From NCBI GenBank assembly GCA_012267415.1, contig JAAXGN010000008.1:719-64718 (forward strand): 64,000 bases of DNA, given 5' to 3'. Positions within the stretch are counted from its first letter, which is position 1. Each line of letters opens with the position of its first letter. Shown one piece after another: positions 1 through 64,000 of the stretch. The notes beneath the pieces were generated by a model. The model saw only the letters and a list, made by a program, of their open reading frames with translations. It had not been told where the DNA came from and did no database searches. The translations under genes were made by a program, and so were the position numbers. This DNA is from Candidatus Poribacteria bacterium (GTDB lineage Bacteria > Poribacteria > WGA-4E > WGA-3G).

Positions 1-303
1 GGACTGATGCTACCAGTGCTGGAAGATGTCGGCCTCGGTAAACGCAGTGAAGAATGCTATTTCAATTTAGACAGTCTCCTCCTTTATTCCTCTGTCTGTG
101 GAACGGGGTTAGACACAATCCCAATTCCCGGTGATGCTACTACAGAGCAGATCGCAGCCATTTTGTCTGATGTCGCAACCCTCTCTATGCAGCTCAAAAA
201 ACCTTTATCTGTCCGTCTTTTCCCCGTCCCCGGACGCAAGGCAGGTGAAATAACGCAGTTTCAATCCCCGTACCTCACAAACACTGCGGTGATGCAGATA
301 TAA
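1..303 (+). CDS. UPF0210/DUF711-family protein, C-terminal fragment (5-prime end outside window)
   Basis: The frame is open from base 1 to the TAA at 301-303. The tail SSVCGTGLDTIPIPGD...VRLFPVPGRKAGE resembles the conserved CGTGLD..IPxPGD...RxxPxPGK C-terminus I recall for UPF0210 proteins. Assignment is from memory. Confidence 0.6.
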   Translation, partial: GLMLPVLEDVGLGKRSEECYFNLDSLLLYSSVCGTGLDTIPIPGDATTEQIAAILSDVATLSMQLKKPLSVRLFPVPGRKAGEITQFQSPYLTNTAVMQI

Positions 304-432
304 ACAGAAATTCAAAACGAAGTCCGAAATATTATATTTTCTGACGGGTATGTAATACCAATTCTAATTATTTTTATTACATTCTTCCGTAGGTCCAAAT
401 CAACGGTATGAATGCCTTATTGGCATTCCCCG

Positions 433-498
433 GGTAGAGGCACGAAACCCGACAGGATAGCCACAATCAATACATGTCGGGTTTCGCTGCGCTCTACC
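433..498. repeat. GTAG-footed long hairpin (REP-like)
   Basis: ggGTAGagg cac gaaacccgaca (433-455) pairs with tgtcgggtttc gctgcg ctctacc (475-498). The outer stem is ggtagag/ctctacc and the inner stem is gaaacccgaca/tgtcgggtttc. Confidence 0.7.
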
Positions 499-630
499 TA
501 TAAGTGTAAACTTAAGAACCTTATATATTGTTGGAGGGGTTTCTAACCCCGATTTCTTGAGCAAAACCTGTCCAATCGGGGTTAGAAACCCCTCCAACAA
601 GAGGTTCATTATCTTAAGTTTACACTTATA
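499..630. mobile_element. MITE-like nested palindrome flanked by a roughly 19-nt imperfect direct repeat
   Basis: The outer 18-bp perfect inverted repeat is tataagtgtaaacttaag (499-516) / cttaagtttacacttata (613-630). The inner 25-bp perfect inverted repeat is tgttggaggggtttctaaccccgat (529-553) / atcggggttagaaacccctccaaca (575-599). It is flanked by ggtttcgctgcgctctacc (480-498) and ggtttcgctaacgctctacc (631-650). Confidence 0.6.
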
Positions 631-717
631 GGTTTCGCTAACGCTCTACCGACCTACAGATGATTTATTTTGAATGTAAAGAATACAACAGCAAAACCTA
701 AAATAATCCTGAAAAAA

Positions 718-745
718 TTGACAAAAATTGAACGTTGCGTATAAT
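718..745 (+). promoter_or_regulatory. Near-consensus sigma70-type promoter
   Basis: TTGACA (718-723), a 16-nt spacer, then TATAAT (740-745). It is immediately followed by the 12-bp inverted repeat ttaaggaaaaat (747-758) / atttttccttaa (783-794), which overlaps the expected transcription start. Confidence 0.5.
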
Positions 746-1222
746 TTTAAGGAAAAATGGCGAAAATTATGCAAATTTTGTGATTTTTCCTTAAAAATAA
801 ATTTGACATTACCGGTACAGAAGTTAAAAAAGTAGGTGTTGTTCACTCATATTCCTATGGAATTAAAGCTAATCTGAGTGGTAATCCTATAGCCGACTTT
901 GCAGTGAATTTGTCTGCTCGACAAAGTAAAACTGCAAAATCCCATGGATACATGGGGACAATAGAAGCCATTGAAATTAATGCGTCGTATGCGTGGAAGA
1001 AATAAGTGTTGATGTCCACAAAAGATTGTTGCATCTACCTTCAAATTGTTAGTTACAACAAGGGACAGGAATCGGAGTTTCCTTCTACCGTACATGCCTT
1101 TTCTATAGGGACAATCTCCGATTCCAGTCTAACAATGCTTTGATTGACATGTTCCAAGACCTAACACGAACTATAGTGTTGGAGCAATTTCTAAATAAGG
1201 AAAAACAGACAGAGAAATAATT

Positions 1223-2254
1223 ATGAAAAAGCAGATTTTTTTGATTTCAATATCAATCTTTGTCATCGTTATCGCAATTGCTATCTATTTTGTAATTCCG
1301 GAAAAGAAAGAAGCAAAGTCAGTTCTAAAGATTTCTACATCAGAACCACATCAACATGAAGGACCTGGAGGTAACATAATTGAGCATACGCATACATATC
1401 ATCTGTCCTCAGATGAAGGTGTGTCTAAGCTTCTCCGTCCCGACATCAGGTCGACGAAGCATCCTATGCTCCGGCAATGGAAAGACCTAAATCTCGCAGC
1501 TATTAGAAAAAATTATCAACCCTACACCGTCCCAGAAATGATAGAAAAATGGGATGAAAAGTATGAGTTTTACGAAGGAGGTGGTGCACTTGAGGCATCT
1601 GTTGAAAGCCTCTATCCAAAGAAAGAATGGCTTGAACACTTGAGAAATTGGAGAAACCCCTTCCTTAATTTTGGGCACTACAAAATGGCAGTAGATAAAC
1701 GATATGGAATGCTGTGGGCAAAGAGAGATTTTGACAATCTGGAAAATAGGACTGATGTACTTAGTGGTTATAGATTACCTTCAGACGCGACCTGGGAAGA
1801 ACTTGAAGAGGTAATTATCAAGTATTATATTGTTGCAGGAAACTACAACCAAAGAGCACGTGATGTGAATCCATCTATTGCTGGTGGTGTCACGAACCTT
1901 GATGGTGTGTTCACCCCATTCTCAGAGAATACTGTATATGTCTATATTTCAGAAGATAAACCAATCTCAAAGTTTACTGGTGTACAGCTAACCCGAAAGC
2001 AAGAGCAGGATTTGACAATGTACGGTGTTGCTCCTAAAGGTATGACGGTTGTCTATACTGACGAAAAAGGGAATCCTTTACCTACAAGTAACCCTCCTCC
2101 TCGATTTTATGAAAGGAGAATGAAAGCGTTAGAAGAAGCACAAGCAAATGTTGAAAAGATGATTGCGGATCATGAAACATTCATTAACTTGTTACCTAAG
2201 CAAACACAGCAAGTTGTCCCCGGACAAAATCACACCAGTTCAACAGCAGGATAA
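1223..2254 (+). CDS. hypothetical membrane-anchored protein
   Basis: 343-aa ORF with an N-terminal hydrophobic anchor (IFLISISIFVIVIAIAIYFVI). I recognise no catalytic motif. The 3-prime end overlaps the next ORF in another frame. Confidence 0.55.
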   Translation: MKKQIFLISISIFVIVIAIAIYFVIPEKKEAKSVLKISTSEPHQHEGPGGNIIEHTHTYHLSSDEGVSKLLRPDIRSTKHPMLRQWKDLNLAAIRKNYQPYTVPEMIEKWDEKYEFYEGGGALEASVESLYPKKEWLEHLRNWRNPFLNFGHYKMAVDKRYGMLWAKRDFDNLENRTDVLSGYRLPSDATWEELEEVIIKYYIVAGNYNQRARDVNPSIAGGVTNLDGVFTPFSENTVYVYISEDKPISKFTGVQLTRKQEQDLTMYGVAPKGMTVVYTDEKGNPLPTSNPPPRFYERRMKALEEAQANVEKMIADHETFINLLPKQTQQVVPGQNHTSSTAG

Positions 2255-2591
2255 ACACCCGTCTACGCATACACATCCGGATGATCAGTTGAACACGCAA
2301 GAAACTGTAGAAAGTCCCAAAGATTCCGAACCAAAGAGGCAATTTCCTCCTGAAATTCTGCCACCCGAACCCCCTGGTCCCCATAACATCCAGCAGTGGT
2401 TTGAAATGCTTCAAATAATCCACGGTGGAGAATTACCAAATGATCTAAAAGAATTACAAGAGGTGATCAAAGAACTGGAAGCGATCCGCAAAATAGGTAG
2501 AGAAATGGCACCGCAGCCGCCACCGCGTCCACCAGAAAGATCGATTCCACCGAAACGCTCTACTCCTCCCAGAACACCATCGGAGCAATGA
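2163..2591 (+). CDS. proline-rich ORF, probably the frameshifted continuation of 1223-2254
   Basis: The protein-like part (PEILPPEPPGPHNIQQWFEMLQ...LKELQEVIKELEAIRKIGREMAPQPPPRPPER) begins only after the overlap. The first roughly 20 codons look non-biological. There is no independent RBS. Confidence 0.35.
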   Translation: MRIMKHSLTCYLSKHSKLSPDKITPVQQQDKHPSTHTHPDDQLNTQETVESPKDSEPKRQFPPEILPPEPPGPHNIQQWFEMLQIIHGGELPNDLKELQEVIKELEAIRKIGREMAPQPPPRPPERSIPPKRSTPPRTPSEQ

Positions 2592-2744
2592 GGTCCATCC
2601 TGATATTCACCTTTATTGTTTCCATTGTGTGTTTACGGATTAGTTTTAAGAATTTGAATTTTTCAGGTTAACTAATAGTTTATTATATGAATCGGAATAT
2701 TATACCATTTCTAATTGATAATACCTCATTAGTTGTGGAGATCT

Positions 2745-2788
2745 GGTAGGAGCGACCTCCTGGTCGCGACCGGGAGGTCGCTCCTACC
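2745..2788. repeat. REP doublet (REPIN-like) hairpin
   Basis: gGTAGgagcgacctcc (2745-2760) pairs perfectly with ggaggtcgctcctacc (2773-2788) across a palindromic loop tggtcgcgaccg. Each arm starts with GTAG. Confidence 0.75.
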
Positions 2789-2886
2789 GAAGAGAGAGAC
2801 CTCCAACTAGCTATAAAAGTGAAATTCCTTAATGGGACAATATTTTTTAGAATTGGTATTAGATTATTTTATTTGATATTCTCTTT

Positions 2887-3037
2887 GTCTGAACTAGGAT
2901 TTTCAGGATTACCAGATTTTCAGGATGATGAGTTTGAGGTGGGACGCACTATTCATAAGTTGGCATAAATCTGTGTCAAAAAACTATTGATGAGGTAATC
3001 CTTGTAATCTGTAAATCCTGAAAATCCTGGTTCAGAT
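2887..3037. repeat. Inverted pair of CAGGATTnn nonamer arrays
   Basis: The left arm is gtctgaactAGGATTTTCAGGATTACCAGATTTTCAGGATgatg (2887-2930). The right arm is its approximate reverse complement, taatccttgtaatctgtaaatcctgaaaatcctggttcagat (2993-3037). Both arms have 9-nt periodicity. Confidence 0.65.
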
Positions 3038-3051
3038 AAGAGTTGTTGATT

Positions 3052-4878
3052 TTATACGGATTGAACTTCCGTATATCCCTTGGGCAACGACTTACCACTG
3101 ACGAGTGCTGTCTTCAATGGTCGTATGTGTCTACAACTGCCCCTATATTCAAAACCTGGACAATCGCAAGTTATATCTGCACCGATCACCTCCAAAGTAT
3201 AAAATTTTCCTTTCTGAGATGAACTTTCTACGTGATAGACGGCACGTTGTGGACCAGATAACACCTGTGCTAATATACGTATGGCTTCTTCTGAATATGG
3301 TTTTAGCTGCTTGCGTGTTGCTTCTTCAAGATGTGATGCATTTTCTTCAAGGTATGCATCACCTGCTTTCTGGAGTACGCTTTGAATATCTGATTCTTTC
3401 AGTTTTGAGGTTTCAACAGACAATGCATTCATCATTCTTTTGAGTTCACTGAGTACATCCATCTTAAGGGCTGCCTCACCACCTGGAACCAATATTGATC
3501 CTTCAACGATGGAGTCCATCAACGCTGCCTTCGTTTTCAGCACCGTCTTTACGAAGGAGTCAACCGTGCCACTTGCAATCATATAGGTGACATTCACAGT
3601 CCCCGTTTGACCGATGCGATATGCGCGATCTTCTGCTTGCCAGTGATTTGCAGGCACCCAATCTAAATCGTTGAATACCACCTGCCGTGCAGCAGTGAGA
3701 TTTATACCAACGCCAGCGATGTGCATGTTAGCCACGAAGATTCTGATGTCATCATCGTTTTGAAAGCGATCAACGCGATCCTGTCTCTTATCTGCTGGAA
3801 CTGCTCCAGAAACATATACTGCTCGATCCTTGAAGTGCTTTTGAAAACGTTGCATTGTGTTGAGAAAGGAGGTAAAGATGATTACCTTTTCTCCCTGTTC
3901 CAGAGCATTTTCAACGAATTTGATCGTGTGCCGACATTTGACAAACGCAATTGCACGACGTACTTGTGTTACCCGCCCCATTGCATTTCCTACATCTGTC
4001 AAATCTATAGATTCTTCAAATTCTTCACGAGATTCCGTTGATATTTCAAGGACTTCAGGCAAACCCGCGATGGCTTCTGGAGTCTCAAATTTAGTTAGAA
4101 AATCTTGTAATAAGTGGTTATAGTGCTGGATGGCAAAAGGGTGCAGTTCAACTTCCATCCATGTTCGTACTTTCGGTGGTAGGTCTAATACCTCATCTTT
4201 TGTTCGTCGTAGCATCACACCGTGGAGTTGGACGGTTAACTCCTCAATGTTGCTTGCGCCATCTGCAACTAACCCAAAGTCACCTTGATATGCTTCGCAA
4301 TATCTTTTTGCAAAACTAAGAAAACTTTTACCAAGTGGATGGTCTAATATTTGTAGGAGCGGAAAAAGGTCGCGAGGACGATTCGTCATCGGGGTGCCAG
4401 TGAGTGCATGGACAACCGGTTCATTTTCAATCTCATGAATGAGTTTTGAAGCATTTTGACTGCGTTGGCTTTGGTAGTTTTTGAGAAAATGTGCTTCGTC
4501 AAAAACGACTCCTTTCCAATCATATTCAAGCAGTTTATCCAAATGTTTACCGAGGATTTCGTAGTTAACGATAACCCACTCTTTGAAATCTGTTGAAGGC
4601 AGCGGTTTGGGACCAACAATCGTGGATGTAGCGGTGGGTAAGACGATCTCAATTTCCCGTGCCCAATTACGTTTAATAGATGCAGGACAGACTATAAGAT
4701 AAGGACCTTCCGGTTCTGCTTCAACCATTGCCAAGATAGACTGTCTGGTTTTACCCAAACCCATATCATCGGCGAGGAGGGCACGGCGGCGACCCAAAAG
4801 AAATGCAATGCCTTCCACTTGATGCGGAAATAAACCTTCGGCAATTTCTTCGGCGCGTTTTACACTGGTTTCCTGCAT
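3052..4878 (-). CDS. SNF2-family DNA helicase/translocase with C-terminal SWIM zinc finger
   Basis: Helicase motifs DDMGLGKT (I), FDEAHFLKN (II), LTGTPMTNR (III) and DLDWVPANHWQAEDRAYRIGQ (V/VI). The C-terminal CDCPGFEYRGSCRHI fits the CxCx(n)CxH SWIM pattern. Confidence 0.85.
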   Translation of the reverse strand: MQETSVKRAEEIAEGLFPHQVEGIAFLLGRRRALLADDMGLGKTRQSILAMVEAEPEGPYLIVCPASIKRNWAREIEIVLPTATSTIVGPKPLPSTDFKEWVIVNYEILGKHLDKLLEYDWKGVVFDEAHFLKNYQSQRSQNASKLIHEIENEPVVHALTGTPMTNRPRDLFPLLQILDHPLGKSFLSFAKRYCEAYQGDFGLVADGASNIEELTVQLHGVMLRRTKDEVLDLPPKVRTWMEVELHPFAIQHYNHLLQDFLTKFETPEAIAGLPEVLEISTESREEFEESIDLTDVGNAMGRVTQVRRAIAFVKCRHTIKFVENALEQGEKVIIFTSFLNTMQRFQKHFKDRAVYVSGAVPADKRQDRVDRFQNDDDIRIFVANMHIAGVGINLTAARQVVFNDLDWVPANHWQAEDRAYRIGQTGTVNVTYMIASGTVDSFVKTVLKTKAALMDSIVEGSILVPGGEAALKMDVLSELKRMMNALSVETSKLKESDIQSVLQKAGDAYLEENASHLEEATRKQLKPYSEEAIRILAQVLSGPQRAVYHVESSSQKGKFYTLEVIGADITCDCPGFEYRGSCRHIRPLKTALVSGKSLPKGYTEVQSV

Positions 4879-4917
4879 GCTGTATTCCTTATGGAGGGAA
4901 ATATCTTATCTATCACC

Positions 4918-5883
4918 TTATCTGTCAACGAGCCAAAAATCACCCTGACTGACCGAGCTGAGGTGCTTCATCATCACGGCTCCAGGGAAATTTGGTGCCA
5001 TACCTATACCCATTGCAAAAATGCGACCGTTTCCTGTTGCATGCTTCCCTATTCGCTTTAGGTCTGGCGTGCTGATACTGATTGGGATTCCATCGCTAAA
5101 CAGAACAACAATTGTAGGTGTGGATTTTGATGTATCTGTCAAAGTCGTCAGCATGTCGTGGTCGGTACCCTTAGTATGTATCTGCGATTTTATACTCGCC
5201 AAATACCCTGTTGAACTTTTTACTGTGTCTTCAGTGACTGGAACAAAATCTTTCTGATATTTCACCAATTCGGTACTAAATGCAACAATGTTAAAACTAT
5301 CGTGTGGTGCAAGGAAGGTGAGAGAATCTTGCATTATGTTTATAATCCTGTTGAATTTCCAATCAGAGTAGTTTTGCACGCTGGTGGATAAGTCTACACA
5401 ATAGATAATACGTTGCGGTCCCTCCTGTGCTTCAATGAACTTTACCAAACGGCTCTTTTTTCTTTCTGGCGTTTTCTGCTGTTTCTGTATTGGAATTTCA
5501 ACACCGCGCTGTATGCTGGGGACATCTTTTATTTCTATCTGAGTGGGACCAGGGGCTATTCCTTCTCCTATATTGACCTGTTCAGTGGTATGAAAAGCAG
5601 TTGGTTCTGAAGCAGAAACAACACCACGATGTGTTGCGGGTTGGTTGCTTGTAAGTATCTTCACCTTTGATTGATTCGTAGTTGGTGTGTTCTGCCGTTT
5701 GATTTGTGTTCGTTTAGGGGGTGTGATTCGTTTCTTGGGTGGTTCGACTTTTGTGAAGAAGGCATCCATGCTTTCTTCAGGGTTGGTGGGTGCCACGCCA
5801 AACCAGTAAAAAATTCCAATTATGGCGACAATGACGTGTAATACAATTGAGATGAGTAATGATGTGCTTGATCTTGGACGCAT
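4918..5883 (-). CDS. membrane-anchored vWA-domain protein with TonB-like N-terminal anchor and Pro/Lys-rich linker
   Basis: N-terminal TM segment SLLISIVLHVIVAIIGIFYWF, then the linker KVEPPKKRITPPKRTQIKRQ. The C-terminal domain has a MIDAS-like DLSTS and VVLFSDGIP. Confidence 0.65.
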   Translation of the reverse strand: MRPRSSTSLLISIVLHVIVAIIGIFYWFGVAPTNPEESMDAFFTKVEPPKKRITPPKRTQIKRQNTPTTNQSKVKILTSNQPATHRGVVSASEPTAFHTTEQVNIGEGIAPGPTQIEIKDVPSIQRGVEIPIQKQQKTPERKKSRLVKFIEAQEGPQRIIYCVDLSTSVQNYSDWKFNRIINIMQDSLTFLAPHDSFNIVAFSTELVKYQKDFVPVTEDTVKSSTGYLASIKSQIHTKGTDHDMLTTLTDTSKSTPTIVVLFSDGIPISISTPDLKRIGKHATGNGRIFAMGIGMAPNFPGAVMMKHLSSVSQGDFWLVDR

Positions 5884-5916
5884 TTATTTATACCTTGTGT
5901 GTAAATTTATAGTATG

Positions 5917-6969
5917 TCAAAAATCTACATTTGGAAGTTTGTTGTATCCTCGTTCTGTGAAAAAATCTGTAAAATCTGATGATGTTGTTGGGAATTCTAT
6001 CTCTATTTCATTTGTGAGTTGATTCAATATTTTATCTCCAATTATTTCAGCAGATTTTCCACGTAAGGCTTTTTCATACCAAACCTCTAACTCATCTAAT
6101 GTGATCACACTTTGTACTCTATTTGCACTCCCAAATTGTTTAAGAACAGATACGAGAACATTTTTTTCAGATTCCTTACATACAATTATTATACGATCTG
6201 CAGTAATTTCATTACTTATGTTTTCTATTACTTTAGGTGTTAAAGAGATGTGCTTAATTTGTATAGCTGCACCAAAGTTTGCCCACATATCAAGCCCTCT
6301 ATCAGCTGCGTTGGTGACACCTACTCGAAAAACTTTAGCTGCTTGATAAATTTCAGGTATTTCTTTTGACAAACCCAGAACTTTCTCAGCGAAATCAGAA
6401 AACTCGCTAAGAATCGCATTATTGATGTTATTGATTCGCACTCCGATGTTTACTTCAAGTACTTCTAACAGCGTTGAAAACAAGGCATAAACCACTATTT
6501 CATATATCTTATCAATACTGCGTGAAAGCCCAGGATTTCGCGTAAATTGCTCAACAAAATTACTGAGGACAAAAGATTTTCTACCGGACTTTAAAACATA
6601 AGATAACCCTGCAGACATTTGAGATAGTCTGTTTTTCAGAGCATCATAAATATAAGCTTCAACTACCCCGTTGCTGTTTCTGTTTATTATTCCTAATTGT
6701 ACCAAAACCGCTGGAGGTGTAGCATTAGGTTCAAAAAGATTATCTTGGAATCTTGAGCTTGATGTAGATATATTTCCAACGAACTTCAATGAAATTTCAT
6801 TTCTCCATTTTCTTGAGGGTGTTCGGTAAGTTTCCAAATCGTGTAGATCAATATCTCCTTCTATACGGTCTCTTTGAAGTATTTCTGCTATTTGTATGGG
6901 TTTGTAAAAATGAACCCTTGCCCTATTAATAACGGTATCAAGGTGTTTTTTAGCAGTTTTATTGTCCAT
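5917..6969 (-). CDS. putative type II restriction endonuclease (partner of the adjacent C5-methyltransferase)
   Basis: 350-aa ORF overlapping the stop of the methyltransferase gene by 11 nt. It is visibly AT-richer than the surrounding genes. A possible PD-(D/E)xK-like segment is ADRGLDMWANFGAAIQIKH. I suspect the HaeII/HpaII-type family but could not verify it. Confidence 0.5.
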   Translation of the reverse strand: MDNKTAKKHLDTVINRARVHFYKPIQIAEILQRDRIEGDIDLHDLETYRTPSRKWRNEISLKFVGNISTSSSRFQDNLFEPNATPPAVLVQLGIINRNSNGVVEAYIYDALKNRLSQMSAGLSYVLKSGRKSFVLSNFVEQFTRNPGLSRSIDKIYEIVVYALFSTLLEVLEVNIGVRINNINNAILSEFSDFAEKVLGLSKEIPEIYQAAKVFRVGVTNAADRGLDMWANFGAAIQIKHISLTPKVIENISNEITADRIIIVCKESEKNVLVSVLKQFGSANRVQSVITLDELEVWYEKALRGKSAEIIGDKILNQLTNEIEIEFPTTSSDFTDFFTERGYNKLPNVDF

Positions 6970-7945
6970 TAGACATCACATTACCAATGATATCAAACAA
7001 GGGTAATTGTTCTCCTTGTTTGATTATAGGTTTTTGTAGATTTAATGCTTGCAACATTTTTTCAGCGATGGCATGTATTACCGGAATAGCTACGCTATTT
7101 CCTATCTGTTTTCGGAATTGTGTTAGATTCCCAACAATTTTAAAGTCTTCAGGAAAACCTTGCAAACGTAACATTTCTCTACGAGAAGGTCGCCGTACAC
7201 CGTTAACTAAAAGATAGTTATGAGATGCATTAGCTCTCAACGCACACGAATATGGTAACATTGAAATATTACCTCCTTTGTTTTCATGCCAAATAGATGG
7301 AAAAAACGGTATGCCTTTGCATTTTGCAAAACGCGATTCACGTATACGGGATGATGCGAACAGTGTAGGGTCAACGGCCTCGTCAGATTCAAGTATCTCT
7401 GATAAAGGTTTGTAAACGCTAGGCCCTATCGGAAAATTAAACGCCCTCGGTTCACGAAAACCTATAATAAAAATACGTTCTCTTTTCTGTGGTAATCCGA
7501 ATTCCAGCGCATTCAATACGTTGAAATAGATAGTATAACCAAACCGCAAAAGATTTTCTTGTATAATAGAAAAGGTTCGTCCATTGTCATGGCTGCCCAA
7601 CTGTTTAACGTTTTCAAGAAGAAACGCTTTTGGTTGTTTATGTTTCAAAATTCGAGCGATGTCAAAAAACAACGTGCCGCGTGTGTCTTCAAAACCGTGT
7701 TTATCCCCAATAATGCTGAAAGGTTGGCACGGGAAACCTGCTAATAAAATATCGTGGTCCGGGATAGCAGATTCGTCAATTTTGGTAATGTCTCCAGCAG
7801 GGGTTTCACCAAAATTACGTTTGTAAGTTTGTTGTGCATGTTTATCCCACTCGGAACTAAATACACACGTTCCACCCAATTTTTCAAATGGGATACGGAT
7901 CCCACCGATTCCTGCAAAGAGATCAATAAAACTAAAACTTTTCAT
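6959..7945 (-). CDS. dcm: DNA (cytosine-5)-methyltransferase
   Basis: Canonical C5-MTase motifs FIDLFAGIGG (I), GFPCQPFS (IV), ENVKQL (VI), QKRERIFIIGF (VIII) and GNSVAIPV (X). Size and layout resemble M.HhaI/M.HpaII-type enzymes. Confidence 0.92.
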   Translation of the reverse strand: MKSFSFIDLFAGIGGIRIPFEKLGGTCVFSSEWDKHAQQTYKRNFGETPAGDITKIDESAIPDHDILLAGFPCQPFSIIGDKHGFEDTRGTLFFDIARILKHKQPKAFLLENVKQLGSHDNGRTFSIIQENLLRFGYTIYFNVLNALEFGLPQKRERIFIIGFREPRAFNFPIGPSVYKPLSEILESDEAVDPTLFASSRIRESRFAKCKGIPFFPSIWHENKGGNISMLPYSCALRANASHNYLLVNGVRRPSRREMLRLQGFPEDFKIVGNLTQFRKQIGNSVAIPVIHAIAEKMLQALNLQKPIIKQGEQLPLFDIIGNVMSNGQ

Positions 7946-8028
7946 TGTATTTAGAGTATAACAATCCTTTATTGAATAGGAGGCTTTTTATCAATGCTAA
8001 ACCGGATAGTAACTTTGGATCATACAAG

Positions 8029-9486
8029 CTAATTCCATCTCTCAACAATAACCTTTTTCTGCGTGAAAAAATCAACAGCGTCCCAACTTTGTCCGTGCAA
8101 ATCACCAAAAAAACTATCCTTCCAACCGCTAAACGGGAAGAACGCCATCGGTGCAGCAACACCTATGTTAATACCGATGTTTCCGATCTGTGCTTCGTAA
8201 CGGAATTTGCGAGCAGCTGCGCCACTCCTCGTAAAGAGACACGCCATATTCCCATAGTTGCCGCTATTGATAAGTTCAATTGCTTCGTCAATCGTTTTGA
8301 CATGGATGAGTCCTAAAACAGGTCCGAAGATTTCTGTTTTTGCAATTTCCCCTTGTGGATCAATGTTTGAAAGCACAGTGGGACGTATGAAGTTACCATT
8401 TTCACAATCGCTGATGCTTGGATACCTTCCATCAACGAGGACCCGCGCACCCGCTTCTATACCTGTCTGAATTGTCCCTTCAATTCGTTTCTGACTTTCA
8501 GGAGTAATGACGGGGCCCATCTCTACATGTTCATCCAAGCCGTTTCCAACAACTCTATCAGTAGCCACGTCACTTATGGCATTTGGAAACCAGTTTTGTG
8601 CACCACCAACAGCAAAGGCGAGAGAAGCGGCGAGACATCGCTGTCCAGCACATCCGAATGCACTATCTGCTGTTGCATTGACGGTGAACTGTGGATCCGC
8701 ATCAGGTAGGATGATCAACGGATTCTTCGCACCTCCCTGACATTGTACACGTTTGCCATGTGCTGCAGCTTTAGCATAGATTGACTTTGCAGTTGCAGTT
8801 GATCCGACAAAACTGATTGCACTGATAGCTGGATGTTCTAATATCGCATTCACAGTTTCCTGTCCACCATTGATGAGATTCACAACCCCTTTAGGTAACC
8901 CTGTCTGTTCAAGGAGATGGAAAATCTTCTGCATGGTAAGCGGCACTTTTTCGGATGGTTTTACAATGTAGGTGTTCCCACAAGCGATAGCATAAGGCAG
9001 GAACCAGAAAGTTATCATGCCAGGAAAATTGAAAGGCGCAATCACAGCACAGACACCCACAGGTTGTCGTATCATAAACTCATCAATACCGGTAGCGATG
9101 TCCTCCAAATTTGTGCCTTGCATCAATGTAGGAATGCCACATGCAACCTCAACATTTTCAATTGCACGCCGCATTTCTCCTTTTGATTCGGCAAGGGTTT
9201 TACCACACTCCAATGTAATCGTTTGTGCTATGTCATCTATGTTTTCCTCTAAGAGGTTTTTGAGTTTGAATAAATATTGAACCCGATGGACAGGAGGGGT
9301 ACGTCTCCATTCATCAAAAGCAGATACGGCAGCAGTCGCAGCTTGATGCACTTCTTCATCAGGTGATAACGGTACCGTTGTCAGCACTTCACCCGTTGCA
9401 GGGTTCGTTACATCCAGCATTTCTGTAGACTCAGACTGCAGCCATGTGTTGTCAATATAGTTTAATATGGGTGTTGGTTCAGTCAT
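8029..9486 (-). CDS. mmsA: CoA-acylating methylmalonate-semialdehyde dehydrogenase (aldehyde dehydrogenase family)
   Basis: 485 aa. Motifs [20 protein letters not shown] (catalytic Cys) and [12 protein letters not shown], with C-terminal [19 protein letters not shown] typical of MmsA. Confidence 0.85.
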
Positions 9487-9524
9487 TGAATGATGGTCTC
9501 TTTCATAACGTAAGAAAACAGTGA

Positions 9525-10940
9525 TTAGTTCTGTTTTGCAAAGAGTTCAAGTACTTTCATCTGCTCCATTGCTGCGACTACTTGCGGATCATGGACAATA
9601 TCGTCCTTGATGTTCTGCGTTTCCAATGCAATTGCAAACTTTATCCCTATATCGCTTAGGATAATCTGTTCTTCTGTGAGTGAGTCGGTCAACCTTCTAT
9701 ATTTCCTTAGTAGTTTAGCGGCTTCTCGGTCATCTCTTGATGCATGTTCTGCGTCAAATATTTTGGATAAGACATCATCCCCGTTTTCTTGAACAAAAGT
9801 CTTTATTTTCTGATGATTCCGAAGTTTGACTTGCATCTGCTGTTCTGAACGACTAAAATAGGCAGTTTCAACATCGGGCATGACACCGATTTTGTCTATA
9901 TCCACACCGCTGGGTGTGTAGTAACGTGCAACTGTTAGTTTTACCGCTGCTTTTGAATCACTGAGTGGAAAGACCTTTTGTACTGAGGCTTTTCCAAAAG
10001 TTTTGTTTCCCATAACCAGACCTCTCCCGTGGTCTTTTATTGCACCAGCAACGATTTCAGAGGCACTTGCACTCCCACCGTTCACTAAGACAATCAATGG
10101 AAAATTTTCTCTTGCTGGACCTTCTGCGTGAAAATCCTCCCGCTTTTCAATCCCCTTGCTATACACCACCAGTTTCCCTGGTTCAAGAAAATCACTTGAA
10201 ATTGCTACTGCTGAACTGAGTAAACCGCCAGGGTTGAAGCGGAGATCAAGTATAATTCCCTTTACATTTTGTTCAATGAGTTCTTCCAATGCCTTGTCAA
10301 CATCGTCTGGTGTTGTTTGTAAAAACTGATTGATTTTTAGATAACCGAGGTTATCACCGATTATTTCTTTCTCTACGTTTGGAATACGGATGACCTCTCG
10401 TGTGATAGAAACTTCAATCGGTTGACGCACCTTTGGACGAATTAATGTTATTGATACAGAAGTACCGGGTTCGCCACGTAATAAATCAACAGCTTCATCT
10501 AAAGTCATGACAGCAGTTGATTCTCCGTCTATCTGGCTGATGATATCACCATTTTGCACACCTGCAAGGTCTGCGGGATTTCCTTTGAAGGGCGTAATGA
10601 CGGTGATCATATCATCACGCATACCAACGGTCATACCAAGTCCGCCATAATTGCCTTGGTTCTGTGTACGAAATGTGAGGTAGTCAGGAATATATTGGCT
10701 ATAAGAGTCCAAAGTTCGCAGCATTCCCCTGATAGCCCCTTCCATCAACTCTTTTGCCTCAGGATTATCAAGATGCTCCTGTTCAATATAAGCTAATATT
10801 TCAGTAAAAAGCGAAATATTCTCTAATAGTGTGTCATTATCTGTTTCACCGTTTTCAGTCTCAGCTAAAGTCCAACTCAATTGAAGAAAAACTGCGATGA
10901 AAACAATTAGTAGAATGGTAAAAAAAGTATGTTTTTTCAT
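9525..10940 (-). CDS. ctpA: S41-family carboxy-terminal processing peptidase
   Basis: Signal/anchor segment, a PDZ segment ([11 protein letters not shown]) and the S41 core [35 protein letters not shown] chose the ATG at 10940 (GGAG 6 nt upstream) over the TTG at 10952. Confidence 0.88.
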
Positions 10941-10971
10941 AATTGACTCCAATTCAATGTATTAATCTATT

Positions 10972-11469
10972 CTATCTATTTCCAACCAATTTGTTTGTTA
11001 TATTTCTTATTCTTGGGTTAAATGTAATGTAAAAAGCAACAATTACAGCAATAGTGCCGAATATCAAATCAAACCACTCCATACGGTTTTTCATCAGTTC
11101 AAATTTAGGACTTCCGTAATAAAGGTTTTTGACAATAGGTACGGCTTGTTCTTCCGTTAAGTCCCGATCTTGCATATATTGTTCAGTCATTTGTGCAATT
11201 GCATTCCAATGAACATCAAGGTATTTTCCTACAAAAATACCAACCACTGCGAATATGGCTGCTCCAATAGAGACCAACAACCAATGCATTTTCTCATCCG
11301 CATCAATTGCATTGACACATGTGAGTAGCATTCCTATTCCAGTGAACGCACCGATACAAACTGCGATAAATCCAAAAGTACTGCCAGTCCACTGAATGTA
11401 TTTTGCCCAAAGGATACCACCCAATACTGCACCGACGAGACCACCGAAAGGAGCTATGATAATTTTCAT
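10972..11469 (-). CDS. hypothetical integral membrane protein (about 4 TM segments)
   Basis: 165-aa hydrophobic ORF. Its start overlaps the gatA stop by 4 nt (ATGA-type coupling). Confidence 0.6.
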
Positions 11470-12947
11470 GAGTTGTCCTCATGTAAGAGTATTTCAGGTT
11501 TTTTACGATGATGTTCAGTATTTTGTTCATAAGTATAAGCAACCCGTAGGACTGATGCCTCTGCAAACGGTTTTGCAAGCAATTGTAGACCTACAGGTAA
11601 ACCACTTTGGACAAAACCACACGGGACGGAAATGCCAGGCAAACCCGCGTGACTCGCAGGGGTCGTCATCACATCACACATATACATCTGTAACGGGTCT
11701 GCAGTTCGTTCTCCGATTTTGAATGCAGGTGTAGGTGAAGTTGGCGTTGCAATCACGTCAACCTTCTCAAAAGCATCATCAAAATCTGACTTTATGAGTG
11801 TACGTACCTTTTGAGCTTTTTTATAATACGCATCTTGATACCCCGTACTCAATGCAAAAGTTCCAAGCATAATACGTCTTTTTACCTCTTGTCCAAAACC
11901 CTCACTGCGTGTCTTCTTATACATATTGATTAAATCAGCAGGGTCTTCCGTTCTATAACCGTAGCGTACTCCATCATATCTTGCAAGGTTCGCACTTGCT
12001 TCTGCGGGTGCGATGATATAATATGTTGCAATCGCATAATCTGTGTGAGGCAGAGAAATTTCAACAATTGCCGCTCCCAGTTTTTCTAATTCAGCAATAG
12101 CAGTATGTACACAGTCTGCTACATCTGTGTCTAAACCTTCAGCAAAATACTCCTTTGGCATCCCAATTTTCATGCCTTCTATGTCATTGATGAGAGACTT
12201 CGTGAAATCTGGGACAACAACATCAACAGAAGTTGAATCCATCTCGTCTTTGCCACAGAGCGCGTTTAGAACCAAAGCACAATCGGTCACGTCTTTAGTG
12301 AACGGACCAATCTGATCCAACGAAGAAGCAAAAGCGATAAGACCATAACGTGAAATCCGTCCGTAAGTTGGTTTCATGCCAACAACCCCACAGAGTGCAG
12401 CAGGTTGACGAATAGAACCCCCAGTATCTGAACCCAATGACAATATTGCTGTATCCGCTGCTACGACTGCTGCCGAACCGCCACTTGACCCACCGGGAAT
12501 CGTCTCTAAATCCCAGGGATTATGCGTTATCTGATATGCGGAATTTTCCGTAGATGACCCCATTGCAAACTCATCCATGTTCGTTTTGCCTATCATTACG
12601 ACACCTTGCTGATGAAGTTTTGTCATGACAGTCGCATCGTAAGGCGGGACAAAGTTGCTGAGTATTTTTGATGCACATGTTGTCCGGATATCTTTGGTGC
12701 ATATCACATCTTTTATTGCTATTGGTATGCCAGCAAGTGGTGGCATTTCATTTCCGTTCTGAAATCCAACGTCTGCCTTGCTCGCTTGCTCTAAAGCTGA
12801 CGCCTTTGTTAATGTCAAGTAGCCATTCACACTCGGTTCAACCGCATCTATCCGTGCATATATTGATTCAGTCAATTCTACAGCAGTGATTTCACGTTCC
12901 TTCAGTTTTTCGTGTAGTTCGTGCACTGTTAATTGATATAGAGACAT
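11466..12947 (-). CDS. gatA: Asp-tRNA(Asn)/Glu-tRNA(Gln) amidotransferase subunit A
   Basis: Amidase signature [13 protein letters not shown] and [25 protein letters not shown]. It lies immediately downstream of gatC. Confidence 0.95.
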
Positions 12948-12958
12948 TCAACTACTCC

Positions 12959-13255
12959 TTACGTCACATCAATTACTCTAGGAACGCCAAAGTAGCCTTC
13001 GGCTGTTTCAGGTGCGTTTTCAAGGGCGGCATCAATAGGTAACGATTTTTTTACGACATCAGGTTTTGTTATATTTTGAAGCGGATGTATATGTGATGTA
13101 GGTGGAACATCTTCCGTATCCAATTCATTCAGTTTGCCAATATAATCTAAGATTCGACCGAGTTGTTCGGTGAAATGCTGTGTCTCTTCTGGATCAAATT
13201 CAAGTCGCGCTAAGTTTGCTACGTGACTTACATCTTCAGGTGTGATCGTTGCCAT
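12959..13255 (-). CDS. gatC: Asp-tRNA(Asn)/Glu-tRNA(Gln) amidotransferase subunit C
   Basis: 98-aa ORF with ITPEDVSHVANLARLEF..EE and a position directly upstream of gatA. Confidence 0.88.
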   Translation of the reverse strand: MATITPEDVSHVANLARLEFDPEETQHFTEQLGRILDYIGKLNELDTEDVPPTSHIHPLQNITKPDVVKKSLPIDAALENAPETAEGYFGVPRVIDVT

Positions 13256-13385
13256 ACCAATTAAACCTTCCTATATTTTTTTCATAATATATGTGCACTT
13301 CATGGCACTACGGGCAGCCCATCTAAAAATGGACCAGCCCCTACATACAAACGGATAAGTGTCTACCATAATTCTAAGTTTTACT

Positions 13386-15551
13386 TTATACCGCATGCAA
13401 GGGTGCTAATTCAACATCGAATTGCTTGGAACCTGCTCTATCAAACCTAACGACTACATAGGTATTTTGACCGTATTCTTTGAGTTTAACTACCTTTCCC
13501 CTGCCAAAATTGGGGTGGAATACAATTTGATCAACAGTGTATAAGTTGTCTTCTTCCTCTTCAACATATCTAATTTCTTGTTGCGTCAATGAGGAATGGG
13601 CTGAGTTGTAACGGTCAACATGTTTGATAAGATGTGGCGATATTTCTTCAATGAAACGTGAAGGGATTCTATGATCTGTTCCTCCCCAGGTTCTCCGTGA
13701 ACTTGCATGGACAAGATAGAGTTGTTCCATGGCTCGTGTAATGCCAACATAACATAGCCTTCGTTCCTCCTCTAAATCTGCTTCGGCACTGACAGATCGT
13801 TGATGTGGCAAAAATCCTTCCTCCATACCGACGATAAAAACAAACGGAAATTCTAACCCTTTGGCACTATGTAATGTCATCAACGTCACTACATTGGTTT
13901 CATCGGTGTTATCATCATCTTCCATCGTATCAATATCTGCGATAAGAGCGACGTTCTCCAGATAATCTGAAAGTGTCGGTTGTTCAGCGATCATTTCATA
14001 TTCACAGATTGCGTTCATCAGTTCATCAATATTCTCAACCCTGTTTTGTGCTTCTATGGTGCGCTGTTCTTTAAAGTTATCACGATACCCTGTTGTATTT
14101 AGGATATGTTCAAGCACTTCTGCTGGTAAGTCATCTGCATCATACGGGTCAAATAATTTCGCGAATCGGCGTATTTTTCCTTTTATGCCAGCGTTTATTT
14201 TTGGAATTTCGTCAACGCGATCTATTGCTTCAATGAGCGGTATTTCTTCGTTATCAGCAAAGGTCATAAGTCTTTCAAGTGATGTTGCCCCGATACCGCG
14301 TGTCGGCACATTTATGATACGTCTGAGACTCATTGAGTCAAAAGGATTACACATCACACGCAGATATGCCAATAGATCCTTAATCTCCATGCGGTCATAG
14401 AAACCGAGTCCGCCAACAATCTGATAAGGTATATTTGCCGCGCGCAATGCCTCTTCAAAAACTCTTGATTGTGCATTTGTCCGGTAAAAGATAGCGAAAT
14501 CTCTATAATCAACTCCTTCAGCATTCCAATCCTCAATTTTTGTTCCAACAAAACCGGCTTCATCGTTCTCATCCATCGCTTCGTAGCAGGTGATGGGTTC
14601 TCCTTCTTCATTTTTTGTCCAGAGTTTCTTCGGTTTCCTCGCTTTGTTGTTCTGAACGACGCTCCATGCTGCATGTAATATATTCTGTGTTGATCGGTAA
14701 TTCTGCTCCAAGCGTAGTACATGTGTGTTGGGATAATGCGTCTCAAAATTGAGTATGTTATGTATGTTTGCGCCTCGGAAACCGTATATAGATTGGTCAT
14801 CATCACCGACGACACAGACATTCTTTTTGTCACCTGCCAGTAGACGTACTAACTCATATTGGCATTTATTTGTGTCTTGATACTCATCCACAAGCACATG
14901 TAGGAATTTCTGATTGTAATATTTTAGCACTTCGGGAAATTTATTCAATAACGTTACAGTAAAGTTGAGCAGATCATCAAAATCTAATGCGTTGTTCTTG
15001 CGAAGTGCTTCCTGATATAGAGGGTAAACCTCTGATACGACCTTTTCATAGTATCCTTCGGCGATATTCTCATAGTTTGCTGGCGAAATGTTGTTGTTTT
15101 TTGCTTTGCTTATCAGATCATGAATGGTTCGTGGGTTATACTGTTTATCATCTAATCCAGCGTTTCTGATGATATCCTTAACGACTGTAACTTGTTCGCC
15201 TTTATCGTAGATAGTAAAGTTCTTAGTAAAACCGTCGAGTTTTTCGATATCTCTGCGTAAGATACGTGCACAGGTTGCGTGGAAAGTAGAGACCCATAGG
15301 TTTTTACCGATCCCTTCTTCAACGAGTACATCCAATCTCTCTTTCATTTCGTTTGCAGCTTTATTGGTAAAAGTAACAGCAAGTATTCGGAATGGAGAGA
15401 CGCGGTGGTGTTTTATGAGATATGCGACTCGGTGTGTGATAACGCGCGTTTTACCGCTCCCCGCACCGGAAAGTATCAGAAGGGGACCATCAGTGTGCAG
15501 CACAGCTTCACGTTGCACATCATTTAAGGAACTCAAAAGTTTATCGGACAA
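13386..15551 (-). CDS. pcrA: ATP-dependent DNA helicase PcrA/UvrD family
   Basis: SF1 motifs GAGSGKT, VDEYQDTN, LEQNYRST, TLHSAKGLEFPFVFIVG and YVGITRA. Confidence 0.93.
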   Translation of the reverse strand: MSDKLLSSLNDVQREAVLHTDGPLLILSGAGSGKTRVITHRVAYLIKHHRVSPFRILAVTFTNKAANEMKERLDVLVEEGIGKNLWVSTFHATCARILRRDIEKLDGFTKNFTIYDKGEQVTVVKDIIRNAGLDDKQYNPRTIHDLISKAKNNNISPANYENIAEGYYEKVVSEVYPLYQEALRKNNALDFDDLLNFTVTLLNKFPEVLKYYNQKFLHVLVDEYQDTNKCQYELVRLLAGDKKNVCVVGDDDQSIYGFRGANIHNILNFETHYPNTHVLRLEQNYRSTQNILHAAWSVVQNNKARKPKKLWTKNEEGEPITCYEAMDENDEAGFVGTKIEDWNAEGVDYRDFAIFYRTNAQSRVFEEALRAANIPYQIVGGLGFYDRMEIKDLLAYLRVMCNPFDSMSLRRIINVPTRGIGATSLERLMTFADNEEIPLIEAIDRVDEIPKINAGIKGKIRRFAKLFDPYDADDLPAEVLEHILNTTGYRDNFKEQRTIEAQNRVENIDELMNAICEYEMIAEQPTLSDYLENVALIADIDTMEDDDNTDETNVVTLMTLHSAKGLEFPFVFIVGMEEGFLPHQRSVSAEADLEEERRLCYVGITRAMEQLYLVHASSRRTWGGTDHRIPSRFIEEISPHLIKHVDRYNSAHSSLTQQEIRYVEEEEDNLYTVDQIVFHPNFGRGKVVKLKEYGQNTYVVVRFDRAGSKQFDVELAPLHAV

Positions 15552-15767
15552 AAAAACACCTCCGAGAGATGGGATAGGTAGTAACCTATAAAAGTATACG
15601 CAATTTGGATTTTCTTTGCAAGCGAATTTGTTTGTATATATTTAGAAGTTTTCTTGCAAATCTTATCTTTTTCGTGTATTCTATTCTTAAGTATTATGGT
15701 TAGAGAGTGAATACGATCCGGGTCACATGCTGTGGTATCTGGCTAACAGCCAAAGGAGATGTTCAAT

Positions 15768-16085
15768 ATGGTTATTAATTGGGACGGTATAACAACCTAT
15801 TTCATTTATAATGAATTGTTTGATGAAACCTATACCGCACATATTCAAAAGAACGGCAAAGATTGGCAAGGATCAATCGTTGAACTGCCCGAAATAGAAT
15901 GTATAGCGGAAACAGCGGAAGTTGTGCAAGAACAATTGCCGGACATGCTTCATGATGTTTTAGTTGCGAAAGAAGCAGCATGGGATCAGCAGCTTAAAGA
16001 AGATATGGAGGCGGGAAAACTTGACTCCCTTATTCAGGAAGCTATTGAAGACTATAAAGCGGGTAGATGTACTAAGATTGTGTAA
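15768..16085 (+). CDS. type II antitoxin with HicB-like (UPF0150) N-terminal fold
   Basis: ETYTAHIQKNGKDWQGSIVELPEIECIAETAEVVQEQL fits the HicB-like pattern. It ends 8 nt before the toxin gene. The ATG at 15768 has AAGGAG about 10 nt upstream; the ORF-track start is 15759. Confidence 0.65.
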   Translation: MVINWDGITTYFIYNELFDETYTAHIQKNGKDWQGSIVELPEIECIAETAEVVQEQLPDMLHDVLVAKEAAWDQQLKEDMEAGKLDSLIQEAIEDYKAGRCTKIV

Positions 16086-16093
16086 CGTTTGGT

Positions 16094-16360
16094 ATGAATA
16101 ACTCACAATTTGAGCATATTAGAAATCAGAAGTTTATAACGTTGTTGCGAAAACTCCCAACACATATACAAAGACGTGCTGCTAAACAGTTTCAAATTCT
16201 ACAAGATCACCCCTTATATCCCTCACTTCATTTCAAAAAAGTCTCTGGTCTTTGGTCATTACGTATTACTGACGATTACAGAGCTTTGGGATATGAAGAA
16301 AACGGTACGATTATTTGGTTTTGGATAGGAAAACATGATGAATACGAGCGGCGGATCTGA
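16094..16360 (+). CDS. RelE/ParE-superfamily toxin
   Basis: 88 aa. The C-terminal LHFKKVSGLWSLRITDDYRALGYEENGTIIWFWIGKHDEYERRI is the typical RelE/ParE-fold pattern. Confidence 0.75.
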   Translation: MNNSQFEHIRNQKFITLLRKLPTHIQRRAAKQFQILQDHPLYPSLHFKKVSGLWSLRITDDYRALGYEENGTIIWFWIGKHDEYERRI

Positions 16361-16392
16361 TTATCTTTCCTTATCAGGATCGGGGTAGCATA

Positions 16393-17193
16393 ATGAAGCA
16401 GATATTGACAATCGCTGGATCGGACTCTGGAGGCGGTGCTGGAATTCAGGCGGACATCAAGGCGATTTCTGCAAATGGGGGGTTCGCAATGTCGGTCATC
16501 ACATCCGTTACTGCACAAAATACTGTTGCTGTTACCGATGCTTATGATCTACCGATACCTTTAATTGAGTCTCAGTTAGATGCTGTCTTTTCAGATTTTG
16601 ACGTTGCAAGTGTAAAAACAGGTATGCTCTCATCTCAAATGATTGTGGAAACGGTTGCGCGTAAACTGAAGGAGTATAACCCAGAAGTAATTGTTGTTGA
16701 TCCGGTAATGATTTCAAAGAGCAAGTTTCCATTGTTGAAAGCAGAAGCCATTGATAGTTTGAAAAAATCCATTATTCCATTAGCAACGCTACTAACGCCC
16801 AATATTTACGAGGCAGAACTGTTGGCAAATAAACAGATACAGACAATTGATGATGCTAAGTCTGCAGCAAAAACAATTTCAGAATTAGGGTGTGAGGCAG
16901 TCCTTGTTAAAGGTGGACATCTTAGCAATGAGAAGAACGCAATAGACGTTCTGTTCTGGGAAGGTAAATGGTCATATTTTGAAGCACCGAGGATTGAGAC
17001 GAAGAATACACACGGGACAGGCTGCACTTATGCCTCAGCAATAGCGACACATCTTGCAGGTGGTAAGAATTTAGACGAAGCGATTCATGCATCAAAAAGA
17101 TATATTACCGATGCTATTAAACATGCGATAGATATAGGAAATGGCAATGGTCCGACTCACCATTTCTATTTTATGAACCCGCCAATATTATGA
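16393..17193 (+). CDS. thiD: hydroxymethylpyrimidine/phosphomethylpyrimidine kinase
   Basis: LTIAGSDSGGGAGIQADIKA, VVDPVMISKS, VKGGHL and GTGCTYASAIA. Confidence 0.93.
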   Translation: MKQILTIAGSDSGGGAGIQADIKAISANGGFAMSVITSVTAQNTVAVTDAYDLPIPLIESQLDAVFSDFDVASVKTGMLSSQMIVETVARKLKEYNPEVIVVDPVMISKSKFPLLKAEAIDSLKKSIIPLATLLTPNIYEAELLANKQIQTIDDAKSAAKTISELGCEAVLVKGGHLSNEKNAIDVLFWEGKWSYFEAPRIETKNTHGTGCTYASAIATHLAGGKNLDEAIHASKRYITDAIKHAIDIGNGNGPTHHFYFMNPPIL

Positions 17194-17217
17194 TACATGT
17201 TCTAATGTCTATAATGA

Positions 17218-17607
17218 TTATAGTTTTTCAAGAGGTTGTCGTCCATCATATCCGCTATCAATTTCATGCCAATATTCTATCTCCTTTTCACTATATCGCC
17301 AACATAGATATACTTCTCTTCCATCGCGCATGTGTGGAAAGTCAACTAAAGGGGGGTCAAGTCCTTTGATAAGGCATCCGCTCGCCTCTATGCGATCAAT
17401 TAACCTTTTTAATTCCACGCCTACTTGTAGATGCGAAAAGGCGTTTTTGTCACCGCCATTAGACGGTATCGCTTCAAAGAATGCGTCGAGCTCTATCCGA
17501 AGGTTTCCCAACATATTTTTTAGTTGGATCAAGGCTCTAACCTGTCCTGTCAATTCGGGGATATATTCATTTGCTTCTTCTACGGTAAAGTACTTTTTTT
17601 CCTGCAT
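17218..17607 (-). CDS. DUF2203-family protein
   Basis: 129 aa. KYFTVEEANEYIPEL at the N-terminus and LVDFPHMRDGREVYLCWRYSEKEIEYWH at the C-terminus match my memory of DUF2203. Confidence 0.6.
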   Translation of the reverse strand: MQEKKYFTVEEANEYIPELTGQVRALIQLKNMLGNLRIELDAFFEAIPSNGGDKNAFSHLQVGVELKRLIDRIEASGCLIKGLDPPLVDFPHMRDGREVYLCWRYSEKEIEYWHEIDSGYDGRQPLEKL

Positions 17608-17736
17608 TGTAATCTCCTTTATGTTTTACATTAAAATTATATGAATTCGGAATTGTTGTCAAGCATCAAATTAGAAGATGGAAGGTTGGAAGAATGGAAA
17701 CGGTTTTGATGCACTATAATCTATCTCGTATATCAC

Positions 17737-19398
17737 ATGGAAGAAAATGAGCAGATTACCTCCACGGAACAGAACCAGAATGTTGCTCGTGATGCGGCGA
17801 TTGTTAGTTTAGCAGTGATGGGTTCACGTTTGCTTGGTCTTGCCCGTGAAATGGTGATCTTTTACTATTTTAAGACGAAACTTGCCGCGCCTGCCTTTCA
17901 TCTTGCATTCCGCATCCCTAATTTCCTGCGAGATATGTTCGGTGAGGGTATTCTAAGCAAAGCGTTTATCACTACCTTCATCGCTACTGAAAAAGAGGAG
18001 GGGGAAGCAGCCGCTTGGGACCTTGCAAATCGTATTTTTAATCTGGTTGTAATTGTCCTGACCGGTATTGTCGTTTTGGGTATCGTGTTTTCCCCTGCTA
18101 TAGTTGATGTTTTAGCGCGTGAAAACTTTGATGAGGTATTAGAGCCGGGAAAACACTATGGGTTTGATACTAAAGTTGAGTTGACGATCTATCTAACCCA
18201 ATTGATGTTCCCTTATCTTCTGTTTGTATCCCTTGCTGCTATTGCCATGGGACTCCTTAACAGTAAAGGTAGGTTTGGTATACCTGCTTGTGCCTCCTCG
18301 TTCTTCAACCTGAGTTCACTTGTTATCGGCATTAGCGGATATTATCTATTTCAACGTATAGACATGCACCCGACAACGGGGATGGCAGTTGGTGTTCTTG
18401 TTGGGGGTATACTTCAATTTCTTATACAAGTTCCATCAATGTACCGTGTCGGATATCGGTATAGGCCGCTGCTTAGTTTTACAGAACCGCGGGTCGTCCA
18501 AGTTCTCAAATTAGTGGGTCCGGCTATTTTAGGAGTTGCTGCAGTCCCGATTAATCAACTGACCAATACATGGTTTATCACATCTGGTGATGAATGGTTA
18601 GCCTGGATTCAAGGTGCGTATCGCATCATGCACTTTCCACTCGGCATATTTGGTGTGGCAATATCTACAGTCATTTTACCGCAACTTGCTAAGTATGCAC
18701 ATTCAGACAGTATGGCAGAGTTCCGAGATTCGTTATCTTATGCCTTACGTTTGATGCTTACAGTTATTTTGCCAGCGTCAATTGGTCTGATGATATTGGC
18801 AGAACCGATCTGTAGATTACTCTATGAACGCGGCGAATTTACGGATACAGATACAGTCGCAACAGCACATGTTCTGTTCGTTTATGCATTTGGCTTGTGT
18901 GGATTTTCTGCACTGAAAATCGTTACGGACGGTTTTTATGCTTTCAAAGATATACGTGCACCTGTAATCGTTAGTCTATGCGGTGTCGCTCTTAATATCT
19001 GTATGAACTACATGTTTATATTTCAAGGGTTTTGGTTGAATGAACGCGCGATAGTGTTTTCTACTGTGACAACTGTAACACTGAACAGTGTCGTTTTGTT
19101 GTTTCTACTGAGACGTAGAATCGATAAAATAGGGTTTAATTTAGTGTTTAAGGTTGCATTGAAAGTACTATGTGCATCTGTGGTGATGGGGGTGGTATGT
19201 TGGGTATCCAATGGGTTTATAGAAAAAGATTGGCTTGGAACAGAGGGTATAGTGTCGCGAACTCTAAATGTATTCCTCCCGATTGGATTTAGTGTCCTAA
19301 CGCTTGCGGGGATGTATAAAGCATTAAAAGTATCGGAGTTTGATGACATATTGAACATTGTTAAACAGAGATTTCAAAAGCAAATTATTGTAAAGTGA
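17737..19398 (+). CDS. murJ: lipid II flippase MurJ/MviN
   Basis: 553-aa polytopic membrane protein with N-terminal GSRLLGLAREMVIFYYF and a MurJ-like length and TM pattern. Confidence 0.85.
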   Translation: MEENEQITSTEQNQNVARDAAIVSLAVMGSRLLGLAREMVIFYYFKTKLAAPAFHLAFRIPNFLRDMFGEGILSKAFITTFIATEKEEGEAAAWDLANRIFNLVVIVLTGIVVLGIVFSPAIVDVLARENFDEVLEPGKHYGFDTKVELTIYLTQLMFPYLLFVSLAAIAMGLLNSKGRFGIPACASSFFNLSSLVIGISGYYLFQRIDMHPTTGMAVGVLVGGILQFLIQVPSMYRVGYRYRPLLSFTEPRVVQVLKLVGPAILGVAAVPINQLTNTWFITSGDEWLAWIQGAYRIMHFPLGIFGVAISTVILPQLAKYAHSDSMAEFRDSLSYALRLMLTVILPASIGLMILAEPICRLLYERGEFTDTDTVATAHVLFVYAFGLCGFSALKIVTDGFYAFKDIRAPVIVSLCGVALNICMNYMFIFQGFWLNERAIVFSTVTTVTLNSVVLLFLLRRRIDKIGFNLVFKVALKVLCASVVMGVVCWVSNGFIEKDWLGTEGIVSRTLNVFLPIGFSVLTLAGMYKALKVSEFDDILNIVKQRFQKQIIVK

Positions 19399-19517
19399 AT
19401 AATTAATGGGACATTTTAACATTTACGAAGGATACCCAGTGTAGGGGCGAGGTCACCTCGCCCGTTGTGAAGTCAGTCAATATTTTTACTGGCATTAATT
19501 CTAAAGTTCGCTATAAA
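19393..19517. mobile_element. MITE-like element with a central GTAG hairpin; paralog of 56325-56406
   Basis: The left end is agtgaataattaatgggaca, which overlaps the murJ stop codon. The core is GTAGgggcgaggtcacctcgcccgt (19441-19465). The right end is ctggcattaattctaaagttcgctata. The block 19434-19515 is roughly 85 percent identical by eye to 56325-56406. Confidence 0.65.
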
Positions 19518-19532
19518 TGAGTTGAGGGGAAA

Positions 19533-20312
19533 ATGTTAACGAAACGAATAATTCCATGTTTAGATGTCCGCGCTGGAAAGGTTACAAAAGGTATTGCCTT
19601 CAAAGGAAATGTAGATGTTGGTGATCCTGTTGAAATGGCGCGGTTTTACTATGAGAGCGGGGCAGACGAACTTGTCTTTTACGACATCACTGCTAGTAAC
19701 GAAGGACGAGATATTATGATTGATGTTGTCTCTTCTGTTGCAGCAGAAATATTCATACCGTTTTCTGTCGGTGGCGGCTTGCGGACGCTTGAAGACATGC
19801 GGCGCGTCTTACTGGCGGGAGCAGAGAAGGTCAGCATAGATTCAGGGGCAGTACGGAATCCTCAGATAATCGCTGAAGGAGCACATGCATTCGGAAGTCA
19901 ATGTGTTGTCTTGAGTATGCAAGTAAAAAAAGTTCCAAAACATGAGAAGATACCGAGTGGATATGAAATTTTTATTGATGGTGGACGAACACCCGTCGGT
20001 TGGGATGCGTTGGCGTGGTCGGTACGTGGTGTTGAGTTAGGGGCAGGTGAAATCGTGGTAAATAGTATTGATGCTGATGGCACAAAAGCTGGATATGAAT
20101 TGGAGTTAACAGGTGCGATCGCTGACCTTGTACCAGTCCCTGTTATTGCCTCTGGAGGAGCCGGGAATCCTCAGCATCTTCGTGATGTATTTGTTGAAAG
20201 TAGCGCAGATGCGGCAATTGTTGCATCAATTACACATTATGGGGAATTCACCATTGCAGGAATTAAAGACTACCTAAAGTCTCACAACGTCAGTATGCGG
20301 GATACTTGGTAA
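19533..20312 (+). CDS. hisF: imidazole glycerol phosphate synthase cyclase subunit HisF (or HisF-like)
   Basis: [15 protein letters not shown] and ASGGAGN. No hisH or hisA neighbour is present. Confidence 0.8.
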
Positions 20313-20394
20313 TCGGTAAAATGCAACGACATTCAAGCAATATTAAATAATGAATTATCAATTTTCCGATTTTCTTGCAGGTGCCGACGAACCC

Positions 20395-20420
20395 GTAGGG
20401 GCGGGGTCTCCCCGCCCGTC
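20395..20420. repeat. GTAG-footed REP-like hairpin
   Basis: GTAGgggcggggtctccccgcccgtc, embedded in a wider inverted repeat aatattaaata / tatttaatatt. Confidence 0.7.
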
Positions 20421-20600
20421 ATTGCATATTTAATATTCAAACCTGCTTAAAGAAATAGGTTGTAAAACCAGGCAAAGATTGTGTATAATTTTGATGAACA
20501 AACAGCACATAACGTACAAAGCTAGCTGTTAGATGTAGTTGGATTTTCCCTTCAACATTGCAACAAGTTACTTACTCCAGTTCTATAAAAGAGTACTAAA

Positions 20601-21188
20601 ATGAATATACAGTGTAGCATACGGAATTCACTCATAGATGCACAAAACACACTCAATGATTTTATTAATAATACAGATAATATAACGGTCATATCGGAGG
20701 TAGCCTCTTTATTGCAAAAGGTGTTTACACAGAACTGTAAAGTATTCACTTGTGGTAATGGGGGAAGTATGTGTGATGCTATCCACTTTGCTGAAGAATG
20801 TACTGGTAGATTTCGCCATAATAGGCGACCACTTCCTGTTATTGCACTCAGTGATGTTGCGCATATCACTTGCACAGCAAATGACTATGACTTTGCTGAT
20901 ATTTTTGTTCGCCCCATTTTAGCACTTGGTAATCCAGGTGATTTGTTGATAGCAATTTCTACGAGTGGAAACTCCGAGAATGTCGTGCGAGCAGCAGCGG
21001 CAGCAAGGTCACGTCAGATGTATGTCTTCGGTTTGATTGGACAAGACGGGGGTCAACTAAAGGCGGATTGTGATAAATATATAATTGCCCCTGGAGATAC
21101 TGCGGATCGCACACAAGAAATCCATATTAAGGTCTTGCATATACTCATTGAACATGTAGAAAGACTTATGTTTCCAGAGAATTATTGA
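20601..21188 (+). CDS. gmhA: D-sedoheptulose-7-phosphate isomerase (SIS domain)
   Basis: CGNGGSMCDAIHFAEE and AISTSGNSENV; 195 aa. Confidence 0.85.
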   Translation: MNIQCSIRNSLIDAQNTLNDFINNTDNITVISEVASLLQKVFTQNCKVFTCGNGGSMCDAIHFAEECTGRFRHNRRPLPVIALSDVAHITCTANDYDFADIFVRPILALGNPGDLLIAISTSGNSENVVRAAAAARSRQMYVFGLIGQDGGQLKADCDKYIIAPGDTADRTQEIHIKVLHILIEHVERLMFPENY

Positions 21189-21258
21189 CAGAACTGTGTT
21201 AGTTTGATAGAATTCCATCATACCATTTCATATTATTAAAATAGAAGACTATTGTAAA

Positions 21259-22965
21259 ATGCGGAATGAATTTTCAAATAGCACACGTTGCCAAAATATA
21301 AAGACACTAAAAACGGAGCCGTTAGATGTTTTAGTTATCGGAGGTGGTATTGTAGGTGCTGGTTTGATCCGAGACTTGGCATTAAACGGTGATATCAAAG
21401 CAGGATTGATTGAACAGGGGGATTTTGCCTGCGGTACAAGTGGTGCCAGTTCTCAATTAATTCATGGCGGATTCCGTTATATTGCCAAACGCGATATTGC
21501 CCTTGTTAAGCAGTCCCGTAAGGAACGAGAAACCTTAACGCATATCGCACCTAATCTCGTAAAACCTATCCCATTAGCAATTCTCCGCTATAAAGGTGAC
21601 CCGTATCCACTTGCGGGTATCCGTCTTGCAGCACAATACTATAATCATCTATCAAAATCGGATGCATCCGAGAAAGCAAAGTTACATATTGATACTGATA
21701 AAATTCAGTCTAAAGTGGGTCCCATTTCAACCGATGGTTTAAAAGGTTGTGTAGTGTTATGGGATAGCATTGTTGACGATGCAAGGTTGACCCTGGCAAC
21801 GATAAAAGATGCACATTTGCATGGCGGTGTAATCGCAAATTACGTAGCGTTTGTTGAGTATGTTTCCACCCCAAATCCACCAGAGACGATGTATCGTGTT
21901 TTAGCAAAAGATTGTATAACGGATGAGTGTTTTGAGATTTGTGCAAGAAAGATTGTTTCAACAACTGGACCGTGGACAGACATGTTGTGGCAGAAAGACC
22001 CTAGCTATAATGGCAAACTACGATTGGAGAAAAAAAACGCTAAAGGTATTCATCTGATATTGCCGCGCTGTACTAAAGTTGACCCTACTGATAATTATGG
22101 GATTGTTGCATTAACACAATTTGAAAAGCAGCAGAATGCAAAGCAACGTGCTATCTTTATTCTTCCAGCCGATGATAATACATCTATAGTTGGCACAACA
22201 GAAACTACGCCTGAAGGTGATCCAAAGGATGTTCGTCCATCCGCTGATGAAGTCTCATATTTGCTTGATGAGGCAAAAAGACTTTTCCCAAGTATGTCAT
22301 TGGATCAGAATTCAATTATTGGTACCTATGCTGGTATACGTCCCCTGATTGCTAATAATCAGACAAAATTGATAGGCGATAGCAAGAATTTTGTTTCAAG
22401 AGAACATTTGATAACTGAAAGTCCGAGTGGTATCCTCTATGTATATGGTGGAAAACTCACGACACATCGCCTTATAGCGGAAGAGACAGTAGATTATATT
22501 GCAGATTTGTTAAGTGTGCCGCGTCAATGTAAGACTGCACGCTGCCCATTACCGAGTGCGAATTCAGATGTAATCGTTCCTGATGAACGCAAACAAGCGG
22601 ACAGCGAACACAGTCAATCTGTAGAGGTAGATCGAGAACGTCTTATTCAGAGATACGGCTACATCGGTTATCTAAGTATTCAGGAATTAGTTAATCGTGA
22701 TTCCAGTCTGGCAGAACGGATGACAACCGATCACCCCTTTTTGAAAGCGGAAATCCTCTATGCTTTCATGGGTGAAATGGCAATAACGCTTGATGACGTG
22801 TTGTGGAGAAGAACACGGATCGGATGGACTCAAGGACAAGGTTTAGACATTGCAGAGCAGATAGTGAACTTTCTCAGTAAGAACAACAATTGGAATGAGA
22901 CGAGGAAACTTGAGGAAATAGAGAGATATAAACAACACATTCAATGGTTGAATCAACATTTGTAA
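21259..22965 (+). CDS. glpD: FAD-dependent glycerol-3-phosphate dehydrogenase/oxidase
   Basis: DVLVIGGGIVGAGLIRDLA, SSQLIHGGFRY and GGKLTTHR; 568 aa. Confidence 0.8.
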   Translation: MRNEFSNSTRCQNIKTLKTEPLDVLVIGGGIVGAGLIRDLALNGDIKAGLIEQGDFACGTSGASSQLIHGGFRYIAKRDIALVKQSRKERETLTHIAPNLVKPIPLAILRYKGDPYPLAGIRLAAQYYNHLSKSDASEKAKLHIDTDKIQSKVGPISTDGLKGCVVLWDSIVDDARLTLATIKDAHLHGGVIANYVAFVEYVSTPNPPETMYRVLAKDCITDECFEICARKIVSTTGPWTDMLWQKDPSYNGKLRLEKKNAKGIHLILPRCTKVDPTDNYGIVALTQFEKQQNAKQRAIFILPADDNTSIVGTTETTPEGDPKDVRPSADEVSYLLDEAKRLFPSMSLDQNSIIGTYAGIRPLIANNQTKLIGDSKNFVSREHLITESPSGILYVYGGKLTTHRLIAEETVDYIADLLSVPRQCKTARCPLPSANSDVIVPDERKQADSEHSQSVEVDRERLIQRYGYIGYLSIQELVNRDSSLAERMTTDHPFLKAEILYAFMGEMAITLDDVLWRRTRIGWTQGQGLDIAEQIVNFLSKNNNWNETRKLEEIERYKQHIQWLNQHL

Positions 22966-23002
22966 GATTCATTACCTATAATCATCAATCTATAGTAGAA
23001 GC

Positions 23003-24022
23003 ATGACTTGGTTCCGTTTTGGTAATCCGGATTTTCTGATTTATATTTTATTCGGGTTGCCTATTTTTTTATTTCTGTTACGATTCGGTTGGCATAGAAA
23101 ACAGAAAGCGATACTGCTTTACCAAAGCAGTATGAGTGCTTCTGACATAAAACGACAAAAGGTTCAGGTCGTATTCTTGATCTTGATATTCCTTGCTATA
23201 TTTCTTGCCCTTACATTTCCGCAGTGGGGAAACAAACCTGAAACTGTTGCTGAAAAATTGGATGTGATGCTGGCATTGGACACTTCTACAAGTATGCTTG
23301 CTACCGATGGTGATTCTGTGCGTAGGCTTACCCGTGCAAAAAATGTGATTTTTGAACTGCTGGATCAACTACAGGATGACCGTGTCGGACTCCTCTATTT
23401 TGCTGAAGCAGGTGTTGTCGTATGTCCACTGACAGACGATGTTAGCACTATCAGAGAGTTTTTGTCTGCGTTGAAACCCGAATCACTGGTGCATCGTGGA
23501 ACTCGTATCGGCAATGCAATAGAGATCGCGAAGGAACGATTCATTCGTGAAGGTAGCGAGTCTGTTCCTACCATGACAAATGCAAGTGGACATAAAGTGC
23601 TGATTCTATTTACTGATGGTGAGGACCACGGTGAGGATGTATCTGAGTCAGTGGAAGCAGCGAAAATGGAGGGAATATCTATCTACTGTGTCGGTTTTGG
23701 GGATTCTGGCAAGTCTGTACCTATTCCGCTGCCTGATGAAAGCATGGGATACAAACGCGATACAAGAGGTCAACTCGTGCTAACAACCTTGGATGAAGAG
23801 GGGTTGTTTGAATTGGCTAAGTCGGGTGATGGCAACTACTATCATGCAGATATAGGGGTTTCTCAGTTGATGTCAGATTTAGCAAGGCTTGAGAAGCAGA
23901 GATATAAGATTCCTGCAGATGGTGAATTGAGGGATAAATTTCAATGGTTTATTTTTATTGCAATAGTATTCTTGGTGGCGGAATTACTTATGCAGCAGTG
24001 GAGAATGCATGCTGATAATTGA
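23003..24022 (+). CDS. BatA/BatB-like vWA-domain membrane protein
   Basis: Two N-terminal TM segments, MIDAS LDTSTSM, LFTDGEDHGED and a C-terminal TM segment. Confidence 0.75.
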   Translation: MTWFRFGNPDFLIYILFGLPIFLFLLRFGWHRKQKAILLYQSSMSASDIKRQKVQVVFLILIFLAIFLALTFPQWGNKPETVAEKLDVMLALDTSTSMLATDGDSVRRLTRAKNVIFELLDQLQDDRVGLLYFAEAGVVVCPLTDDVSTIREFLSALKPESLVHRGTRIGNAIEIAKERFIREGSESVPTMTNASGHKVLILFTDGEDHGEDVSESVEAAKMEGISIYCVGFGDSGKSVPIPLPDESMGYKRDTRGQLVLTTLDEEGLFELAKSGDGNYYHADIGVSQLMSDLARLEKQRYKIPADGELRDKFQWFIFIAIVFLVAELLMQQWRMHADN

Positions 24023-24045
24023 CATTTTTAGAGGACGTGTAATGC

Positions 24046-25056
24046 TTACGTCTTTTTATACATCAATCCCGCAGGACGGAAACGCATTAAGAGAACTAAG
24101 ATTACGCCAAAGAGGAGCATACGGGATCCGGCGATTTCAGGATACTTTGATAAAGCCTCACGGAGTATTTCACCTAACGAACCAAGAATGACAGCACCTA
24201 ACATTGCCCCCCTGATGCTTCCCATGCCACCCAAGACGACCATGCAGAGTATGAAGATGGATTCCCAGAAATCAAAAGATTGTGCGCTAAAATTGACTTG
24301 AAATTGTGCTAAGAATGCTCCGCCAATGCCGCCTATTGCAGCACTCACTGCAAATGCCAAGGATTTGTAACGACCGACGTTTATTCCCATACTCTCTGCA
24401 GCCTGTTCATCTTCGCGAATTGCAACCCAAGCTCTGCCTACTCTTGAGTTTTGCAACCTATAGGTAACGAAAATGACTAAAACCAATAGGATTATTATGT
24501 GGTAGTAGTTGTGCCAGATTTGGTCGAAAGAGAAATTGGTGAATGGTATTGTCGGTGCTGGAACGCCGCGCACTTGTCCGTTAGGAGCACCACCTGTCAA
24601 CCACAGTTCATTTTTGACGATACGGAAGAATAGCTCTGCAAAACCGAAAGTAACGATGGCAAAGTAGTCTCCGGTTAACCGCAAAGTAGGTATTCCTCTT
24701 AATAATCCCCATGCAGTTGCGTGTACCACTGCCAGGGGTAAGGCAATCCAATAATGAACACCATGAAGTGACATAAGTATGCCTACCGTATACCCGCCGA
24801 TGAGATAAAACGCAACATATCCTAAATCAAGCAGACCTGTAAAACCGCAGACAATGTTTAGTCCAATAGCAAGTAGCATATAGAGACATGCGCGGACGAG
24901 AATCCGAAGAATATAATCGGCACCGGGCCATCCAAAACTGATCCTGTATTGATCTAATAATAGACTACTAATATCATCAATGCCGAACAGGAACCAGGGT
25001 AGTGCACAGATGGCAATACAGAGAATGATGTTCCTTGGTGTAAGTTTATCCTTCAT
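24046..25056 (-). CDS. livM: branched-chain amino acid ABC transporter permease
   Basis: 336-aa polytopic protein adjacent to a livH-like gene and a Leu/Ile/Val-type binding protein. Confidence 0.85.
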   Translation of the reverse strand: MKDKLTPRNIILCIAICALPWFLFGIDDISSLLLDQYRISFGWPGADYILRILVRACLYMLLAIGLNIVCGFTGLLDLGYVAFYLIGGYTVGILMSLHGVHYWIALPLAVVHATAWGLLRGIPTLRLTGDYFAIVTFGFAELFFRIVKNELWLTGGAPNGQVRGVPAPTIPFTNFSFDQIWHNYYHIIILLVLVIFVTYRLQNSRVGRAWVAIREDEQAAESMGINVGRYKSLAFAVSAAIGGIGGAFLAQFQVNFSAQSFDFWESIFILCMVVLGGMGSIRGAMLGAVILGSLGEILREALSKYPEIAGSRMLLFGVILVLLMRFRPAGLMYKKT

Positions 25057-25083
25057 ACATTAACCTTTATATTAGATTTTTAC

Positions 25084-25974
25084 CTATGCACGCTTGCTTG
25101 TTGCCTTTCCAAATAGACCGGTTGGACGAATCAGTATTACGAGTATCATGATGATATACGCAAATGCGATTCTATAACCTGAGTGAAGATCAGCACCAAA
25201 TGCCTCTGCGATACCGATGAGCAACCCCCCGACTATTGCACCTGTGACGCTGCCGATACCCCCCAGCACTGCTGCTGCGAACGCTGCAACTCCCTTATAG
25301 TAACCCATGGTGGGTGTGACATTTTCACTCAGTCCAACCATCACACCAGCAACTGCTCCTAATGCAGACCCGACTGCAAAAGTTGCTAAAATCACTCTAT
25401 TTGCATTAATACCCATGAGATTGGCTGCGACAGCATTCTGTGCACATGCTCGCATAGCCTTTCCTATTCTTGTATAGTATATCAATAGGTTGAGAATAAT
25501 CATCAACACGACTGCAATCAGTAGAATAAAAACATCCCGATAAGGCAGCGTACCACCCCCTGGTAGAGGAATTACGTTGTCAAAGAGTGATGGTAACGAA
25601 TCTGGTGGATAAACTTGAGGTTCTGCTGTCCAAAATATCCGTGCCAGGTTCTGAAGTGCAATTGAAATTCCAATGGCAGTTATCAAAGCAGACAAACGGG
25701 GTGCAGTGCGCAGGGGACGATAGGCTACATAATCAATCAACATGCCTAACAACGCACATAGCAACATCGCTAACGGTAATGCAAACCAAAACGGGATGTG
25801 GAATACGGTGATAAGGATCAGTCCGAAGTAGGCACCAAACATGTAAATTTCACCGTGTGCAAAGTTAATCAGTTGAATGATGCCGTAAACCATGGTGTAA
25901 CCAACGGCTATAAGCGCGTAGATTCCACCTTGAACCAAACCGTTGATTAACTGTTCAAATATCTGTGCCCACAT
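25084..25974 (-). CDS. livH: branched-chain amino acid ABC transporter permease
   Basis: INFAHGEIYMFGAYF and a 296-aa polytopic layout. Confidence 0.87.
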   Translation of the reverse strand: MWAQIFEQLINGLVQGGIYALIAVGYTMVYGIIQLINFAHGEIYMFGAYFGLILITVFHIPFWFALPLAMLLCALLGMLIDYVAYRPLRTAPRLSALITAIGISIALQNLARIFWTAEPQVYPPDSLPSLFDNVIPLPGGGTLPYRDVFILLIAVVLMIILNLLIYYTRIGKAMRACAQNAVAANLMGINANRVILATFAVGSALGAVAGVMVGLSENVTPTMGYYKGVAAFAAAVLGGIGSVTGAIVGGLLIGIAEAFGADLHSGYRIAFAYIIMILVILIRPTGLFGKATSKRA

Positions 25975-26052
25975 ATACTTGACTTTCTATGTATCGGGAA
26001 TAGAGAATTAGAATAATGTTCAATTCAAAAAACGCGTCATTCTGTATTACGT

Positions 26053-27219
26053 TTATTTCAGTTCAAGCAGTTGTTTCTCTGCGCGGACAAACTTCCCGTC
26101 CCTAACAACTTTAACATAAGCGGGTTTATCAACTGTGTCACCATTGTGATCAAAATATGTGAGACCCGTTACACCCTTATATCCTTCTTCAGGTGTATCA
26201 ATTGCTGCAAGATGCTCGCGAATGGCACTACGATTCTCTGCGAGTTCTGCTTCAGGATTGTAAGTTGCTGCTAAGGCTTCAGCGATCATTCCCACAGCGT
26301 CGTAAGTTAATGCTGCCCATGTATCTGGGGGAACCTTGTGATGTTTTTCAAAATTGGCAGCCATTTCCTTCGCTTTTGGATCGTCTTCACCAAACAGGAA
26401 AGGTGTCGTAATGTATGTGCCTTCAGCAGCGCGTGATCCCGCAGTTGTCAAAAAAACTTCATTGTCAATCCCATCAGCACCGAAGAACTGTGAAGTAACG
26501 CCTGCCTCGCGGGCTTGTTTGACAATTAAACCGGCTTGTGCATAAAGACCTGAGATGAAAATGGCATCCGGTTTCTTTCCCTTTATACTGGTGAGTTGTG
26601 CTTTGAAGTTTGTTGTATCTTCTTCATAAGCCTCTGATGCCACGAGCGTGAGGCCAGTTTTTTCTACTTCAGCGACAAATGCGTCTCTGAGTCCACGACC
26701 ATAGTCATCGTTATGAAAAAAGACCGCGACAGTCTCAATCCCAGTCAATTCATTATCTATGTATTGCGCGATAAACTTGCCTTGAAAATCATCACGGTAT
26801 AAGTTGCGAAATGTCCATTTGCTACCTACGCAGACATCAACATTTGTTGAACCTGGTGAAAACTCAACAATTCCAGCTCTATCATAGATCTCCTGACCTG
26901 ATAATGTACATTTGCTGTTAAAATGACCAACAACTGCTAATGTTTCTTTGTCGTTAGCGATTCTTTCAGCAACAAGCGTTGCTTCAGATTCATCACCAGC
27001 ATCGTCTCTAAAAACGATTGCAAGCATTGTACCGTTTATTCCGCCCGCGTCGTTTATCTCTTTCAGTTTGAGTTCAGCTCCCTTTTTTATCATTTCCCCA
27101 AAGGCTGCAGAACCTCCTGTAATGGGAGCAGCAACTGCTATTTTTAGTTTATCTGAAGGTTGACAACCAGAAAAGGTAATTAATCCTAATATCAACACTC
27201 CTACATACCACATTCTCAT
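26053..27219 (-). CDS. ABC transporter substrate-binding lipoprotein (Leu/Ile/Val-binding family)
   Basis: Lipobox LITFSGC and KIAVAAPITGGSAAFGEMIKKGAELKLKEINDAGGINGT. I chose the ATG at 27219 (GGAG about 9 nt upstream); the ORF track extends to 27255. Confidence 0.85.
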   Translation of the reverse strand: MRMWYVGVLILGLITFSGCQPSDKLKIAVAAPITGGSAAFGEMIKKGAELKLKEINDAGGINGTMLAIVFRDDAGDESEATLVAERIANDKETLAVVGHFNSKCTLSGQEIYDRAGIVEFSPGSTNVDVCVGSKWTFRNLYRDDFQGKFIAQYIDNELTGIETVAVFFHNDDYGRGLRDAFVAEVEKTGLTLVASEAYEEDTTNFKAQLTSIKGKKPDAIFISGLYAQAGLIVKQAREAGVTSQFFGADGIDNEVFLTTAGSRAAEGTYITTPFLFGEDDPKAKEMAANFEKHHKVPPDTWAALTYDAVGMIAEALAATYNPEAELAENRSAIREHLAAIDTPEEGYKGVTGLTYFDHNGDTVDKPAYVKVVRDGKFVRAEKQLLELK

Positions 27220-27317
27220 TAATCTACTCTCCTTCAATAAGTTTGTCTGTAGCACATTCTGTTAGATTGTGCGTTGGTAATACAAGTTAGGTCACTGCAC
27301 CCATATTATAACGGCAA

Positions 27318-28100
27318 TCAGTTCTTTGCGATGACCTGTTTAAAATCAAAATTAAATTTTAGTTTTTCATGTTTCTCTTCAGAATGAATTATACTGATTT
27401 CTGGCACGATAATCCTCATATCAACAGTGTCACGATTCAATCTATCAAAAACAATGAGTCCACTTCGTTTCGCACCTTTAAACAACTTACCACTCTCAAA
27501 TAGACTTTCAGCTGCAAATTCTTGTCCTGCCTGCAGTGACGCGATATCCAGATATGAACGGTAATGTGGATAATATGGATGGTAATGTGGAATAGTTCTG
27601 GATTGTTGTAGATTTTGATCTGTATTCGGCACACTCCCGTAAAGGTCTTCAAAGTAATCGAAAGGTAAATTTGCGTATTGTGCCCCGTTTCGCTCTATGA
27701 GTTGTGCGGATTCCTCAACGACAACCCTTGGTGTTGTCAAATTGTGAACAGTCATAAGAAAAACAGTGTACATAGGTTCAACGTTGCCGTTATTCTCTAC
27801 GACGAGATAAGGATTGATATGCGGGTCTTCCGTCAGGGAATACATCTCTATTTCATCTAACGGTTCTAATGTTACTGCTACACCCTTCTTTTGCATTGTA
27901 ACAGCACCTGTCTGCGGATCAATCTTTGTGTCAACTTGTCCTTCAATTGCTTCAATAAAAACATCAATCTCAGGATTGGGTGCTATGGCACAACCTGTTA
28001 ACAGTGTGCCTATTAGAATATACATGACAAAGGATTGCTTAGAGGATATTATCTTGTTCAGTATTTGTCGTGTCATGACTTCTATTCTCCAATTGCCCAA
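27318..28100 (-). CDS. hypothetical lipoprotein
   Basis: Lipobox LLTGCA. No recognisable domain. Confidence 0.55.
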   Translation of the reverse strand: MGNWRIEVMTRQILNKIISSKQSFVMYILIGTLLTGCAIAPNPEIDVFIEAIEGQVDTKIDPQTGAVTMQKKGVAVTLEPLDEIEMYSLTEDPHINPYLVVENNGNVEPMYTVFLMTVHNLTTPRVVVEESAQLIERNGAQYANLPFDYFEDLYGSVPNTDQNLQQSRTIPHYHPYYPHYRSYLDIASLQAGQEFAAESLFESGKLFKGAKRSGLIVFDRLNRDTVDMRIIVPEISIIHSEEKHEKLKFNFDFKQVIAKN

Positions 28101-28281
28101 TTGTTATTCTATGACTTTTCTATATTTTACACAAAGGTTTTTTTATTGTCAAGGATTTTATTAGGAAAAACAGGACTTATTGACATTTAAAGCACTTTCC
28201 GCGTTTTCCGTGTCCTCCGCGTAATCCGCGATTCAGACAAATAGAGTGACAAAACTTTACACACCCACTCCAATAAAACAC

Positions 28282-28310
28282 TTTACAATCTTAACAGTTT
28301 AATATACAAT
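28282..28310 (+). promoter_or_regulatory. putative sigma70-type promoter upstream of purB
   Basis: TTTACA (28282-28287), a 17-nt spacer, then TACAAT (28305-28310), 34 nt upstream of the purB ATG. Confidence 0.4.
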
Positions 28311-28343
28311 TAAAACCAAAAACTTGGAGAGACACGTAAATAC

Positions 28344-29759
28344 ATGCAACTATATGAAGCTGTCAGTCCTTTAGATTTTAGATACTATGGCGGCGATGAA
28401 ACTTTTATGAAACGACTGCTCCCCTACGTCTCTGAAGCAGGATATGTAACCTGTCAAGCGAAGGTAGAGGCAGCGTTAGTTCGGACACTTGCGAAATATG
28501 GTGTCTGCACAACCGAAATTGCAGATGAAGTCGAACAAGCGGTGGAACACGTAACAGCAGAAGAGGTATACGAAGAACAGAGGCGTATCAGACACAACAT
28601 ACGTTCACTCGTAAATGTCATCCGCAGAAAAATCAGTCCTGAAGCACGTCCCTACGTCCACCTGTTTGCAACGTCAGCAGACATCTTGGATACGGCTACA
28701 GCGATAAGATTCAAAACACTCATTGCAGATGTGATTGTTCCGGATATGATTGCATTAGAAAAGCAATTGATCGCATTAGCACGAGAACATGCGGATACAC
28801 CCCAAATAGGAAGAACACACGGACAACACGCAGAACCGATTACTTATGGTTACGCGTTGGCACTCTATGTCAGTAGACTCGGTACCCGGATTGAAAAAGT
28901 ACACGAAGCAGGACAAAACTTACGCGGGCAATTTTCGGGTGCGGTTGGCGCATTCAACGGATTGGCATTGATACATAAAAGTCCTGAAAAAATAGAGGCT
29001 GATTTTCTTGAATTACTCAACCTGAAGCCATCGGACACGCATACGTCAACACAGTGTGTAGAACCAGAGTTCATCTCAGATTTAGCATATCAAATCACAG
29101 CTGCCTATACAATACTTGCAAACTTCGCTGATGATATGCGACATCTCTATCGCACCGAAATTGCAGAGGTCGGAAGGAAATATAACCCACAACTTGTTGG
29201 CTCGTCCACGATGCCGCACAAAGTTAATCCAGAAGCTTATGAGAACATCAAGAGTCTATGGAAAGCTTTTGTGCCACGCATGCAGACAGTATTCCTGGAT
29301 AGCATCTTAGAGCATCAACGCGACCTAACGAATTCCGCATCCAGTCGCTTTTTGACGGAGTTGGTTACGGCGTTCGACTATGCTATCTACAGACTTCGCA
29401 AGGCATTGGGCGAGATGGATGTAAAGTCAGAAAATATGATGCGGAACCTTGAAATGAGTGCGGAGGATACAATCGCAGAACCTATCTATCTATTGATGGC
29501 GTATCACGGATTTCCAGATGCTTACGATCATACACGTAAACTGATTGCACAAGTTCACCAAACAGGCAAGAGCCTGTCAACACTACTCTGGGAGGATGAG
29601 ACATTTCAACCGTTCCTTGATAAGTTAACGGAACCGCAACGCGAAGCATTACGTTCACCAACGAACTATATCGGTGCTTCGGTGCAAAGAACGCATGCAA
29701 CATGTGATGAATGGGAAAAACGGGTAGACAACTTGATGGACAGTCTTGAGACTACATAG
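28344..29759 (+). CDS. purB: adenylosuccinate lyase (fumarate-lyase superfamily)
   Basis: SPLDFRY at the N-terminus and the lyase signature GSSTMPHKVNP; 471 aa. Confidence 0.85.
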   Translation: MQLYEAVSPLDFRYYGGDETFMKRLLPYVSEAGYVTCQAKVEAALVRTLAKYGVCTTEIADEVEQAVEHVTAEEVYEEQRRIRHNIRSLVNVIRRKISPEARPYVHLFATSADILDTATAIRFKTLIADVIVPDMIALEKQLIALAREHADTPQIGRTHGQHAEPITYGYALALYVSRLGTRIEKVHEAGQNLRGQFSGAVGAFNGLALIHKSPEKIEADFLELLNLKPSDTHTSTQCVEPEFISDLAYQITAAYTILANFADDMRHLYRTEIAEVGRKYNPQLVGSSTMPHKVNPEAYENIKSLWKAFVPRMQTVFLDSILEHQRDLTNSASSRFLTELVTAFDYAIYRLRKALGEMDVKSENMMRNLEMSAEDTIAEPIYLLMAYHGFPDAYDHTRKLIAQVHQTGKSLSTLLWEDETFQPFLDKLTEPQREALRSPTNYIGASVQRTHATCDEWEKRVDNLMDSLETT

Positions 29760-29820
29760 GTGAATACGGCATCAAGTGTCGGGTACGCAACAGGAACACT
29801 GAAAAACTCAGTCAATTGCC

Positions 29821-31374
29821 ATGTTTGATATTGTTTACTTAGGACGAAGATGTGTCCGTTTCATCAGAAGATATCCTCGCACCTGGACTGCTATCGGGTT
29901 TCTGCTCACGTTTGGTATCGGCATCTGGGTTGGACGGGTCGTCAAATTTGAGAGAGTGCCTGATTATGTCCAGTCTTACACAGACCCAGTGAAAACGGAT
30001 GAAACGAAACAGGTGTTTCCGGGTGTCGTCCATAGACAGATATTAGATGATGGTGTTTTGACGAACATCCTGTCTGTTTCACCAGATGCGGTTGACATCC
30101 GTCCCTATCGCGCGATGAGTGCTGCAATTGGCACAGAGGATCTGCCATCAATTGCACGACGAAACAGAGCACCTATTGCAATAAATGGCGGTTTCTATGA
30201 GACGTCCGGTACGTTTAGAGGAGAGTCTGTCGGTGCACTAAAGATTGACGGTGAATGGATCAGTGAACCAGAACAGGGACGCGGCGTTGTCGCTTTCAAA
30301 ACCGTTGATGGAAAAATCGAAACATCTATAGATAGAATAGCACTTCAGCACAGGATCTTGTTACCCAACGACATGTCAATAGAAATTGATGGCATTAATC
30401 GTGGTAGACAACGAAACGAATTGCTGTTATATCGCCCAAACTTCCATTTTGTTACCTTAACAATGCCTGAGGGGGTTGAAGTTGTCGTAAGGGACAACAT
30501 CGTTACCGACATTCGTGATGGACAAGGAAGTACCCCAATTCCGAAGGATGGATATATCCTATCAGCAACTGGACGAAAGCGAGGATTGCTATTAGAACAC
30601 ATAAAAATCGGTGATGCAGTTAGGATTCAAGAAAAGGTTATACCTGAAAAGGTTGGGGAGAGTAAGTTCTGGGAAGATTTTACGCATATTATCGGTGGTG
30701 GACCTTTGCTGCTAAGAAATGGTGTCGTGTCAACGAGAGATGCCTTTGAACGTGAAGGGTTTGATAGTGCATTTCACAGTTTTTGGCATCCGAGAACCGC
30801 TATCGGTAAAAAGGCGGATGGAACACTCTTCTTTGTAACGATTTCTGCTGCTAAACCCGGCGTCCGACGTGGTGTCATGCTTCACAAACTTGCAAGGCTT
30901 TTTGTTGAATGGGGCGCGACAGACGCTGTCAACTTGGATGGCGGTTTTTCTACGATGATGGTTATTCGGAATGAGGTCGTCAGTATCAAACTAACACGAC
31001 CTGACAAATCAGAAGTTGAGGAAAAGCAGAAAACGTCTGAGAAAGAGAAACAAATCGAGCCAACAAAACATGACAATGGCAAGAAACCAGATGAACAGAG
31101 CAAACAGCCAGATAAGATTGTGAAAGATGCTACATCTGACAACAAGGTAGCAGAAAAGAAAACACCTGAGCCAGTTAACATAATAAAAGAAACTAAGGCT
31201 GATACAGCGGACGAAAAACCCGTAGCGAAAGCACCTACTGAGAGGAACGCAAGAGTTGGTCGGGGAAACCGACGCGTCAGACCTATGCCAAGGTTCCAGG
31301 GACGCGCAATTTCAGATGCTATTCTGATTTTCCCAAAAAGTTCTCCCAAAAAACGTATTGGAAACGCAAAATAA
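29821..31374 (+). CDS. phosphodiester glycosidase (DUF2233) family protein with Lys/Glu-rich C-terminal tail
   Basis: N-terminal TM segment, then IAINGGFYE, GGGPLLLRNG, PRTAIGKKADGTLFFVTI and AVNLDGGFSTMMV. The tail is low-complexity (KSEVEEKQKTSEKEKQ...). Confidence 0.75.
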   Translation: MFDIVYLGRRCVRFIRRYPRTWTAIGFLLTFGIGIWVGRVVKFERVPDYVQSYTDPVKTDETKQVFPGVVHRQILDDGVLTNILSVSPDAVDIRPYRAMSAAIGTEDLPSIARRNRAPIAINGGFYETSGTFRGESVGALKIDGEWISEPEQGRGVVAFKTVDGKIETSIDRIALQHRILLPNDMSIEIDGINRGRQRNELLLYRPNFHFVTLTMPEGVEVVVRDNIVTDIRDGQGSTPIPKDGYILSATGRKRGLLLEHIKIGDAVRIQEKVIPEKVGESKFWEDFTHIIGGGPLLLRNGVVSTRDAFEREGFDSAFHSFWHPRTAIGKKADGTLFFVTISAAKPGVRRGVMLHKLARLFVEWGATDAVNLDGGFSTMMVIRNEVVSIKLTRPDKSEVEEKQKTSEKEKQIEPTKHDNGKKPDEQSKQPDKIVKDATSDNKVAEKKTPEPVNIIKETKADTADEKPVAKAPTERNARVGRGNRRVRPMPRFQGRAISDAILIFPKSSPKKRIGNAK

Positions 31375-31500
31375 GGATGCGCCAAGAAGATCGCGTCAAT
31401 AACGACATTTAGTTTTATTTTCTGGAATTTTAAGGTTTTTTATGGTAAAATGTACATAAGATGAAAAATAATGCAGAGAATCTCAAAAAAGGATGATCAC

Positions 31501-33414
31501 ATGAAAAGAAATACAGGTTTATTTTCTTCCGACACATGTAATTGGGTAACGCGTAAGAAACTGCTGCATCTGTTGACAATCAACGTTTCTTGTTTGGTGC
31601 TTCTGTTTCTTGTGTTTTCGGCACAAGCACAACAACGTTTCGCAGATGAAATTGGACAAGTTGCAGTTCGTGAAGTTACATCAACATCCCCCTTAGTTGT
31701 TCCCTATATTACGTGGGGTGGCGAATCCGCTCTATTCCACGCAAACGGTGGATTGACAACGCAGACTGGCACAATCATGGCAAAACAGGGATTGAACCTA
31801 AAATTAGTGCCTGGAGATAACTTTCAGCAGCAAGTACGGGACTATCTTAGCGGTAAATCACCGATTTTACGGGGAACGTTTAGAATGATCGCACAAGCAA
31901 GTGAGGTTGTCGGACGCGATCCACGCACAAAACCCGTTGTATTTGGACAACTCACGTGGTCTGCTGGTGACCATTTCGTGGGAAGAGCGAATATACGTAA
32001 GATTTCTGATCTAAGTGGAAAGAAGATCGCTATCCAAAAGGGTGGACCTCATGTCGGTATGTTATACGATATGTTAAAGACCGCACGACTCTCAAAAACC
32101 AATGTTCAAATCGTGTGGGTTGACGAACTTACAGGTGCAAACGGTCCCGCAGAAAAATTCCGAAGTGATACATCCATCGCAGGATGTTTTGTCATCACAC
32201 CTGATATGATCGGATTGACAGGAGGGCCTGATAATACCGGAACAGGAGCTGAAGGAACAGTCAAAGGGGCACATGTTGTCGTTAGTACTGCAACACTCTC
32301 ACGTTCAATCGCCGATGTTTATGCATGTCGTAAGGATTTCTATGACCTCTATAAACCGCTAATTGAGAAATTTTTTGCAGGGTATCTAAAGGGTGCTGAG
32401 GAGGTCGTAGATCTTAAAAAGACATATCAGAGAAGTGGATCAACGCAATACACGAGATTGCTCACCATGATGCAGAATATCTACGGCAAAGACGTTCTGC
32501 CGACGCTTGAGGAGGATGCTCACGGCTTAATAGCAGATTGCACCTTCGTAGGACAACCCGGTAATGTCGCATTCTTCAACGATCCGAAGAATACCATCAC
32601 AGGTTTTGAAGGATTTAATAAGGCTGGCTTGGATATGGCGGTTAACTGGGGATTTGCAAGACAACGATACGCACTCCTGCCATCTGATTTAAACTTCAAT
32701 TCAAATGAATTTAAGAGTATCCTTGCTACAACCGTCGCTGCACCGACACAGCTAAAACAGACCCGTTTCAAAAAGGAGACTGTCCGCGCAGAGATTGAAT
32801 CGTTTAATGAGGACGCTGTTCTTGACGAAAAAACACTCATATCATTTACTATTCAATTTGATGCCAATGTAGAAACATTTAGTGGTGCAAAATATCAAGA
32901 AGAATTTGACAGAGTCCTTGAACTCGCCGCAAAGTATGGAAACGCGGCAATAGCAATAAAAGGTCACAGCGATCCTACGCGAACGCTTCGAGTTTTAGTA
33001 CAAGCAGGAAAAGCTAAAGGGGTTCTCAAACAGACAGGCACAACAGGAAACTATAAATACTATATGCAAGGTAAACCGCTGAGTCTTGAAAACACTGCAG
33101 AATTAATTCGCCTTATAGAACAGAAAACGTTTGATGATGGAACCGATGTTGACAGTCCTTATCAAGTGATGCGGGCAGCACTCAAGCTTTCTGAACAGCG
33201 TGGTGAAGCGGTGAAGCAGGCACTCATCGACTATGCTCGGACTAAGAACGCACGAATTGATACGGACCAGATTGTCCCTGTTGGGGTTGGAATTAAGGAA
33301 CCTATTATCCCAAAACCTTCAAGTCTTGAAGAAGCAGCGGTAAACCGTCGTGTAGAATTTGCACTCATTAAGGTCTCTGCTGAAGCAGTTGCTGCATCCG
33401 ACTTTGACTTTTAG
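31501..33414 (+). CDS. secreted fusion of an NMT1/SsuA-like substrate-binding domain and an OmpA-like domain
   Basis: Signal peptide ending FSAQA. SBP-like segment KIAIQKGGPHVGMLYDMLK..VQIVWVD. The C-terminal OmpA-like region runs IAIKGHSDPT, then an insert of about 60 aa, then LKLSEQRGEAVKQAL...AVNRRVEFALIKV. ATG at 31501 (AAGGA 7 nt upstream); the alternative start is 31471. Confidence 0.65.
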   Translation: MKRNTGLFSSDTCNWVTRKKLLHLLTINVSCLVLLFLVFSAQAQQRFADEIGQVAVREVTSTSPLVVPYITWGGESALFHANGGLTTQTGTIMAKQGLNLKLVPGDNFQQQVRDYLSGKSPILRGTFRMIAQASEVVGRDPRTKPVVFGQLTWSAGDHFVGRANIRKISDLSGKKIAIQKGGPHVGMLYDMLKTARLSKTNVQIVWVDELTGANGPAEKFRSDTSIAGCFVITPDMIGLTGGPDNTGTGAEGTVKGAHVVVSTATLSRSIADVYACRKDFYDLYKPLIEKFFAGYLKGAEEVVDLKKTYQRSGSTQYTRLLTMMQNIYGKDVLPTLEEDAHGLIADCTFVGQPGNVAFFNDPKNTITGFEGFNKAGLDMAVNWGFARQRYALLPSDLNFNSNEFKSILATTVAAPTQLKQTRFKKETVRAEIESFNEDAVLDEKTLISFTIQFDANVETFSGAKYQEEFDRVLELAAKYGNAAIAIKGHSDPTRTLRVLVQAGKAKGVLKQTGTTGNYKYYMQGKPLSLENTAELIRLIEQKTFDDGTDVDSPYQVMRAALKLSEQRGEAVKQALIDYARTKNARIDTDQIVPVGVGIKEPIIPKPSSLEEAAVNRRVEFALIKVSAEAVAASDFDF

Positions 33415-33426
33415 TCCTTTTTAAAT

Positions 33427-33528
33427 AGGAGAACTTAAAAGTAGTAGGCACTCTCCGAGTGCCGTCTATTAGGAGAACTTAAAAGTAGTAGGCACTCTCC
33501 GAGTGCCGTCTAAATAGTTAGGAGAACC
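33427..33528. repeat. 2.2 tandem copies of a 44-nt unit, each with an SD-like AGGAG and a GTAG hairpin
   Basis: The unit is aggagaacttaaaaGTAGtaggcactctccgagtgccgtcta(tt). Copies start at 33427 and 33471, with a partial third copy aggagaacc at 33520. That third copy serves as the RBS for the GTG start at 33530. Confidence 0.85.
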
Positions 33529-33529
33529 T

Positions 33530-34471
33530 GTGAAACTTTCAATAGTGACATCTATTTTACTTCTAAGTGCCTTCCTAATTGTTAACGTTTGTATAGCAGA
33601 AAACGGCGTTCATACGGATAATATCATCGTAATCCTTGATGCTTCCGGTTCTATGAAGGACAAATTCCGAGGAGACGAGACCAAGTCTAAGATGGACGCG
33701 GCAAAGGAAGCACTCCAAGAAGTGTTGGCAAAAATTCCTGATGGTACCAATATAGGTGTGCTTGTTTTTTCTGGACGCAATGTGCCGAATGAATGGGTAT
33801 ATCCACTGGGACCGAAGGACACCAATAAGTTAATTGAAGCAATCAATCGTCCCGAACCAGAAGGCGGTACACCCCTCGGGAGATATATACGTATCGGGGC
33901 AAACCGACTGCTGGAACAACGCGAGAAACAGTATAACTACGGAAACTATCGGTTGTTAATTGTAACGGATGGTGAAGCACAAGATGCTGAAAAAGTCACC
34001 AAATACACCCCTGAGATTTTGAACAGGCAGCTTCGTGTTGATGTCATCGGTGTTGATATGAGCACAGATCACCAGTTGGCACAGGAAGCGGATAGTTATC
34101 GAAAGGCAGATAATCCGGGCGAACTCGTTGCTGCTGTCTCACAGATACTCGCGGAAACAGGTGGAACTGCTACGGATGTTGGGGGTGAAGAAGCTTTTGA
34201 CGATATTGCACCCCTTACAACTGAAATCGCTTTAGACCTAATTCAACGGATTACAACGCCAGCAAGTAATGAAGCAATAGCAATTGAAACAACTGCTACA
34301 GTGCCGAAAAAACCGAATACACCGACACAACCGCAGCAAACAACGCAACAACCTGACGGTAGAGGCGGGGTTTCCCCGCCCGTCCGAGGCGGTAACACAC
34401 CATGGATACTTATCGGACTTGTTGTCTTAGTTGCAGGTTACATCATTTTTAGACGAATGGGAAGACAGTAG
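33530..34471 (+). CDS. secreted vWA-domain protein with C-terminal TM anchor
   Basis: Signal peptide, MIDAS residues DASGSM, GGTPLG and VTDGEAQD, a Pro/Thr/Gln-rich linker, and the C-terminal TM segment WILIGLVVLVAGYIIF. The start is GTG with AGGAG 5 nt upstream. Confidence 0.8.
   Translation: MKLSIVTSILLLSAFLIVNVCIAENGVHTDNIIVILDASGSMKDKFRGDETKSKMDAAKEALQEVLAKIPDGTNIGVLVFSGRNVPNEWVYPLGPKDTNKLIEAINRPEPEGGTPLGRYIRIGANRLLEQREKQYNYGNYRLLIVTDGEAQDAEKVTKYTPEILNRQLRVDVIGVDMSTDHQLAQEADSYRKADNPGELVAAVSQILAETGGTATDVGGEEAFDDIAPLTTEIALDLIQRITTPASNEAIAIETTATVPKKPNTPTQPQQTTQQPDGRGGVSPPVRGGNTPWILIGLVVLVAGYIIFRRMGRQ
34359..34384. repeat. GTAG-footed REP-like hairpin inside the vWA coding sequence
   Basis: GTAGaggcggggtttccccgcccgtc is read in frame as GRGGVSPPV, within the linker between the vWA domain and the TM anchor. 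Confidence 0.7.
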
Positions 34472-34472
34472 T

Positions 34473-36080
34473 ATGGAAGCAAAAACAAAAAGTAGAGTCA
34501 TCATGGTAGCGAGCTGGCTGATTATTATCGGGGTAATCGGTCTTGCCTATAAGTTTCTCGTTGAACCACGACTTAGTGGGAGACGTGATAAACTCGTTCA
34601 AGATACCAGCACGCAGAATTATGACCACGAAATAAAAATCGCACACGACTCTTTTCCGGGGTACGCAATTTTACGATCCGTTGCTGTGAAAAACCTGCTT
34701 GATCGCCAAGCCATTAAACTCACCTTTATTGATGACAAAGCCGACTATGTCAAGAGAGTCCGGGACCTCAAAAATGGTAAAGTGCAGATGGCGGTTTTTA
34801 CAATAGATGCATATCTTAAAGCGGGTAATGTTGTTGGTGATTATCCCGGTTCAATTGTTTTAGTCATAGACGAATCTAAAGGTGCTGATGCAATCGTAGC
34901 ACATGAACGCGGTGTCGCTGCCATACCAAATCTGAGTAATCCTAACGCAAAGATAATACTCACACCGGACTCACCAAGTGAAACACTTGCGCGGATCATG
35001 ATTAACACCATGAGTCTACCGAGTCTACCATCAAATTGGCAATCGGATGCAAATGGGGCAGAAGATGTCTATAAAAAACTAAAATCTGCCGACCCAGACA
35101 ACCCGTACGCCTATGTCCTTTGGGAACCCTATGTAACAAAAGCACTCGCAATTGATGGTGTCCAATTGTTGTTGGATAGCTCAAAACTCAAAGGATATAT
35201 CGTAGATGTATTAGTGGTTCAACGGGAATTTCTAAATTCTCAACGCGAACTTGTTACCCATGTCGTGCAAGCCTATCTCCGGGCAAACTACGATTACACA
35301 AACCAACCGGATGGATTACTGTCATTAATTCAGGAAGATGCCAAGCAGTATGGTGATAAGTTGAATCAGAATGAAGCGAGTAAACTCGTCAAAGGTATTG
35401 AATGGCGTAACACCGTTGAGAATTATGCACATTTCGGAATTATCACCGGTTCAGCAGCAAAAGAAACCGAGAAACTTGACACAATGATTGAAAAAATAAT
35501 GCAAGTTCTCGTCAAAACAAAATCTCTACCATCCGATCCGTTGGCAGGTAAATACGGACAGTTATACTTTGAAGGAATTCTACGTGCATTAAATACAGAT
35601 GATTTCCATCCCGGCGTGCTCAGTAGCAGTGCCACTGAAGGTCTGGAAGGGATTCTTGTTGATACATCAGATGTGATAGAGGAGAAAGTTCGGGAAGAGA
35701 AAACACTAAATCCACTATCTGATGATAACTGGAACACACTTGCGCCAGTCGCAGCAATGAAAATTGAACCGATCCAATTTGGAAGAGGGAATGCGCGTAT
35801 CCTTCCCGGTAGTAAGCGCGCGCTTACCGATATTGCATCTAAACTCAAGTCATTTCCACAATACTATCTGCGAGTCGTTGGACATACACGCGCGGAAGGA
35901 GACGCTACAGCGAATAAGATCCTTGCAACGCAACGCGCAGATGCAGCGGCGAAGGCTCTCAGGGAACTCGGAATCGCAAATCAGAGAATACGCGCGATTG
36001 CTGGCACGCGGAACGCATTTAAGAAGCAAGGCGGCGAAGCACAAAGCGTGACTTTTGAATTGTTAGGAAAACCTTATTAG
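34473..36080 (+). CDS. membrane-anchored fusion of an NMT1/SsuA-like substrate-binding domain and an OmpA-like domain
   Basis: The ATG lies 1 nt after the vWA stop codon. N-terminal TM segment VIMVASWLIIIGVIGLAY and an SBP-like core. The C-terminal YYLRVVGHTRAEGDATANKILATQRADAAAKALRELGI is OmpA/MotB-like. Confidence 0.7.
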   Translation: MEAKTKSRVIMVASWLIIIGVIGLAYKFLVEPRLSGRRDKLVQDTSTQNYDHEIKIAHDSFPGYAILRSVAVKNLLDRQAIKLTFIDDKADYVKRVRDLKNGKVQMAVFTIDAYLKAGNVVGDYPGSIVLVIDESKGADAIVAHERGVAAIPNLSNPNAKIILTPDSPSETLARIMINTMSLPSLPSNWQSDANGAEDVYKKLKSADPDNPYAYVLWEPYVTKALAIDGVQLLLDSSKLKGYIVDVLVVQREFLNSQRELVTHVVQAYLRANYDYTNQPDGLLSLIQEDAKQYGDKLNQNEASKLVKGIEWRNTVENYAHFGIITGSAAKETEKLDTMIEKIMQVLVKTKSLPSDPLAGKYGQLYFEGILRALNTDDFHPGVLSSSATEGLEGILVDTSDVIEEKVREEKTLNPLSDDNWNTLAPVAAMKIEPIQFGRGNARILPGSKRALTDIASKLKSFPQYYLRVVGHTRAEGDATANKILATQRADAAAKALRELGIANQRIRAIAGTRNAFKKQGGEAQSVTFELLGKPY

Positions 36081-36179
36081 ATTCACACAACTGTTTACTT
36101 AGGTAATATATAGCGAACAGACAATGTATAGTAACACTCAGAATTATGTATACACTTATCCACTAACAAATACCCGCTT

Positions 36180-36204
36180 GTAGTAGGGCAATTCATTGCC
36201 CGTC
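36180..36204. repeat. GTAG-footed REP-like hairpin inside a MITE-like frame
   Basis: GTAGtagggcaattcattgcccgtc. It is flanked by atatagcgaac (about 36108) and, inverted, cactatagtg (about 36245), which resemble the TATAGyGAA ends of the other elements. Confidence 0.6.
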
Positions 36205-36276
36205 GTGCCAAGAAGTGCACATTTATTCTTAGGTTTCACTATAGTGTAGCAGAAACATCATTGGGAGGATAGAAGC

Positions 36277-37170
36277 ATGTCAATTAACAGAAACAGAAAA
36301 CAGAGAAAAATATCCAACCGTCCTTTATCACGTCGTGTATTCATAAAAGGTTCTGTAGGACTCGCAACAGCTGCTACAGCTGGCGGTGGTTTAATTCGGT
36401 CAGCGAGCGCGCAATCAGATTTTGGTGAGTACATACCGTACGATTCAACAAAGGATATTCACTGGGACTATAACCGGAACACAGGAAGACGTGAAATAAT
36501 TGAACACCACCATCCCGGTATGGAGCCAACAGGCGAAAAATTTACTTTCGTCCGCCTCAAATATGCCGGAGGAGATTGGTATACCAATCTCGTCAGAACA
36601 GCTCTCTGGCAGTCAGACCTAAAATTTACGCAACTGCTTGCTGCAAATACCGCAATAAATGTTGATTTACGACAACATCCACAATATGTTGAAATTGACG
36701 ATCCTTGGTTGTTTTCCTATCCATTCCTCTACATGACTGGACACGGTAGAGTTAGGGGAGGTATGCGGATTACGGATCAGCAGGTCGGAAAGTTAAGGGA
36801 GTATTTTGATCGCGGCGGATTCATGCACGTTGAAGATTGCGATTTCCGTTGGAATTATTTCTATCCGCAACTTGAACGATTGATGAAGCGGATATTTCCA
36901 GATAAGAAATTCGAACGACTTGATATCACTCACCCAATTTACAAAACCCTCTACATACATGACGAATATATGGGGGGAGACAAACTGATACCAGGTTATG
37001 AATTTGACCAAGCTATTTTGGATAAGGACGACAAAGTTATGGTCTACTTCTGTCCAAACGACCTCAACTGTGCATGGGAAGGAAGAACATGCAGTCCCGG
37101 TGGTGAAGAGCAACGTATTTGGGCATTTGAGCAAGGGATGAATGTTGTCGCTTATGCACTTACACGATAA
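36277..37170 (+). CDS. Tat-signal DUF4159-like protein
   Basis: Twin-arginine signal SRRVFIKGSVGLATAATAGG. FTFVRLKYAGGDWY, PFLYMTGHG and GGFMHVEDC match my memory of DUF4159. Confidence 0.6.
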   Translation: MSINRNRKQRKISNRPLSRRVFIKGSVGLATAATAGGGLIRSASAQSDFGEYIPYDSTKDIHWDYNRNTGRREIIEHHHPGMEPTGEKFTFVRLKYAGGDWYTNLVRTALWQSDLKFTQLLAANTAINVDLRQHPQYVEIDDPWLFSYPFLYMTGHGRVRGGMRITDQQVGKLREYFDRGGFMHVEDCDFRWNYFYPQLERLMKRIFPDKKFERLDITHPIYKTLYIHDEYMGGDKLIPGYEFDQAILDKDDKVMVYFCPNDLNCAWEGRTCSPGGEEQRIWAFEQGMNVVAYALTR

Positions 37171-37207
37171 GACTTATACGATTTCTAATTGATAATGTCT
37201 CTTTTTT

Positions 37208-37231
37208 GTAGCACAAACTGTTAGTTTGTGC
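37208..37231. repeat. GTAG-footed hairpin (TGTAGCACAAACT family)
   Basis: GTAGcacaaactgttagtttgtgc, with a partial second copy gtagcacaaa at 37251-37260. The same family occurs at 58480-58534. Confidence 0.7.
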
Positions 37232-37594
37232 TTTTCCCCGCTTTGTTTTTGTAGCACAAAAAAAGTTAGAATTAAAGATACATTTATCCAACATCTATTA
37301 AAGGAATATGTTCTTATTGATGATTCCTCTCTTATAGATTATAATCACTTTTGGTATAATAATGAACTCTGGTCTTTTATAGGTCCATCAATTGGTAGTC
37401 AAAAATCAGGTGATCTACAAGATATAAAAATCGGTGGTTATGCATTAACTTCTGTCGGTAAAGAATTATTCCAAATCACAAAATCAGAGCCACCACCAGA
37501 CTATTTCGAGAAAATCACTGATTACCTACAAGATCTTTACTCAATAAAACTTTATAACATGTCTAAACATTCACAAAACGCCAGCAACACATAA
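37226..37594 (+). CDS. hypothetical small protein whose 5-prime end is built from repeat sequence
   Basis: The only available start is the TTG at 37226, inside the repeat hairpin. There is no ATG start or RBS. It may be the truncated remnant of a longer gene. Confidence 0.3.
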   Translation: MCFSPLCFCSTKKVRIKDTFIQHLLKEYVLIDDSSLIDYNHFWYNNELWSFIGPSIGSQKSGDLQDIKIGGYALTSVGKELFQITKSEPPPDYFEKITDYLQDLYSIKLYNMSKHSQNASNT

Positions 37595-37616
37595 AGTTAA
37601 AAAGAAGAAGGACCTT

Positions 37617-38260
37617 GTGGTACTGAATTCTAAGGATCACCCCGAGCGGCATTTACCTAACCCAACTTTTAATCCACAAGAGCTCAGCGGCAATTGGAGA
37701 TCTGGTTGGGCTTTAGATACCCATACGATTTCAAGTCGTCTTATGGTAGGTGGAGTTTATGATACGGTTCGGACTGAATTAGGGGAATTAGTCTATCAGG
37801 CAAAGTATCATCAGGATAGGAGCAAGATTCAACTAATCACAGGAACTGCAGCTGAATTTATCAAAGAGAGTTTTAAAGTTGATGGATACGCTGTTCTTCC
37901 TTACATTGCAGCCATCATTCCTATTCCACCTTCAGATATGGATAGGTCGTTCCAACCCGTTACTGAAATTGCCCAAGAACTTGGTAGACTTTTAAATCTG
38001 CCGGTTCGAACGGACTTGTTGACGAAAATAAAAAAACAGATCCTCTTAAGAATCTTCCCAGTGAAGAGAAACGCAAACAACTTCAGGGAGCCTTTATTGT
38101 CAATACCCAAGATTATAAAGGCAAGTGCGTATTATTATTTGATGATCTCTACGACTCTGGGACAACTCTGACAGAAGCCACCAAAGTCCTTTATGAACAA
38201 GGCGATGTTCGGTATGTGCTTGTCCTAACGCTAACCCGAACGCGGACAGATAGAGGTTGA
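37617..38260 (+). pseudogene. comF: ComF-family phosphoribosyltransferase-like gene interrupted by a frameshift in an A7 run
   Basis: Frame 0 gives ELVYQAKYHQDR...IIPIPPSDMDRSFQPVTEIAQELG...LLTKIKK. The -1 frame from 38036 continues TDPLKNLPSEEKRKQLQGAFIVNTQDYKGKCVLLFDDLYDSGTTLTEATKVL...TRTR to the TGA at 38258-38260, which is the PRPP-binding loop of ComF-type PRTases. The junction is the A run at 38030-38036. Confidence 0.7.
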
Positions 38261-38308
38261 TGTTACGAATTTAAAAATTCCAACGTTAACTAATTGAAGG
38301 ATAAAAAA

Positions 38309-39250
38309 ATGGATATCAACAGAGATTATTTCTGGTTTCGTCTCTTTAAGGCGCGCGGTATAGGTCCGAAAAGTCTTACATCTATCGCTAAGATATTAGA
38401 AACTGAACAACTTTACCCTGAAATGTTGCCTACCAAAAAAAACGATCTTTCAACACAATTTCCAAAATTGGCGAAAATCCTGAACGGTAAAATTCGTGAA
38501 GAGGATCGAGGGAAGGTGTTGGAGGAGTATGGACAACTTAAAAACTTGGGTATTGAAATTATGTATCCAGGGCACTCCGATTTTCTATCTAATCTTCTTG
38601 AAATTTCTCCAGTATTCTTTCTTCAGGGACAACGAAAATACCTGACTTCAGATAGTACTGCAATCGTTGGATCAAGGAATGTGTCTACTGAAGGAATTCG
38701 TCATACAGGAAAACTTGCTGCAGACCTCGCGGGAAAGGGTATCAATATTGTATCAGGATATGCCAAAGGGATAGATACTGCAGCGCATTTAGGAGCTTTA
38801 GAAGTTGAAGGAACGACGACAACAGTGCTGCCTTATGGTATTAGAGAATTCTACCTGAAAAAAGCATTTAAGCAATTTGACTGGAAGCGGAATGTGCTAA
38901 TCGTATCACAATTTGACCCGTCTCAGAAATGGTTAGCATGCAATGCGATGATTCGGAATAAGTTTGTATGTGCACTCTCTAAAGCAGTTGTAGTGATTGA
39001 ATCTGGTCCTGAACGAGATGAACAAGGTAAAATGAGTGGGACATTTAATACTGCAAAAACAGCACTTGAAATGAACTTACCACTATTTGTGCTCGATCCA
39101 AGTTGCCTTGAAAATCCTCCTCAAGGTAACGCTGAGTTAATCGCATTAGGCGGGGAGATTATTAATTCTGCCGATGGGGCTGAACAAATTAATGAATGTA
39201 TCACCCTGGGCCCAACCTGGGAAAATAAAGAAAATACTGAATTTCGTTAA
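38309..39250 (+). CDS. dprA: DprA/Smf-like DNA-processing protein (Rossmann/SLOG fold)
   Basis: RGIGPKSL, AIVGSRNVSTEG, IVSGYAKGIDTAAH, IRNKFVCALSKAVVVIES and TALEMNLPLFVL. The ATG at 38309 has AAGGA upstream. Confidence 0.8.
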   Translation: MDINRDYFWFRLFKARGIGPKSLTSIAKILETEQLYPEMLPTKKNDLSTQFPKLAKILNGKIREEDRGKVLEEYGQLKNLGIEIMYPGHSDFLSNLLEISPVFFLQGQRKYLTSDSTAIVGSRNVSTEGIRHTGKLAADLAGKGINIVSGYAKGIDTAAHLGALEVEGTTTTVLPYGIREFYLKKAFKQFDWKRNVLIVSQFDPSQKWLACNAMIRNKFVCALSKAVVVIESGPERDEQGKMSGTFNTAKTALEMNLPLFVLDPSCLENPPQGNAELIALGGEIINSADGAEQINECITLGPTWENKENTEFR

Positions 39251-39280
39251 AGTTCAAGATGGATTATTTCAGTGACAAAG

Positions 39281-40492
39281 TCATTGCACAATCGCCAAAA
39301 CCCTATCACGGAAACGCTGATATGCAAGACTTGCACCGGCAATGTTACCTGACGCAGGACCAATTTGAAGTTGTGCAACTGTCCCTGAACCAAACAGATT
39401 CTTGACAGGATGGAATTCTAAGTCAGTTTCAAGAACTGGTAAACCACACACAAGCGGAATTGGATGTTGTGTGATTAACGCTTCAAGAAATCCGTAATCC
39501 CGTAAGTCAAATCTATACCCAGTTGCAAGTATTATTTGAGAAACATTTGTAATAACATCACTGGTAGTTTCTACTATTAGGTTCTTATCATCGGTTATAT
39601 TGCGAATAAGCGTTTCAGGTAAGATTTTGATGTTGTCACTATTCTCAAGCGATTCCATTACATCTGGTGTTATGCTACCCTCGCCTCTGTTCTCCTGAAT
39701 AATCTGGTATCGTCGCTGAAAATCTGGTTCTCCCGCAAATTCTGTCAGAGCTTTTGGTCCTAACCAGATTGGCGGGAAGTCAAATTGTTCCGTTTTCAAC
39801 TGCTTTCTTGCGACCAACACTACATTATGACCCCGTTCACTCAAGCTCCTTGCAAGTGTTCCGGCAGTCAACCCACCACCTACGATTACAATTTTGCCGG
39901 TTTCTCTTAACCTCTGATAGTCATTCACAGAGAACCGAGATGAATGGATGATCCGATGTGGGTAAAGACGTTGCCAAACTCTATACGCGTCAGGCACATA
40001 AGCACAATCCTCTGATCCAATAGCAAGTATAACGCAGCTACTACGGAAACCTTCGTTTTTATCAGAAATTAGACGGAATGGAAATCTGCCTGTCCCTTTG
40101 TCCCACCGTAATTTTGACACCTTGAATTGATGATAGATCGGATATGCTTGTATCTCCTTTACTGCTTCCACGCAATAATCCCAAAATAGTTCAGTAGCAG
40201 GCTGCGAGTATGGGGGTGCTAACGCATCAGTACGGTCATGTTGCTGTGCATAGTCAACTATCCCTAAGGAATCAGGTGTGATATGATGTACTGCAGGGGA
40301 ACGGAGAAACGTCATGCCTTGACGGTCGGTCTTATTTCTCCATTCAGTGAGCGGTTCTGGATATTTGTCTAAGATGACAATCTGTTTTGCTGCCTGCGGC
40401 ATGTCGCGCAGCAGTCGCAATGCAATAGAAATACCGTGAATACCCCCACCGATGATTGTAATTGGAATATTGCGATGTGCAAGAGATTTCAT
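39281..40492 (-). CDS. FAD/NAD(P)-binding oxidoreductase (two dinucleotide-binding folds)
   Basis: ITIIGGGIHGISIALRL and IVIVGGGLTAGTLARSL. Confidence 0.65.
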   Translation of the reverse strand: MKSLAHRNIPITIIGGGIHGISIALRLLRDMPQAAKQIVILDKYPEPLTEWRNKTDRQGMTFLRSPAVHHITPDSLGIVDYAQQHDRTDALAPPYSQPATELFWDYCVEAVKEIQAYPIYHQFKVSKLRWDKGTGRFPFRLISDKNEGFRSSCVILAIGSEDCAYVPDAYRVWQRLYPHRIIHSSRFSVNDYQRLRETGKIVIVGGGLTAGTLARSLSERGHNVVLVARKQLKTEQFDFPPIWLGPKALTEFAGEPDFQRRYQIIQENRGEGSITPDVMESLENSDNIKILPETLIRNITDDKNLIVETTSDVITNVSQIILATGYRFDLRDYGFLEALITQHPIPLVCGLPVLETDLEFHPVKNLFGSGTVAQLQIGPASGNIAGASLAYQRFRDRVLAIVQ

Positions 40493-40509
40493 GACTTCTA
40501 TCGTATCAC

Positions 40510-41346
40510 TTAATCGGTGAAAGGGCCGGGAAGATGGAGACGTGTTAGTTCAAAAGTCTGGGTTTGAAAAGTATCTGTAGCACGATAACGGCTGAATCTG
40601 TACTTAACCACGCCTATGGATGGCGCAACCCAATAGACTGCGGGTGGACTGATCAACCTTATCGTTGAATCCTCACTCTCACTGTATACAACCTCTTCGT
40701 AGACAACGAATGTATCAAAACTTCCAGCGGGGACGGTAATCTGCACATCCTTCTCAGCAACAAAACGTGTAGCAGAAACTGGGATACCGATGTCCTTTTC
40801 AAAAACAACCCACTGTTTGCCAACCTCTAATGGAAAATCCCATAACTTGCGTGCCGGAAAATGCTTCTGATGAAATAACGGGTTATCAAGCGGAAGAATA
40901 ATATCAAACGCTGATTCTGTCAACGCTTGCGGGGTTTTTGTGAAATAGGTAGCCAAAATAGGAAACGGAAATCCATCAAAAAACTCCGTGTCTAACCTGA
41001 AATAATATGCATTGGCAGACAGATGATCAATTGATTCAAAAGGAAAATCATCGGGAGGAGTGGGTGTCAGTTCGCTAATCGTCATTTGACGGTGCGTTGT
41101 TCCACTAATATCGCGTGTACCCCCTATACGAAGCGTGACCTCTTGCTCAGTGTCAACATTGACATAAGTCCACGACGAACCTGTATCCGTTGGGAAATCA
41201 ATGGCTTGGAGTGTTCCCGTTGAGATCGGTGCGGGTATTTTCGTTTCACCATGTGGTTCAATCAGACCTTCTTCGCCACAACTTATGCACAGTAGCATTA
41301 GAACAAAAGTTAAGAAGGATGATTTTGCTAACTTATAATAATCCAT
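40510..41346 (-). CDS. hypothetical lipoprotein
   Basis: Lipobox MLLCISCG. No recognisable domain. Confidence 0.55.
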   Translation of the reverse strand: MDYYKLAKSSFLTFVLMLLCISCGEEGLIEPHGETKIPAPISTGTLQAIDFPTDTGSSWTYVNVDTEQEVTLRIGGTRDISGTTHRQMTISELTPTPPDDFPFESIDHLSANAYYFRLDTEFFDGFPFPILATYFTKTPQALTESAFDIILPLDNPLFHQKHFPARKLWDFPLEVGKQWVVFEKDIGIPVSATRFVAEKDVQITVPAGSFDTFVVYEEVVYSESEDSTIRLISPPAVYWVAPSIGVVKYRFSRYRATDTFQTQTFELTRLHLPGPFTD

Positions 41347-41357
41347 TTACTTATATT

Positions 41358-41404
41358 TCAATCCTGTCAATCCTGCTAATCCTGTAAATCTTGGTCTAAT
41401 CCTG
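41358..41404. repeat. Five tandem nonamers nnAATCCTG
   Basis: tcaatcctg tcaatcctg ctaatcctg taaatcttg gtctaatcctg, lying between the stop of 41408-44002 and the start of 40510-41346. Same motif family as 2887-3037 and 58097-58120. Confidence 0.75.
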
Positions 41405-41407
41405 GTC

Positions 41408-44002
41408 TCATTTGACTATAGAGAATTTACCTGCGCTTTGGTATCCGTTTCCATCGCTTGCAATGTAGAAGTATAGTCCGGTACAGACCTTTTCACCATT
41501 TTGATTGGTACAATCCCAATTTGAAGCATTCTCTATTACCTTAATTAAGTTACCCGTTATATCATAAATTTCAACTTTTAGACCTTTTGGGTAAAATGAA
41601 AGGTGTTGGTTTCCGAAAGCTGGACGAATTGGATTCGGTGCAACGACTACTTTGCGATTCGCACTGTTCTGTAGATAACTGAAAGATTGTCCCTGCCAGA
41701 TTCTGTTACCTGTTTTACCTGAAAGGTTCTTACCAGAAATCTTATATAAGTAAATCCCGGTAGTGGGGAATCCGTTTGTCTGTAGAGTTCCACGCCATTT
41801 TGTAGGAGACACCTGGGATAAGGTGATGTTATAGGTATCCCTATTTGGTGTTTCTACTGATAGCATCGGCGCACTTTGAAGAGCCTGTGTGCTTGTCACC
41901 TCAACATGCCACTCACCTGTACCGTGTTGTTGTGTATTGATGAAAAAGGATGGTGCTTGATTTGCCGGTTCCACAATCGGCGAAAAACTATCTGGAGCGA
42001 TACTCGGTGTCCCCATAATCCCCATAGCATCCACCGGCACAACTGCATAGTAATAGTGCACCATGTCTTCGGGGTCAATATCCTGGAAAACTGTTCTGTC
42101 TTCAAACTGATTTTGCGTCAATGAGACACGTCCTACAACAGTGATATCGTCTTCTGCAATGCCATCTCCGTTCCGATCAGCGGCGGCGAGCACTGCAGCA
42201 TCGGATTGGAAGGTTTGCGGCTCATCCGTTTCACTATTTAAGACGTATCGTTTTCTCACGATAGCGACATCCTGAATACCCGTTGGGTCATCAACACTCC
42301 AATTGAGCAAAGCACCAGAAGTGCCTTGTGATACTTGGACGTTTGCAAGTTGTCCTTTCGGTGGCGCGCCAGCCACAAAACTCACAGAACCGCCAGAAGT
42401 GCCACCCGGAACTACCACCTGTTCAACATCAGCATGCATATTGATAAGAATGAGTGTAATTTCTTTAATTACGCCACCGAAATCATTGAATGTGAGTTGT
42501 GCCTCCTGGGACTTATGATATGTGAATGCTTCTCTGATTTCAATCTTATCATTCTGTTTTCGGACAATGAATTTTGCAGCCCAACCACGTAATCCTGTGC
42601 CGTTAAGTCTGTTAAGTTCGCTCTGGATATTGTTTCTGTCTCCAATTGTCAGAGCATTCATATCATAAGGTGCAAGGTCAGCACCGTCAATTTTGATGGC
42701 GAATTCTGGCATGACGCCTTGGGGACGGAATACGATATAGCGACACGAAAAGTGTTCAGGCATCGCCTCAGAATCAAAGTACGTACGAATCGGATATTGA
42801 CTGTGAACATCGTTTGGGTGGATTGCGACAGGTGGAAATCTTTCGGCGTTTCTATATCCCGGTATATCAACGGTCGTATTCGCGCGTGTATACGTAAAAT
42901 AATTCCATACAGTAAAAGTCTTGAAAGCTTCCGCAAGGGTTGTACCGTTGTCTATAAAGACATCATAAAAATTACCGAATTCGCGATAACTGCCATCAGT
43001 CGTATTGGTATAAAACTGCCGTATGATGTCATAGCCGAATCTTTCTGCCATATAGAGTGCCCATATTACTGAACCGTATTCATGATCACCGATTCTACTC
43101 TCAAGAGAAATATCGGGTATATTAAACCAGCGACGTAGTTGATGGATGTAATAGTTATAGGAGTTTGTCTCGGTCGGTTCATCGGGATCAGGGATTGTGT
43201 CCCCATCGTCAACAACACCGCCATCATAGGTCATCACCTCTATCCATGTGGCAGATGCTTCCATGAACCAGGTCGGCATATAGGCGTTATATGCAAACTG
43301 AATCCCGTGCAGGAATTCATGTGCGCATGTGGTTTCAAGGTAACGTATCCCCTCTAATTTACCGACATAATCGTAGATACGGGAGTTAATCATGAAATAG
43401 GGGGCGATTGTCAACGCAGTGGATAGCACCCGTCCCTCAAACCAATCGGCTGTCGTGATACCGAGTGCTGGGAACGTAAACAGGTAGACATCCATTTTAT
43501 GATCCCCACCGTTCTGTTCTGCCCAATAATCCATGTAAGGTTTCTTAAAACCCATCAGATCAATTTGAACATGATAGGCGCGTTCCATTGCATCAGCACA
43601 CAGATCAATATAATCAGGAACTCCGTTACGGGGATGAAAGTCTTCAAGTGGTGGTGCGTGGGGGCCTCTGCGTGTATAGTGAAGTTTGAAATGCGGTGTG
43701 TTGAAGTGTTCTGTAAGCACTATATCACCGAAGAAACTACCCGGCAGTCCTGGACGGAGGAAAACCGGTTTCAGTTCTTGGCGTAGCCTTGATGGAATGT
43801 TTTGCCAGTTTTTCGCGACCGTAGTAAAACTATCGGTAGCGCATTCCATGACGTCGTCAGGTGAATAACTCGGTTTGAGTTTGGTGAACTTTCGCACAGT
43901 TTGAATGGCACTTTGAAGGTCCGCATCTGGAGGGAGTGCATAACTAATACACGAAATAGTAACTGTGAATAGCAAGACTGCAGTAAAAACGATATTTCTC
44001 AT
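41408..44002 (-). CDS. large secreted HExxH protein (putative metalloprotease) with T9SS/FlgD-Ig-like C-terminal domain
   Basis: Signal peptide from M15 (MRNIVFTAVLLFTVTISCISYA), TCAHEFLHGIQF, and the C-terminal LKVEIYDITGNLIKVI...GLYFYIASDGNGYQSAGKFSIVK. The ORF track extends to 44044. Confidence 0.65.
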   Translation of the reverse strand: MRNIVFTAVLLFTVTISCISYALPPDADLQSAIQTVRKFTKLKPSYSPDDVMECATDSFTTVAKNWQNIPSRLRQELKPVFLRPGLPGSFFGDIVLTEHFNTPHFKLHYTRRGPHAPPLEDFHPRNGVPDYIDLCADAMERAYHVQIDLMGFKKPYMDYWAEQNGGDHKMDVYLFTFPALGITTADWFEGRVLSTALTIAPYFMINSRIYDYVGKLEGIRYLETTCAHEFLHGIQFAYNAYMPTWFMEASATWIEVMTYDGGVVDDGDTIPDPDEPTETNSYNYYIHQLRRWFNIPDISLESRIGDHEYGSVIWALYMAERFGYDIIRQFYTNTTDGSYREFGNFYDVFIDNGTTLAEAFKTFTVWNYFTYTRANTTVDIPGYRNAERFPPVAIHPNDVHSQYPIRTYFDSEAMPEHFSCRYIVFRPQGVMPEFAIKIDGADLAPYDMNALTIGDRNNIQSELNRLNGTGLRGWAAKFIVRKQNDKIEIREAFTYHKSQEAQLTFNDFGGVIKEITLILINMHADVEQVVVPGGTSGGSVSFVAGAPPKGQLANVQVSQGTSGALLNWSVDDPTGIQDVAIVRKRYVLNSETDEPQTFQSDAAVLAAADRNGDGIAEDDITVVGRVSLTQNQFEDRTVFQDIDPEDMVHYYYAVVPVDAMGIMGTPSIAPDSFSPIVEPANQAPSFFINTQQHGTGEWHVEVTSTQALQSAPMLSVETPNRDTYNITLSQVSPTKWRGTLQTNGFPTTGIYLYKISGKNLSGKTGNRIWQGQSFSYLQNSANRKVVVAPNPIRPAFGNQHLSFYPKGLKVEIYDITGNLIKVIENASNWDCTNQNGEKVCTGLYFYIASDGNGYQSAGKFSIVK

Positions 44003-44012
44003 CAAAAGGTTC

Positions 44013-44345
44013 TTATGTAGGTTTAAAACTTCTGTAGTGCTCATCTACGTTTCGGTATTTGCCTTCTCTATAGTGTTTAGCAGCTTTCTTGGCAAGGTGA
44101 TCCAACCGTCCAACTTTCACGTCTTCCTCAAATTGCTCTTCCCAAGCTTCTTCTTCGGAGATGAGTGCCTCATGAAGTTTTTTTTCGAGGGTTTCCAGGA
44201 GTACGGTTTCTGTGGGTGCCTCACACTTGACTTTAGGAACGTCTGGTATCTGTCCAAGCCAGTTTGCACCGTTTCTCTGAATGTGTGCGGTGTAGGTTTC
44301 CTCAAAGACCTTGTCGTGGATATCTACAGTCTTTATTTGTTCCAT
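44013..44345 (-). CDS. orphan HicB-like antitoxin paralog of 15768-16085
   Basis: EETYTAHIQRNGANWLGQIPDVPKVKCEAPTETVLLETLEKKLHEAL...EEAWEEQFEEDVKVGRLDHL aligns along its length with the antitoxin at 15768. The ATG at 44343-44345 has GGGAGA upstream. No toxin gene is adjacent. Confidence 0.6.
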   Translation of the reverse strand: MEQIKTVDIHDKVFEETYTAHIQRNGANWLGQIPDVPKVKCEAPTETVLLETLEKKLHEALISEEEAWEEQFEEDVKVGRLDHLAKKAAKHYREGKYRNVDEHYRSFKPT

Positions 44346-44546
44346 GAAATTTCTCCCTATTATCAAGTTACCCAGAGTTTTCAGATTATATTGTATCAGA
44401 AATTGACAGGAAATGCAACCCATTAAGCCATATGTCCAGAATTGTTATTATTAGGTCCTGACTATGTAACCTTTTCAACGCAAATACATTCTTACATACA
44501 AAAGATAGTATATTATTGTTGAAGAACCAAATAGGTGGTGATAGAA

Positions 44547-44906
44547 ATGGATAAAGTCCATGACCAAGATTACATAGCTAACGATACCAGTGAACAGGTC
44601 CATAACGATCAGGATCAGAACACAGATATCCCATACGCGGAGCTTTCCGGAATGGTAATAGAGACTAATGACCTCAAAGAGGTAATCAGCAGATATTTTG
44701 ATCCAACCGACGGCTACTGCCCGAAATGCGGTCAACAAGATTTTGTAATCATGCGGAATGCGAAAAACGGCAGACTTGAGGCATGGTGCTGTTTTAATTG
44801 TTATAATGGTGTTTACGATGTGATTGAGTTTGTGCTATGGATAGAAGACATTGATGAGACCGAAGCTGTGCGGCAGTTAGCCACACAAATCGAAATCTTA
44901 GAATAA
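44547..44906 (+). CDS. small protein with CHC2 (DnaG-type) zinc-finger-like motif
   Basis: CPKCGQQDF...WCCFNCYNGVYDVIEFVLWIEDIDETEAVRQLA resembles the primase zinc-binding module CPxH...CFxCxxxGDxIxF...EAVxxLA. The ATG at 44547 has AGGTGG upstream. Confidence 0.55.
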   Translation: MDKVHDQDYIANDTSEQVHNDQDQNTDIPYAELSGMVIETNDLKEVISRYFDPTDGYCPKCGQQDFVIMRNAKNGRLEAWCCFNCYNGVYDVIEFVLWIEDIDETEAVRQLATQIEILE

Positions 44907-44933
44907 GGAGTTTCTATGCATCACAACGTTGTA

Positions 44934-47444
44934 TTATTTCCGCAATAACATTTTCCGAGTTGCAGTAAAATTCCCACTGGATAACGTGCAAAAATACAAA
45001 CCGCTTGCCGCAGGTTCGCCAGAATCATTGTGTCCATCCCAATATGCTGCACGTTCCTTGCTGTAATACGTACCAGCAGGTTGATTACCTAATTCTATCG
45101 TTCTTATTCTGCGACCTTTCATATCATATATTGATACGGTTACATCAGAAGGAGACTCTAACTGATACGGTATCCACGTTTCTGGATTAAAGGGATTTGG
45201 ATAGTTTTCAAGTAGACGTGTCTGGGTTGGGTTCAACACTTGGACGAATTGTTGCAGTATTGCAATTCCTTTCTTTACAGTAACATCTCTATTCGGCAAT
45301 TGTTCTGCTTTCTTAATCCAACGTTTTACTGTTTCAGTATCAAGTTGTGCCATCTGATGTGGGTGTAAAGGAGCAGCACCAGAAGTAATATCTAACGCAT
45401 TGACAACTAACAGCAGATCAATAACGTTTACTTCTCCATCTCTATTGACATCCGGGTTAGGAAATACATCACCAATGATAGTCTTTCCGAAGTTCGCAGC
45501 AACAAGCACAAGATCATCCGTATCTACTGTGCCATCACCGTTTATATCAGTTCGATTCTCAACTGATGTTGATGCGCCAGATTTTAGCAAGAATTCATGA
45601 CGTGTGATATTGCCGTATACATCAATAATCTGTAACACTATGGAATTATATGGAAAACGTGTCAAAAAAGTAATATCAAAATGTACAGTGCTGCTTAACA
45701 ACTCTATTTTCTGACAACTATGCAACTTAGTCCCTGTAGCAGGATCAGTGCTGATAGTTGGAATATGAAGTTGAACTTGATATATGCCATCCAGATCAGT
45801 GATCTGAAATAAAATCGTGTGGGTTTCTGCATTTGATGGGTATGCCTCAGAAGTTAACATTTGAACAGTTGTGGGTTCGTTAAATGCGGTCTGTTCTATA
45901 TTGAAGAACCGATTTACGTTAAACCATTCAGTTGCACACATTGAAAACCTGTCAGCATTATTACCATAGGACATGATGTATCTGTCGTCTCTGAAATCAT
46001 GTGTTAAACCAAATGCGTGTCCAAGTTCATGCGCAACGATATATTTACCAACATCACCATCAAAGCACTCACCTGAAGCGGGAATAACAGCGTATCCACC
46101 GCGTGAAAATGTCTGGCGTTGATTTTCGATCCATAGTGTTCCACCTATACCGCATGCACTATCCCTTTCAATCGCTTCAGCACCGGTTTCTACGAAGATA
46201 AGATTAACGTGTGTATTCTGTTCAAATCGGGTTGATAGCTCATTTATAATCTTATTGCTTGTATCAGCATAATAGTATGCGTCATTAAACCTGCCGCGAA
46301 CTTGATGAACGAGAACGTTTCCCCCTTCATCTGTTTCAGAAGTAAATGTTTTGCGTGCAAATCCGTTTGCTTCCATCTGATCAGCATAGAAAGTTTGCAC
46401 GTTTTTTAGCAGACGATTTAGTTTTGTACTCATACCTGACTGAGGGAAGCGGTCGTTTGGTACGAAGTAGATAACCCGCACCAATTCTTCTGTCACCGTC
46501 TGATACGTAGTGACATCCCACAGACGAAGGGTCCCATCATCACCACCGCTGATCAGCGAGCTGTTGTCAGGTGAAAATGATGCCGAATTTACCCATCCGC
46601 TGTGTCCCAAGAATGTCGCGATATTAGCACCATCAGTGATGTTCCATAGATTGACTGCTTCATAATCTGTCGTTGCAAGTGTCATACCGTCTGTTGAGAA
46701 ATTGAGATCTGTCACCGTTGCTTTCGTAGGTAATGTGCCGAGATGTTCCCAATTGGATAGTCTCCACAATTTCACTCCACTGTTATATCCAGCACTTGCC
46801 AGTATCTGATTATCTGGAGAAAACTGCAAGGCGGAAATCAGATCAGCATCTGCCTGAAAATTAGCTACTTCCAGTCGGTTTTGAACATTTCTAATTCTCA
46901 CTTTCCCGCTTGCGTCACCTATAGCCAGAAATCTTCCATCATGAGAGAAGGCTAATGCAAATACCCATTCGTCGTGTCTGAAGGTCATCAACTCTCTGTA
47001 TGTATGTATATCCCACAACTTTACATGATAACCTGCGGTAGCAAACATCTGTCCATTCGGAGAGAATGAAACCTCCTTTATCTGTGATTGCGCAAAATCC
47101 GTAACATGTCTTAGGGTTACAATTTGACTCTGTTTCTCAATATCCCACAACTTGATCGTATAGTCATCACTGCCACTGACAAGTTTTTTGCCATCAGGAG
47201 AAAATGCAATTGCGTTGATAGTTTTAGTGTGATTCCCAAGAATCGTAACGCTGTCTTCCTCAAGATCCCATAATTTTATTGCATGTCCCCCACCTGCACT
47301 TGCTATTAACTTAGAATCTACGGGTGAATATGTCACGGCTTGTACAACCCCGCCGTGCGTAATTGATGTGTGATCTTGCGCAGCAGTGATAGAGGGAGCA
47401 GATGTCAAAATGAACAGAATGAGAAAACAGTGTATTCTTTGCAT
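44934..47444 (-). CDS. secreted WD40-repeat / metzincin-like protease / dockerin-like / T9SS-type CTD protein
   Basis: Signal peptide, at least 7 WD40 units (IKLWDL, IKLWDI, VKLWDI, LRLWDV), AHELGHAFGLTHDF (HExxHxxGxxHD), DINGDGTVDTDDL and DVNRDGEVNVIDL, and the C-terminal NYPNPFNPETWIPYQL...GLYFCTL. Confidence 0.8.
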   Translation of the reverse strand: MQRIHCFLILFILTSAPSITAAQDHTSITHGGVVQAVTYSPVDSKLIASAGGGHAIKLWDLEEDSVTILGNHTKTINAIAFSPDGKKLVSGSDDYTIKLWDIEKQSQIVTLRHVTDFAQSQIKEVSFSPNGQMFATAGYHVKLWDIHTYRELMTFRHDEWVFALAFSHDGRFLAIGDASGKVRIRNVQNRLEVANFQADADLISALQFSPDNQILASAGYNSGVKLWRLSNWEHLGTLPTKATVTDLNFSTDGMTLATTDYEAVNLWNITDGANIATFLGHSGWVNSASFSPDNSSLISGGDDGTLRLWDVTTYQTVTEELVRVIYFVPNDRFPQSGMSTKLNRLLKNVQTFYADQMEANGFARKTFTSETDEGGNVLVHQVRGRFNDAYYYADTSNKIINELSTRFEQNTHVNLIFVETGAEAIERDSACGIGGTLWIENQRQTFSRGGYAVIPASGECFDGDVGKYIVAHELGHAFGLTHDFRDDRYIMSYGNNADRFSMCATEWFNVNRFFNIEQTAFNEPTTVQMLTSEAYPSNAETHTILFQITDLDGIYQVQLHIPTISTDPATGTKLHSCQKIELLSSTVHFDITFLTRFPYNSIVLQIIDVYGNITRHEFLLKSGASTSVENRTDINGDGTVDTDDLVLVAANFGKTIIGDVFPNPDVNRDGEVNVIDLLLVVNALDITSGAAPLHPHQMAQLDTETVKRWIKKAEQLPNRDVTVKKGIAILQQFVQVLNPTQTRLLENYPNPFNPETWIPYQLESPSDVTVSIYDMKGRRIRTIELGNQPAGTYYSKERAAYWDGHNDSGEPAASGLYFCTLSSGNFTATRKMLLRK

Positions 47445-47447
47445 GAT

Positions 47448-48524
47448 TTATGGGGTTTCGTAACGCTTCTTATCTTCAGCCATAGTAATATCATCACCGA
47501 TGGGTACATTGAATTTTTCTGCACATGCTAGCAGTTGTTTGTAGATTGTATCCGGAATCTCTATACCATTCTTGAGTCGTTCAGCACGGTTACGTGCTTC
47601 AAAATCGCCAGGTGATAACACTTCATCAAAACCTTGTGCTGGAGGCGTAGATTTGATGACATCTAAGAAGGCGCGAACACCCTTCTGGTATTCGTTGATG
47701 GGTGTGAATGCGTTGACATCTATCGTCTGCATGTAAATACCCCCCATGTTGCCGGTCTCAACGTTGAATGTCCCTGCTAAACCTCCCAGTAGACATGTGA
47801 ACATTGCAAGTGCGTATCCTTTATGTCTTCCGAATGTTAAGAGCGTTCCACCATCATAAAAATCTGCCGGTTTAACGCTCGGTACACCGTTTTTATCCAA
47901 TATACATCCTTCTGGTAAATCCGCATCTTTACTTCTTGCCACCTGTATTTTTCCTTCCGCGATGACACTTGTAGCATAGTCAACGATGAAGGGTGCCGCA
48001 TCACCTGTAGGAACACCGATTGCGATCGGATTTGTGCTGAATGTGCCTTGTGATCCACCATACGGAACCATTGGACCAGCACCTTTTCCACCTTTACCGA
48101 CTGTGATGAGTCCGATACATCCTGCTACGGCTGCTTCTTCCGCGTATTCTCCTAAACGTCCGATATGACCGGTGTTGAAAATACTCACACAACACATGCC
48201 TGACTGTTTTGATTTTTCTATGGACTTTCGAATTGTCCAACGGGAAACATAATGTCCGAAGCACTGATTGCCATCAACTCTTAATGTGTTATCCGTTTCA
48301 GCAACTACCGCTGGTTCCGCTGTTGGTTTAATGCCTCCCGACTCAATTGCCCTTAGGTATGCGGGTATTCTTAGAATACCGTGGGAGTCATGTCCTGTTA
48401 GATGTGCCTTGACTAATATCTCGGCAACATCATCCGCAATGTGGTTTGATGTTCCTGCTGCGACAAACAGAGTGCGAGCAATTGCGTGAATGTGTGGGGC
48501 AGGAAATAGATGTGTTTTCGTCAT
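47448..48524 (-). CDS. Ldh_2-family (malate/L-lactate/ureidoglycolate-type) NAD(P)H oxidoreductase
   Basis: GHDSHGILRIPAY, FSTNPIAIGVP and GRHKGYALAM. Confidence 0.8.
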   Translation of the reverse strand: MTKTHLFPAPHIHAIARTLFVAAGTSNHIADDVAEILVKAHLTGHDSHGILRIPAYLRAIESGGIKPTAEPAVVAETDNTLRVDGNQCFGHYVSRWTIRKSIEKSKQSGMCCVSIFNTGHIGRLGEYAEEAAVAGCIGLITVGKGGKGAGPMVPYGGSQGTFSTNPIAIGVPTGDAAPFIVDYATSVIAEGKIQVARSKDADLPEGCILDKNGVPSVKPADFYDGGTLLTFGRHKGYALAMFTCLLGGLAGTFNVETGNMGGIYMQTIDVNAFTPINEYQKGVRAFLDVIKSTPPAQGFDEVLSPGDFEARNRAERLKNGIEIPDTIYKQLLACAEKFNVPIGDDITMAEDKKRYETP

Positions 48525-48703
48525 ATTTTCTATCCTCTGATATATGATAAATGAATGATAGCATATCCCCTATTTTATCTTAAATTACGCATTTTCTCAA
48601 GAGAAAGTGGAAATGTACTTGACATCCATACGGAATTCTGGAATACTTACAACTTACATTAATATATATCAAATTGGAAATATATATGCAAATAGGAGAT
48701 TGT

Positions 48704-49768
48704 ATGGAACCTGTAAAAATAGGTGTTATTGGTTGTGGAGTTATCGGAAGTAGACATCTCAGTATCGCATCTGACTCTGAGAACGTTGAACTCGTTGCAG
48801 CAGCTGACTTGGTGGAGTCCTACCGAGAACGCGCTGCGGAACGATTCAATCCACCAAAAGTATATACCAACGATGTTGACCTGTTGGATGACCCAGAAGT
48901 AGAAGCAGTCGTATTAGCATTTCCCACGCAATACAGAACTGAAGTAGCATTACGTGCCTTTGAACGCGGCAAACATGTCCTCTTAGAAAAACCGATTGCT
49001 ATGAACGTTGATGAAGTGAATCAACTGATAGATGCACGTGGGGATTTAGTCTCTGGATGCTGTTCGTCGCGGAATCGCTTTAACAAAGCTGCACGATTGG
49101 TAACGCAACTCATCACATCGGGTGGGTTAGGCGAATTACGGACTGTACATTGTCGCGCATTAAGAGGATGTGGGAAACAACCCGATACATCAAGACCCGC
49201 ATGGCGACTGACGAAAGCACTCAATGGCGGCGGAATCTTGGTTAACTGGGGATGCTACGATATTGATTATCTACTCGGCATCACCGGATGGCAACTCAAA
49301 CCAAAGACCGTGTTTGCACAGACGTGGACTGTCCCGCCCGTATTTGAGTCACATATTGCGCCAGGTTCTGATGCAGAAACACATTATACTGCACTTGTTC
49401 GTTGTGAAGACGGCACCGTGATTAATCTCGAACGCGGTGAATTTTTGGCATCTCACTCACATTCAGATTGGGAGATAATCGGCTCAGAAGGTGCACTGAA
49501 ACTAAGAATGGGAGATGGAAACCCGAATAACATTGTACACAGTCAAACAACCACAGTAGATGGTGTCAGCTCAAATCCACTTGAAGATGGTGAAGATACT
49601 GAAGGTCCGCACTATAATAATCCGCTAATAGATTTTGCTGCAGCGATACGTGGAAACAGACAACCAATTACGGGTTTGGAACAAGCACTTGTCGTTCAGC
49701 AGATTACAGATGCAATCTATGCTTCAGCAGATAGTGGATCAGTAGTTGATATAGCAGATTTGAATTAA
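48704..49768 (+). CDS. Gfo/Idh/MocA-family oxidoreductase
   Basis: VKIGVIGCGVIGSRH and LLEKPIA. The ATG at 48704 has AGGAG 7 nt upstream; the ORF-track start is 48674. Confidence 0.8.
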   Translation: MEPVKIGVIGCGVIGSRHLSIASDSENVELVAAADLVESYRERAAERFNPPKVYTNDVDLLDDPEVEAVVLAFPTQYRTEVALRAFERGKHVLLEKPIAMNVDEVNQLIDARGDLVSGCCSSRNRFNKAARLVTQLITSGGLGELRTVHCRALRGCGKQPDTSRPAWRLTKALNGGGILVNWGCYDIDYLLGITGWQLKPKTVFAQTWTVPPVFESHIAPGSDAETHYTALVRCEDGTVINLERGEFLASHSHSDWEIIGSEGALKLRMGDGNPNNIVHSQTTTVDGVSSNPLEDGEDTEGPHYNNPLIDFAAAIRGNRQPITGLEQALVVQQITDAIYASADSGSVVDIADLN

Positions 49769-49782
49769 GGTTATTAAAAAAC

Positions 49783-49811
49783 TTGACAATAAAACTGTAA
49801 TCGTTTAAAAT
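49783..49811 (+). promoter_or_regulatory. putative sigma70-type promoter
   Basis: TTGACA (49783-49788), a 17-nt spacer, then TAAAAT (49806-49811). Confidence 0.4.
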
Positions 49812-49837
49812 ACATATATTATCCCTGATTTTTTTCA

Positions 49838-49866
49838 TTGCATTTTTTGTTGCAAAGTGCTATAAT
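49838..49866 (+). promoter_or_regulatory. putative sigma70-type promoter
   Basis: TTGCAT (49838-49843), a 17-nt spacer, then TATAAT (49861-49866), about 125 nt upstream of the 49993 ATG. Confidence 0.45.
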
Positions 49867-49992
49867 TTACTCTATAAATAATGTGACCTCTCACGGTTTC
49901 ACTATTTATTGACAATAGATAAAATTTCGGTTCAGCTAGCAAGCCGGAATAAGATTAAATTAGTTTGTAAGGAATAAGGAGATTTCATAGCT

Positions 49993-50712
49993 ATGAAGAA
50001 ATTAGCAATTTTTTTCACAATTGCTTGTTTAACCGTTGCACCAACCGCATTCGCTCAAGATTGGCAGCCGGCAGGTGATCAATGGATTGAAAAATGGTGG
50101 GCACTCGATTTAGTCACAAATACCGGCGGATTCGGCCCCTCTGCTGATCAAGACTATCTTGCCACGGGCACCAATGGCGATTATAACAATGTTTCAGTAT
50201 CCACACGTTACGGTGCTGGACTGACTGGAAGAGGGGCAGTTTACTTGCCAGATAACGGCGGTACGCTCGTCTGGTCCGTAGTTGACCTTGACACAGAAGC
50301 GGGAAATAACATGTCTTTGGCTCACGGTCCTAATGCTCTGGATAACTTTACTTGGCACGGTATCCTGCTTATCTTGTCTCCTGATGAACGCACAACCACA
50401 ATGTATCCATCACATGATGATTATGCAGAAATATGGTTGAACGGGAGTAAGGTATATGACAATCCTGATTGGACAGGTGGTGTTAGAAACGTAACCCGTC
50501 CAACAGAGATAGACCTGATCCAGGGCGAAAATTTCCTGCACTATAAGTGCGGCGAAGGCGGCGGAGGCGATTATATCAACCTGCGTTTTGATGAAGCTGA
50601 TACAGACCTGCAGATCGCACCAACACTAGATGGGCAATTCTTGAATGTGCTTACCCCAGTTGAACCCCGCAACAAAGTTACAACAACTTGGGCAGATATT
50701 AAACGAAAATAA
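49993..50712 (+). CDS. hypothetical secreted protein
   Basis: Signal peptide ending TAFAQD and the RBS AAGGAG. Possibly a beta-sandwich fold (EIWLNGSKVYDN...GENFLHYKCGEGGGGDYINLRF), but the family is not recognised. Confidence 0.6.
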   Translation: MKKLAIFFTIACLTVAPTAFAQDWQPAGDQWIEKWWALDLVTNTGGFGPSADQDYLATGTNGDYNNVSVSTRYGAGLTGRGAVYLPDNGGTLVWSVVDLDTEAGNNMSLAHGPNALDNFTWHGILLILSPDERTTTMYPSHDDYAEIWLNGSKVYDNPDWTGGVRNVTRPTEIDLIQGENFLHYKCGEGGGGDYINLRFDEADTDLQIAPTLDGQFLNVLTPVEPRNKVTTTWADIKRK

Positions 50713-50735
50713 TGTCCCTGAGAACCTTCAAACAG

Positions 50736-50780
50736 AAAACCCGTTTCCCCATCGGTTATATAAGGGATACGGGTTTTTTG
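50736..50780 (+). terminator. Rho-independent terminator (possibly bidirectional)
   Basis: aaaacccgtttccc pairs with gggatacgggtttt around a loop of about 14 nt and is followed by a T-run. It lies between convergent genes. Confidence 0.7.
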
Positions 50781-50806
50781 CTTTGCAGTCTAAGTCTAAA
50801 TAGATT

Positions 50807-52489
50807 CTATTCTGGTTCCCTTATTATCAATATCTGATTAACGTCTATATTTTCTAACTTTTGAACGATCCCGTTCTGCCATATTACTTCCATTCTATCA
50901 ACTTTTTCCGTGTCGTCTAAACCGAATAACAAGCGTGTATCACTACCTGAAGCATAACTTGATCCACTTTTCACTTCTGCAATCTGTGTAATTTCGTCCG
51001 ATACAATTTTCACCTTTGTCCCGATCCCGTCCCGGTTGGTCCGTGTACCTAGGAGTTTGACACTCAGCCAGTTTTTCCTGTTTCCACCTTCATTTCTGAG
51101 TAAGACTGCACGCTGATTTGAATTTTGGATAACAATATCAATATCTCCATCGTTATCATAGTCAGCAGATGCGGCAGCCCTACCAACACGTTCTTCGGAG
51201 AAATACGCTCCTGATGCCTGTGATACTTCAACATAAGAACCATTACCATCGTTATGAAAAAGTTGATCTCGTTGTGGGTATGTTTCGTGTTGAAGTGTCA
51301 ATATTTCAATTACATCTTGTGGATTGCCGTTTGCACAGAAAACATCAAGGGATCCATCATTGTCATAATCTAAGAAAAGCGGACTGAAACCGACATAAGG
51401 TAACGTAGGTTGCAGTAATCCACTCTCTGCAGACGCCTCTGTAAACAGAAAACCCGCTTTACCCAATTTCTGTGATTTATAGAGTGTCGCTTTCTCTGAA
51501 TTTGCGATGATGATGTCAAACAATCCATCACCGTTGTAGTCACCATAGTCTACACCCATAGACCCTTCAGCAACACCGTTTTCATCATAACCGACGCCAA
51601 GAAAGAGACTCTCATCTGTAAATGTTCCATCTCCGTTGTTATGATACAGAAAGTTTCGATTTGTGTCGTTCGCGACATAGATATCGGGATATAGATCGTT
51701 ATTGTAATCGAATGCAACAGCAGCCATGCCTCGACCTTCTATCTGTGCCTCTATTCTGCTGACAAGTCCAGCTGTTTCAGCAACATCTGTAAATGTGCCG
51801 TCTCCGTTATTTTTATAAAGCACATCCGTGGTTCCTTCATAACTCCGTGGATGACCGTACCCTATAATTCCTCTGTATCTCGTTACTGGCATAGAGGTTT
51901 TGTATATGAGGTAGTTGACAACAAAGATGTCTAAGTCACCGTCCAAATCATAATCCAGAAAAATGGCTGCAATGCTCCAGAGTGTATTGTCAATGCCTGC
52001 AGCTTCAGTTATATTGGTAAATGTTCCATCGCCGTTATTTTGATATAGACTATCTCGTTCAAAGTTGCATACATAGAGATCTACATCCCCGTCGTTATCA
52101 ATATCCCCAGCGGATGCAGCCATACCGTATCCGATATCTCCAACCCCCGCTGCATCAGTGACATCTATAAAGTGTCCGTTTCCTTCATTGCGATAAAGCA
52201 CGTTTGAACCGTTCTCACTTTTAGTCTTATCTGAGATTCCATCAATAGGCACAGGTCCGCTGTTAACGAAATATAGGTCAATGTTTCCATCTGCGTCGTA
52301 ATCAAAAAAGACGACACCGGATCCCATTGTCTCAATGACGTGTTTATGCTCTGTCTTACCGTTGTTGTGTTTAAAGTCTATCCCTGCTTCCTGAGTGGCA
52401 TCTACAAAAATAGGAAGCTCTTCAGCTGAAAGATATGCTGAGAAAAATATAGATGTAGAAGTTAAAAGCAAGATTATTAATTTCGGCAT
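50807..52489 (-). CDS. CRTAC1-family protein (FG-GAP/VCBS repeats plus ASPIC/UnbV C-terminal domain)
   Basis: Repeats FDYDADGNIDLY, GDIDNDGDVDLY, LDYDLDGDLDIF and ADYDNDGDIDIV, then NRDGIGTKVKIVS...AEVKSGSSYASGSD. Confidence 0.85.
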   Translation of the reverse strand: MPKLIILLLTSTSIFFSAYLSAEELPIFVDATQEAGIDFKHNNGKTEHKHVIETMGSGVVFFDYDADGNIDLYFVNSGPVPIDGISDKTKSENGSNVLYRNEGNGHFIDVTDAAGVGDIGYGMAASAGDIDNDGDVDLYVCNFERDSLYQNNGDGTFTNITEAAGIDNTLWSIAAIFLDYDLDGDLDIFVVNYLIYKTSMPVTRYRGIIGYGHPRSYEGTTDVLYKNNGDGTFTDVAETAGLVSRIEAQIEGRGMAAVAFDYNNDLYPDIYVANDTNRNFLYHNNGDGTFTDESLFLGVGYDENGVAEGSMGVDYGDYNGDGLFDIIIANSEKATLYKSQKLGKAGFLFTEASAESGLLQPTLPYVGFSPLFLDYDNDGSLDVFCANGNPQDVIEILTLQHETYPQRDQLFHNDGNGSYVEVSQASGAYFSEERVGRAAASADYDNDGDIDIVIQNSNQRAVLLRNEGGNRKNWLSVKLLGTRTNRDGIGTKVKIVSDEITQIAEVKSGSSYASGSDTRLLFGLDDTEKVDRMEVIWQNGIVQKLENIDVNQILIIREPE

Positions 52490-52515
52490 GAGTTATGACT
52501 ATCAGAAAAAACTTC

Positions 52516-54207
52516 CTATTCAGGTTCTGTTATTGTTATTATTTGATTAACGGCAGTTTTGCCTAAGTTCTGAAGAGACCCGCTTTGCCACATGATCTCA
52601 ATACGCTCAATTTCTTTAGCTTTGTCCAAGCCAAACAGCAAGCGCGTATCGCTTCCAGATGCATAGCTTGATCCGCTTTTCACTTCTGCAATCTGCGTAA
52701 TATCTTCAGAGACGATTTTCACCTTTGTCCCTATCCCGTCACGGTTAGTCCGTGTGCCTACGAGTTTTACGCTCAGCCAGTTTTTCCTGTTTCCACCTTC
52801 ATTTCTGAGTAAGACTGCACGCTGATTTGAATTTTGGATAACAATATCAATATCTCCATCGTTATCATAGTCAGCAGAAGCAGCAGCTCTACCAACAAGT
52901 TTTTCGGAGAAATACGCTCCCGATGTCTGTGATACTTCAACATAAGAACCATCACCCTTGTTATGAAAAAGCTGGTCCCGTTGTGCGTAAGTTTCATGGT
53001 CGTTCAATAGTTCAATTATGTCTTGGGGATGACCGTTTGCACAAAAATAGTCCAAAAACCCGTCATTGTCATAGTCCAAAAAAAGCGGACTAAAACCAAC
53101 GAAAGGTAGCGTAGGTTGTAGTAATCCGCTATTTGCAGTAATATCTACAAAGAGAAATTCTCCTTCACCGTTTTTCTGTCCAAAATGCTGTAATTTATAG
53201 AGTGTTGTCTTCTCAAAATTCGCAAGTATGATATCTAACAATCCATCACGATTAAAATCGCCATAGTCTATCCCCATAGATGCTTCTGCAAAACCGTTTT
53301 CATCATAACCGACGCCAAGAAAGAGACTCTCATCTGTAAATGTTCCATCCCCATTGTTATGATACAGGAAATTGCGGTTTGTGTCGTTAGCAACATAGAT
53401 ATCTGGGAACTGGTCGTTGTTGTAATCAAAAGCAATTGCTCCCATACCGCGCCCCTCAATTGGCCCCACTATTTTGCTGGCAAGTCCTGCGACTTCAGCG
53501 ACATCTGTAAACGTTCCGTTCCCATTATTTCTATATAGTACATCTGCAGTACCTTCAAAACTACGAGGGAGAGGATAACCGATTATCTCTTTGAATTTGG
53601 TCGATGGCATGGTTACGTTATATATAAGGTAATTGACAACAAAGATGTCCAAATCACCATCTAAATCATAATCCAGAAAAACGGAGCCGATACTCCAAAG
53701 TGAATTGTTGATTCCAGCAGTATCCGTAATATCTGTAAATGTCCCATCGCCGTTATTTTGATATAGACTATCTCGTTCAAAGTTGCATACATAGAGATCT
53801 ACATCCCCGTCGTTATCAATGTCCCCCGCAGATGCAGCCATACCGTATCCGATATCTCCAACCCTCGCTGCATCAGTGACATCTATAAAGTGTCCGTTAC
53901 CTTCATTGCGATAAAGCACGTTTGAACCGTTCTCACTTTTAGTCTTATCTGAGATTCCATCAACAGGCACAGGTCCGCTGTTAACGAAATATAGGTCAAT
54001 GTTTCCATCTGCGTCGTAATCAAAAAAGACGACACCGGATCCCATTGTCTCAATGACGTGTTTATGCTCTGTCTTACCGTTATTATGTTTAAAGTTTATC
54101 CCTGCTTCCTCCGTAACATCTACAAAAACAGGTAACGTATCCGCTGATGTAAACATTACTACAAATATGAACAGAAATGGAAAAAGAAGATACGTGAACT
54201 TTAGCAT
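52516..54207 (-). CDS. CRTAC1-family protein, tandem paralog of 50807-52489
   Basis: Same architecture and colinear with its neighbour, including long nearly identical nucleotide tracts. Confidence 0.85.
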   Translation of the reverse strand: MLKFTYLLFPFLFIFVVMFTSADTLPVFVDVTEEAGINFKHNNGKTEHKHVIETMGSGVVFFDYDADGNIDLYFVNSGPVPVDGISDKTKSENGSNVLYRNEGNGHFIDVTDAARVGDIGYGMAASAGDIDNDGDVDLYVCNFERDSLYQNNGDGTFTDITDTAGINNSLWSIGSVFLDYDLDGDLDIFVVNYLIYNVTMPSTKFKEIIGYPLPRSFEGTADVLYRNNGNGTFTDVAEVAGLASKIVGPIEGRGMGAIAFDYNNDQFPDIYVANDTNRNFLYHNNGDGTFTDESLFLGVGYDENGFAEASMGIDYGDFNRDGLLDIILANFEKTTLYKLQHFGQKNGEGEFLFVDITANSGLLQPTLPFVGFSPLFLDYDNDGFLDYFCANGHPQDIIELLNDHETYAQRDQLFHNKGDGSYVEVSQTSGAYFSEKLVGRAAASADYDNDGDIDIVIQNSNQRAVLLRNEGGNRKNWLSVKLVGTRTNRDGIGTKVKIVSEDITQIAEVKSGSSYASGSDTRLLFGLDKAKEIERIEIMWQSGSLQNLGKTAVNQIITITEPE

Positions 54208-54231
54208 ATATGGTATTTGTTAGATAAGACT

Positions 54232-55050
54232 CTACTTATTTTTCGGTTCAGCAGTTTTTGCTATACGGAAACCTACGAAGGAAGTTTTTAGGGTTGGATA
54301 AAGATAAAAGCGGAATGTTGTGGTACAGCGAGCAAGTTTGTCAATCCAAGACCCACCTCTAACGGCACGCCAACTACCGACGTCGGGTCCCTCTGGATTC
54401 TGTTTTGGTGTGTGATAATAGTAGACATCACTATACCAATCTGCGGTCCACTCCCACACATTACCCGCCATATCCATTATACCGAAAAAGCTCTTTCCTT
54501 TCGGATAGCTGCCAACAGGTGCAAGTCGGTTCTCGTAACCATCATTTCCTTCAGCAGTATTTGCGAACAGTTCGAAGGCATTTCCCCAGGGAAATGTCCT
54601 ATCTGTATAACCTCTTGCAGCTTTTTCCCATTCAGCTTCAGTCGGAAGTCGCATCCCTTTCCAGTCAGCATAAGCTTTAGCATCATGCCAAGAGACACCA
54701 ACAACAGGATTATCCGGATGTTTTTTTGCACGCTCAGGCCATTGACCTATATGGGGGTGATGCGAAAAGTCTTCAGGTGTGTGTAGTGTTGCCTTGGCTT
54801 TATTGTCTTGTAGACTCATCCAAAATTCATGGTATTCTGCGTTCGTAACTTCGTACTTGCCTATATAATAGGCCGTTAAGTAGACCTTATGTGAAGGTTT
54901 TTCATCGTCTGCACGATTATCGCTACCCATTGTAAATGTGCCAGCAGGAATTAGAATCATCTGATTTTCTGGCTTCTGAGCAAACACATTACAAGGGATA
55001 GAACATGAAAGGAAGAATAAAAAAAATGAGATCAGTAGTTTAATTTTCAT
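54232..55050 (-). CDS. formylglycine-generating enzyme (SUMF1/FGE) family protein
   Basis: MILIPAGTFTMGSD, YIGKYEVTNAEY, VSWHDAKAYADWKGMRLPTEAEWEKAARG, GNVWEWTADW and RGGSW. Confidence 0.88.
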   Translation of the reverse strand: MKIKLLISFFLFFLSCSIPCNVFAQKPENQMILIPAGTFTMGSDNRADDEKPSHKVYLTAYYIGKYEVTNAEYHEFWMSLQDNKAKATLHTPEDFSHHPHIGQWPERAKKHPDNPVVGVSWHDAKAYADWKGMRLPTEAEWEKAARGYTDRTFPWGNAFELFANTAEGNDGYENRLAPVGSYPKGKSFFGIMDMAGNVWEWTADWYSDVYYYHTPKQNPEGPDVGSWRAVRGGSWIDKLARCTTTFRFYLYPTLKTSFVGFRIAKTAEPKNK

Positions 55051-56252
55051 TGTCCCTTATTTTGCTGTTTAGATAGGTAAAATTCATAAGCTTGATAATG
55101 TTCTTGAGCCAGTTTTCTATTACCGATACTCTGATACAGTTTAGAGATGTTCAGATGATAGTAGGGTTGTTCATTGTCCAGCATTATCGCTTGTTGATAA
55201 GCTGGGATTGCTTTTTGTATCATGCCTAAGCGCGCATAGGTACTGCCAAGTGTATTATAGAATATTGATTGTTTGGGTGAGAGCAGAATTGCTTTACCGA
55301 CAGATTCAAGTGCGTGTTTGGGATAATTCAGATTGAGAAATGCTTGACTGAGCCCGTGATGGAATCCGGCAATTTTGTCGGGAGACGCATTTTGAGAATT
55401 ACCTAACGCAATGCATTTTTGTAGTGCGGGGATTGCCTCATTGTAGATTTTCTGTTGCATCAGTATTCTGGCTAAACCTGTCCACCCTTCAAGGTTATCG
55501 GGGTCAACCCGTGTCTGACGCGTAAACCTTTCATATTCAACGTTCAGCCTCTGTAACTGCTGATACAATAGCATCTCGCTTCTACTCTTTTCTCGCTCTC
55601 CTGTGTGCACATAAGCAGTGCCGAGACCGTAATGCGGTTCTGCAAAGTTGGGAGGACCGTATTTTATTGCATTCTTAAAGTTGGTAATGGCTTCTGAGTA
55701 TGACTTAATTTTAAGGTAGGCATTACCGAGTTCGTTGTAATTCCCGGGGGAGTTTGGTTTGAGTTCAAGGGTTTTCGTTAGAACCTCAACAGCATCCGTA
55801 TATTGCCGAAGCTTGATATACACTTTACCCAATAATTCATGACCTCGTGCATGATTAGGTGAAAGTGTTATGACCTGTTTCAACTGTGCCGCGGCATCTG
55901 ACCATTGATCAAGTTTGAAATAAAGCAACCCTAATGAATAAAGCACTTCAATACTATCTGATTTCAGTTCTAAAGCACGTCTGTAGACATTTATCGCTTT
56001 CTTCCAAGATTCATCTTGTGTATACGACATACCTAAATAATGCAATATCTCATAATGATCAGGTTCAATGGCAAGTGCTGCCTCAAAAGACTCTATTGCC
56101 TGTTCGTTATTGCCTTGAAATAGAGACTTAAACGCCTGCTCTACATGCTGCACATACAATGCATGTGTATTTGCATCTGCATTGAGACTAAGCATTACTG
56201 CAAAGTACAATAAGATTAATGTAACAAAGAATATATTACGCATACACGCCAC
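55047..56252 (-). CDS. tetratricopeptide-repeat protein
   Basis: Signal/anchor segment followed by about 10 TPR-like units (A..YY.LG..Y....W..A). Its stop overlaps the FGE gene start by 4 nt. Confidence 0.8.
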   Translation of the reverse strand: MACMRNIFFVTLILLYFAVMLSLNADANTHALYVQHVEQAFKSLFQGNNEQAIESFEAALAIEPDHYEILHYLGMSYTQDESWKKAINVYRRALELKSDSIEVLYSLGLLYFKLDQWSDAAAQLKQVITLSPNHARGHELLGKVYIKLRQYTDAVEVLTKTLELKPNSPGNYNELGNAYLKIKSYSEAITNFKNAIKYGPPNFAEPHYGLGTAYVHTGEREKSRSEMLLYQQLQRLNVEYERFTRQTRVDPDNLEGWTGLARILMQQKIYNEAIPALQKCIALGNSQNASPDKIAGFHHGLSQAFLNLNYPKHALESVGKAILLSPKQSIFYNTLGSTYARLGMIQKAIPAYQQAIMLDNEQPYYHLNISKLYQSIGNRKLAQEHYQAYEFYLSKQQNKGQ

Positions 56253-56324
56253 TCCTTCTGCAAGACTTATAGTAAAGTAAAAAAATAATGATACATTTCA
56301 CCCAATACACCGATGACAAAGAAC

Positions 56325-56406
56325 ACCCAGCGTAGGGGCGAGGTAACCTCGCCCGTTGTCAAGCCAGTTAGCATTTTAACTGGCATTAATTCTAAAGTTC
56401 GCTATA
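56325..56406. mobile_element. MITE-like element fragment, paralog of 19434-19515, overlapping the nnr stop codon
   Basis: acccagcGTAGgggcgaggtaacctcgcccgttgtcaagccagttagcattttaactggcattaattctaaagttcgctata. The last 5 codons and the stop of nnr (IYSEL*) are encoded in its right end. Confidence 0.65.
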
Positions 56407-57972
56407 TATCAATTGAGACATCGTCTTCGGTACTGACAGGAGGACATCTCCAGCTATAAGACCGTGCATTCCTGTCTTATCTGCTGCGATGTCGCCTGCT
56501 AATCCATGGATATAGACACCGAGTATCGCTGCTATATCAACTGATAGGTTTTGTGCTATCAGTCCAGTGATAATCCCTGTTAACACATCTCCCATTCCAG
56601 CTGTCGCCATTCCCGGATTACCAGTTGAGTTGATCCACACATCACCCTTGGGGGTTGCTATAATAGTAGGTGCACCTTTAGATACGAGGGTTACTTCGTG
56701 CTGTTTTGCAAATTCTTCTGCTGCAGAAATCCCATCTAACGCTAATGTTTGTATGGCCGTTCCTGTTAGACGAGACATCTCACCTAAATGCGGTGTTAAG
56801 ACTGTTTCCGATTCCAGCATTGAGATAAGTTCTTTCTCCTGTGCTAATGCGTTCAATCCGTCCGCATCAATCACCATCCGCAAACCGAGTTCCTGTCTTC
56901 TGTTTTCACGTATCAGTTGATGAACAAATCTTACTGTCTCAGGATGTTGAGAAAGACCGGGACCAAGAGCCAAGACAGATTTTGTTTTTTCTGCATGTTC
57001 CAATATAGGCAATACTGCTGATTCTGCTATACTTCCTGTATCCGTTTCTGGCATAGGTAATGTCATTACTTCAGAAAGCTTAACCTCCATGATGGAATTC
57101 AGACTTTTCGGTATTGCCAGTGTTACCAATCCTGCACCTGTACGTAATGCTGCTTCACTTGTAAGTGCTGCCGCGCCTGTCATTCCGGTAGCACCTGCAA
57201 TGACTAAGACGCGCCCATAAGTTCCTTTATGAGATGCGTTGAAACGACGTGGCATCCAATCAATAGTTTGTTCTTTTGTTGTCCAATTTACGTTAATGTT
57301 CTGAGCATCAATTACCTGTTGTGGAAACCCTATGTCGATTATTTCTAAATTACCTGCAAGTGCTGTCCCAGGTTGAACCAATAACCCCCTTTTTGGCAAA
57401 CCTATCGTGATTGTTGTATCTGCTTTGATGCAAGTTCCCAACGGGTGACCCGTATCTGCATTTAAACCCGACGGTAAATCAACAGCGAGAATAGGTATAA
57501 AGTGGTCGTTGATAACGTCTATGATCTTCGCGATAGGTTCGCGCACTTCACTGTGCAATCCTGTACCGAAGATAGCATCTACAAGCAGGTCGCATTTCGC
57601 AACGAGATTATGTGATTTTTTCAGTGCATCATCTGTCACCACTTCTTTAATGTGCAACCCAAGTTTTTCCACTATGTCAAGATTGACCCGTGCTTCTCCA
57701 GTAAATGTCTCAGGGGACGAAACAAGAAAGATAAGCACCTCGTGTCCAGCATGTGCAAGTTGTCGTGCAATGACCAAACCATCTCCGCCATTGTTTCCCT
57801 TTCCGACAAATATGCCGACACGTTGTGCCTTCGGAAAGTGTTGTTTAATCTTGCGGACGATTTGACTCCCCGCAGTCTCCATCAGTACAATACCAGAGAT
57901 GCCAATTTCATTAATAGTATGACTGTCAATTTGACGCATCTGCGCTGCAGTCACCACTTTCATGCAGCCCAT
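56392..57972 (-). CDS. nnr: bifunctional NAD(P)H-hydrate epimerase/ADP-dependent dehydratase (YjeF)
   Basis: N-terminal GKGNNGGDGLVIARQL and a C-terminal carbohydrate-kinase-like GDVLTGIITGL; 526 aa. Confidence 0.88.
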   Translation of the reverse strand: MGCMKVVTAAQMRQIDSHTINEIGISGIVLMETAGSQIVRKIKQHFPKAQRVGIFVGKGNNGGDGLVIARQLAHAGHEVLIFLVSSPETFTGEARVNLDIVEKLGLHIKEVVTDDALKKSHNLVAKCDLLVDAIFGTGLHSEVREPIAKIIDVINDHFIPILAVDLPSGLNADTGHPLGTCIKADTTITIGLPKRGLLVQPGTALAGNLEIIDIGFPQQVIDAQNINVNWTTKEQTIDWMPRRFNASHKGTYGRVLVIAGATGMTGAAALTSEAALRTGAGLVTLAIPKSLNSIMEVKLSEVMTLPMPETDTGSIAESAVLPILEHAEKTKSVLALGPGLSQHPETVRFVHQLIRENRRQELGLRMVIDADGLNALAQEKELISMLESETVLTPHLGEMSRLTGTAIQTLALDGISAAEEFAKQHEVTLVSKGAPTIIATPKGDVWINSTGNPGMATAGMGDVLTGIITGLIAQNLSVDIAAILGVYIHGLAGDIAADKTGMHGLIAGDVLLSVPKTMSQLIYSEL

Positions 57973-58191
57973 CCTATAGTTTATACCTTAAAAAGTGACG
58001 TGAGTTTCAATATGAATATGTGAAAGAGTATAGCAGTATTTGAACCAAGCGTCAACAGCAAAGTTATATTAAAGGTGTGTATAATTTTTGCTACTTGTCT
58101 GAACCAGGATTTGCAGGATAAGGTGGGAAGAGCAGAAAGATGGAAGGATGCATAGGCGTCAATTTAAGGAAATTAATTTGTTCTTGATTTG

Positions 58192-58272
58192 TCTTCAGTC
58201 CCGTAGGGACGATATGTTTATAGAAGAACGTGCAGTTAACCCTCTTTAGTCCCATAGGGACGATATGTTTAT
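58192..58272. repeat. Two 30-bp direct repeats separated by 21 nt
   Basis: tcttcagtcccGTAGggacgatatgtttat (58192-58221) and tctttagtcccatagggacgatatgtttat (58243-58272), with 2 mismatches. Each contains the small palindrome gtccc-nnn-gggac. Confidence 0.8.
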
Positions 58273-58440
58273 GTTATTGCCTAAAATAGCTGAAAACGTT
58301 CGGCAGCCACAGTAATTTTCAGGGATTTTTTTCGTTTTTTGCCCGTTTTGACTGAAATTTAGATGAAGATTTTTTCTTCACTTGCACCCTTTTTAGTCGA
58401 AAACTGTGTCTTTAATTATAGAGGGTATGACATATCGACT

Positions 58441-58606
58441 TGAAAGTATAGTGGAATGGACAATTAATGGGACACTTCTGTAGTGCAAACTTTTAGTTTG
58501 CGTCTCATCGGCACAAACTAAAAGTTTGTGCTACAATTTCTGTTGTTCGTTATGGTCCCGAAGCAGGTTTATCAAAGTGTCCCAATAATTTGAAAGTTCA
58601 CTATAT
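58441..58606. mobile_element. MITE-like element with imperfect terminal inverted repeats and two inverted GTAG hairpins
   Basis: The left end is tgaaagTATAGTGgaatggacaattaaTGGGACAC (58441-58475). The right end is GTGTCCCAataatttgaaagttCACTATAt (58577-58606). The internal hairpins are GTAGtgcaaacttttagtttgc (58480-58501) and the inverted copy gcacaaactaaaagtttgtgCTAC (58511-58534). Confidence 0.65.
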
Positions 58607-58715
58607 TTATCAAACTCACCTTATACTAAAGAGAATGTATCCCCTTATGGACAGATTTTTTTTGAAAGGAGAGCATCTGTGATGGAACATACAATCTTAC
58701 AAGGAGACAAATTTT

Positions 58716-59000
58716 ATGGTTTTCAAGAAATCTTTTGATACAGAAAGAGAAGCAAAGCAACAAGCTTGGGATGATTTACCAGTGTCAATGAAACCTGACA
58801 ATATTGACGTTCATACTGTACACACTTCTGTGCCTGTAAGTGAAACAGCTATCGTTATCAGCACGCCAGAAGATTGGATAAATACACCCAATTCAGGCAT
58901 GCTCTACATCATTGAGCATACCTTATCCACTTGTAGTATTTGGGTTAAAGGTAACAAAACAATAAAAAATGGGAAACTGAAATCGCACTTAATCCCGTAG
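58716..59000 (+). CDS. hypothetical small protein
   Basis: 94-aa ORF with AAGGAG 8 nt upstream of the ATG. No recognisable domain. Confidence 0.45.
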   Translation: MVFKKSFDTEREAKQQAWDDLPVSMKPDNIDVHTVHTSVPVSETAIVISTPEDWINTPNSGMLYIIEHTLSTCSIWVKGNKTIKNGKLKSHLIP

Positions 59001-59116
59001 CATACGGATATGATGATGCAATAGAATACTTGTTAAGTGCAGGGTGGTCTCGGCATGATATACCATTCCACTGCTTTCCTATAAATGGTTTGACAATCCA
59101 CGATACCTTTAAGTAC

Positions 59117-59145
59117 TTGAATATATTAATACATCTTACTATAAT
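59117..59145 (+). promoter_or_regulatory. near-consensus sigma70-type promoter for the PLD-SNF2 operon
   Basis: TTGAAT (59117-59122), a 17-nt spacer, then TATAAT (59140-59145), 45 nt upstream of the 59190 ATG. Confidence 0.5.
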
Positions 59146-59189
59146 AGAGTAAAACTTATAGTAATAATTCAAAACAGACTTGGAGAAAT

Positions 59190-62100
59190 ATGCAAATACC
59201 GACAATAATTGATAATGTTAATGATAACACCCTCCAAAAAGTATTGGAAACTCTTTTGATAAAAAGTGTCAACTTAGATATAGCAACCGGAACATTTGAA
59301 ATAGGCGCATTTCTGTCACTTGGAAAGGCATGGCAACATCTTGATCGCATTCGCATTCTTATGGGAGACGAAACGTCAAAACGCACAAAAGAACATATAA
59401 TTCAAGCATTACAAACAGCTACAGAGGATAGTATTGAATCTGAAAAAGAGAAAGACGATTCTATACCGGAACTCGCAGATGTTCGCAGGGCAATACGACG
59501 TGGTAAGATAGTCGTTCGTGTTTATGATCGTGCAAAATTTCACGCGAAACTCAACATAATGCAAACCGAAGAATCAAGGCCTTTCAACTTTGCTACCTAC
59601 GGTAGTTCTAACTTTACCTTACCTGGCCTGACCCAAAATATTGAATTAAATACATTCACTACAGACCGCACGCATATTGACGAGCTTCAAGGTTGGTATA
59701 ATGAACGTTGGGAGGAAGGAGCTGAAGTTAAAGCGGAGCTGCTTCGAACAATTCAACGACACCTAAAAGAATATCCACCATTCACAGTCTATGCCAAAGC
59801 ACTACAAGCATATTTTGAAGGACGTGAAAAACCTGCTGACGAATGGGAAGAAAATGAATCTGTTATATACCCCACACTTTCACGATACCAAAAAGATGGT
59901 TATCACGCGGCTCTTCAGATTGCAGATACGTGGAACGGTGCACTTATCTGTGATGGGGTTGGTAGTGGTAAAACATACATAGGTTTAATGATACTTGAAC
60001 GTGCCTTAAGAGAAAACAAACGTGTACTACTCATAACACCGAAATCAGTTGAGGAAAGCGTTTGGAAAAGTCAGATTAAACGGCAACTCCAAAAAAAATA
60101 TGGTCGTTTTCTTCGAGAGAACTATGATCTCAAACGACATACGGACCTCGGACGCAAAGGTGGAATCAGTGAAGATGATCTTGCGTATTTTCGTGAACAT
60201 AAGGATGTTATCATTATAGATGAAGCACACCATTTTCGGAATGCAAGCTCCAATCGTGGGAAAATGTTGATGGATATTGCCAGAGGAAAAGAACTCTATT
60301 TACTTACTGCCACGCCAATCAATAACAGTTTAAACGATATCTATCACTTGATAAACTATTTCGGACAGAATCGTAGGACTTATTTCTCGCGAATCGGTAT
60401 TCATGATTTCCGTAAACACTTTCGCGATATTGAAAAACGACTTGAGGATGTAGAAACGGAAATTGCTGAACAGGTTGAAGAAGAAGATTTCCTGCGACAA
60501 AACCCGATACTAAAACAGGTACTTATTCAACGTAGTCGCAAATACATCAAAGAGTCCGAACAGAAGTCGGGTGTTGACATCCTTTTTCCCAAACGTGTGA
60601 TTGAACCAACAGTAGATTATTCACTCAAAAAAGTCTACGGTTCACTCTATGATGAACTCAGGATCGCTTTTGACAGAAATTATCCGTTTATTAATCTGGC
60701 AATCTACAACACAGTCAGGTATCACAGAAGTCCGGAAAGGCAGCTTGAAAATCGTCAGAAACAGATTGTCGGTCTCATTCGAACACTTGTGCTAAAACGT
60801 TTGGAAAGTTCATGGCGGTCATTTGAAGTCACAATTGAGAACTTACTCCTAAAGATGGCAGAATGGCTTAAAAAGTATGCACCTGAACGTTTTGTAATAT
60901 GGGAAAATACAAACCGCAGAGAGTGGAGTGTGGCACAAGATCACATCAAGGAACGCCTCGAAGCAGATGGAATCCAATACGAACCCAGTGAAGAGGAAGA
61001 TGACATTGAATCAATCGAAATTGAAGATGATTTTATTCCTGAAGATCATGATTTAGAAAGATTGTTTAGAGATGTTGTAGTCGATATGAACTTCTTAACA
61101 CTCATCCTTAGCAAAATCTATAAGTCCTTCTATGCTGACGAGGTAGGAGGCGAACCTGCCACAGAAAAAGATGACAAGCTACAGCAACTCATAAAACTCT
61201 TAAAATCCGCACCTGATGAAAAGAGACTCATCTTTACCGAATTCTGTGACACCGCGCGGTATCTTAACAAACAACTGATGAATGCTGGTGTTACGGACAT
61301 TGAACAAATTGATAGTCGACGTAAAGTGAATCGAGAGGAAGTAATACAGCGATTTTCCCCCTTCTATAACGGGAAAACACCTTGCCAAAGCGGAAAACCT
61401 GTTAACACAGTCATCACAACAGATGTGCTTGCCGAGGGGCTAAACTTACAGGATGCGTCCGTTATCATCAACTACGACCTACATTGGAATCCAGTGAGAC
61501 TCATGCAACGTATCGGTAGATTAGACCGACGACTTGACGCAAACATTGAAGCGAAGCTTAGCCGCACTGACCCAACCGTTCATGTCTGGAATTTCCTACC
61601 CCCTGAGGAGCTTGAGGATATCCTTAAGCTTCGGAAACGGGTTGATGGCAAAATCCTACGCATCAGCCGCACACTTGGTATTGAAGGAAGGTTTGTTACC
61701 CCTGATGACGATAATGAAACCCTTAGACTATTCAATGAACGTTATGATGGTAGAGAAAGTACTGAGGAATTGATGAACCTTGAACGCCAACGTATCTCCG
61801 AAGCGCACTCTAAGTTGTGGCATCAACTGCCAGACCTACCAAAACGTCTCTTTTCAGGCAAAGATGTGAATATCAAACCTCCACCGATGCTTAATCGAGA
61901 TGGTGAGATAATTCCCCTCAAACGTATTGGGGATATAGGTGTTTTCTGCTGTTATGAGATGCCCATAGTTGAGAAACCCAAAGATGAGAAATCAAAAGGT
62001 GAAATTAAGTGGTACTTCTATGATGTTGAAAATGACCAAGTTATTGAAGATGTTAGGGACATTTGGCCCGAAATCCGCTGTGATATAGAAACGAAACGTT

Positions 62101-62234
62101 ATACTGAAGAAGGACCAGGCGAACTTAGAGATGCACTCAAAAAAGTTGAAAAGCACATTCAAGGGTATCTCATGAAAATACAAGCACCGATGGGTGCGAA
62201 ACCTAAACTCATTGCATGGATGGAAATTTGCTAA
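59190..62234 (+). CDS. fusion of an N-terminal PLD/HKD-like nuclease domain and an SNF2-family helicase
   Basis: N-terminal LDIATGTFEIGAF...IRILMGDE...FHAKLNIM...YGSSNFT (PLD-type HxK...GSxN). Helicase motifs DGVGSGKT, IIIDEAHHFRN, LLTATPINN, TDVLAEGLNLQD and QRIGRLDR, then a C-terminal extension of about 280 aa. Confidence 0.85.
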   Translation: MQIPTIIDNVNDNTLQKVLETLLIKSVNLDIATGTFEIGAFLSLGKAWQHLDRIRILMGDETSKRTKEHIIQALQTATEDSIESEKEKDDSIPELADVRRAIRRGKIVVRVYDRAKFHAKLNIMQTEESRPFNFATYGSSNFTLPGLTQNIELNTFTTDRTHIDELQGWYNERWEEGAEVKAELLRTIQRHLKEYPPFTVYAKALQAYFEGREKPADEWEENESVIYPTLSRYQKDGYHAALQIADTWNGALICDGVGSGKTYIGLMILERALRENKRVLLITPKSVEESVWKSQIKRQLQKKYGRFLRENYDLKRHTDLGRKGGISEDDLAYFREHKDVIIIDEAHHFRNASSNRGKMLMDIARGKELYLLTATPINNSLNDIYHLINYFGQNRRTYFSRIGIHDFRKHFRDIEKRLEDVETEIAEQVEEEDFLRQNPILKQVLIQRSRKYIKESEQKSGVDILFPKRVIEPTVDYSLKKVYGSLYDELRIAFDRNYPFINLAIYNTVRYHRSPERQLENRQKQIVGLIRTLVLKRLESSWRSFEVTIENLLLKMAEWLKKYAPERFVIWENTNRREWSVAQDHIKERLEADGIQYEPSEEEDDIESIEIEDDFIPEDHDLERLFRDVVVDMNFLTLILSKIYKSFYADEVGGEPATEKDDKLQQLIKLLKSAPDEKRLIFTEFCDTARYLNKQLMNAGVTDIEQIDSRRKVNREEVIQRFSPFYNGKTPCQSGKPVNTVITTDVLAEGLNLQDASVIINYDLHWNPVRLMQRIGRLDRRLDANIEAKLSRTDPTVHVWNFLPPEELEDILKLRKRVDGKILRISRTLGIEGRFVTPDDDNETLRLFNERYDGRESTEELMNLERQRISEAHSKLWHQLPDLPKRLFSGKDVNIKPPPMLNRDGEIIPLKRIGDIGVFCCYEMPIVEKPKDEKSKGEIKWYFYDVENDQVIEDVRDIWPEIRCDIETKRYTEEGPGELRDALKKVEKHIQGYLMKIQAPMGAKPKLIAWMEIC

Positions 62235-62273
62235 TCTGTATTGCTTATTTTTAGAAGGAGGAAGTCTATCAAG

Positions 62274-62711
62274 ATGAAAAACGACATTTCACATGAATCT
62301 AATACTATTCACGATTTTGAATCAATAATATCTCTTTTACGAAATAGGTTGAACTGGCCAATTTCTGATAACCAATCAAATTTTGATGATCTTACCCATT
62401 TCTGGTCTCCTGAGAACCTTGAACTTGATCCTAAAACCGAGAAACGCATTATTGGTTGTTGGCAGGTAAGAATTCTTAATCTCAAATTTTTCAATAGTAA
62501 GCAACCGTGGGGAATTTTCATCGTCCAATTTGAAAATAATGTACATATTGATAAATCAAGCACTCTCTTGAAAAGAGTTTTAAGAGGTCTTGTTGATAGG
62601 CGGGGTCGTAGTGCTTCACTTCCTTTCTGGCGTTACGACAGACTCCTCTTTATCTGCACAACAGAAGATTTTCAAAATTTCGGTTTTGTACTTCATGGGA
62701 AAGAAAAATGA
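62274..62711 (+). CDS. stand-alone paralog of the N-terminal domain of the downstream methyltransferase
   Basis: 146 aa from the ATG at 62274 (AGGAGG upstream). It aligns with residues 1-150 of the 62774 ORF: QPWGIFIVQFEN / QPWGIFFLQFNS, RVLRGLVDRRGR / RVLRGLVERRDR, and LLFICTTEDFQNFGF / LLFICTTPNYQQFAF. Confidence 0.7.
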   Translation: MKNDISHESNTIHDFESIISLLRNRLNWPISDNQSNFDDLTHFWSPENLELDPKTEKRIIGCWQVRILNLKFFNSKQPWGIFIVQFENNVHIDKSSTLLKRVLRGLVDRRGRSASLPFWRYDRLLFICTTEDFQNFGFVLHGKEK

Positions 62712-62773
62712 CCTTATCGTTGATGATTGTACTGAACTGAACAATTTTAAATTGAAAGCTTGAGGGAAAACGT

Positions 62774-64000
62774 ATGCCCAATATTACACCAAACGACATC
62801 CAAAACATCCGTGACTTTGATACGCTTTTAGACTTCTTCCGTGATAAACTTGATTGGCACATCCCCGAAGACTTTGAACTTGAAGATATGACTTTTTCCT
62901 GGTCCGCCGAAGACCTTGACCTTGACGAACCCACTGAAGAACGCATCTTCTATTGCAGACAGTTACCACCTTTCCCACCCATCCGATATACATTGTTTGG
63001 AGAAGCAACACAACCGTGGGGCATATTTTTCCTACAATTTAACAGCGAACATATCTATCGAACTACACTACGTCGTGTGCTGCGGGGATTGGTAGAAAGA
63101 CGCGATCGTGACCCAAACCTACCTTCTTGGAAACATGACCAACTCCTCTTTATCTGTACCACACCCAACTATCAACAATTTGCTTTCGCCAATTTTGCTG
63201 CAAATGAAAATTGGAGACGCTCAGTCCTTTCCATATTCTCTTGGGAACAGGGAGATACACACATCCGAACGCTATGTGAGTATAACCTACCTGCACTTGC
63301 TTATCCAAGCGATGGATTTCCAAATGACGAAGCATGGCTGAACGCGTGGAAAGAAGCATTTGATGTTGAGATCGTAACCGATAAGTTTTTCGCCGACTAT
63401 CAACGCGTTTTTTCACGGGTTGAAGCAGCTGTAACAGGTATTCCCGATAGCCTTGAAGAAAAAAAACGACTCTATACGCAACGGCTTTTTAACCGATTAA
63501 TGTTCTTACGGTTTATTGAAAAGAAGGGATGGTTGACCTACAACGGTAACCGTGAATACTTGCGCGCCATGTTTGATGCTACGGAAGCAGAAACCGATGA
63601 AAACTTTCTCAATGACCGACTCTATTGGGCTTTCTTCAATGGACTTGGTACTCCTGGGGGTGCACCTAACAACATACCTGAGGTTGTTGAACGACGGGGA
63701 GAAGTCCCATTTCTCAACGGTGGACTCTTTGAGATGCAGGACGACGATGCGCGCGGCACTGTCCATATTCCTAACGATAAATTTGACGAAATCCTAAAGC
63801 TTTTTGAAAGGTATAACTTCACGGTAACCGAATCCACACCGCTTGACGTTGAGGTAGCAGTAGACCCGGAAATGCTTGGTAAGGTGTTTGAAGAACTTGT
63901 TACCGGTAGGCACGACACAGGTAGCTACTATACCCCGCGTCCTGTTGTCTCCTTTATGTGTCGCGAAAGTCTGAAAATCTGCCTCCAGAATAAAACCGAT
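62774..64000 (+). CDS. COG1002/Eco57I-type (type IIG / PglX / DrmMI-like) N6-adenine DNA methyltransferase, N-terminal 409 codons (3-prime end outside window)
   Basis: The ORF is not in the supplied track because it has no stop in the window; I translated it by hand from the ATG at 62774 (GAGGG upstream). Motifs LFNRLMFLRFIEKKGWL, FLNGGLFE, ERYNFTVTES, VDPEMLGKVFEELV and GSYYTPRPVVSFM. The catalytic motifs would lie beyond 64000. Confidence 0.8.
   Translation, partial: MPNITPNDIQNIRDFDTLLDFFRDKLDWHIPEDFELEDMTFSWSAEDLDLDEPTEERIFYCRQLPPFPPIRYTLFGEATQPWGIFFLQFNSEHIYRTTLRRVLRGLVERRDRDPNLPSWKHDQLLFICTTPNYQQFAFANFAANENWRRSVLSIFSWEQGDTHIRTLCEYNLPALAYPSDGFPNDEAWLNAWKEAFDVEIVTDKFFADYQRVFSRVEAAVTGIPDSLEEKKRLYTQRLFNRLMFLRFIEKKGWLTYNGNREYLRAMFDATEAETDENFLNDRLYWAFFNGLGTPGGAPNNIPEVVERRGEVPFLNGGLFEMQDDDARGTVHIPNDKFDEILKLFERYNFTVTESTPLDVEVAVDPEMLGKVFEELVTGRHDTGSYYTPRPVVSFMCRESLKICLQNKTD

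Follow-up and report, generated by a model that had tools for sequence, protein, structure and literature searches.

From the comparison of a Candidatus Poribacteria genome with its relatives, we propose that three adjacent genes, A, B and C, encode the periplasmic, cell-wall-facing arm of an envelope system whose cytoplasmic arm would consist of a PspA-like protein, a two-TM coiled-coil protein and a tandem AAA+ ATPase, and we put the probability of this reading at roughly 70%. The genes lie within a 64,000-nucleotide stretch of DNA (the window), on which an earlier note had been made from the letters alone. What that note had described of the three-gene architecture, that is, the open reading frames with their domains and membrane anchors, an insert of ∼60 residues in A and the MIDAS of B, was recovered at the positions collected in Table 1. 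The A-B-C order, for which it had proposed a synteny check, was found to be conserved at ∼80 Poribacteria loci, in Verrucomicrobiota and on Vibrio megaplasmids.

Architecture of genes A, B and C

Table 1. Features discussed in the text, with their positions in the window
Feature	Position	Strand	Description
Gene A	31471-33414	+	647 aa; secreted, NMT1/SsuA-like (NitT/TauT-type) SBP domain and split OmpA-like domain
A-B spacer	33415-33529	+	intergenic; from sequence reading and hairpin listing
Gene B	33530-34471	+	313 aa; secreted vWA protein, complete MIDAS, Pro/Thr/Gln-rich linker, C-terminal TM, short basic tail
Gene C	34473-36080	+	535 aa counted from ATG; N-terminal TM, TauA/SsuA-fold SBP domain, OmpA-like domain
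Gene D	36277-37170	+	297 aa; Tat-exported DUF4159 protein
vWA open reading frame	4918-5883		unrelated to B
vWA open reading frame	23003-24022		unrelated to B
LivHM-type permease genes	24046-25974	−	BPD_transp_2; family unrelated to NitT/TauT

Genes A, B, C and D are co-directional. Translation of A probably begins at the second Met (31501), and its signal peptide has AQA at the end. The SBP region of A is recognized by the Pfam profile NMT1 (24.3 bits; cut-off 20.5), which a Verrucomicrobiota orthologue matches with 38.5 bits. The OmpA-like domain is matched in halves, residues 457–508 corresponding to positions 12–62 of Omp38 and residues 571–631 to positions 63–117 of OprF; because the ∼60-residue insert splits the domain, A reaches only 19 bits against PF00691. 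In 88 of 89 related loci the product closes with DFDF directly before the stop codon.

B scores above the cut-offs of both VWA (50.9 bits) and VWA_2 (54.2 bits). The MIDAS motifs DASGSM, GGTPLG and VTDGEAQD are all present and are conserved across phyla, a simple pattern search finding all three in 76 of 92 relatives. TM segments span residues 5–23 and 289–307, the latter followed by RRMGRQ. Two other vWA open reading frames pointed out in the earlier note do exist within the window, but they are neighbours of restriction and metabolic genes and unrelated to the trio. The spacer between A and B holds two tandem units of ∼44 nt, each with AGGAG and a GGCACTC-GGA-GAGTGCC hairpin, and then the real ribosome-binding site; the units are a REP-like repeat of the host genome and are not conserved in other phyla. 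Between B and C, a single base separates the TAG stop from the ATG start. A-B-C is a co-conserved unit and probably co-translated.

C has a single N-terminal TM segment and an OmpA-like domain (PF00691, 48.1 bits; cut-off 27.2). Its AlphaFold2 model (pLDDT 88.7) has TauA, SsuA, ThiY and CmpA as best PDB neighbours in Foldseek, the top match being TauA 6ssy (E 4e-14; target TM-score 0.74). Both SBP-like regions can hence be confirmed as periplasmic binding-protein folds, that of A by Pfam NMT1 and that of C by AF2/Foldseek (TauA/SsuA). The invariant loop motifs DSFxGY, AVFTID, DExxGxDA, SPSE, WEP and GYIVDV suggest a putative conserved site in the SBP domain. Gene D matches DUF4159 with 128 bits and carries the Tat motif SRRVFIK.

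In canonical OmpA-like domains, an Asp...Arg pair (GxTD ... LSxxRA) binds diaminopimelate, as seen in the structures of A. baumannii OmpA and Pal. According to our alignments, this arrangement is absent from C and interrupted in A. The GHTR of C aligns with GYTD of YiaD and ArfA, the canonical Asp being replaced by an Arg (R473) that is invariant in 97 homologues, and AQSVTF stands in place of the NRRVE motif. A keeps GHSD, LSEQRG (LSEQR) and NRRVEF, with the insert located between Asp and Arg.

Operon context and co-inheritance

The trio stands first in a nine-gene operon of Verrucomicrobiota and basal Poribacteria, which has the order A, B, C, two-TM coiled-coil protein, PspA-like protein, NitT/TauT SBP, permease, ABC ATPase and tandem AAA+ ATPase. 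This order is seen at loci L001, L003, L102 and L104 (Verrucomicrobiota and other contigs) and L070-L081 (basal Poribacteria). Five of 301 sampled Verrucomicrobiota genomes carry C, with B upstream in 5/5; the TM coiled-coil gene is detectable downstream of C in four of these five carriers, and three of those four also have PspA within the short flanks. The operon SBP of the relatives is TIGR03427-like (176 bits), and the permease is TauC/SaoP-like. One Poribacteria contig (L073) has a C orthologue without A or B, and another Poribacteria family (L096) holds a copy with exactly the simpler layout of the operons described by Ravi et al. (see below).

The host genome divides the system between two loci: C43 carries the trio, and C157 (53.6–60.5 kb) the remaining genes, psp280, psp194, psp289, unk595 and aaa602, which are 47–54% identical to the Verrucomicrobiota operon genes. 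psp280 comprises two N-terminal TM segments and ∼180 residues of helices, and has no match in Pfam. For psp289 (L006:11884-12753) the top Pfam match is PspA_IM30, nearly full length, with an E-value of 5e-6 and a score of 26.7 bits that lies below the cut-off of 33.9; five of eight psp289 family members match this profile (best E 6.5e-7), and with a small profile neither PspA nor Vipp1 was retrieved from the PDB. aaa602 (602 residues) contains a PF00004 domain at residues 352–472 and has its sole Walker motifs, A at 354 (GPIGSGKT) and B at 407 (LIFVDE), in the C-terminal half. It belongs to the classical AAA clade, its best PDB matches being Cdc48/VAT/p97, with CdvC/Vps4 weaker.

By tblastn with Verrucomicrobiota and Poribacteria queries, no orthologue of the SBP (d3) or of the permease is found in the host genome, which is 97.6% complete. 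The importer's place in the gene order is occupied, in the host genome and in Poribacteria family f1, by unk595, a cytoplasmic protein of 595 residues, and we infer that it probably replaced an ancestral ABC importer in the host lineage. The remark in the earlier note that no ABC permease or ATPase is encoded nearby needs to be narrowed: it holds for the NitT/TauT type, but permease genes of the LivHM type do lie within the window.

A phyletic survey of 151 Poribacteria genomes yielded the AAA+ ATPase in 110, C in 73 (70 orthologues) and the TM coiled-coil protein in 68. The latter occurs in 68 of the 70 C-orthologue carriers versus none of 78 non-carriers (Fisher p = 1.7e-37), and unk595 in 65/65 C-positive versus 0/35 C-negative genomes of family f1; A is absent too from all 18 C-negative genomes checked. 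Every trio-carrying Poribacteria genome surveyed possesses the AAA+ ATPase, and almost all possess the TM coiled-coil protein, even at a separate locus, while genomes without the trio keep the PspA-AAA+ pair alone (L094, L095). By this distribution, the trio, the TM coiled-coil protein and the 595-residue protein have repeatedly been lost as one set, with PspA-AAA+ remaining. The host genome can be viewed as a natural experiment, in which the importer is gone and the genes are spread over two loci, yet the set is inherited and lost as a whole. For the biology of sponge symbionts, the system represents a variable envelope trait of about half of the Poribacteria. The gene for the DUF4159 protein does not share this pattern. 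It adjoins the trio, up- or downstream, in family f1 only, and stays where the trio is missing, NAGPA and DUF4159 genes then being directly adjacent; it is a lineage-specific neighbour outside the conserved unit.

Proposed mechanism and alternative explanations

The mechanism that we envisage starts from the cell wall. C, anchored in the inner membrane, and A, as a soluble protein, would reach the peptidoglycan via their atypical OmpA-like domains, wall binding being an assumption because both domains depart from the canonical site. The MIDAS of B would bind an acidic ligand, for which the invariant C-terminal DFDF of A is the best candidate, and the B-A contact together with the OmpA-like domains would provide two links between inner membrane and wall. 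The SBP clefts may sense a small NitT/TauT-type solute or a changed envelope geometry, and B and C could relay the resulting state, by way of their TM helices, to the two-TM coiled-coil protein, which may dock or nucleate a PspA-like polymer at the inner face of the membrane; the AAA+ ATPase would remodel or recycle this polymer. Since the importer seems to have been replaced by the 595-residue protein, the trio would act in the host lineage as a sensor or tether and not as a delivery system for uptake. Several observations count against this proposal: the PspA match below the Pfam cut-off, the importer that shares the operon in most other lineages, the C orthologue of L073 that stands without A and B, and the Vibrio plasmids, where the trio is accompanied by TelA and by no annotated AAA+ gene. 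The pattern of co-inheritance predicts contact between the tail of A and the MIDAS, TM-TM coupling and a solute ligand.

One may instead regard the trio as wall-tethered accessory binding proteins of the NitT/TauT importer, as proposed by Ravi et al. (PMC11237479), with A and C capturing an anionic or zwitterionic solute near the wall and passing it to the importer's own SBP and permease, and with PspA, TelA and AAA+ only protecting the membrane. An importer of the matching family does share the operon with the trio in most other lineages, its SBP, permease and ATPase being encoded together with the homologues in Verrucomicrobiota, in basal Poribacteria and on Vibrio plasmids, and the SBP domain of C, of TauA/SsuA fold, is weakly similar to the operon's free NitT/TauT SBP; a transport-linked role for the trio is possible. 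However, (i) all 65 trio-carrying f1 genomes have unk595 at the importer's position, (ii) neither the host genome nor the f1 loci examined contain an SBP or permease orthologue, (iii) within Poribacteria the trio follows the TM coiled-coil protein and not the importer, (iv) operon versions having a permease also encode a separate free SBP, so that the importer owns its binding protein, and (v) the vWA protein is left without a role. We thus consider this explanation unlikely, and the system as a whole is clearly no uptake system of the ordinary kind, despite the importer in the operons of relatives. The earlier view that the SBP domains are unlikely to serve a transporter agrees with the lack of a cognate permease in the host genome; in the relatives, however, a NitT/TauT importer, equipped with its own SBP, is encoded in the same operon, and the earlier note had itself named such a finding as a refutation.

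The earlier note had itself favoured a stand-alone tethering or sensing complex of A, B, C and the DUF4159 protein, kin to Bat-type vWA systems and independent of PspA and AAA+. In the host genome indeed no PspA or AAA+ gene adjoins the trio, and DUF4159 is adjacent in f1. Elsewhere, however, the trio forms the 5′ part of an operon with TM coiled-coil, PspA-like and AAA+ genes; within Poribacteria AAA+ accompanies it without exception and the TM coiled-coil gene nearly always, no MoxR, DUF58 or BatA-type gene is adjacent, and the distribution of DUF4159 described above also speaks against such a complex, which we regard as quite improbable. What can be retained is the idea of ligand-responsive sensing or tethering, which fits the host genome better than uptake because no cognate transporter is found there, although not as the work of the trio by itself. 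Finally, the MotB-like layout of C (N-terminal TM, C-terminal OmpA-like domain), and the name ‘flagellar motor protein MotB’ given to a C homologue in one source, might bring to mind a MotB/ExbD-like stator anchor, which would make the trio part of an ion-driven envelope motor. We give this idea hardly any credence: a MotA/ExbB/TolQ-type gene was found at no locus examined, the TM segment of C, VASWLIIIGVIGLAYKFLV, is devoid of acidic residues (no Asp/Glu), and an SBP domain of ∼350 residues intervenes between the TM segment and the OmpA-like part.

Returning to the proposed wall-facing arm of a PspA-AAA+ system, we tentatively consider an extension that is doubtful. The trio and the two-TM coiled-coil protein might together constitute a portable trans-envelope adaptor which signals the condition of periplasm or wall to interchangeable membrane-remodelling effectors at the cytoplasmic face (PspA with its AAA+ ATPase in Poribacteria and Verrucomicrobiota, TelA on the Vibrio plasmids), and would thereby place a bacterial ESCRT-III-type polymer under outside-in control, with the DFDF of A as the MIDAS ligand.

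Relation to known systems

Bacterial PspA and Vipp1 are homologues of ESCRT-III. As in the pairing of ESCRT-III with Vps4, a PspA-like protein is accompanied here by a classical-clade AAA ATPase, and the system is presumed to act where the Psp response, Vipp1/IM30 and ESCRT-III do, at the cytoplasmic membrane's inner face. In contrast to the canonical Psp system (PspA/PspBC/PspF), PspB, PspC and PspF are absent from the system described, and, compared with ESCRT-III, the ATPase is a Cdc48-like tandem without MIT domain; nothing in either corresponds to the periplasmic, wall-facing arm. A PspA-like protein paired with a dedicated AAA+ ATPase and such an arm bears on how the assembly of PspA and Vipp1 may be directed, and the proteins recycled, beyond the classical Psp regulon, and on the question of a Vps4-like motor for them in bacteria.

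In its fold, the SBP domain of C agrees with the binding proteins TauA, SsuA, NrtA and CmpA, and the NrtA-like regulatory domains of NrtC and CmpC are an earlier example of this fold in a sensory and not a delivery role; PDB entries 9uai, 9uak and 8wm7 are among the Foldseek matches of the C model. The domain differs from NitT/TauT SBPs in being fused with both a TM anchor and an OmpA-like domain, and in having no cognate permease in the host genome. Bat/DUF4159 vWA systems differ in that neither MoxR nor DUF58 is adjacent here and that B combines a signal peptide with a C-terminal TM segment, and not the N-terminal double TM of the BatA type.

A closer parallel is the module on the Vibrio megaplasmids pIFO15642 (V. 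penaeicida) and pSEA2 (V. alfacsensis), which encodes an ABC ATPase, a ‘nitrate ABC SBP’, a vWA protein, a ‘phosphate ABC SBP/OmpA’ protein, a 258-residue hypothetical protein, TelA (‘toxic anion resistance protein’), a ‘urea ABC SBP’ and a permease. It shares the A-vWA-C order, with identities of 32% for A and 30% for C over nearly the full length, a two-TM coiled-coil protein next after C, and a NitT/TauT SBP and permease. On the other hand, TelA stands where PspA stands in the other operons, no AAA+ is annotated within 9 kb to the left or right of the C homologue, the DFDF tail is missing from A, the vWA protein is a lipoprotein without C-terminal TM, and C has GHTS at its OmpA-like site. 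As these plasmids belong to culturable Vibrio, experiments on a related module are feasible.

The closest relatives are the operons reported by Ravi et al. 2024, mSystems (PMC11237479, section 18, Table S3), which comprise PspA, SIG+PBPB+OmpA, permease, ABC ATPase, SIG+TM+Snf7 and inactive-AAA+AAA genes, and which were predicted by comparative genomics only, with OGG56892.1 of Candidatus Handelsmanbacteria as example. Both share (i) a PspA-like protein, putative here because psp289 scores below the Pfam cut-off, (ii) a TM-anchored coiled-coil protein, for which we could not reproduce the Snf7 label (AF2 pLDDT 61; no significant Foldseek match, CdvB2 E 0.58), (iii) a tandem AAA+ ATPase in which the second domain alone is active, as found in aaa602, (iv) in relatives, the NitT/TauT importer, and (v) a TM/SBP/OmpA-like protein, the combination of signal or TM segment, PBPB and OmpA in one protein being present in both C and A. 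ABC ATPase and permease are found in the operons of relatives and, by tblastn, not in the host genome; a single gene neighbourhood is likewise found in Verrucomicrobiota and basal Poribacteria, whereas the host genome has two loci, with the 595-residue protein in place of the importer. The gene order of the type described here is also different from that of the reported operons. The term ‘vWA’ has no match in the text and supplement of PMC11237479, where a second SBP-OmpA protein is likewise not mentioned. Two proteins are added in the type described here, the secreted SBP-OmpA protein A, which ends in DFDF, and a vWA protein anchored in the membrane, and these appear, at the level of sequence, as additions to a class of envelope systems that was already known computationally.

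Gene trio at the centre of the window and its neighbours

The gene trio that the earlier note had placed at the centre of the window is indeed located there, and 31471-37170 comprises four ORFs that all run in the same direction, with A, B and C being followed by a DUF4159 gene (Table). The binding-protein domain of A scores 24.3 bits against Pfam NMT1 (cut-off 20.5), and its OmpA-like domain is matched as two pieces, that is, residues 457-508 (positions 12-62 of Omp38) and residues 571-631 (positions 63-117 of OprF), and thus contains an insert of ∼60 aa. GHSD, LSEQR and NRRVEF are retained in A, with the insert sitting between Asp and Arg. The protein terminates with DFDF in 88 of the 89 related loci, which come from two phyla, and with DFDY in the other one; the MIDAS motifs of B are likewise conserved among related loci. 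A single base separates the stop codon of B from the start of C in the window, and a 4-nt overlap replaces this gap at Verrucomicrobiota loci. The spacer between A and B harbors two tandem units of ∼44 nt upstream of the real ribosome-binding site, each containing AGGAG and the hairpin GGCACTC-GGA-GAGTGCC; both are members of a family of REP-like repeats in this genome.

For C, AlphaFold2 with 97 homologues as input gave a model of mean pLDDT 88.7, whose closest PDB structures include TauA of E. coli (E 4e-14, target TM-score 0.74), SsuA, ThiY, Thi5/NMT1 and CmpA/NrtA. Hence, as judged from the predicted fold, the reading of C as a solute-binding protein (SBP) is sound. The OmpA-like site of C is atypical: the HMMER alignment places GHTR where YiaD and ArfA have the canonical GYTD, R473 (Arg for the canonical Asp) is invariant across the 97 homologues, and AQSVTF takes the place of the usual NRRVE motif. 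Given these atypical sites, with an Arg in C and an insert in A, binding of either protein to the peptidoglycan wall is a property which we infer. A MotB-like stator reading of C was rejected.

The surroundings of the trio called for some revision. DUF4159 precedes A in one clade and follows C in the clade of the window, does not adjoin the trio in basal Poribacteria or in other phyla, and stays in place where the trio is missing. Since adjacency is thus clade-limited and DUF4159 is kept without the trio, a DUF4159 or Bat link was rejected: DUF4159 is a neighbour of the trio and no member of it. The claim that ABC genes are missing nearby holds for the family to which the SBP domains of A and C belong, but two ABC permeases of the different LivH/LivM type (BPD_transp_2) are encoded, together with a 400-aa ORF, 4-7 kb upstream of the trio. 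Both additional vWA ORFs that had been listed are present in the window. One of them, a VWA_3 protein, and an SNF2-family helicase are adjoined by a HaeII-type restriction endonuclease and a C-5 cytosine methylase, and this cluster may represent a composite defence locus separate from the trio.

Table. Coordinates of the trio, of genes around it and of features at related loci
Feature	Location	Strand	Length	Description
Gene A	window		647 aa	Sec-type signal peptide with AQA at its end; NMT1/SsuA-type binding-protein domain; OmpA-like domain
A-B spacer repeats	window 33427-33514			two tandem units
Gene B	window		313 aa	signal peptide; vWA domain with DASGS, GGTPLG, VTDGE; Pro/Thr/Gln-rich linker; C-terminal transmembrane (TM) helix; tail RRMGRQ
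Gene C	window, from ATG at 34473		535 aa	single N-terminal TM helix; central domain; OmpA domain (48 bits)
Gene D	window			DUF4159 protein; Tat motif SRRVFIK
SNF2/VWA_3/HaeII-type/methylase cluster	window 3052-7945	minus		SNF2 3052-4878; VWA_3 4918-5883
LivH/LivM-type permeases, 400-aa ORF	window 24046-27255	minus		permease genes 24046-25974
ASL	window 28344-29759			adenylosuccinate-lyase-like
unk595	L006:9611-11398 = G000 C157:55613-57397	minus	595 aa	cytoplasmic
TnpB-type gene	L006:14706-15818 (C157)	minus		OrfB_IS605 + Cas12f1-like TNB
Inserted genes, Verrucomicrobiota	L001:12980-15512			between PspA-like and importer genes
Inserted gene, basal Poribacteria	L072:15062-15952		296 aa	signal peptide; C-terminal GFSFTF
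Copy of the L072 gene	C55:24660-25385			52% identical, elsewhere in this genome
Locus of another Poribacteria family (f4)	L096 = G053 C264:92000-111000			C-like protein, importer genes, AAA+ ATPase

Conserved operon and its cytoplasmic half

Homologues of C (735 matches) are found at full length and 45-50% identity in Verrucomicrobiota and Planctomycetota, and A and B precede C in all non-Poribacteria loci fetched whose flank reaches that far. Downstream of C follow, in this order, a two-TM coiled-coil protein (∼255 aa), a PspA-like protein (∼275 aa), a free NitT/TauT-type SBP (TIGR03427-like, 176 bits), a TauC/SaoP-like permease, an ABC ATPase and an AAA ATPase (∼605 aa). The same nine-gene order is present in basal Poribacteria (L070-L074), and in further basal loci (L077-L081) it recurs, but with a protein of ∼580 aa instead of the three importer genes. 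A chance neighbourhood of A-B-C was rejected, since the order is held in ∼80 Poribacteria loci and in all non-Poribacteria loci examined; on one contig (L073), a C orthologue occurs without A or B. Individual loci carry additional genes. At a Verrucomicrobiota locus, the insertion of an HNH gene, a gene for a PemK-type toxin and several small ORFs has left the gene order of the system intact, and in L072 the free SBP is separated from the permease by the gene for a protein with the C-terminus typical of outer-membrane β-barrels.

In the window's own genome, tblastn with the operon genes of relatives traced the rest of the system to another contig, C157, with a block at 53.6-60.5 kb formed by psp280 (two TM segments plus helices), psp194, psp289, unk595 and aaa602. 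The top Pfam match of psp289 is PspA_IM30, at a score below the Pfam cut-off, and aaa602 possesses one Walker A and one Walker B motif, both in its C-terminal half, with Cdc48, VAT and p97 being the closest solved structures and CdvC and Vps4 weaker matches. For psp280, the search for an ESCRT-III fold gave a poor AlphaFold2 model (pLDDT 61) and no significant Foldseek match; hhalign revealed no relation between the PspA-like and the TM coiled-coil families, and searching the profiles of both against the PDB returned nothing specific. An IS605 OrfB/TnpB-type gene directly adjoins the block and may be a remnant of the rearrangement by which the system was divided.

The protein unk595 has no match in Pfam, NCBIfam or the PDB, is characterized by the invariant motif DKxLIHDxWGHQWQExLLDFE (in shorter form DKxLIHDxWGHQWQE), to which nothing known is related, and replaces the SBP-permease-ATPase genes in sponge Poribacteria. 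In favor of a transport-linked role of the trio, the importer is found in most other lineages. A genome-wide search of the 97.6%-complete source genome for a cognate NitT/TauT importer identified orthologues of neither the free SBP nor the permease, and detected only generic ABC ATPases of ∼33% identity. With the importer replaced by unk595 in this lineage, the role of the trio here cannot be uptake through a cognate importer, and we regard a transport-linked role as quite improbable.

Co-inheritance and proposed mechanism

Four protein queries, run against one common set of 151 Poribacteria genomes, yielded matches for aaa602 in 110, for C in 73 (70 orthologues and three distant copies), for psp280 in 68, every one of them C-positive, and for unk595 in 66. 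C and psp280 are associated (p = 1.7e-37, Fisher's exact test), and the two C-positive genomes without psp280 are both fragmented assemblies. Within family f1, unk595 is present in 65/65 C-positive versus 0/35 C-negative genomes, and A is likewise absent from 18 genomes that have the AAA+ gene but lack C. In G040, a complete genome of the same genus, ASL, NAGPA and DUF4159 are contiguous with A-B-C missing between them, and its other locus contains only PspA genes and the AAA+ gene; at least four genera include both carriers and non-carriers of the trio. Based on this phyletic distribution and on the gene content of G040, A-B-C behave, together with the TM coiled-coil protein and unk595, like a single accessory set on a PspA-AAA+ core. 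The set is lost jointly even where it is split between two unlinked loci, and this joint loss constitutes the strongest evidence for a functional link. That the trio is part of a larger PspA-AAA+ envelope system is thus our main reading, to which we assign a probability of roughly 0.7.

Topology, fold, conservation and co-inheritance of this system are observed, and for its members, all of whose contacts we infer, we consider the following mechanism the most likely. C is fixed in the inner membrane and A is a free periplasmic protein, both presumably touching the wall via their OmpA-like domains. B is suspended from the inner membrane by its long linker, with its MIDAS probably taking an acidic ligand for which A offers the obvious candidate in its invariant DFDF tail. 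The SBP clefts might sense a NitT/TauT-type solute or the geometry of the envelope, and B and C could relay this state, by way of their TM helices, to the coiled-coil protein with two TM segments, which would dock a PspA-like polymer to be remodeled by the AAA+ ATPase; unk595 would have superseded the importer in the window's lineage. The specific contacts are tentative, and we consider them possible but rather doubtful. The proposal of the earlier note, a ligand-responsive periplasmic tethering or sensing complex, is upheld in part: tethering or sensing by the trio is retained as a possibility within a larger system, and the link to DUF4159 is abandoned.

Relation to known operons

On plasmids, tblastn detected homologues of C in Vibrio megaplasmids only (30% identity, 91-96% coverage). 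On pIFO15642 and pSEA2, an ABC ATPase gene is followed in order by genes for an A-like protein, a lipoprotein with a vWA domain, a C-like protein, a two-TM coiled-coil protein of 258 aa, TelA, a 'urea ABC SBP' and a permease, so that TelA occupies the position held by PspA in other phyla; no AAA+ gene is annotated within 9 kb on either side of the C homologue. This gene order shows the trio and the membrane coiled-coil protein grouped with another cytoplasmic helical stress protein as well. The Vibrio module, which occurs in bacteria that can be cultured, belongs to a large-plasmid backbone and adjoins PRTRC genes.

Our literature search retrieved no experimental study of the system and nothing on PspA of Poribacteria. 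Using comparative genomics alone, Ravi et al. 2024 (PMC11237479) described operons combining PspA with a 'membrane-anchored divergent Snf7' and an 'inactive classical AAA plus classical AAA' protein, of which longer versions add an ABC ATPase, a permease and a SIG+PBPB+OmpA protein (e.g., OGG56892.1 of Candidatus Handelsmanbacteria). For the TM coiled-coil protein, neither hhalign nor AlphaFold2 with Foldseek reproduced the Snf7 label. In L096, the f4 locus, a PspA-like protein, a C-like protein (28% identical), a free SBP, a permease and an ATPase are followed, after a gap, by an AAA+ ATPase (28% identical); A and the vWA protein are both missing, which matches the Handelsmanbacteria layout. 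That layout has a single SBP-OmpA protein and no vWA protein, with 'vWA' occurring nowhere in the text and supplement of PMC11237479, whereas the trio of the window comprises two SBP-OmpA proteins and a vWA protein. In light of this simpler layout, and of the C orthologue without A or B in L073, the A-vWA-C form is a more elaborate version of an operon class that computation had already revealed, and the locus described here is a previously undescribed variant of a system known from computation only.

Follow-up and report, generated by a model that had tools for sequence, protein, structure and literature searches.

The window analysed here comprises 64,000 nucleotides from the genome of a sponge symbiont of the Poribacteria. 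Its last part (59117-64000) carries two large genes separated by a small ORF, and all ORFs and motifs named in an earlier sequence-only reading of this DNA were located there (Table 1).

Table 1. Positions of genes, domains, motifs and adjoining features; coordinates refer to the window.
Feature	Position	Strand	Remarks
Insertion	58072-59115		1044 nt; absent from the closest relative
Promoter-like site TTGAAT-17-TATAAT	59117-59145	+	45 nt upstream of the helicase ATG; 10/12 matches
PLD(HKD) nuclease-SNF2 ATPase fusion gene, predicted restriction/translocase subunit (helicase)	59190-62234	+	1014 aa; Pfam, PADLOC
PLD-like nuclease domain	59271-59711	+	aa 28-174; single HKD motif; PLDc_2 (E 1.7e-9), RE_NgoFVII (2.9e-5)
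HKD motif FHAKLNIM	59538-59561	+	from aa 117 (H118, K120)
GSSNFT motif (YGSSNFT)	59598-59618	+	from aa 137
SNF2-type ATPase core	59874-61529	+	Pfam SNF2-rel_dom aa 233-453, Helicase_C aa 662-780
Walker A DGVGSGKT	59952-59975	+	from aa 255
DEAH	60219-60230	+	aa 344
TATP	60306-60317	+	aa 373
QRIGRLDR	61506-61529	+	aa 773
Conserved C-terminal extension of the helicase	61707-62231	+	~aa 840-1014; conservation 0.55-0.75 per 50-aa block
Small ORF, free-standing N-dom paralog	62274-62711	+	145 aa; ATG 39 nt past the helicase stop, behind an AGGAGG site
N-dom, ~145-aa N-terminal domain of the methyltransferase	62774-63211	+	signature QPWGIFF, 63011-63031
Helical spacer and start of the gamma-class N6-adenine methyltransferase core	63212-64000	+	LFNRLMFLRFIEKKGW, FLNGGLFE, YNFTVTES, DPEMLGKVFEELV, GSYYTPRPVV; gene leaves the window

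The fusion of a PLD nuclease to an SNF2 ATPase, first read from motifs, was confirmed with Pfam. H118 and K120 of the FHAK motif, GSSNFT, Walker A and DEAH are conserved to at least 90% in 77 homologs. The best PADLOC model of the helicase was PDLC01075 'HKD+Snf2' (8.8e-66, aa 6-838), sequence matches in the PDB were restricted to SNF2 remodelers, and a reader domain for modified bases was not recognisable with Pfam. The long C-terminal extension noticed earlier is real and conserved, and its AF2 model (pLDDT 50) was unusable. It accompanies the helicase clade whose partner methylase carries the N-dom; in the sister clade, where no N-dom partner was found, most helicases align only to about aa 830-840, and two (Nostoc and L099) align further.

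Every peptide quoted for the frame open from 62774 onwards was found. Just past the window, the identical source contig (L001) contains motif I, DPACGSGAYL, at aa 444 and GNPPYV at aa 616 (NPPY 617-620), and Pfam assigns Eco57I with an E-value of 3e-39, which substantiates the proposed large adenine methyltransferase of the Eco57I/COG1002 type. The methylase of the source genome is readable only to aa 803, because this contig stops inside the gene; full-length homologs have 1056-1066 aa and a TaqI_C specificity domain. The best PADLOC models were REase_MTase_IIG (E 7.9e-74), and the Pfam neighbourhood of the methylase and specificity part consists of Eco57I, MmeI_Mtase and TaqI_C. The N-dom has no Pfam family. 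It forms 599 clusters at 50% identity and occupies the N-terminus in nearly all of the 150 listed. Conserved catalytic residues, i.e. an acidic or lysine catalytic set, were not detected in the N-dom, and its AF2 model of moderate confidence (pLDDT 75.7) had no fold match in the PDB, nuclease folds included.

The small ORF behind the helicase had been recognised, whereas its paralogy to the methylase N-terminus (43% identity, E 5e-35) and a frameshift near its 3' end (62688-62692) had been missed. The ancestral C-terminus runs on in the next frame to 62763, and the product is cut short by the frameshift in the source genome. Its family comprises stand-alone proteins of 160-190 aa, for which the source names are only Poribacteria; no match was obtained in Pfam even at E 10, nor in PADLOC or NCBIfam.

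Upstream of the helicase, the 1.2-kb repeat-rich gap described before is present, but consists mostly of the 1044-nt insertion, which is no part of the helicase/methylase system. The near-consensus promoter reported next to it exists as a sequence, but such sites occur in the region at chance frequency (11 found versus 14.8 expected in shuffled sequence), hence, the match alone is weak evidence of a promoter. The surrounding stretch (59116-59300) is 94.6% identical to the closest relative, and the site may serve as a promoter.

Related loci in other genomes were surveyed, 82 for the clustering of flanking ORFs and 80 for the linkage of the helicase to its partner. A methylase-specificity protein with N-dom was detected by HMM downstream of the helicase and on the same strand in 69 of the 80 loci, which represent more than 12 phyla including archaea; in about 40 of these pairs the gap is within about 150 nt or the genes overlap. 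Among the remaining 11 loci, seven contigs stop too early and four loci are decayed or escaped the filter. The partner of this helicase clade always begins with the N-dom. Starting from N-dom proteins, the helicase was directly upstream in all three assessable cases, and all five IMG/VR loci belonging to the clade contained the pair. The distribution is patchy and extends over the phyla mentioned, archaea and viral contigs. Clustering of the flanking ORFs of the 82 loci gave no conserved third gene; what is conserved in other genomes is the pair. L004, the closest complete relative, has a 91% identical helicase and shares the YjeF/TPR/FGE/FG-GAP neighbours; its operon consists of the helicase and a 1066-aa methylase, followed by unrelated genes on the opposite strand, and in other complete relatives the operon likewise stops after the methylase.

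The N-dom is constant, whereas the module behind it is either of the Eco57I/TaqI_C or of the Type ISP type. Distant partners consist of N-dom, N6_Mtase and Type_ISP_C (E down to 1.6e-79) and also fit a fused restriction enzyme-methyltransferase model of 1591 aa in its methylase and specificity half; this model is taken to be LlaGI-like. On the helicase tree, computed by simple NJ with no support values, the two partner types are scattered among each other.

Domain content, intact catalytic motifs and the strict helicase-then-methylase order and linkage across phyla are demonstrated by sequence, and bear out the core of the sequence-only reading, i.e. a restriction-like locus in which the nuclease is fused to the translocase and accompanied by an adenine methyltransferase. 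The locus is probably a compact, self-contained two-gene, two-subunit ATP-dependent restriction-modification system. It is best read, with reasonable confidence, as a split Type ISP-like system with an effector resembling MtsD of MANTIS and the N-dom as likely docking module. The genes follow the order of the modules in the single chain of Type ISP enzymes (LlaGI, LlaBIII), namely nuclease, SF2 motor, connector or coupler, gamma-class N6A methylase and C-terminal specificity domain, and distant partners share the Type_ISP_C domain. Both systems would be expected to use asymmetric sites, to methylate a single strand and to translocate at the expense of ATP before cutting. However, Type ISP enzymes are one polypeptide instead of two, their nuclease is Mrr-like PD-(D/E)XK instead of PLD/HKD, and the motor here belongs to a distinct SNF2 clade without sequence match to Type ISP enzymes among solved structures. 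Furthermore, the Poribacteria lineage has an Eco57I/TaqI_C module in place of Type_ISP_C, and the place of the coupler is taken by the N-dom and the helicase extension.

Two independent neighbours in a defence island, a stand-alone Type IIG enzyme with an N-terminal nuclease and a SauUSI-like modification-dependent PLD-helicase, are an unlikely explanation. The PADLOC label of the methylase agrees with it, as does a Desulfonema partner matching such a model with 2.7e-216, and the methylase and specificity portion does lie in the sequence neighbourhood of the Type IIG enzymes (Eco57I, MmeI family). Type IV PLD-helicase enzymes exist as well, e.g. SauUSI, in which an N-terminal PLD nuclease and an SF2 ATPase form a single chain and which is a structural relative of MtsD (bioRxiv 10.64898/2026.09.23.753747). 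However, the N-terminus of Type IIG enzymes is a PD-(D/E)XK nuclease, for which the N-dom has neither catalytic residues nor a fold match; the PLD-SNF2 protein, a chain of its own, presumably does the cutting instead. SauUSI carries an SRA-type reader domain and cleaves modified DNA with no methylase as partner, whereas the helicase here has no recognisable reader domain and is obligately methylase-linked. The two genes are nearly always linked, whichever of them is taken as the starting point; their order is fixed, start and stop often overlap, and the N-dom was found only beside the helicase clade paired with it.

Membership in MANTIS (Gao_RL, BREX-related type 2), in which case the genes for the DUF499 AAA+ ATPase and the DUF3780 protein would lie elsewhere, is improbable, despite the 'HKD+Snf2' model being the best defence model of the helicase. 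The effector of MANTIS (MtsABCD) is likewise an N-terminal single-HKD PLD nuclease with an SF2/SNF2 ATPase, carries its catalytic residues in equivalent places (the histidine of the PLD domain around 120, the lysine of Walker A around 260) and is paired with an adenine methylase marking self DNA; PADLOC model C3a139 appears from its description to be MtsD/Gao_RL. In MtsD, the PLD histidine H122 and the Walker A lysine K260 are needed for restriction, and one PLD site arises by dimerisation of the protein (bioRxiv 10.64898/2026.09.23.753747); H118 and K261 are the counterparts of these residues here. However, genes for DUF499 (MtsA) and DUF3780 (MtsB) proteins are absent from this locus and all related loci, the small ORF is without any Pfam match, and the HmaA model matches only in part. 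The methylase is gamma-class, with motif I before NPPY and a C-terminal specificity domain, whereas MtsC is alpha-class with a central one. The helicase extension and the N-dom are additional. MANTIS requires its AAA+ loader for both methylation and restriction; a two-gene system without this gene may work differently or need host factors.

It is also improbable that SNF2 motor and methylase act on the host chromosome as an epigenetic or chromatin-type regulator or a repair module. Such a function would agree with housekeeping roles of SNF2 proteins such as RapA and with the ordinary metabolic genes around the locus in Poribacteria. The conserved PLD active site, the patchy spread, the turnover of methylase cassettes, and the integrases, toxin-antitoxin pairs and other defence genes nested in or adjoining the loci argue against it.

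Very improbable, and rejected, is the earlier assignment to the 5' part of a class 1 DISARM or BREX system with DrmA/B/C or PglZ/BrxC/BrxL beyond the window: DISARM does have an SNF2 helicase adjoining an N6A methylase and a PLD nuclease, and PADLOC and NCBIfam gave partial matches to DrmD, BrxH, DrmMI and PglX, but these stayed below cutoff for DrmMI and far below it for DrmD (NCBIfam, 125 bits versus 610) and PglX (~72 bits versus 400-500), the PLD nuclease of DISARM is a separate protein (DrmC), complete loci end after the methylase, and neither DrmA/B/C, helicase/DUF1998, PglZ and BrxC nor DUF499 and DUF3780 families recur in the flanks of the 82 loci. Since the operon ends after the methylase in L004, no third gene is conserved and the DrmD and PglX scores are below cutoff, the class, previously considered unfixable with the rest of the operon supposedly outside the window, is assignable as a self-contained module of two genes, to which Poribacteria may add a small third one.

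In a split Type ISP-like system, subunit 1 would be an MtsD-type effector consisting of PLD(HKD) nuclease, SNF2 dsDNA-translocase ATPase and C-terminal extension, and subunit 2 would comprise N-dom, helical spacer, gamma-class N6-adenine methyltransferase and C-terminal target-recognition domain. Subunit 2 would recognise a short asymmetric site and methylate one strand of host DNA. At an unmethylated site, it would recruit or activate subunit 1 by a protein-protein contact of the N-dom, probably with the helicase extension, whereupon the SNF2 motor would translocate along the DNA. With one HKD motif per chain, two chains must pair for one PLD active site, hence, DNA is probably cut only by a dimer or when two complexes meet. 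Pairs of sites in inverted orientation would then be favoured, as they are by Type ISP, Type III and MANTIS systems. The free-standing N-dom protein of Poribacteria is most likely a modulator, which competes for or bridges the same docking surface. The locus is an uncharacterised restriction-modification-like defence module, in which a DNA motor-nuclease fusion stands beside a DNA methylase with a previously undescribed N-terminal domain.

The 1014-aa PLD-SNF2 ORF (helicase) proposed by the sequence-only reading was present, and every motif quoted from it was found. Pfam divided the protein into PLDc_2 (aa 28-174), SNF2-rel_dom (aa 233-453) and Helicase_C (aa 662-780), with a PLDc_2 score of 38.1 against a gathering score of 27. 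In an alignment of 77 full-length homologs, conservation was 90% or more for FHAK (aa 117-120, with H118 and K120), GSSNFT (aa 138-143), Walker A, DEAH and motif VI; in the PLD domain it does not extend to the canonical Asp of HxK(x)4D. The proposed check on the N-terminal module thus came out in favor of PLD, and with HxK followed by GSxN conserved in its homologs, the module is by sequence a member of the PLD/HKD nuclease superfamily. Motifs I, II (DEAH), III and VI, together with the likeness to SNF2 remodelers, assign the helicase to the SNF2 family ATPases. A PDB sequence search returned generic SNF2 remodelers only (CHD1L, Sulfolobus Rad54-like, RapA, INO80), and no match to MtsD, SauUSI or LlaBIII. 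MtsD is the PLD-helicase effector of MANTIS, a BREX-related type 2 system (MtsABCD; also named Gao_RL). The PADLOC model ‘HKD+Snf2’ matched aa 6-838 (8.8e-66); from its description, this model (PDLC01075 / C3a139) appears to represent the MtsD family. The same alignment also showed conservation at the C-terminus, over aa ~840-1014. An AlphaFold2 model of the C-terminal 225 aa reached a mean pLDDT of 50.3, which is too low to use.

The methylase frame was followed beyond the window on its ENA source contig (L001; L-numbers denote the related loci and contigs compared), a metagenome contig identical to the window across the shared 4811 nt. The frame continues there to 803 aa before the contig ends inside the gene, 1.2 kb beyond the window. 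Judged by the names that close homologs bear, the host is a Candidatus Poribacteria symbiont of sponges. The catalytic motifs, which had been expected downstream, lie just outside the window (DPACGSGAYL at aa 444; GNPPYV at aa 616, with NPPY at aa 617-620). Pfam matches were Eco57I (3.1e-39) and MmeI_Mtase (2.2e-11), the PADLOC match was REase_MTase_IIG (7.9e-74), and the PDB sequence search returned CamA and M.BseCI only. TaqI_C is present in the full-length homolog of the closest relative, L004. Motif I before NPPY and, in full-length relatives, a C-terminal specificity domain give the gamma-class order; judged by its motifs the adenine methylase is catalytically intact, the specificity domain being taken from those relatives.

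Features of the locus and of related loci (window coordinates unless a locus number is given)
Feature	Location	Strand	Remark
Insertion	58072-59115		1044 nt, between yjeF and the helicase promoter region; missing from closest relative L004
Two 30-nt direct repeats	58192-58221 and 58243-58272		each with GTCCCRTAGGGAC hairpin
Nested palindrome	58444-58608		34-nt outer arms; 22-nt-arm hairpin at 58479-58535
Orphan 94-aa ORF	58716-59000		inside the insertion; no homolog found
PLD(HKD)-SNF2 helicase gene	59190-62234	+	1014-aa ORF
Small ORF	ATG at 62274	+	AGGAGG site precedes ATG; 39 nt after helicase stop
Methylase open frame	62774 to window end	+	all N-terminal peptides quoted by the sequence-only reading present
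N-dom methylases with extra C-terminal defence-type domains (GmrSD_N/DUF262, SLFN_AlbA_2, DUF7008)	L088:1276-5943, L089:4999-8970, L051:13916-18676, L091:16-4506		
Two N-dom methylase genes behind one helicase	L033:14548-23018		one broken
N-dom fragment	L005:19496-19717		73 aa, further downstream
Methylase fragments	L017:7734-9862		only fragments upstream, no intact methylase
Insertion-hotspot spaces	L005:13846-14405, L021:13009-13675, L035:12470-13234, L036:13130-13818, L051:13124-13796, L053:13103-13846, L061:13120-13696, L018:13298-16974, L039:13120-14316, L085:3739-5597, L012:13219-16712		

The region upstream of the helicase gene had been described as a 1.2-kb repeat-rich gap followed by a near-consensus promoter. 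The promoter (TTGAAT-17-TATAAT, 59117-59145) is present, but such sites are no more numerous in the region than in shuffled sequence, so the match by itself is weak evidence. The repeats are present too; the gap, however, is mostly the 1044-nt insertion, which has no part in the system. Since other Poribacteria loci (L005, L007, L011) contain many more copies of the 30-nt repeats, these are, judging by sequence, a lineage-specific dispersed repeat. One arm of the nested palindrome is repeated at 37206-37231. An Rfam search of 57900-64000 gave only sub-threshold miRNA-hairpin matches, all on this palindrome, which may be a small mobile or structural repeat.

Because the contig ends inside the methylase gene, the end of the operon was taken from relatives. 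In L004, where the helicase is 91% identical and the YjeF, TPR, FGE-sulfatase and FG-GAP neighbors are the same, the helicase gene and the beginning of the methylase gene (1066 aa; Eco57I and TaqI_C) overlap, and unrelated genes on the opposite strand come next. The order in L005 is helicase, a 181-aa paralog of the N-terminal methylase domain, an inserted DUF4258 toxin-antitoxin pair, a 1057-aa methylase and unrelated genes. One genome per species was scanned, and the best 80 loci were annotated with our own ORF, phmmer and HMM script. A large same-strand downstream protein (~1050-1590 aa if complete), which starts with the ~145-aa N-terminal domain of the methylase (N-dom), was found in 69 of them. 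In seven the contig stops too early to judge the partner; of the remaining four, L017, L041 and L084 hold fragments only, and the partner in L011 is truncated by the contig end and was missed by the filter. In each of the 69 loci, helicase and methylase are distinct genes, each with its own start and stop codon; about 40 of the pairs overlap or are separated by less than ~150 nt. The gaps of 0.5-4 kb in 27 loci contain no conserved gene, only unrelated toxin-antitoxin pairs, ATPases and a peptidase.

Clustering of the flanking ORFs of 82 loci yielded no conserved third gene, the largest family being integrase-like and occurring in nine loci, and no recurring family of DrmA/B/C, PglZ, BrxC/L, DUF499 or DUF3780. 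As far as gene content can tell, the conserved unit therefore consists of two genes, the helicase and the N-dom methylase. Of the synteny suggested for checking, the helicase-methylase pair held up (69 of 80 loci), but not a third gene; the assumption of further operon genes beyond the window is not supported either, as the operon of L004 ends after the methylase. The linkage is near-obligate, and the pair is colinear with the domain order of Type ISP enzymes. All five IMG/VR contigs with a helicase of this clade (L095, L096, L097, L100, L101; predicted viral or prophage) carry the complete pair and, with the integrase-like genes near nine genome loci, suggest horizontal mobility.

The space between the two genes is an insertion hotspot in relatives. 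Inserts comprise apparent toxin-antitoxin pairs (DUF4258 in L005 by Pfam, others judged from sequence), ATPase-like genes, in Desulfonema a 343-aa and 881-aa pair resembling an AAA ATPase and a serine peptidase, and in L012 four tandem paralogs of ~265 aa.

A profile search with N-dom gave 599 clusters at 50% identity among 1.84 billion proteins, from many bacterial phyla, archaea and viral contigs; among the cultured hosts are Desulfonema magnum, Rhodoferax antarcticus, Sphingomonas sp. HT-1 and Aeoliella sp. SH292. Among the best 150 of the 599 clusters, N-dom is N-terminal in nearly every case and full-length proteins measure ~1000-1550 aa; no form fused to the helicase was found among these 150. 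Starting from the N-dom side, a PLD-SNF2 gene was located directly upstream for all three assessable proteins; the contig of a fourth was too short. Residues conserved across phyla are W28, Q63, QPWGIF (80-85), R100, L103, W119, F126, F141 and W157, which contain no acidic/lysine catalytic set or triad. Pfam, NCBIfam and PADLOC yielded no match to N-dom. AlphaFold2 modeled it with moderate confidence (pLDDT 75.7), and Foldseek against the PDB gave no fold assignment (best match E 0.06, TM ~0.2). Because catalytic set, PDB fold match and family match are all missing, N-dom is, as judged from sequence and model, not the nuclease which Type IIG enzymes carry at this position. A degenerate PD-(D/E)XK fold, with which the predicted order of secondary structures is compatible and for which neither fold match nor motif was found, is speculation.

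The module behind N-dom differs between lineages. In Poribacteria and scattered other lineages, N-dom is followed by an Eco57I-type methylase and a TaqI_C-like specificity domain. Most other lineages (Desulfonema, Rhodoferax, Sphingomonas, Aeoliella, a Thermoplasmatales archaeon) have N6_Mtase and Pfam Type_ISP_C (E down to 1.6e-79), and these partners match a 1591-aa model of a fused restriction enzyme-methyltransferase over its methylase and specificity half; we take this model to be LlaGI-like. Some partners carry an added DUF7008, GmrSD_N or SLFN_AlbA_2. Both partner types are intermixed on a helicase neighbor-joining tree (without support values), a pattern which is suggestive, and remnants of methylase turnover were seen in L005, L017 and L033. 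Given the intermixing and the remnants, N-dom appears to stay constant, as an adaptor, while the methylase-specificity cassette attached to it is exchanged.

The small ORF between the two genes proved to be a free-standing paralog of N-dom (43% identity to the first ~140 aa of the methylase, E 5e-35), a relationship the sequence-only reading had missed. It has no Pfam match at E up to 10. Its family comprises stand-alone proteins of 160-190 aa in 70 clusters; the few source names are all Candidatus Poribacteria, and paralogs between helicase and methylase genes were also found in the Poribacteria loci L005, L006, L011, L016, L017, L022 and L033. Since such a conserved stand-alone family exists, a leftover of a replaced methylase gene was rejected as an explanation. 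The window copy is frameshifted near 62688-62692; the ancestral last ~24 aa (FMGKKNDLIVDDCTELNNFKLKA) are read in the next frame. That frame closes at 62763, and the methylase ATG follows after 10 nt. Since the same 145-aa product was obtained from the ENA contig and, independently, from a Logan assembly (SRR9219375), the frameshift is probably a real mutation and not an assembly error.

More distant PLD-SNF2 proteins (27-31% identity) occur on plasmids of Deinococcus, Microcystis, Nostoc and haloarchaea and on five other viral contigs. For most of them the alignment with the window helicase stops at aa ~830-840; for those of Nostoc and L099 it extends further. The methylase is in a different position on all four sister-clade plasmids examined, the helicase being preceded by a large N-6 methylase in L093 (Deinococcus radiophilus pRadio5), L094 (Microcystis aeruginosa NIES-2481 p1) and L086 (Nostoc sp. 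C052 plasmid), and N-dom is absent from all sister-clade loci examined. In this sample, N-dom thus occurs only beside the helicase clade with the conserved C-terminal extension. Nested defence genes (DUF262, or nucleotidyltransferase and SLATT protein) lie between methylase and helicase in L093, L094 and L086. The methylase gene of Nostoc is immediately preceded by an IS630 transposase, which may have truncated it.

Known from sequence alone, the locus would work like a split Type ISP enzyme with a MANTIS-type effector. The helicase resembles MtsD in that an HKD/PLD nuclease with conserved catalytic residues is fused to an SF2/SNF2 ATPase. MtsD is a PLD and SF2 effector that cannot restrict without its PLD histidine (H122) and Walker A lysine (K260). 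One PLD site is formed per MtsD dimer, and the effector comes into play after the methylase complex has recognized the site, inverted site pairs being favored (bioRxiv 10.64898/2026.09.23.753747). DUF499 and DUF3780 are the defining proteins of BREX-related type 2 systems (PMC12839542), whereas the locus and its relatives have neither the DUF499 AAA+ ATPase (MtsA) nor the DUF3780 protein (MtsB). In addition, the methylase is gamma-class with C-terminal specificity, while MtsC is alpha-class with a central specificity domain. Membership in MANTIS was therefore rejected. In Type ISP, the recognition site is asymmetric and methylation is on one strand; ATP drives translocation, and the convergence of two enzymes leads to cleavage (PMC3874165). 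In distant family members, a gamma-class N6A methylase is followed by Type_ISP_C, where the window lineage has Eco57I and TaqI_C instead. Type ISP combines all activities in one chain, with an Mrr-like PD-(D/E)XK nuclease at the N-terminus, and cuts when enzymes from head-to-head sites collide; since the locus has two polypeptides and a PLD/HKD nuclease, it was not assigned to this type either.

The methylase also has the appearance of a Type IIG enzyme, with an Eco57I/MmeI-type methylase and a specificity domain in one chain. As the best PADLOC matches bear the name REase_MTase_IIG, annotation pipelines likely label N-dom methylases in this way. Type IIG enzymes, however, carry an active nuclease in the same chain, usually an N-terminal PD-(D/E)XK, and N-dom shows no nuclease triad, fold or Pfam match, so a true Type IIG enzyme was rejected.

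The class 1 DISARM-like or BREX-like assignment of the sequence-only reading is not supported. The class 1 DISARM core consists of drmA (helicase), drmB (DUF1998) and drmC (separate PLD nuclease), and in BREX the PglX methylase is accompanied by the PglZ phosphatase, the BrxC/PglY ATPase and BrxA/B/L. Complete syntenic relatives end after the methylase, none of the three drm genes recurs in the 82 flanks, and none of the BREX companions was found in the neighborhoods of the locus or its relatives. The helicase scored 125.4 bits with NCBIfam DISARM_DrmD (cutoff 610) and 81.9 with DrmD_b (cutoff 950), PADLOC DrmD matches were partial, and PglX models gave at most 72 bits for the methylase (cutoffs 400-900). 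With no recurring core gene, no conserved third gene and scores far below the cutoffs, both memberships were rejected.

Defence islands are known to contain PLD-helicases paired with large methylases. The searchable literature yielded no description of this particular two-gene family, N-dom or the free-standing paralog; papers on BREX-related systems and MANTIS came nearest.

All functional statements on the locus are predictions. By analogy, the N-dom methylase-specificity protein would read and hemimethylate an asymmetric site. At unmodified sites, it would recruit or activate the helicase via N-dom, the contact on the helicase probably being the C-terminal extension. The SNF2 motor would then translocate, and two HKD halves, contributed by a dimer or by two converging complexes, would make the cut. 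The free paralog is a probable modulator of this coupling. A wider reading, which we consider rather unlikely, makes N-dom a portable licensing adaptor: any gamma-class methylase-specificity module acquiring it would harness the PLD-SNF2 protein without the AAA+ loader needed by MANTIS and BREX, and the free Poribacteria paralog would be a built-in decoy or regulator tuning restriction against modification, e.g. by limiting self-cleavage after replication or during exchange of the methylase cassette.

For annotation, N-dom methylases match models named after self-sufficient Type IIG enzymes, yet their N-terminus appears not to be a nuclease; the neighboring PLD-SNF2 helicase is the likely cutter. 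How a helicase-nuclease is coupled to a methylase is an active mechanistic problem in Type I, Type ISP, Type III, BREX, DISARM and MANTIS systems, and activation of the MANTIS effector has not yet been reconstituted in vitro. The N-dom family presents the same kind of PLD-SNF2 effector in its simplest setting, with one partner protein and no AAA+ loader, and N-dom is a clearly delimited candidate for the coupling domain. If the portable-adaptor reading were true, the family would represent a minimal, reprogrammable two-protein platform for ATP-dependent restriction and N-dom a new protein-protein coupling domain.

Follow-up and report, generated by a model that had tools for sequence, protein, structure and literature searches.

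A free-standing methyltransferase N-domain gene is a conserved accessory part of a restriction-like operon in Poribacteria

In type ISP restriction enzymes such as LlaGI and LlaBIII, the modules follow each other in a linear order of nuclease, ATP-dependent motor, coupler, gamma-class methylase and recognition domain (PMC3874165). In the BREX-related type-2 BR systems, a HKD-Swi2/Snf2 helicase is found together with an N6-methylase, a DUF499 ATPase and DUF3780 (PMC12839542). To these systems, and to the MmeI family, type III and DISARM class 1, we compared an operon at the end of a 64,000-nt stretch of a Candidatus Poribacteria contig (hereafter the window). The operon comprises three genes, which encode a HKD(PLD)-SNF2 helicase-nuclease, a small protein that we call S and an MmeI-like N6-adenine methyltransferase (Table 1). 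S is a free-standing paralogue of the N-terminal domain of the methylase (the N-domain). We find that S is a genuine and conserved addition to a restriction-like defence operon that is only present in sponge-symbiont Poribacteria, and that it adds a new accessory subunit to an uncharacterised restriction-like system.

Table 1. Features of the three-gene operon and their positions in the window.
Feature	Position	Strand	Evidence
Sigma-70-like promoter candidate, TTGAAT-17-TATAAT, directly 5' of the operon	59117..59145	+	10/12 matches; weak evidence
HKD(PLD)-SNF2 helicase-nuclease, 1014 aa	59190..62234	+	Pfam, PADLOC, motifs
Shine-Dalgarno AGGAGG of S	62256..62261	+	Sequence read directly; 12 nt before ATG 62274
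S, free-standing methylase N-domain paralogue, 145 aa + stop, truncated	62274..62711	+	BLASTP to methylase N-terminus
2-nt deletion (CG) relative to orthologues, causing frameshift and early stop 62709-62711	~62690..62691	+	DNA alignment with L009
Out-of-frame (+1) remnant encoding the conserved C-terminal tail, FMGKKNDLIVDDCTELNNFKLKA then stop	62692..62763	+	ORF 62590-62763 matches P0002/P0005 tails
MmeI-like gamma-class N6-adenine DNA methyltransferase, first 409 aa; gene continues past window end	62774..64000	+	PADLOC, orthologues
Methyltransferase N-terminal domain (~aa 1-180), parent of S	62774..63313	+	Sequence similarity, AF2 model

The helicase matches PLDc_2 (28-174), SNF2-rel_dom, ResIII and Helicase_C in Pfam and the model 'HKD+Snf2' C3a139 in PADLOC (8.8e-66). 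Its translation contains the motifs HAK...GSSN, GSGKT, DEAH and QRIGRLDR, and the nearest solved sequences are SNF2 remodellers and RapA. The protein, whose median dN/dS is 0.085, is presumed to be both the ATP-driven motor and the DNA-cleaving subunit. An identification as DrmD was ruled out, as the NCBIfam DrmD model gave 125 bits compared to a cutoff of 610. For the methylase, the PADLOC model REase_MTase_IIG matches the part present in the window from residue ~190 onwards (6.9e-25). On the ENA contig L001 the methylase extends to more than 803 aa and includes the motifs DPACGSGAYLL and NPPY, and the full-length orthologues (1054-1057 aa) match MmeI_Mtase, Eco57I and TaqI_C.

When comparing the operon to the MmeI family of type IIG/IIL enzymes, we find the same succession of an N-terminal domain of ~180 aa, a helical connector, a gamma-class N6-adenine methyltransferase core of the MmeI/Eco57I type with NPPY and a TaqI_C-type target-recognition domain. 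Unlike in that family, the N-domain is not a PD-(D/E)XK nuclease, and Pfam, PADLOC, the conserved columns and Foldseek reveal no such endonuclease at the N-terminus of the polypeptide; cleavage is presumably passed to the separate HKD-SNF2 protein, and an additional free copy of the N-domain is present. The gene and domain order of the operon corresponds to the linear order of modules in type ISP enzymes, and the recognition of an asymmetric site via a single recognition domain would apply to both. However, type ISP enzymes are single polypeptides with an Mrr-like nuclease, whereas here the functions are divided among two or three polypeptides whose genes are separated by stop codons and Shine-Dalgarno sites, the nuclease is of the HKD/PLD type, the motor is of the SNF2 type and the N-domain matches no PDB chain (Foldseek). 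To our knowledge, no type ISP enzyme is accompanied by a free paralogue of its coupler. Type III systems (Mod + Res, e.g. EcoP15I) likewise consist of a separate methylase and recognition subunit and a helicase-nuclease that relies on it for targeting. They differ in that the nuclease of Res is of the PD-(D/E)XK type and its helicase is another kind of SF2 helicase, Mod belongs to the beta-class methylases and forms dimers via its own core, and neither an N-domain nor a third small subunit is present.

Two defence systems resemble the operon in their helicase. In DISARM class 1 (DrmD, DrmMI, DrmA/B/C), a SNF2 helicase adjoins a large N6-adenine methylase, and we observed partial matches to DrmD in the helicase and to DrmMI in the methylases. 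Here, however, a PLD domain is fused to the helicase, and no DrmA or DrmB (DUF1998) gene was found in the 10-kb flanks of eight related loci. In the predicted effector of the type-2 BR systems, a Swi2/Snf2 helicase carries an HKD endonuclease at its N-terminus and is paired with an N6-adenine methylase, similar to the proteins described here, but the methylase of our operon is MmeI-like with a novel N-domain and S has no family match that would relate it to DUF3780. Furthermore, the Pfam lists of neighbouring genes at related loci, which leave out the downstream side of the window, contain no PglZ, DUF499 or DUF3780.

The N-domain is widespread. Its homologues fall into 1,493 clusters at E<=1e-3, mostly as residues 1 to ~260 of proteins of 1,000-1,550 aa, and the methylases that begin with it are spread over many phyla; the source names given for these clusters are either blank or read 'hypothetical protein'. 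Among the ~50 loci outside Poribacteria for which upstream sequence is available, nearly all encode a HKD-SNF2 homologue (mostly E<1e-190) just 5' of the N-domain methylase, and the window contains the same module. Neither the two-gene module nor the domain is described in the literature that we searched, and a tblastn search of the N-domain against PLSDB plasmids gave no match.

The initial annotation did not recognise the domain and saw no PD-(D/E)xK motif in S, and both points are in agreement with our searches. No family match was found for S in Pfam, NCBIfam or PADLOC, nor for methylase residues 1-190 in Pfam (MmeI_N included) or PADLOC. The positions conserved between S and the N-domain are mostly hydrophobic or aromatic; the polar ones are Q63, R100 (K in ~20% of S), R104, C128 and T130, and there is neither a conserved acidic residue nor an invariant Lys among the conserved columns. 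The AF2 model of an intact S orthologue (P0002, pLDDT 82.5) has an alpha/beta fold, and the order of its helices and strands matches that in the model of methylase residues 1-409 (pLDDT 85.7). This order, alpha-beta-beta-beta-alpha-beta, would be compatible with a degenerate restriction-endonuclease fold. With Foldseek, the S model was compared to PDB and BFVD and the model of methylase residues 1-409 to PDB; no match was better than E=0.02, and a profile search against PDB sequences gave one chance match only. MAFFT paired the C-terminal tail of S with the invariant motif RTLCEYNLPAL of the methylase; this pairing was set aside, as the AF2 secondary structures disagree with it. The models suggest that the counterpart of the tail is the beta-strand that precedes the motif.

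The similarity between S and the methylase N-terminus had been proposed from matching blocks, all of which are contained in the BLASTP alignment (62/143 identities, 43%; 64% positives; E=4e-35), and S is preceded by an AGGAGG of its own, as had been described. The initial annotation had named a loss of the similarity under a significance test as a refutation, and the similarity is significant. It had also been argued that the copies are too diverged for a recent assembly duplication, and this is borne out by the protein identity of only 43% and by the recurrence of the arrangement in many independent assemblies. The source sequences are metagenome assemblies, in which a collapsed or chimeric repeat might create such a similarity or an extra ORF; however, since the same arrangement is also present in complete MAG chromosomes of 5-6.7 Mb, we consider an artefact to be refuted.

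We found 70 short homologues of S. True S proteins, which have ~160-190 aa and end in a tail of the type RPIVDDYIPLxxFKLD, the best-conserved part of the family, occur only in Candidatus Poribacteria (14 species loci, L011-L024). The initial annotation had proposed to survey homologous loci for a free N-domain gene, and such a gene does recur: in a GTDB scan, 14 of the 15 Poribacteria species loci that bear the helicase or S carry S, and further copies are present in metagenome loci. One Poribacteria locus (L025) has the system without S. In a neighbour-joining tree, S is monophyletic, with the Poribacteria methylase N-domains as its sister clade, which points to a single old duplication; S thus appears as the product of one N-domain duplication in the Poribacteria lineage. 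The median dN/dS is 0.19 for S compared to 0.10 for the methylase N-domain. The S family is therefore under purifying selection; at non-synonymous sites, it evolves ~2.3 times faster than the N-domain.

The copy in the window is 87% identical to P0002 and is thus by sequence a clear S orthologue, though a truncated one that lacks the conserved tail: it has 145 aa compared to 159-189 aa in its orthologues. The truncation is caused by the deletion of CG (GTA^CTTC in the window, GTACGCTTC in the syntenic locus L009), which lies outside a homopolymer run and is shared by L001 from ENA and by the Logan contig L002. Downstream of it, the tail is still encoded out of frame, and the stop codon of this remnant (TGA, 62761-62763) lies 10 nt before the methylase ATG. 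A programmed +1 frameshift at AAA-TGA-C that would restore the tail was rejected for lack of a strong slippery site or stimulator, and a recent deletion is the straightforward explanation. Since the deletion takes away the last beta-strand and the conserved tail, the allele in the window has probably been weakened or has recently lost its activity; for this one allele, we see roughly even odds of a recent inactivation. The initial annotation had overlooked the frameshift, as well as the confinement of S to one phylum and its cassette-like exchange described below.

The frameshift raises the question of whether S is a pseudogene, a non-functional relic left when the 5' part of the methylase gene was duplicated, which the initial annotation had put forward as its second reading. 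Besides the deletion, the window copy has a Ser in place of a Pro in the nearly invariant motif WPIP; the absence of S from one Poribacteria locus and its faster evolution would also fit a relic. However, intact, tailed S ORFs are present in at least 14 Poribacteria species, down to ~42% identity, S has its own Shine-Dalgarno and tight operon spacing, and apart from the frameshift the window lineage has no excess of amino acid changes (4, compared to 6 in L009). Since the free copy recurs and the dN/dS of S is low, we reject the relic for the family as very improbable. The absence of the free copy from homologous loci and the relaxed selection that would, according to the initial annotation, indicate a pseudogenised duplication are thus not seen in the family; the window copy itself is truncated.

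The S alleles have 56-74% identity within flanks that are mostly at least 90% identical. S behaves like a swappable cassette. In IMG/VR, a scan for phage-borne S-like decoys returned one contig only, with an ordinary helicase-methylase pair, and in metagenomes the poly-G insert motif ATAAGCGGGGGGGG was too unspecific a pattern (0/80 returned loci with a methylase). When we divided the loci by S allele type (A/B), two columns of the helicase and none of the N-domain co-segregated with the type, compared to three columns for a control partition. There is thus no signal of co-adaptation between the S type and residues of the helicase or the N-domain.

The layout of the operon is compact. Nucleotide identity to L009 rises from ~40% to ~90% near 59100, which marks the left edge of the conserved block. 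The promoter candidate lies in a region where the count of sigma-70-like sites is not above shuffle expectation. Intergenic gaps in the window are short (62 nt between S and the methylase ATG), and we found neither terminator-like sites on the + strand nor a conserved operator-like repeat between the operon genes. Across the 17 Poribacteria operons that were measured, S always starts 31-480 nt past the helicase stop; in seven of them an insertion of 640-4170 nt separates S from the methylase, and the interval from the helicase to S is free of insertions in all 17.

It has to be considered whether S acts on nucleic acid and not on a protein partner: it might read DNA or modified bases, or regulate the expression of the operon in the manner of a controller protein. 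A number of Trp, Gln and Arg residues are invariant within the domain, and in some of the long S variants (219-243 aa) an inserted loop matches HTH_35, HTH_40 and HTH_7 (E 0.004-0.03), in all cases under the gathering scores. However, the HTH-like insert is missing from most S proteins including that of the window, neither the window S nor typical S proteins match an HTH family, the core of S has no recognisable DNA-binding fold, and the operator-like repeat is lacking. S is thus not a small helix-turn-helix protein like the controller (C) proteins of restriction-modification systems, and we consider a role on nucleic acid to be quite unlikely.

The pairing of the N-domain with the HKD-SNF2 protein at nearly all sampled loci leads us to read the N-domain as a coupler and S as a trans-acting copy of it. 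In the methylase, an uncharacterised alpha/beta domain of ~170 aa without conserved catalytic residues stands in place of the N-terminal nuclease that is usual in type IIG enzymes. We propose that the methylase, which recognises the target, would be docked or coupled to the HKD-SNF2 motor-nuclease through this N-domain, and the pair may work like a split type ISP or a type III-like ATP-dependent restriction-modification enzyme. S would bind in trans to the surface of the HKD-SNF2 protein that is the partner of the N-domain, and may modulate the coupling of restriction to target recognition, most likely by restraining or buffering it. S is expected to bind the same surface because it has kept 28 of the 34 positions that are conserved to at least 90% in the N-domain within aa 1-141, compared to only one out of the 14 further on, where the segment that continues into the methylase body is absent. 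We give this proposal, with the N-domain as coupler and S as a copy acting at the same partner site, a probability of about 0.4. The initial annotation had suggested a regulatory or decoy role for S, in competition for the partner of the N-domain; from sequence comparison this is the best reading, as the pairing is near-obligate and the domain core is kept. Against the proposal, S is dispensable for the core mechanism, as all other phyla and L025 have a working system that lacks it. Co-segregation with the S type is no better than in the control, the dN/dS of S between the window and L009 (0.45) is above that of its neighbours, and the function of the window S has possibly been lost through truncation.

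The retained core would also suit a structural subunit that pairs with the methylase N-domain as a pseudo-dimer and bridges or caps methylase assemblies without competing for the helicase. Paralogous domains often heterodimerise, S and the N-domain co-occur in every intact Poribacteria operon, and dimers are the presumed active form of MmeI-type enzymes (PMC3874165). However, all seven operon insertions are on the methylase side so that S stays by the helicase, no N-domain residues co-vary with the S type, and such a partner is not needed in other phyla. We therefore regard the pseudo-dimer as unlikely, although less so than a role on nucleic acid. The N-domain itself could alternatively serve in dimerisation, DNA binding or the reading of modified bases.

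If our reading of the N-domain as coupler and S as its trans-acting copy is true, the domain of ~170 aa that stands in for the nuclease in these methylases supplies the coupling that had been missing between target recognition and the HKD-SNF2 motor-nuclease encoded apart from it. This would define a common but unnamed restriction-modification architecture that includes ~1,500 protein clusters from many poorly cultivated phyla. A free copy of a docking domain that is maintained by selection would then be an unusual way of tuning a restriction complex. In a bolder and rather unlikely version, the N-domain would have a fold that has not been described before and would be the hallmark of a widespread and unclassified group of split, ATP-dependent restriction-modification systems, in which an MmeI-like methylase is paired with a HKD-SNF2 motor-nuclease. 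S in Poribacteria would have evolved as a trans-acting mimic of the docking domain and a built-in gatekeeper or decoy for the nuclease, and the exchange of S cassettes would reflect an arms race, e.g. with phage inhibitors of the docking interface. S furthermore offers a simple experimental handle on the binding partner of the domain, and it adds to the picture of a heavy and fast-changing investment in defence among sponge symbionts.

The window ends in three co-oriented genes, which encode a 1014-aa helicase, a small protein (S) and a methylase. S matches the N-terminus of the methylase protein with 62 of 143 identities (43%, 64% positives, E=4e-35, BLASTP), and the alignment spans all of S and methylase residues 1–139. 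The resemblance described in the initial annotation is thus far beyond chance.

Coordinates of features in the window and in related loci
Feature	Locus	Position	Strand	Remark
Genes upstream of the operon	Window	52516-57972		Syntenic with L009
30-nt direct repeats	Window	58192-58221, 58243-58272		51 nt apart, 93% identical
22-nt inverted repeat	Window	58479-58535		91% complementary
Helicase	Window	59190-62234	+	1014 aa
AGGAGG upstream of S	Window	62256-62261	+	Sequence read
S	Window	62274-62711	+	145-aa ORF
Out-of-frame S tail, FMGKKNDLIVDDCTELNNFKLKA then stop	Window	62692-62763	+ (+1 frame)	Matches conserved homologue tail
Methylase ORF	Window	ATG 62774 to beyond window end	+	Incomplete in window
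Uninterrupted poly-G insert site	Window	63512-63608
Poly-G insert	L005	10745-10923		Same sequence in L006, L007, L023
Poly-G insert	L008	10745-10911
Poly-G insert	L198	6745-6884
Poly-G insert	L199	6745-6921
Tandem methylase genes	L012	11442-14654, 17799-20495

The helicase fuses a PLD/HKD nuclease domain (aa 28–174) to an SNF2-type helicase (Pfam PLDc_2, SNF2-rel_dom, ResIII, Helicase_C), and its HKD, Walker A, DEAH and motif VI sequences are intact. Its top defence-library match is the PADLOC candidate profile 'HKD+Snf2' C3a139 (8.8e-66); an assignment to DrmD was ruled out (NCBIfam 125 bits, cutoff 610). The methylase is an MmeI-like gamma-class N6-adenine methyltransferase. The PADLOC REase_MTase_IIG profiles match it from about residue 190 on, its SAM and NPPY motifs are intact, and full-length orthologues (1054–1057 aa) contain MmeI_Mtase, Eco57I and TaqI_C; on contig L001, the gene extends over more than 803 aa with DPACGSGAYLL and NPPY. 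In type IIG enzymes, the N-terminus is usually occupied by a PD-(D/E)XK nuclease (PMC3874165). In its place, the first ~180 residues of the methylase (the N-domain) match nothing, and the in-cis nuclease has been lost.

A profile of S and N-domains was searched against 1.84 billion representatives and recovered 1,493 clusters (50% identity) at E<=1e-3. Almost all matches span residues 1 to ~260 of 1,000–1,550-aa proteins that PADLOC classes as type IIG-like, with a C-terminal part resembling PglX in some of them. Short matches outside Poribacteria were rejected as S, being frameshifted methylase fragments. One fragment from another lineage (P0271, 336 aa) has an internal ~65-aa tandem duplication in its N-domain, a second, independent case of duplication affecting this domain. 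We sampled ~50 loci from Planctomycetota, Verrucomicrobiota, Acidobacteriota, Ignavibacteriota, Dehalococcoidia, Bipolaricaulota, Armatimonadota and one archaeon. Where upstream sequence is available, the N-domain methylase is in nearly every case immediately preceded by an HKD-SNF2 homologue of the window's helicase (mostly E<1e-190). The gap is at most 110 nt in about half of the loci, and the others carry unrelated hitchhiker genes in between (ORF6N-, YhcG- and Fic-like genes, toxin-antitoxin pairs, C5-methylase-like ORFs). The N-domain and the HKD-SNF2 gene are thus almost obligately linked.

Unrelated genes are inserted especially often in front of the methylase gene, either between helicase and methylase (L026–L076) or between S and methylase (L003, L004, L010, L012, L018, L019). 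These include ORF6N/KilA-N-like, YhcG-like PD-(D/E)XK, Fic and PIN genes, HicAB and other toxin-antitoxin pairs, IS605 TnpB and, in L072, two C5-methylase-like ORFs.

AF2 predicts the same alpha/beta element order for an intact S (pLDDT 82.5) and for methylase residues 1–409 (pLDDT 85.7). Neither Foldseek against PDB and BFVD nor a PDB-sequence profile search found a relative. Hydrophobic or aromatic residues prevail at the positions conserved in both, alongside Q63, R100, R104, C128 and T130 (methylase numbering). As acidic residues are not conserved at any of these positions and no Lys is invariant, N-domain and S are unlikely to be catalytic nucleases.

When one genome of each GTDB species was scanned, S with its C-terminal tail turned up only in Candidatus Poribacteria, at 14 species loci (L011–L024); one Poribacteria operon (L025) is without S. 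In all 17 Poribacteria operons measured, S starts 31–480 nt past the helicase stop, and none has an insertion between the two. Between S and methylase, seven of the 17 carry 640–4170 nt of unrelated DNA, with IS605 TnpB, toxin-antitoxin-like genes and a sigma-factor-like gene. Median dN/dS (Nei-Gojobori) is 0.19 in S, against 0.10 in the N-domain and 0.085 in the helicase, and non-synonymous change is ~2.3 times faster in S than in the N-domain. A neighbour-joining tree built from 77 sequences groups all S in a single clade, sister to the N-domains of Poribacteria methylases, and sequences from every other phylum fall outside. This indicates that the domain was duplicated once in the Poribacteria lineage and that the free copy then diverged faster. 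S is a genuine gene family, specific to this lineage and under selection. The initial annotation had offered a regulatory or decoy subunit, or a relic of a partial duplication; distribution, position, selection and phylogeny reject the relic for the family, and the annotation's interpretation is supported in part.

There are two deep types of S: the short type A (window, L009, L010, L003, L012) and type B, with a 20–70-aa insertion in one loop, at every other locus. Their distribution is at odds with the flanking genes. Between the window and L016, nucleotide identity is mostly at least 90% over helicase and methylase with few local dips, and drops to 56–74% exactly across S (dN 0.35 vs 0.06 for the helicase). 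S is exchanged like a cassette. The variable loop sits between the first two core strands and has in some lineages expanded by as much as ~70 aa, yielding variants of 219–243 aa (P0022, P0027, P0023, P0056, P0047). In a few long type-B variants, the insert gives helix-turn-helix matches below threshold, which in P0023 and P0056 fall in a repeated 'GMDxExIASxxGMDxxxVTxxL' segment. That S binds nucleic acid or has a regulatory role is a less likely explanation of its function.

The S allele of the window is truncated. Homologues have 159–189 aa (a few reach up to 249 aa) and share a strongly conserved tail, ...GF(A/V)xFxGxKxRPIVDDYIPLxxF(K/R)LD, which the window encodes out of frame. DNA alignment to the syntenic Poribacteria locus L009 places a 2-nt deletion at ~62690 (GTACGCTTC to GTACTTC). 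It also occurs in ENA contig L001 and Logan contig L002, which may be the same or sister samples, and lies outside any homopolymer, so that a sequencing error is unlikely. With the frame restored, 10 nt would separate the stop of S from the methylase ATG, which is also the arrangement in L009 and at most of the orthologous loci. When an intact orthologue is modelled with AF2, the part missing here makes up the final beta-strand and a short helix. Besides the frameshift, the window lineage has four private amino-acid changes in S (one P-to-S in a nearly invariant WPIP) vs six in L009, thus the truncation looks recent.

Several Poribacteria methylase genes carry a 43–82-nt insert with a poly-G tract (G8–G12) between '...YLRxLF' and 'ENFLNDRLYW', which is absent from the window. 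It breaks the reading frame in all assembled copies examined (+1, +1, +1, +2); a conserved peptide is still encoded past the tract in the shifted frame, and ~20 protein clusters of around 290 aa terminate in '...ISGGGG'. Homopolymeric-tract phase variation is known in type III and type IIG methylase genes. The insert looks like such a case, the alternative being a homopolymer assembly error. Two methylase genes broken at the tract are orphans, with neither an HKD-SNF2 gene nor S within the upstream 10 kb (L008) or 6 kb (L198), and a fragment of an IS1 transposase lies behind the latter; both copies seem to be decaying or to have been switched off. The Poribacteria locus L012 has two tandem N-domain methylase genes after one helicase and one S, the first interrupted by a stop and the second running past the locus end.

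Upstream of the operon lie genes for an FG-GAP/ASPIC repeat protein, an FGE-sulfatase family protein, a TPR protein and a YjeF-type NAD(P)HX repair enzyme, whose synteny with L009 indicates that the window belongs to a Candidatus Poribacteria (sponge symbiont) genome. The intergenic region contains direct repeats, each with a small GTCCC(G/A)TAGGGAC hairpin, and a separate inverted repeat; this region is not conserved in L009.

Helicase and methylase would together work as an ATP-dependent restriction-modification enzyme of a split type ISP or type III-like kind, where the N-domain would dock the methylase/recognition subunit onto the motor-nuclease. Within aa 1–141, S has kept 28 of the 34 best-conserved positions of the N-domain; beyond, where the N-domain continues into the methylase body, it has kept only one of 14. 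S remains beside the helicase when the operon is split. The main rival is that S heterodimerises with the methylase N-domain. No co-variation of S type with helicase or N-domain residues was detectable. In our reading, S would bind in trans to the partner surface that the N-domain uses and would modulate coupling; we tentatively favour (probability about 0.4) that it restrains or buffers the nuclease.

The methylase shares the MmeI-like architecture but lacks the in-cis PD-(D/E)XK nuclease that defines MmeI-type enzymes. Gene and domain order are like those of type ISP, whereas the Poribacteria system is split and uses an HKD nuclease and an SNF2 motor. Unlike DISARM, it has no DrmA/B, and unlike BREX and BR systems (PMC12839542), no PglZ, DUF499 or DUF3780. 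We found no published description of the two-gene module, the N-domain or S. S is an accessory gene conserved within a single phylum and, under the proposed mechanism, would be an added subunit and thus a new variation on ATP-dependent restriction-modification-like systems.
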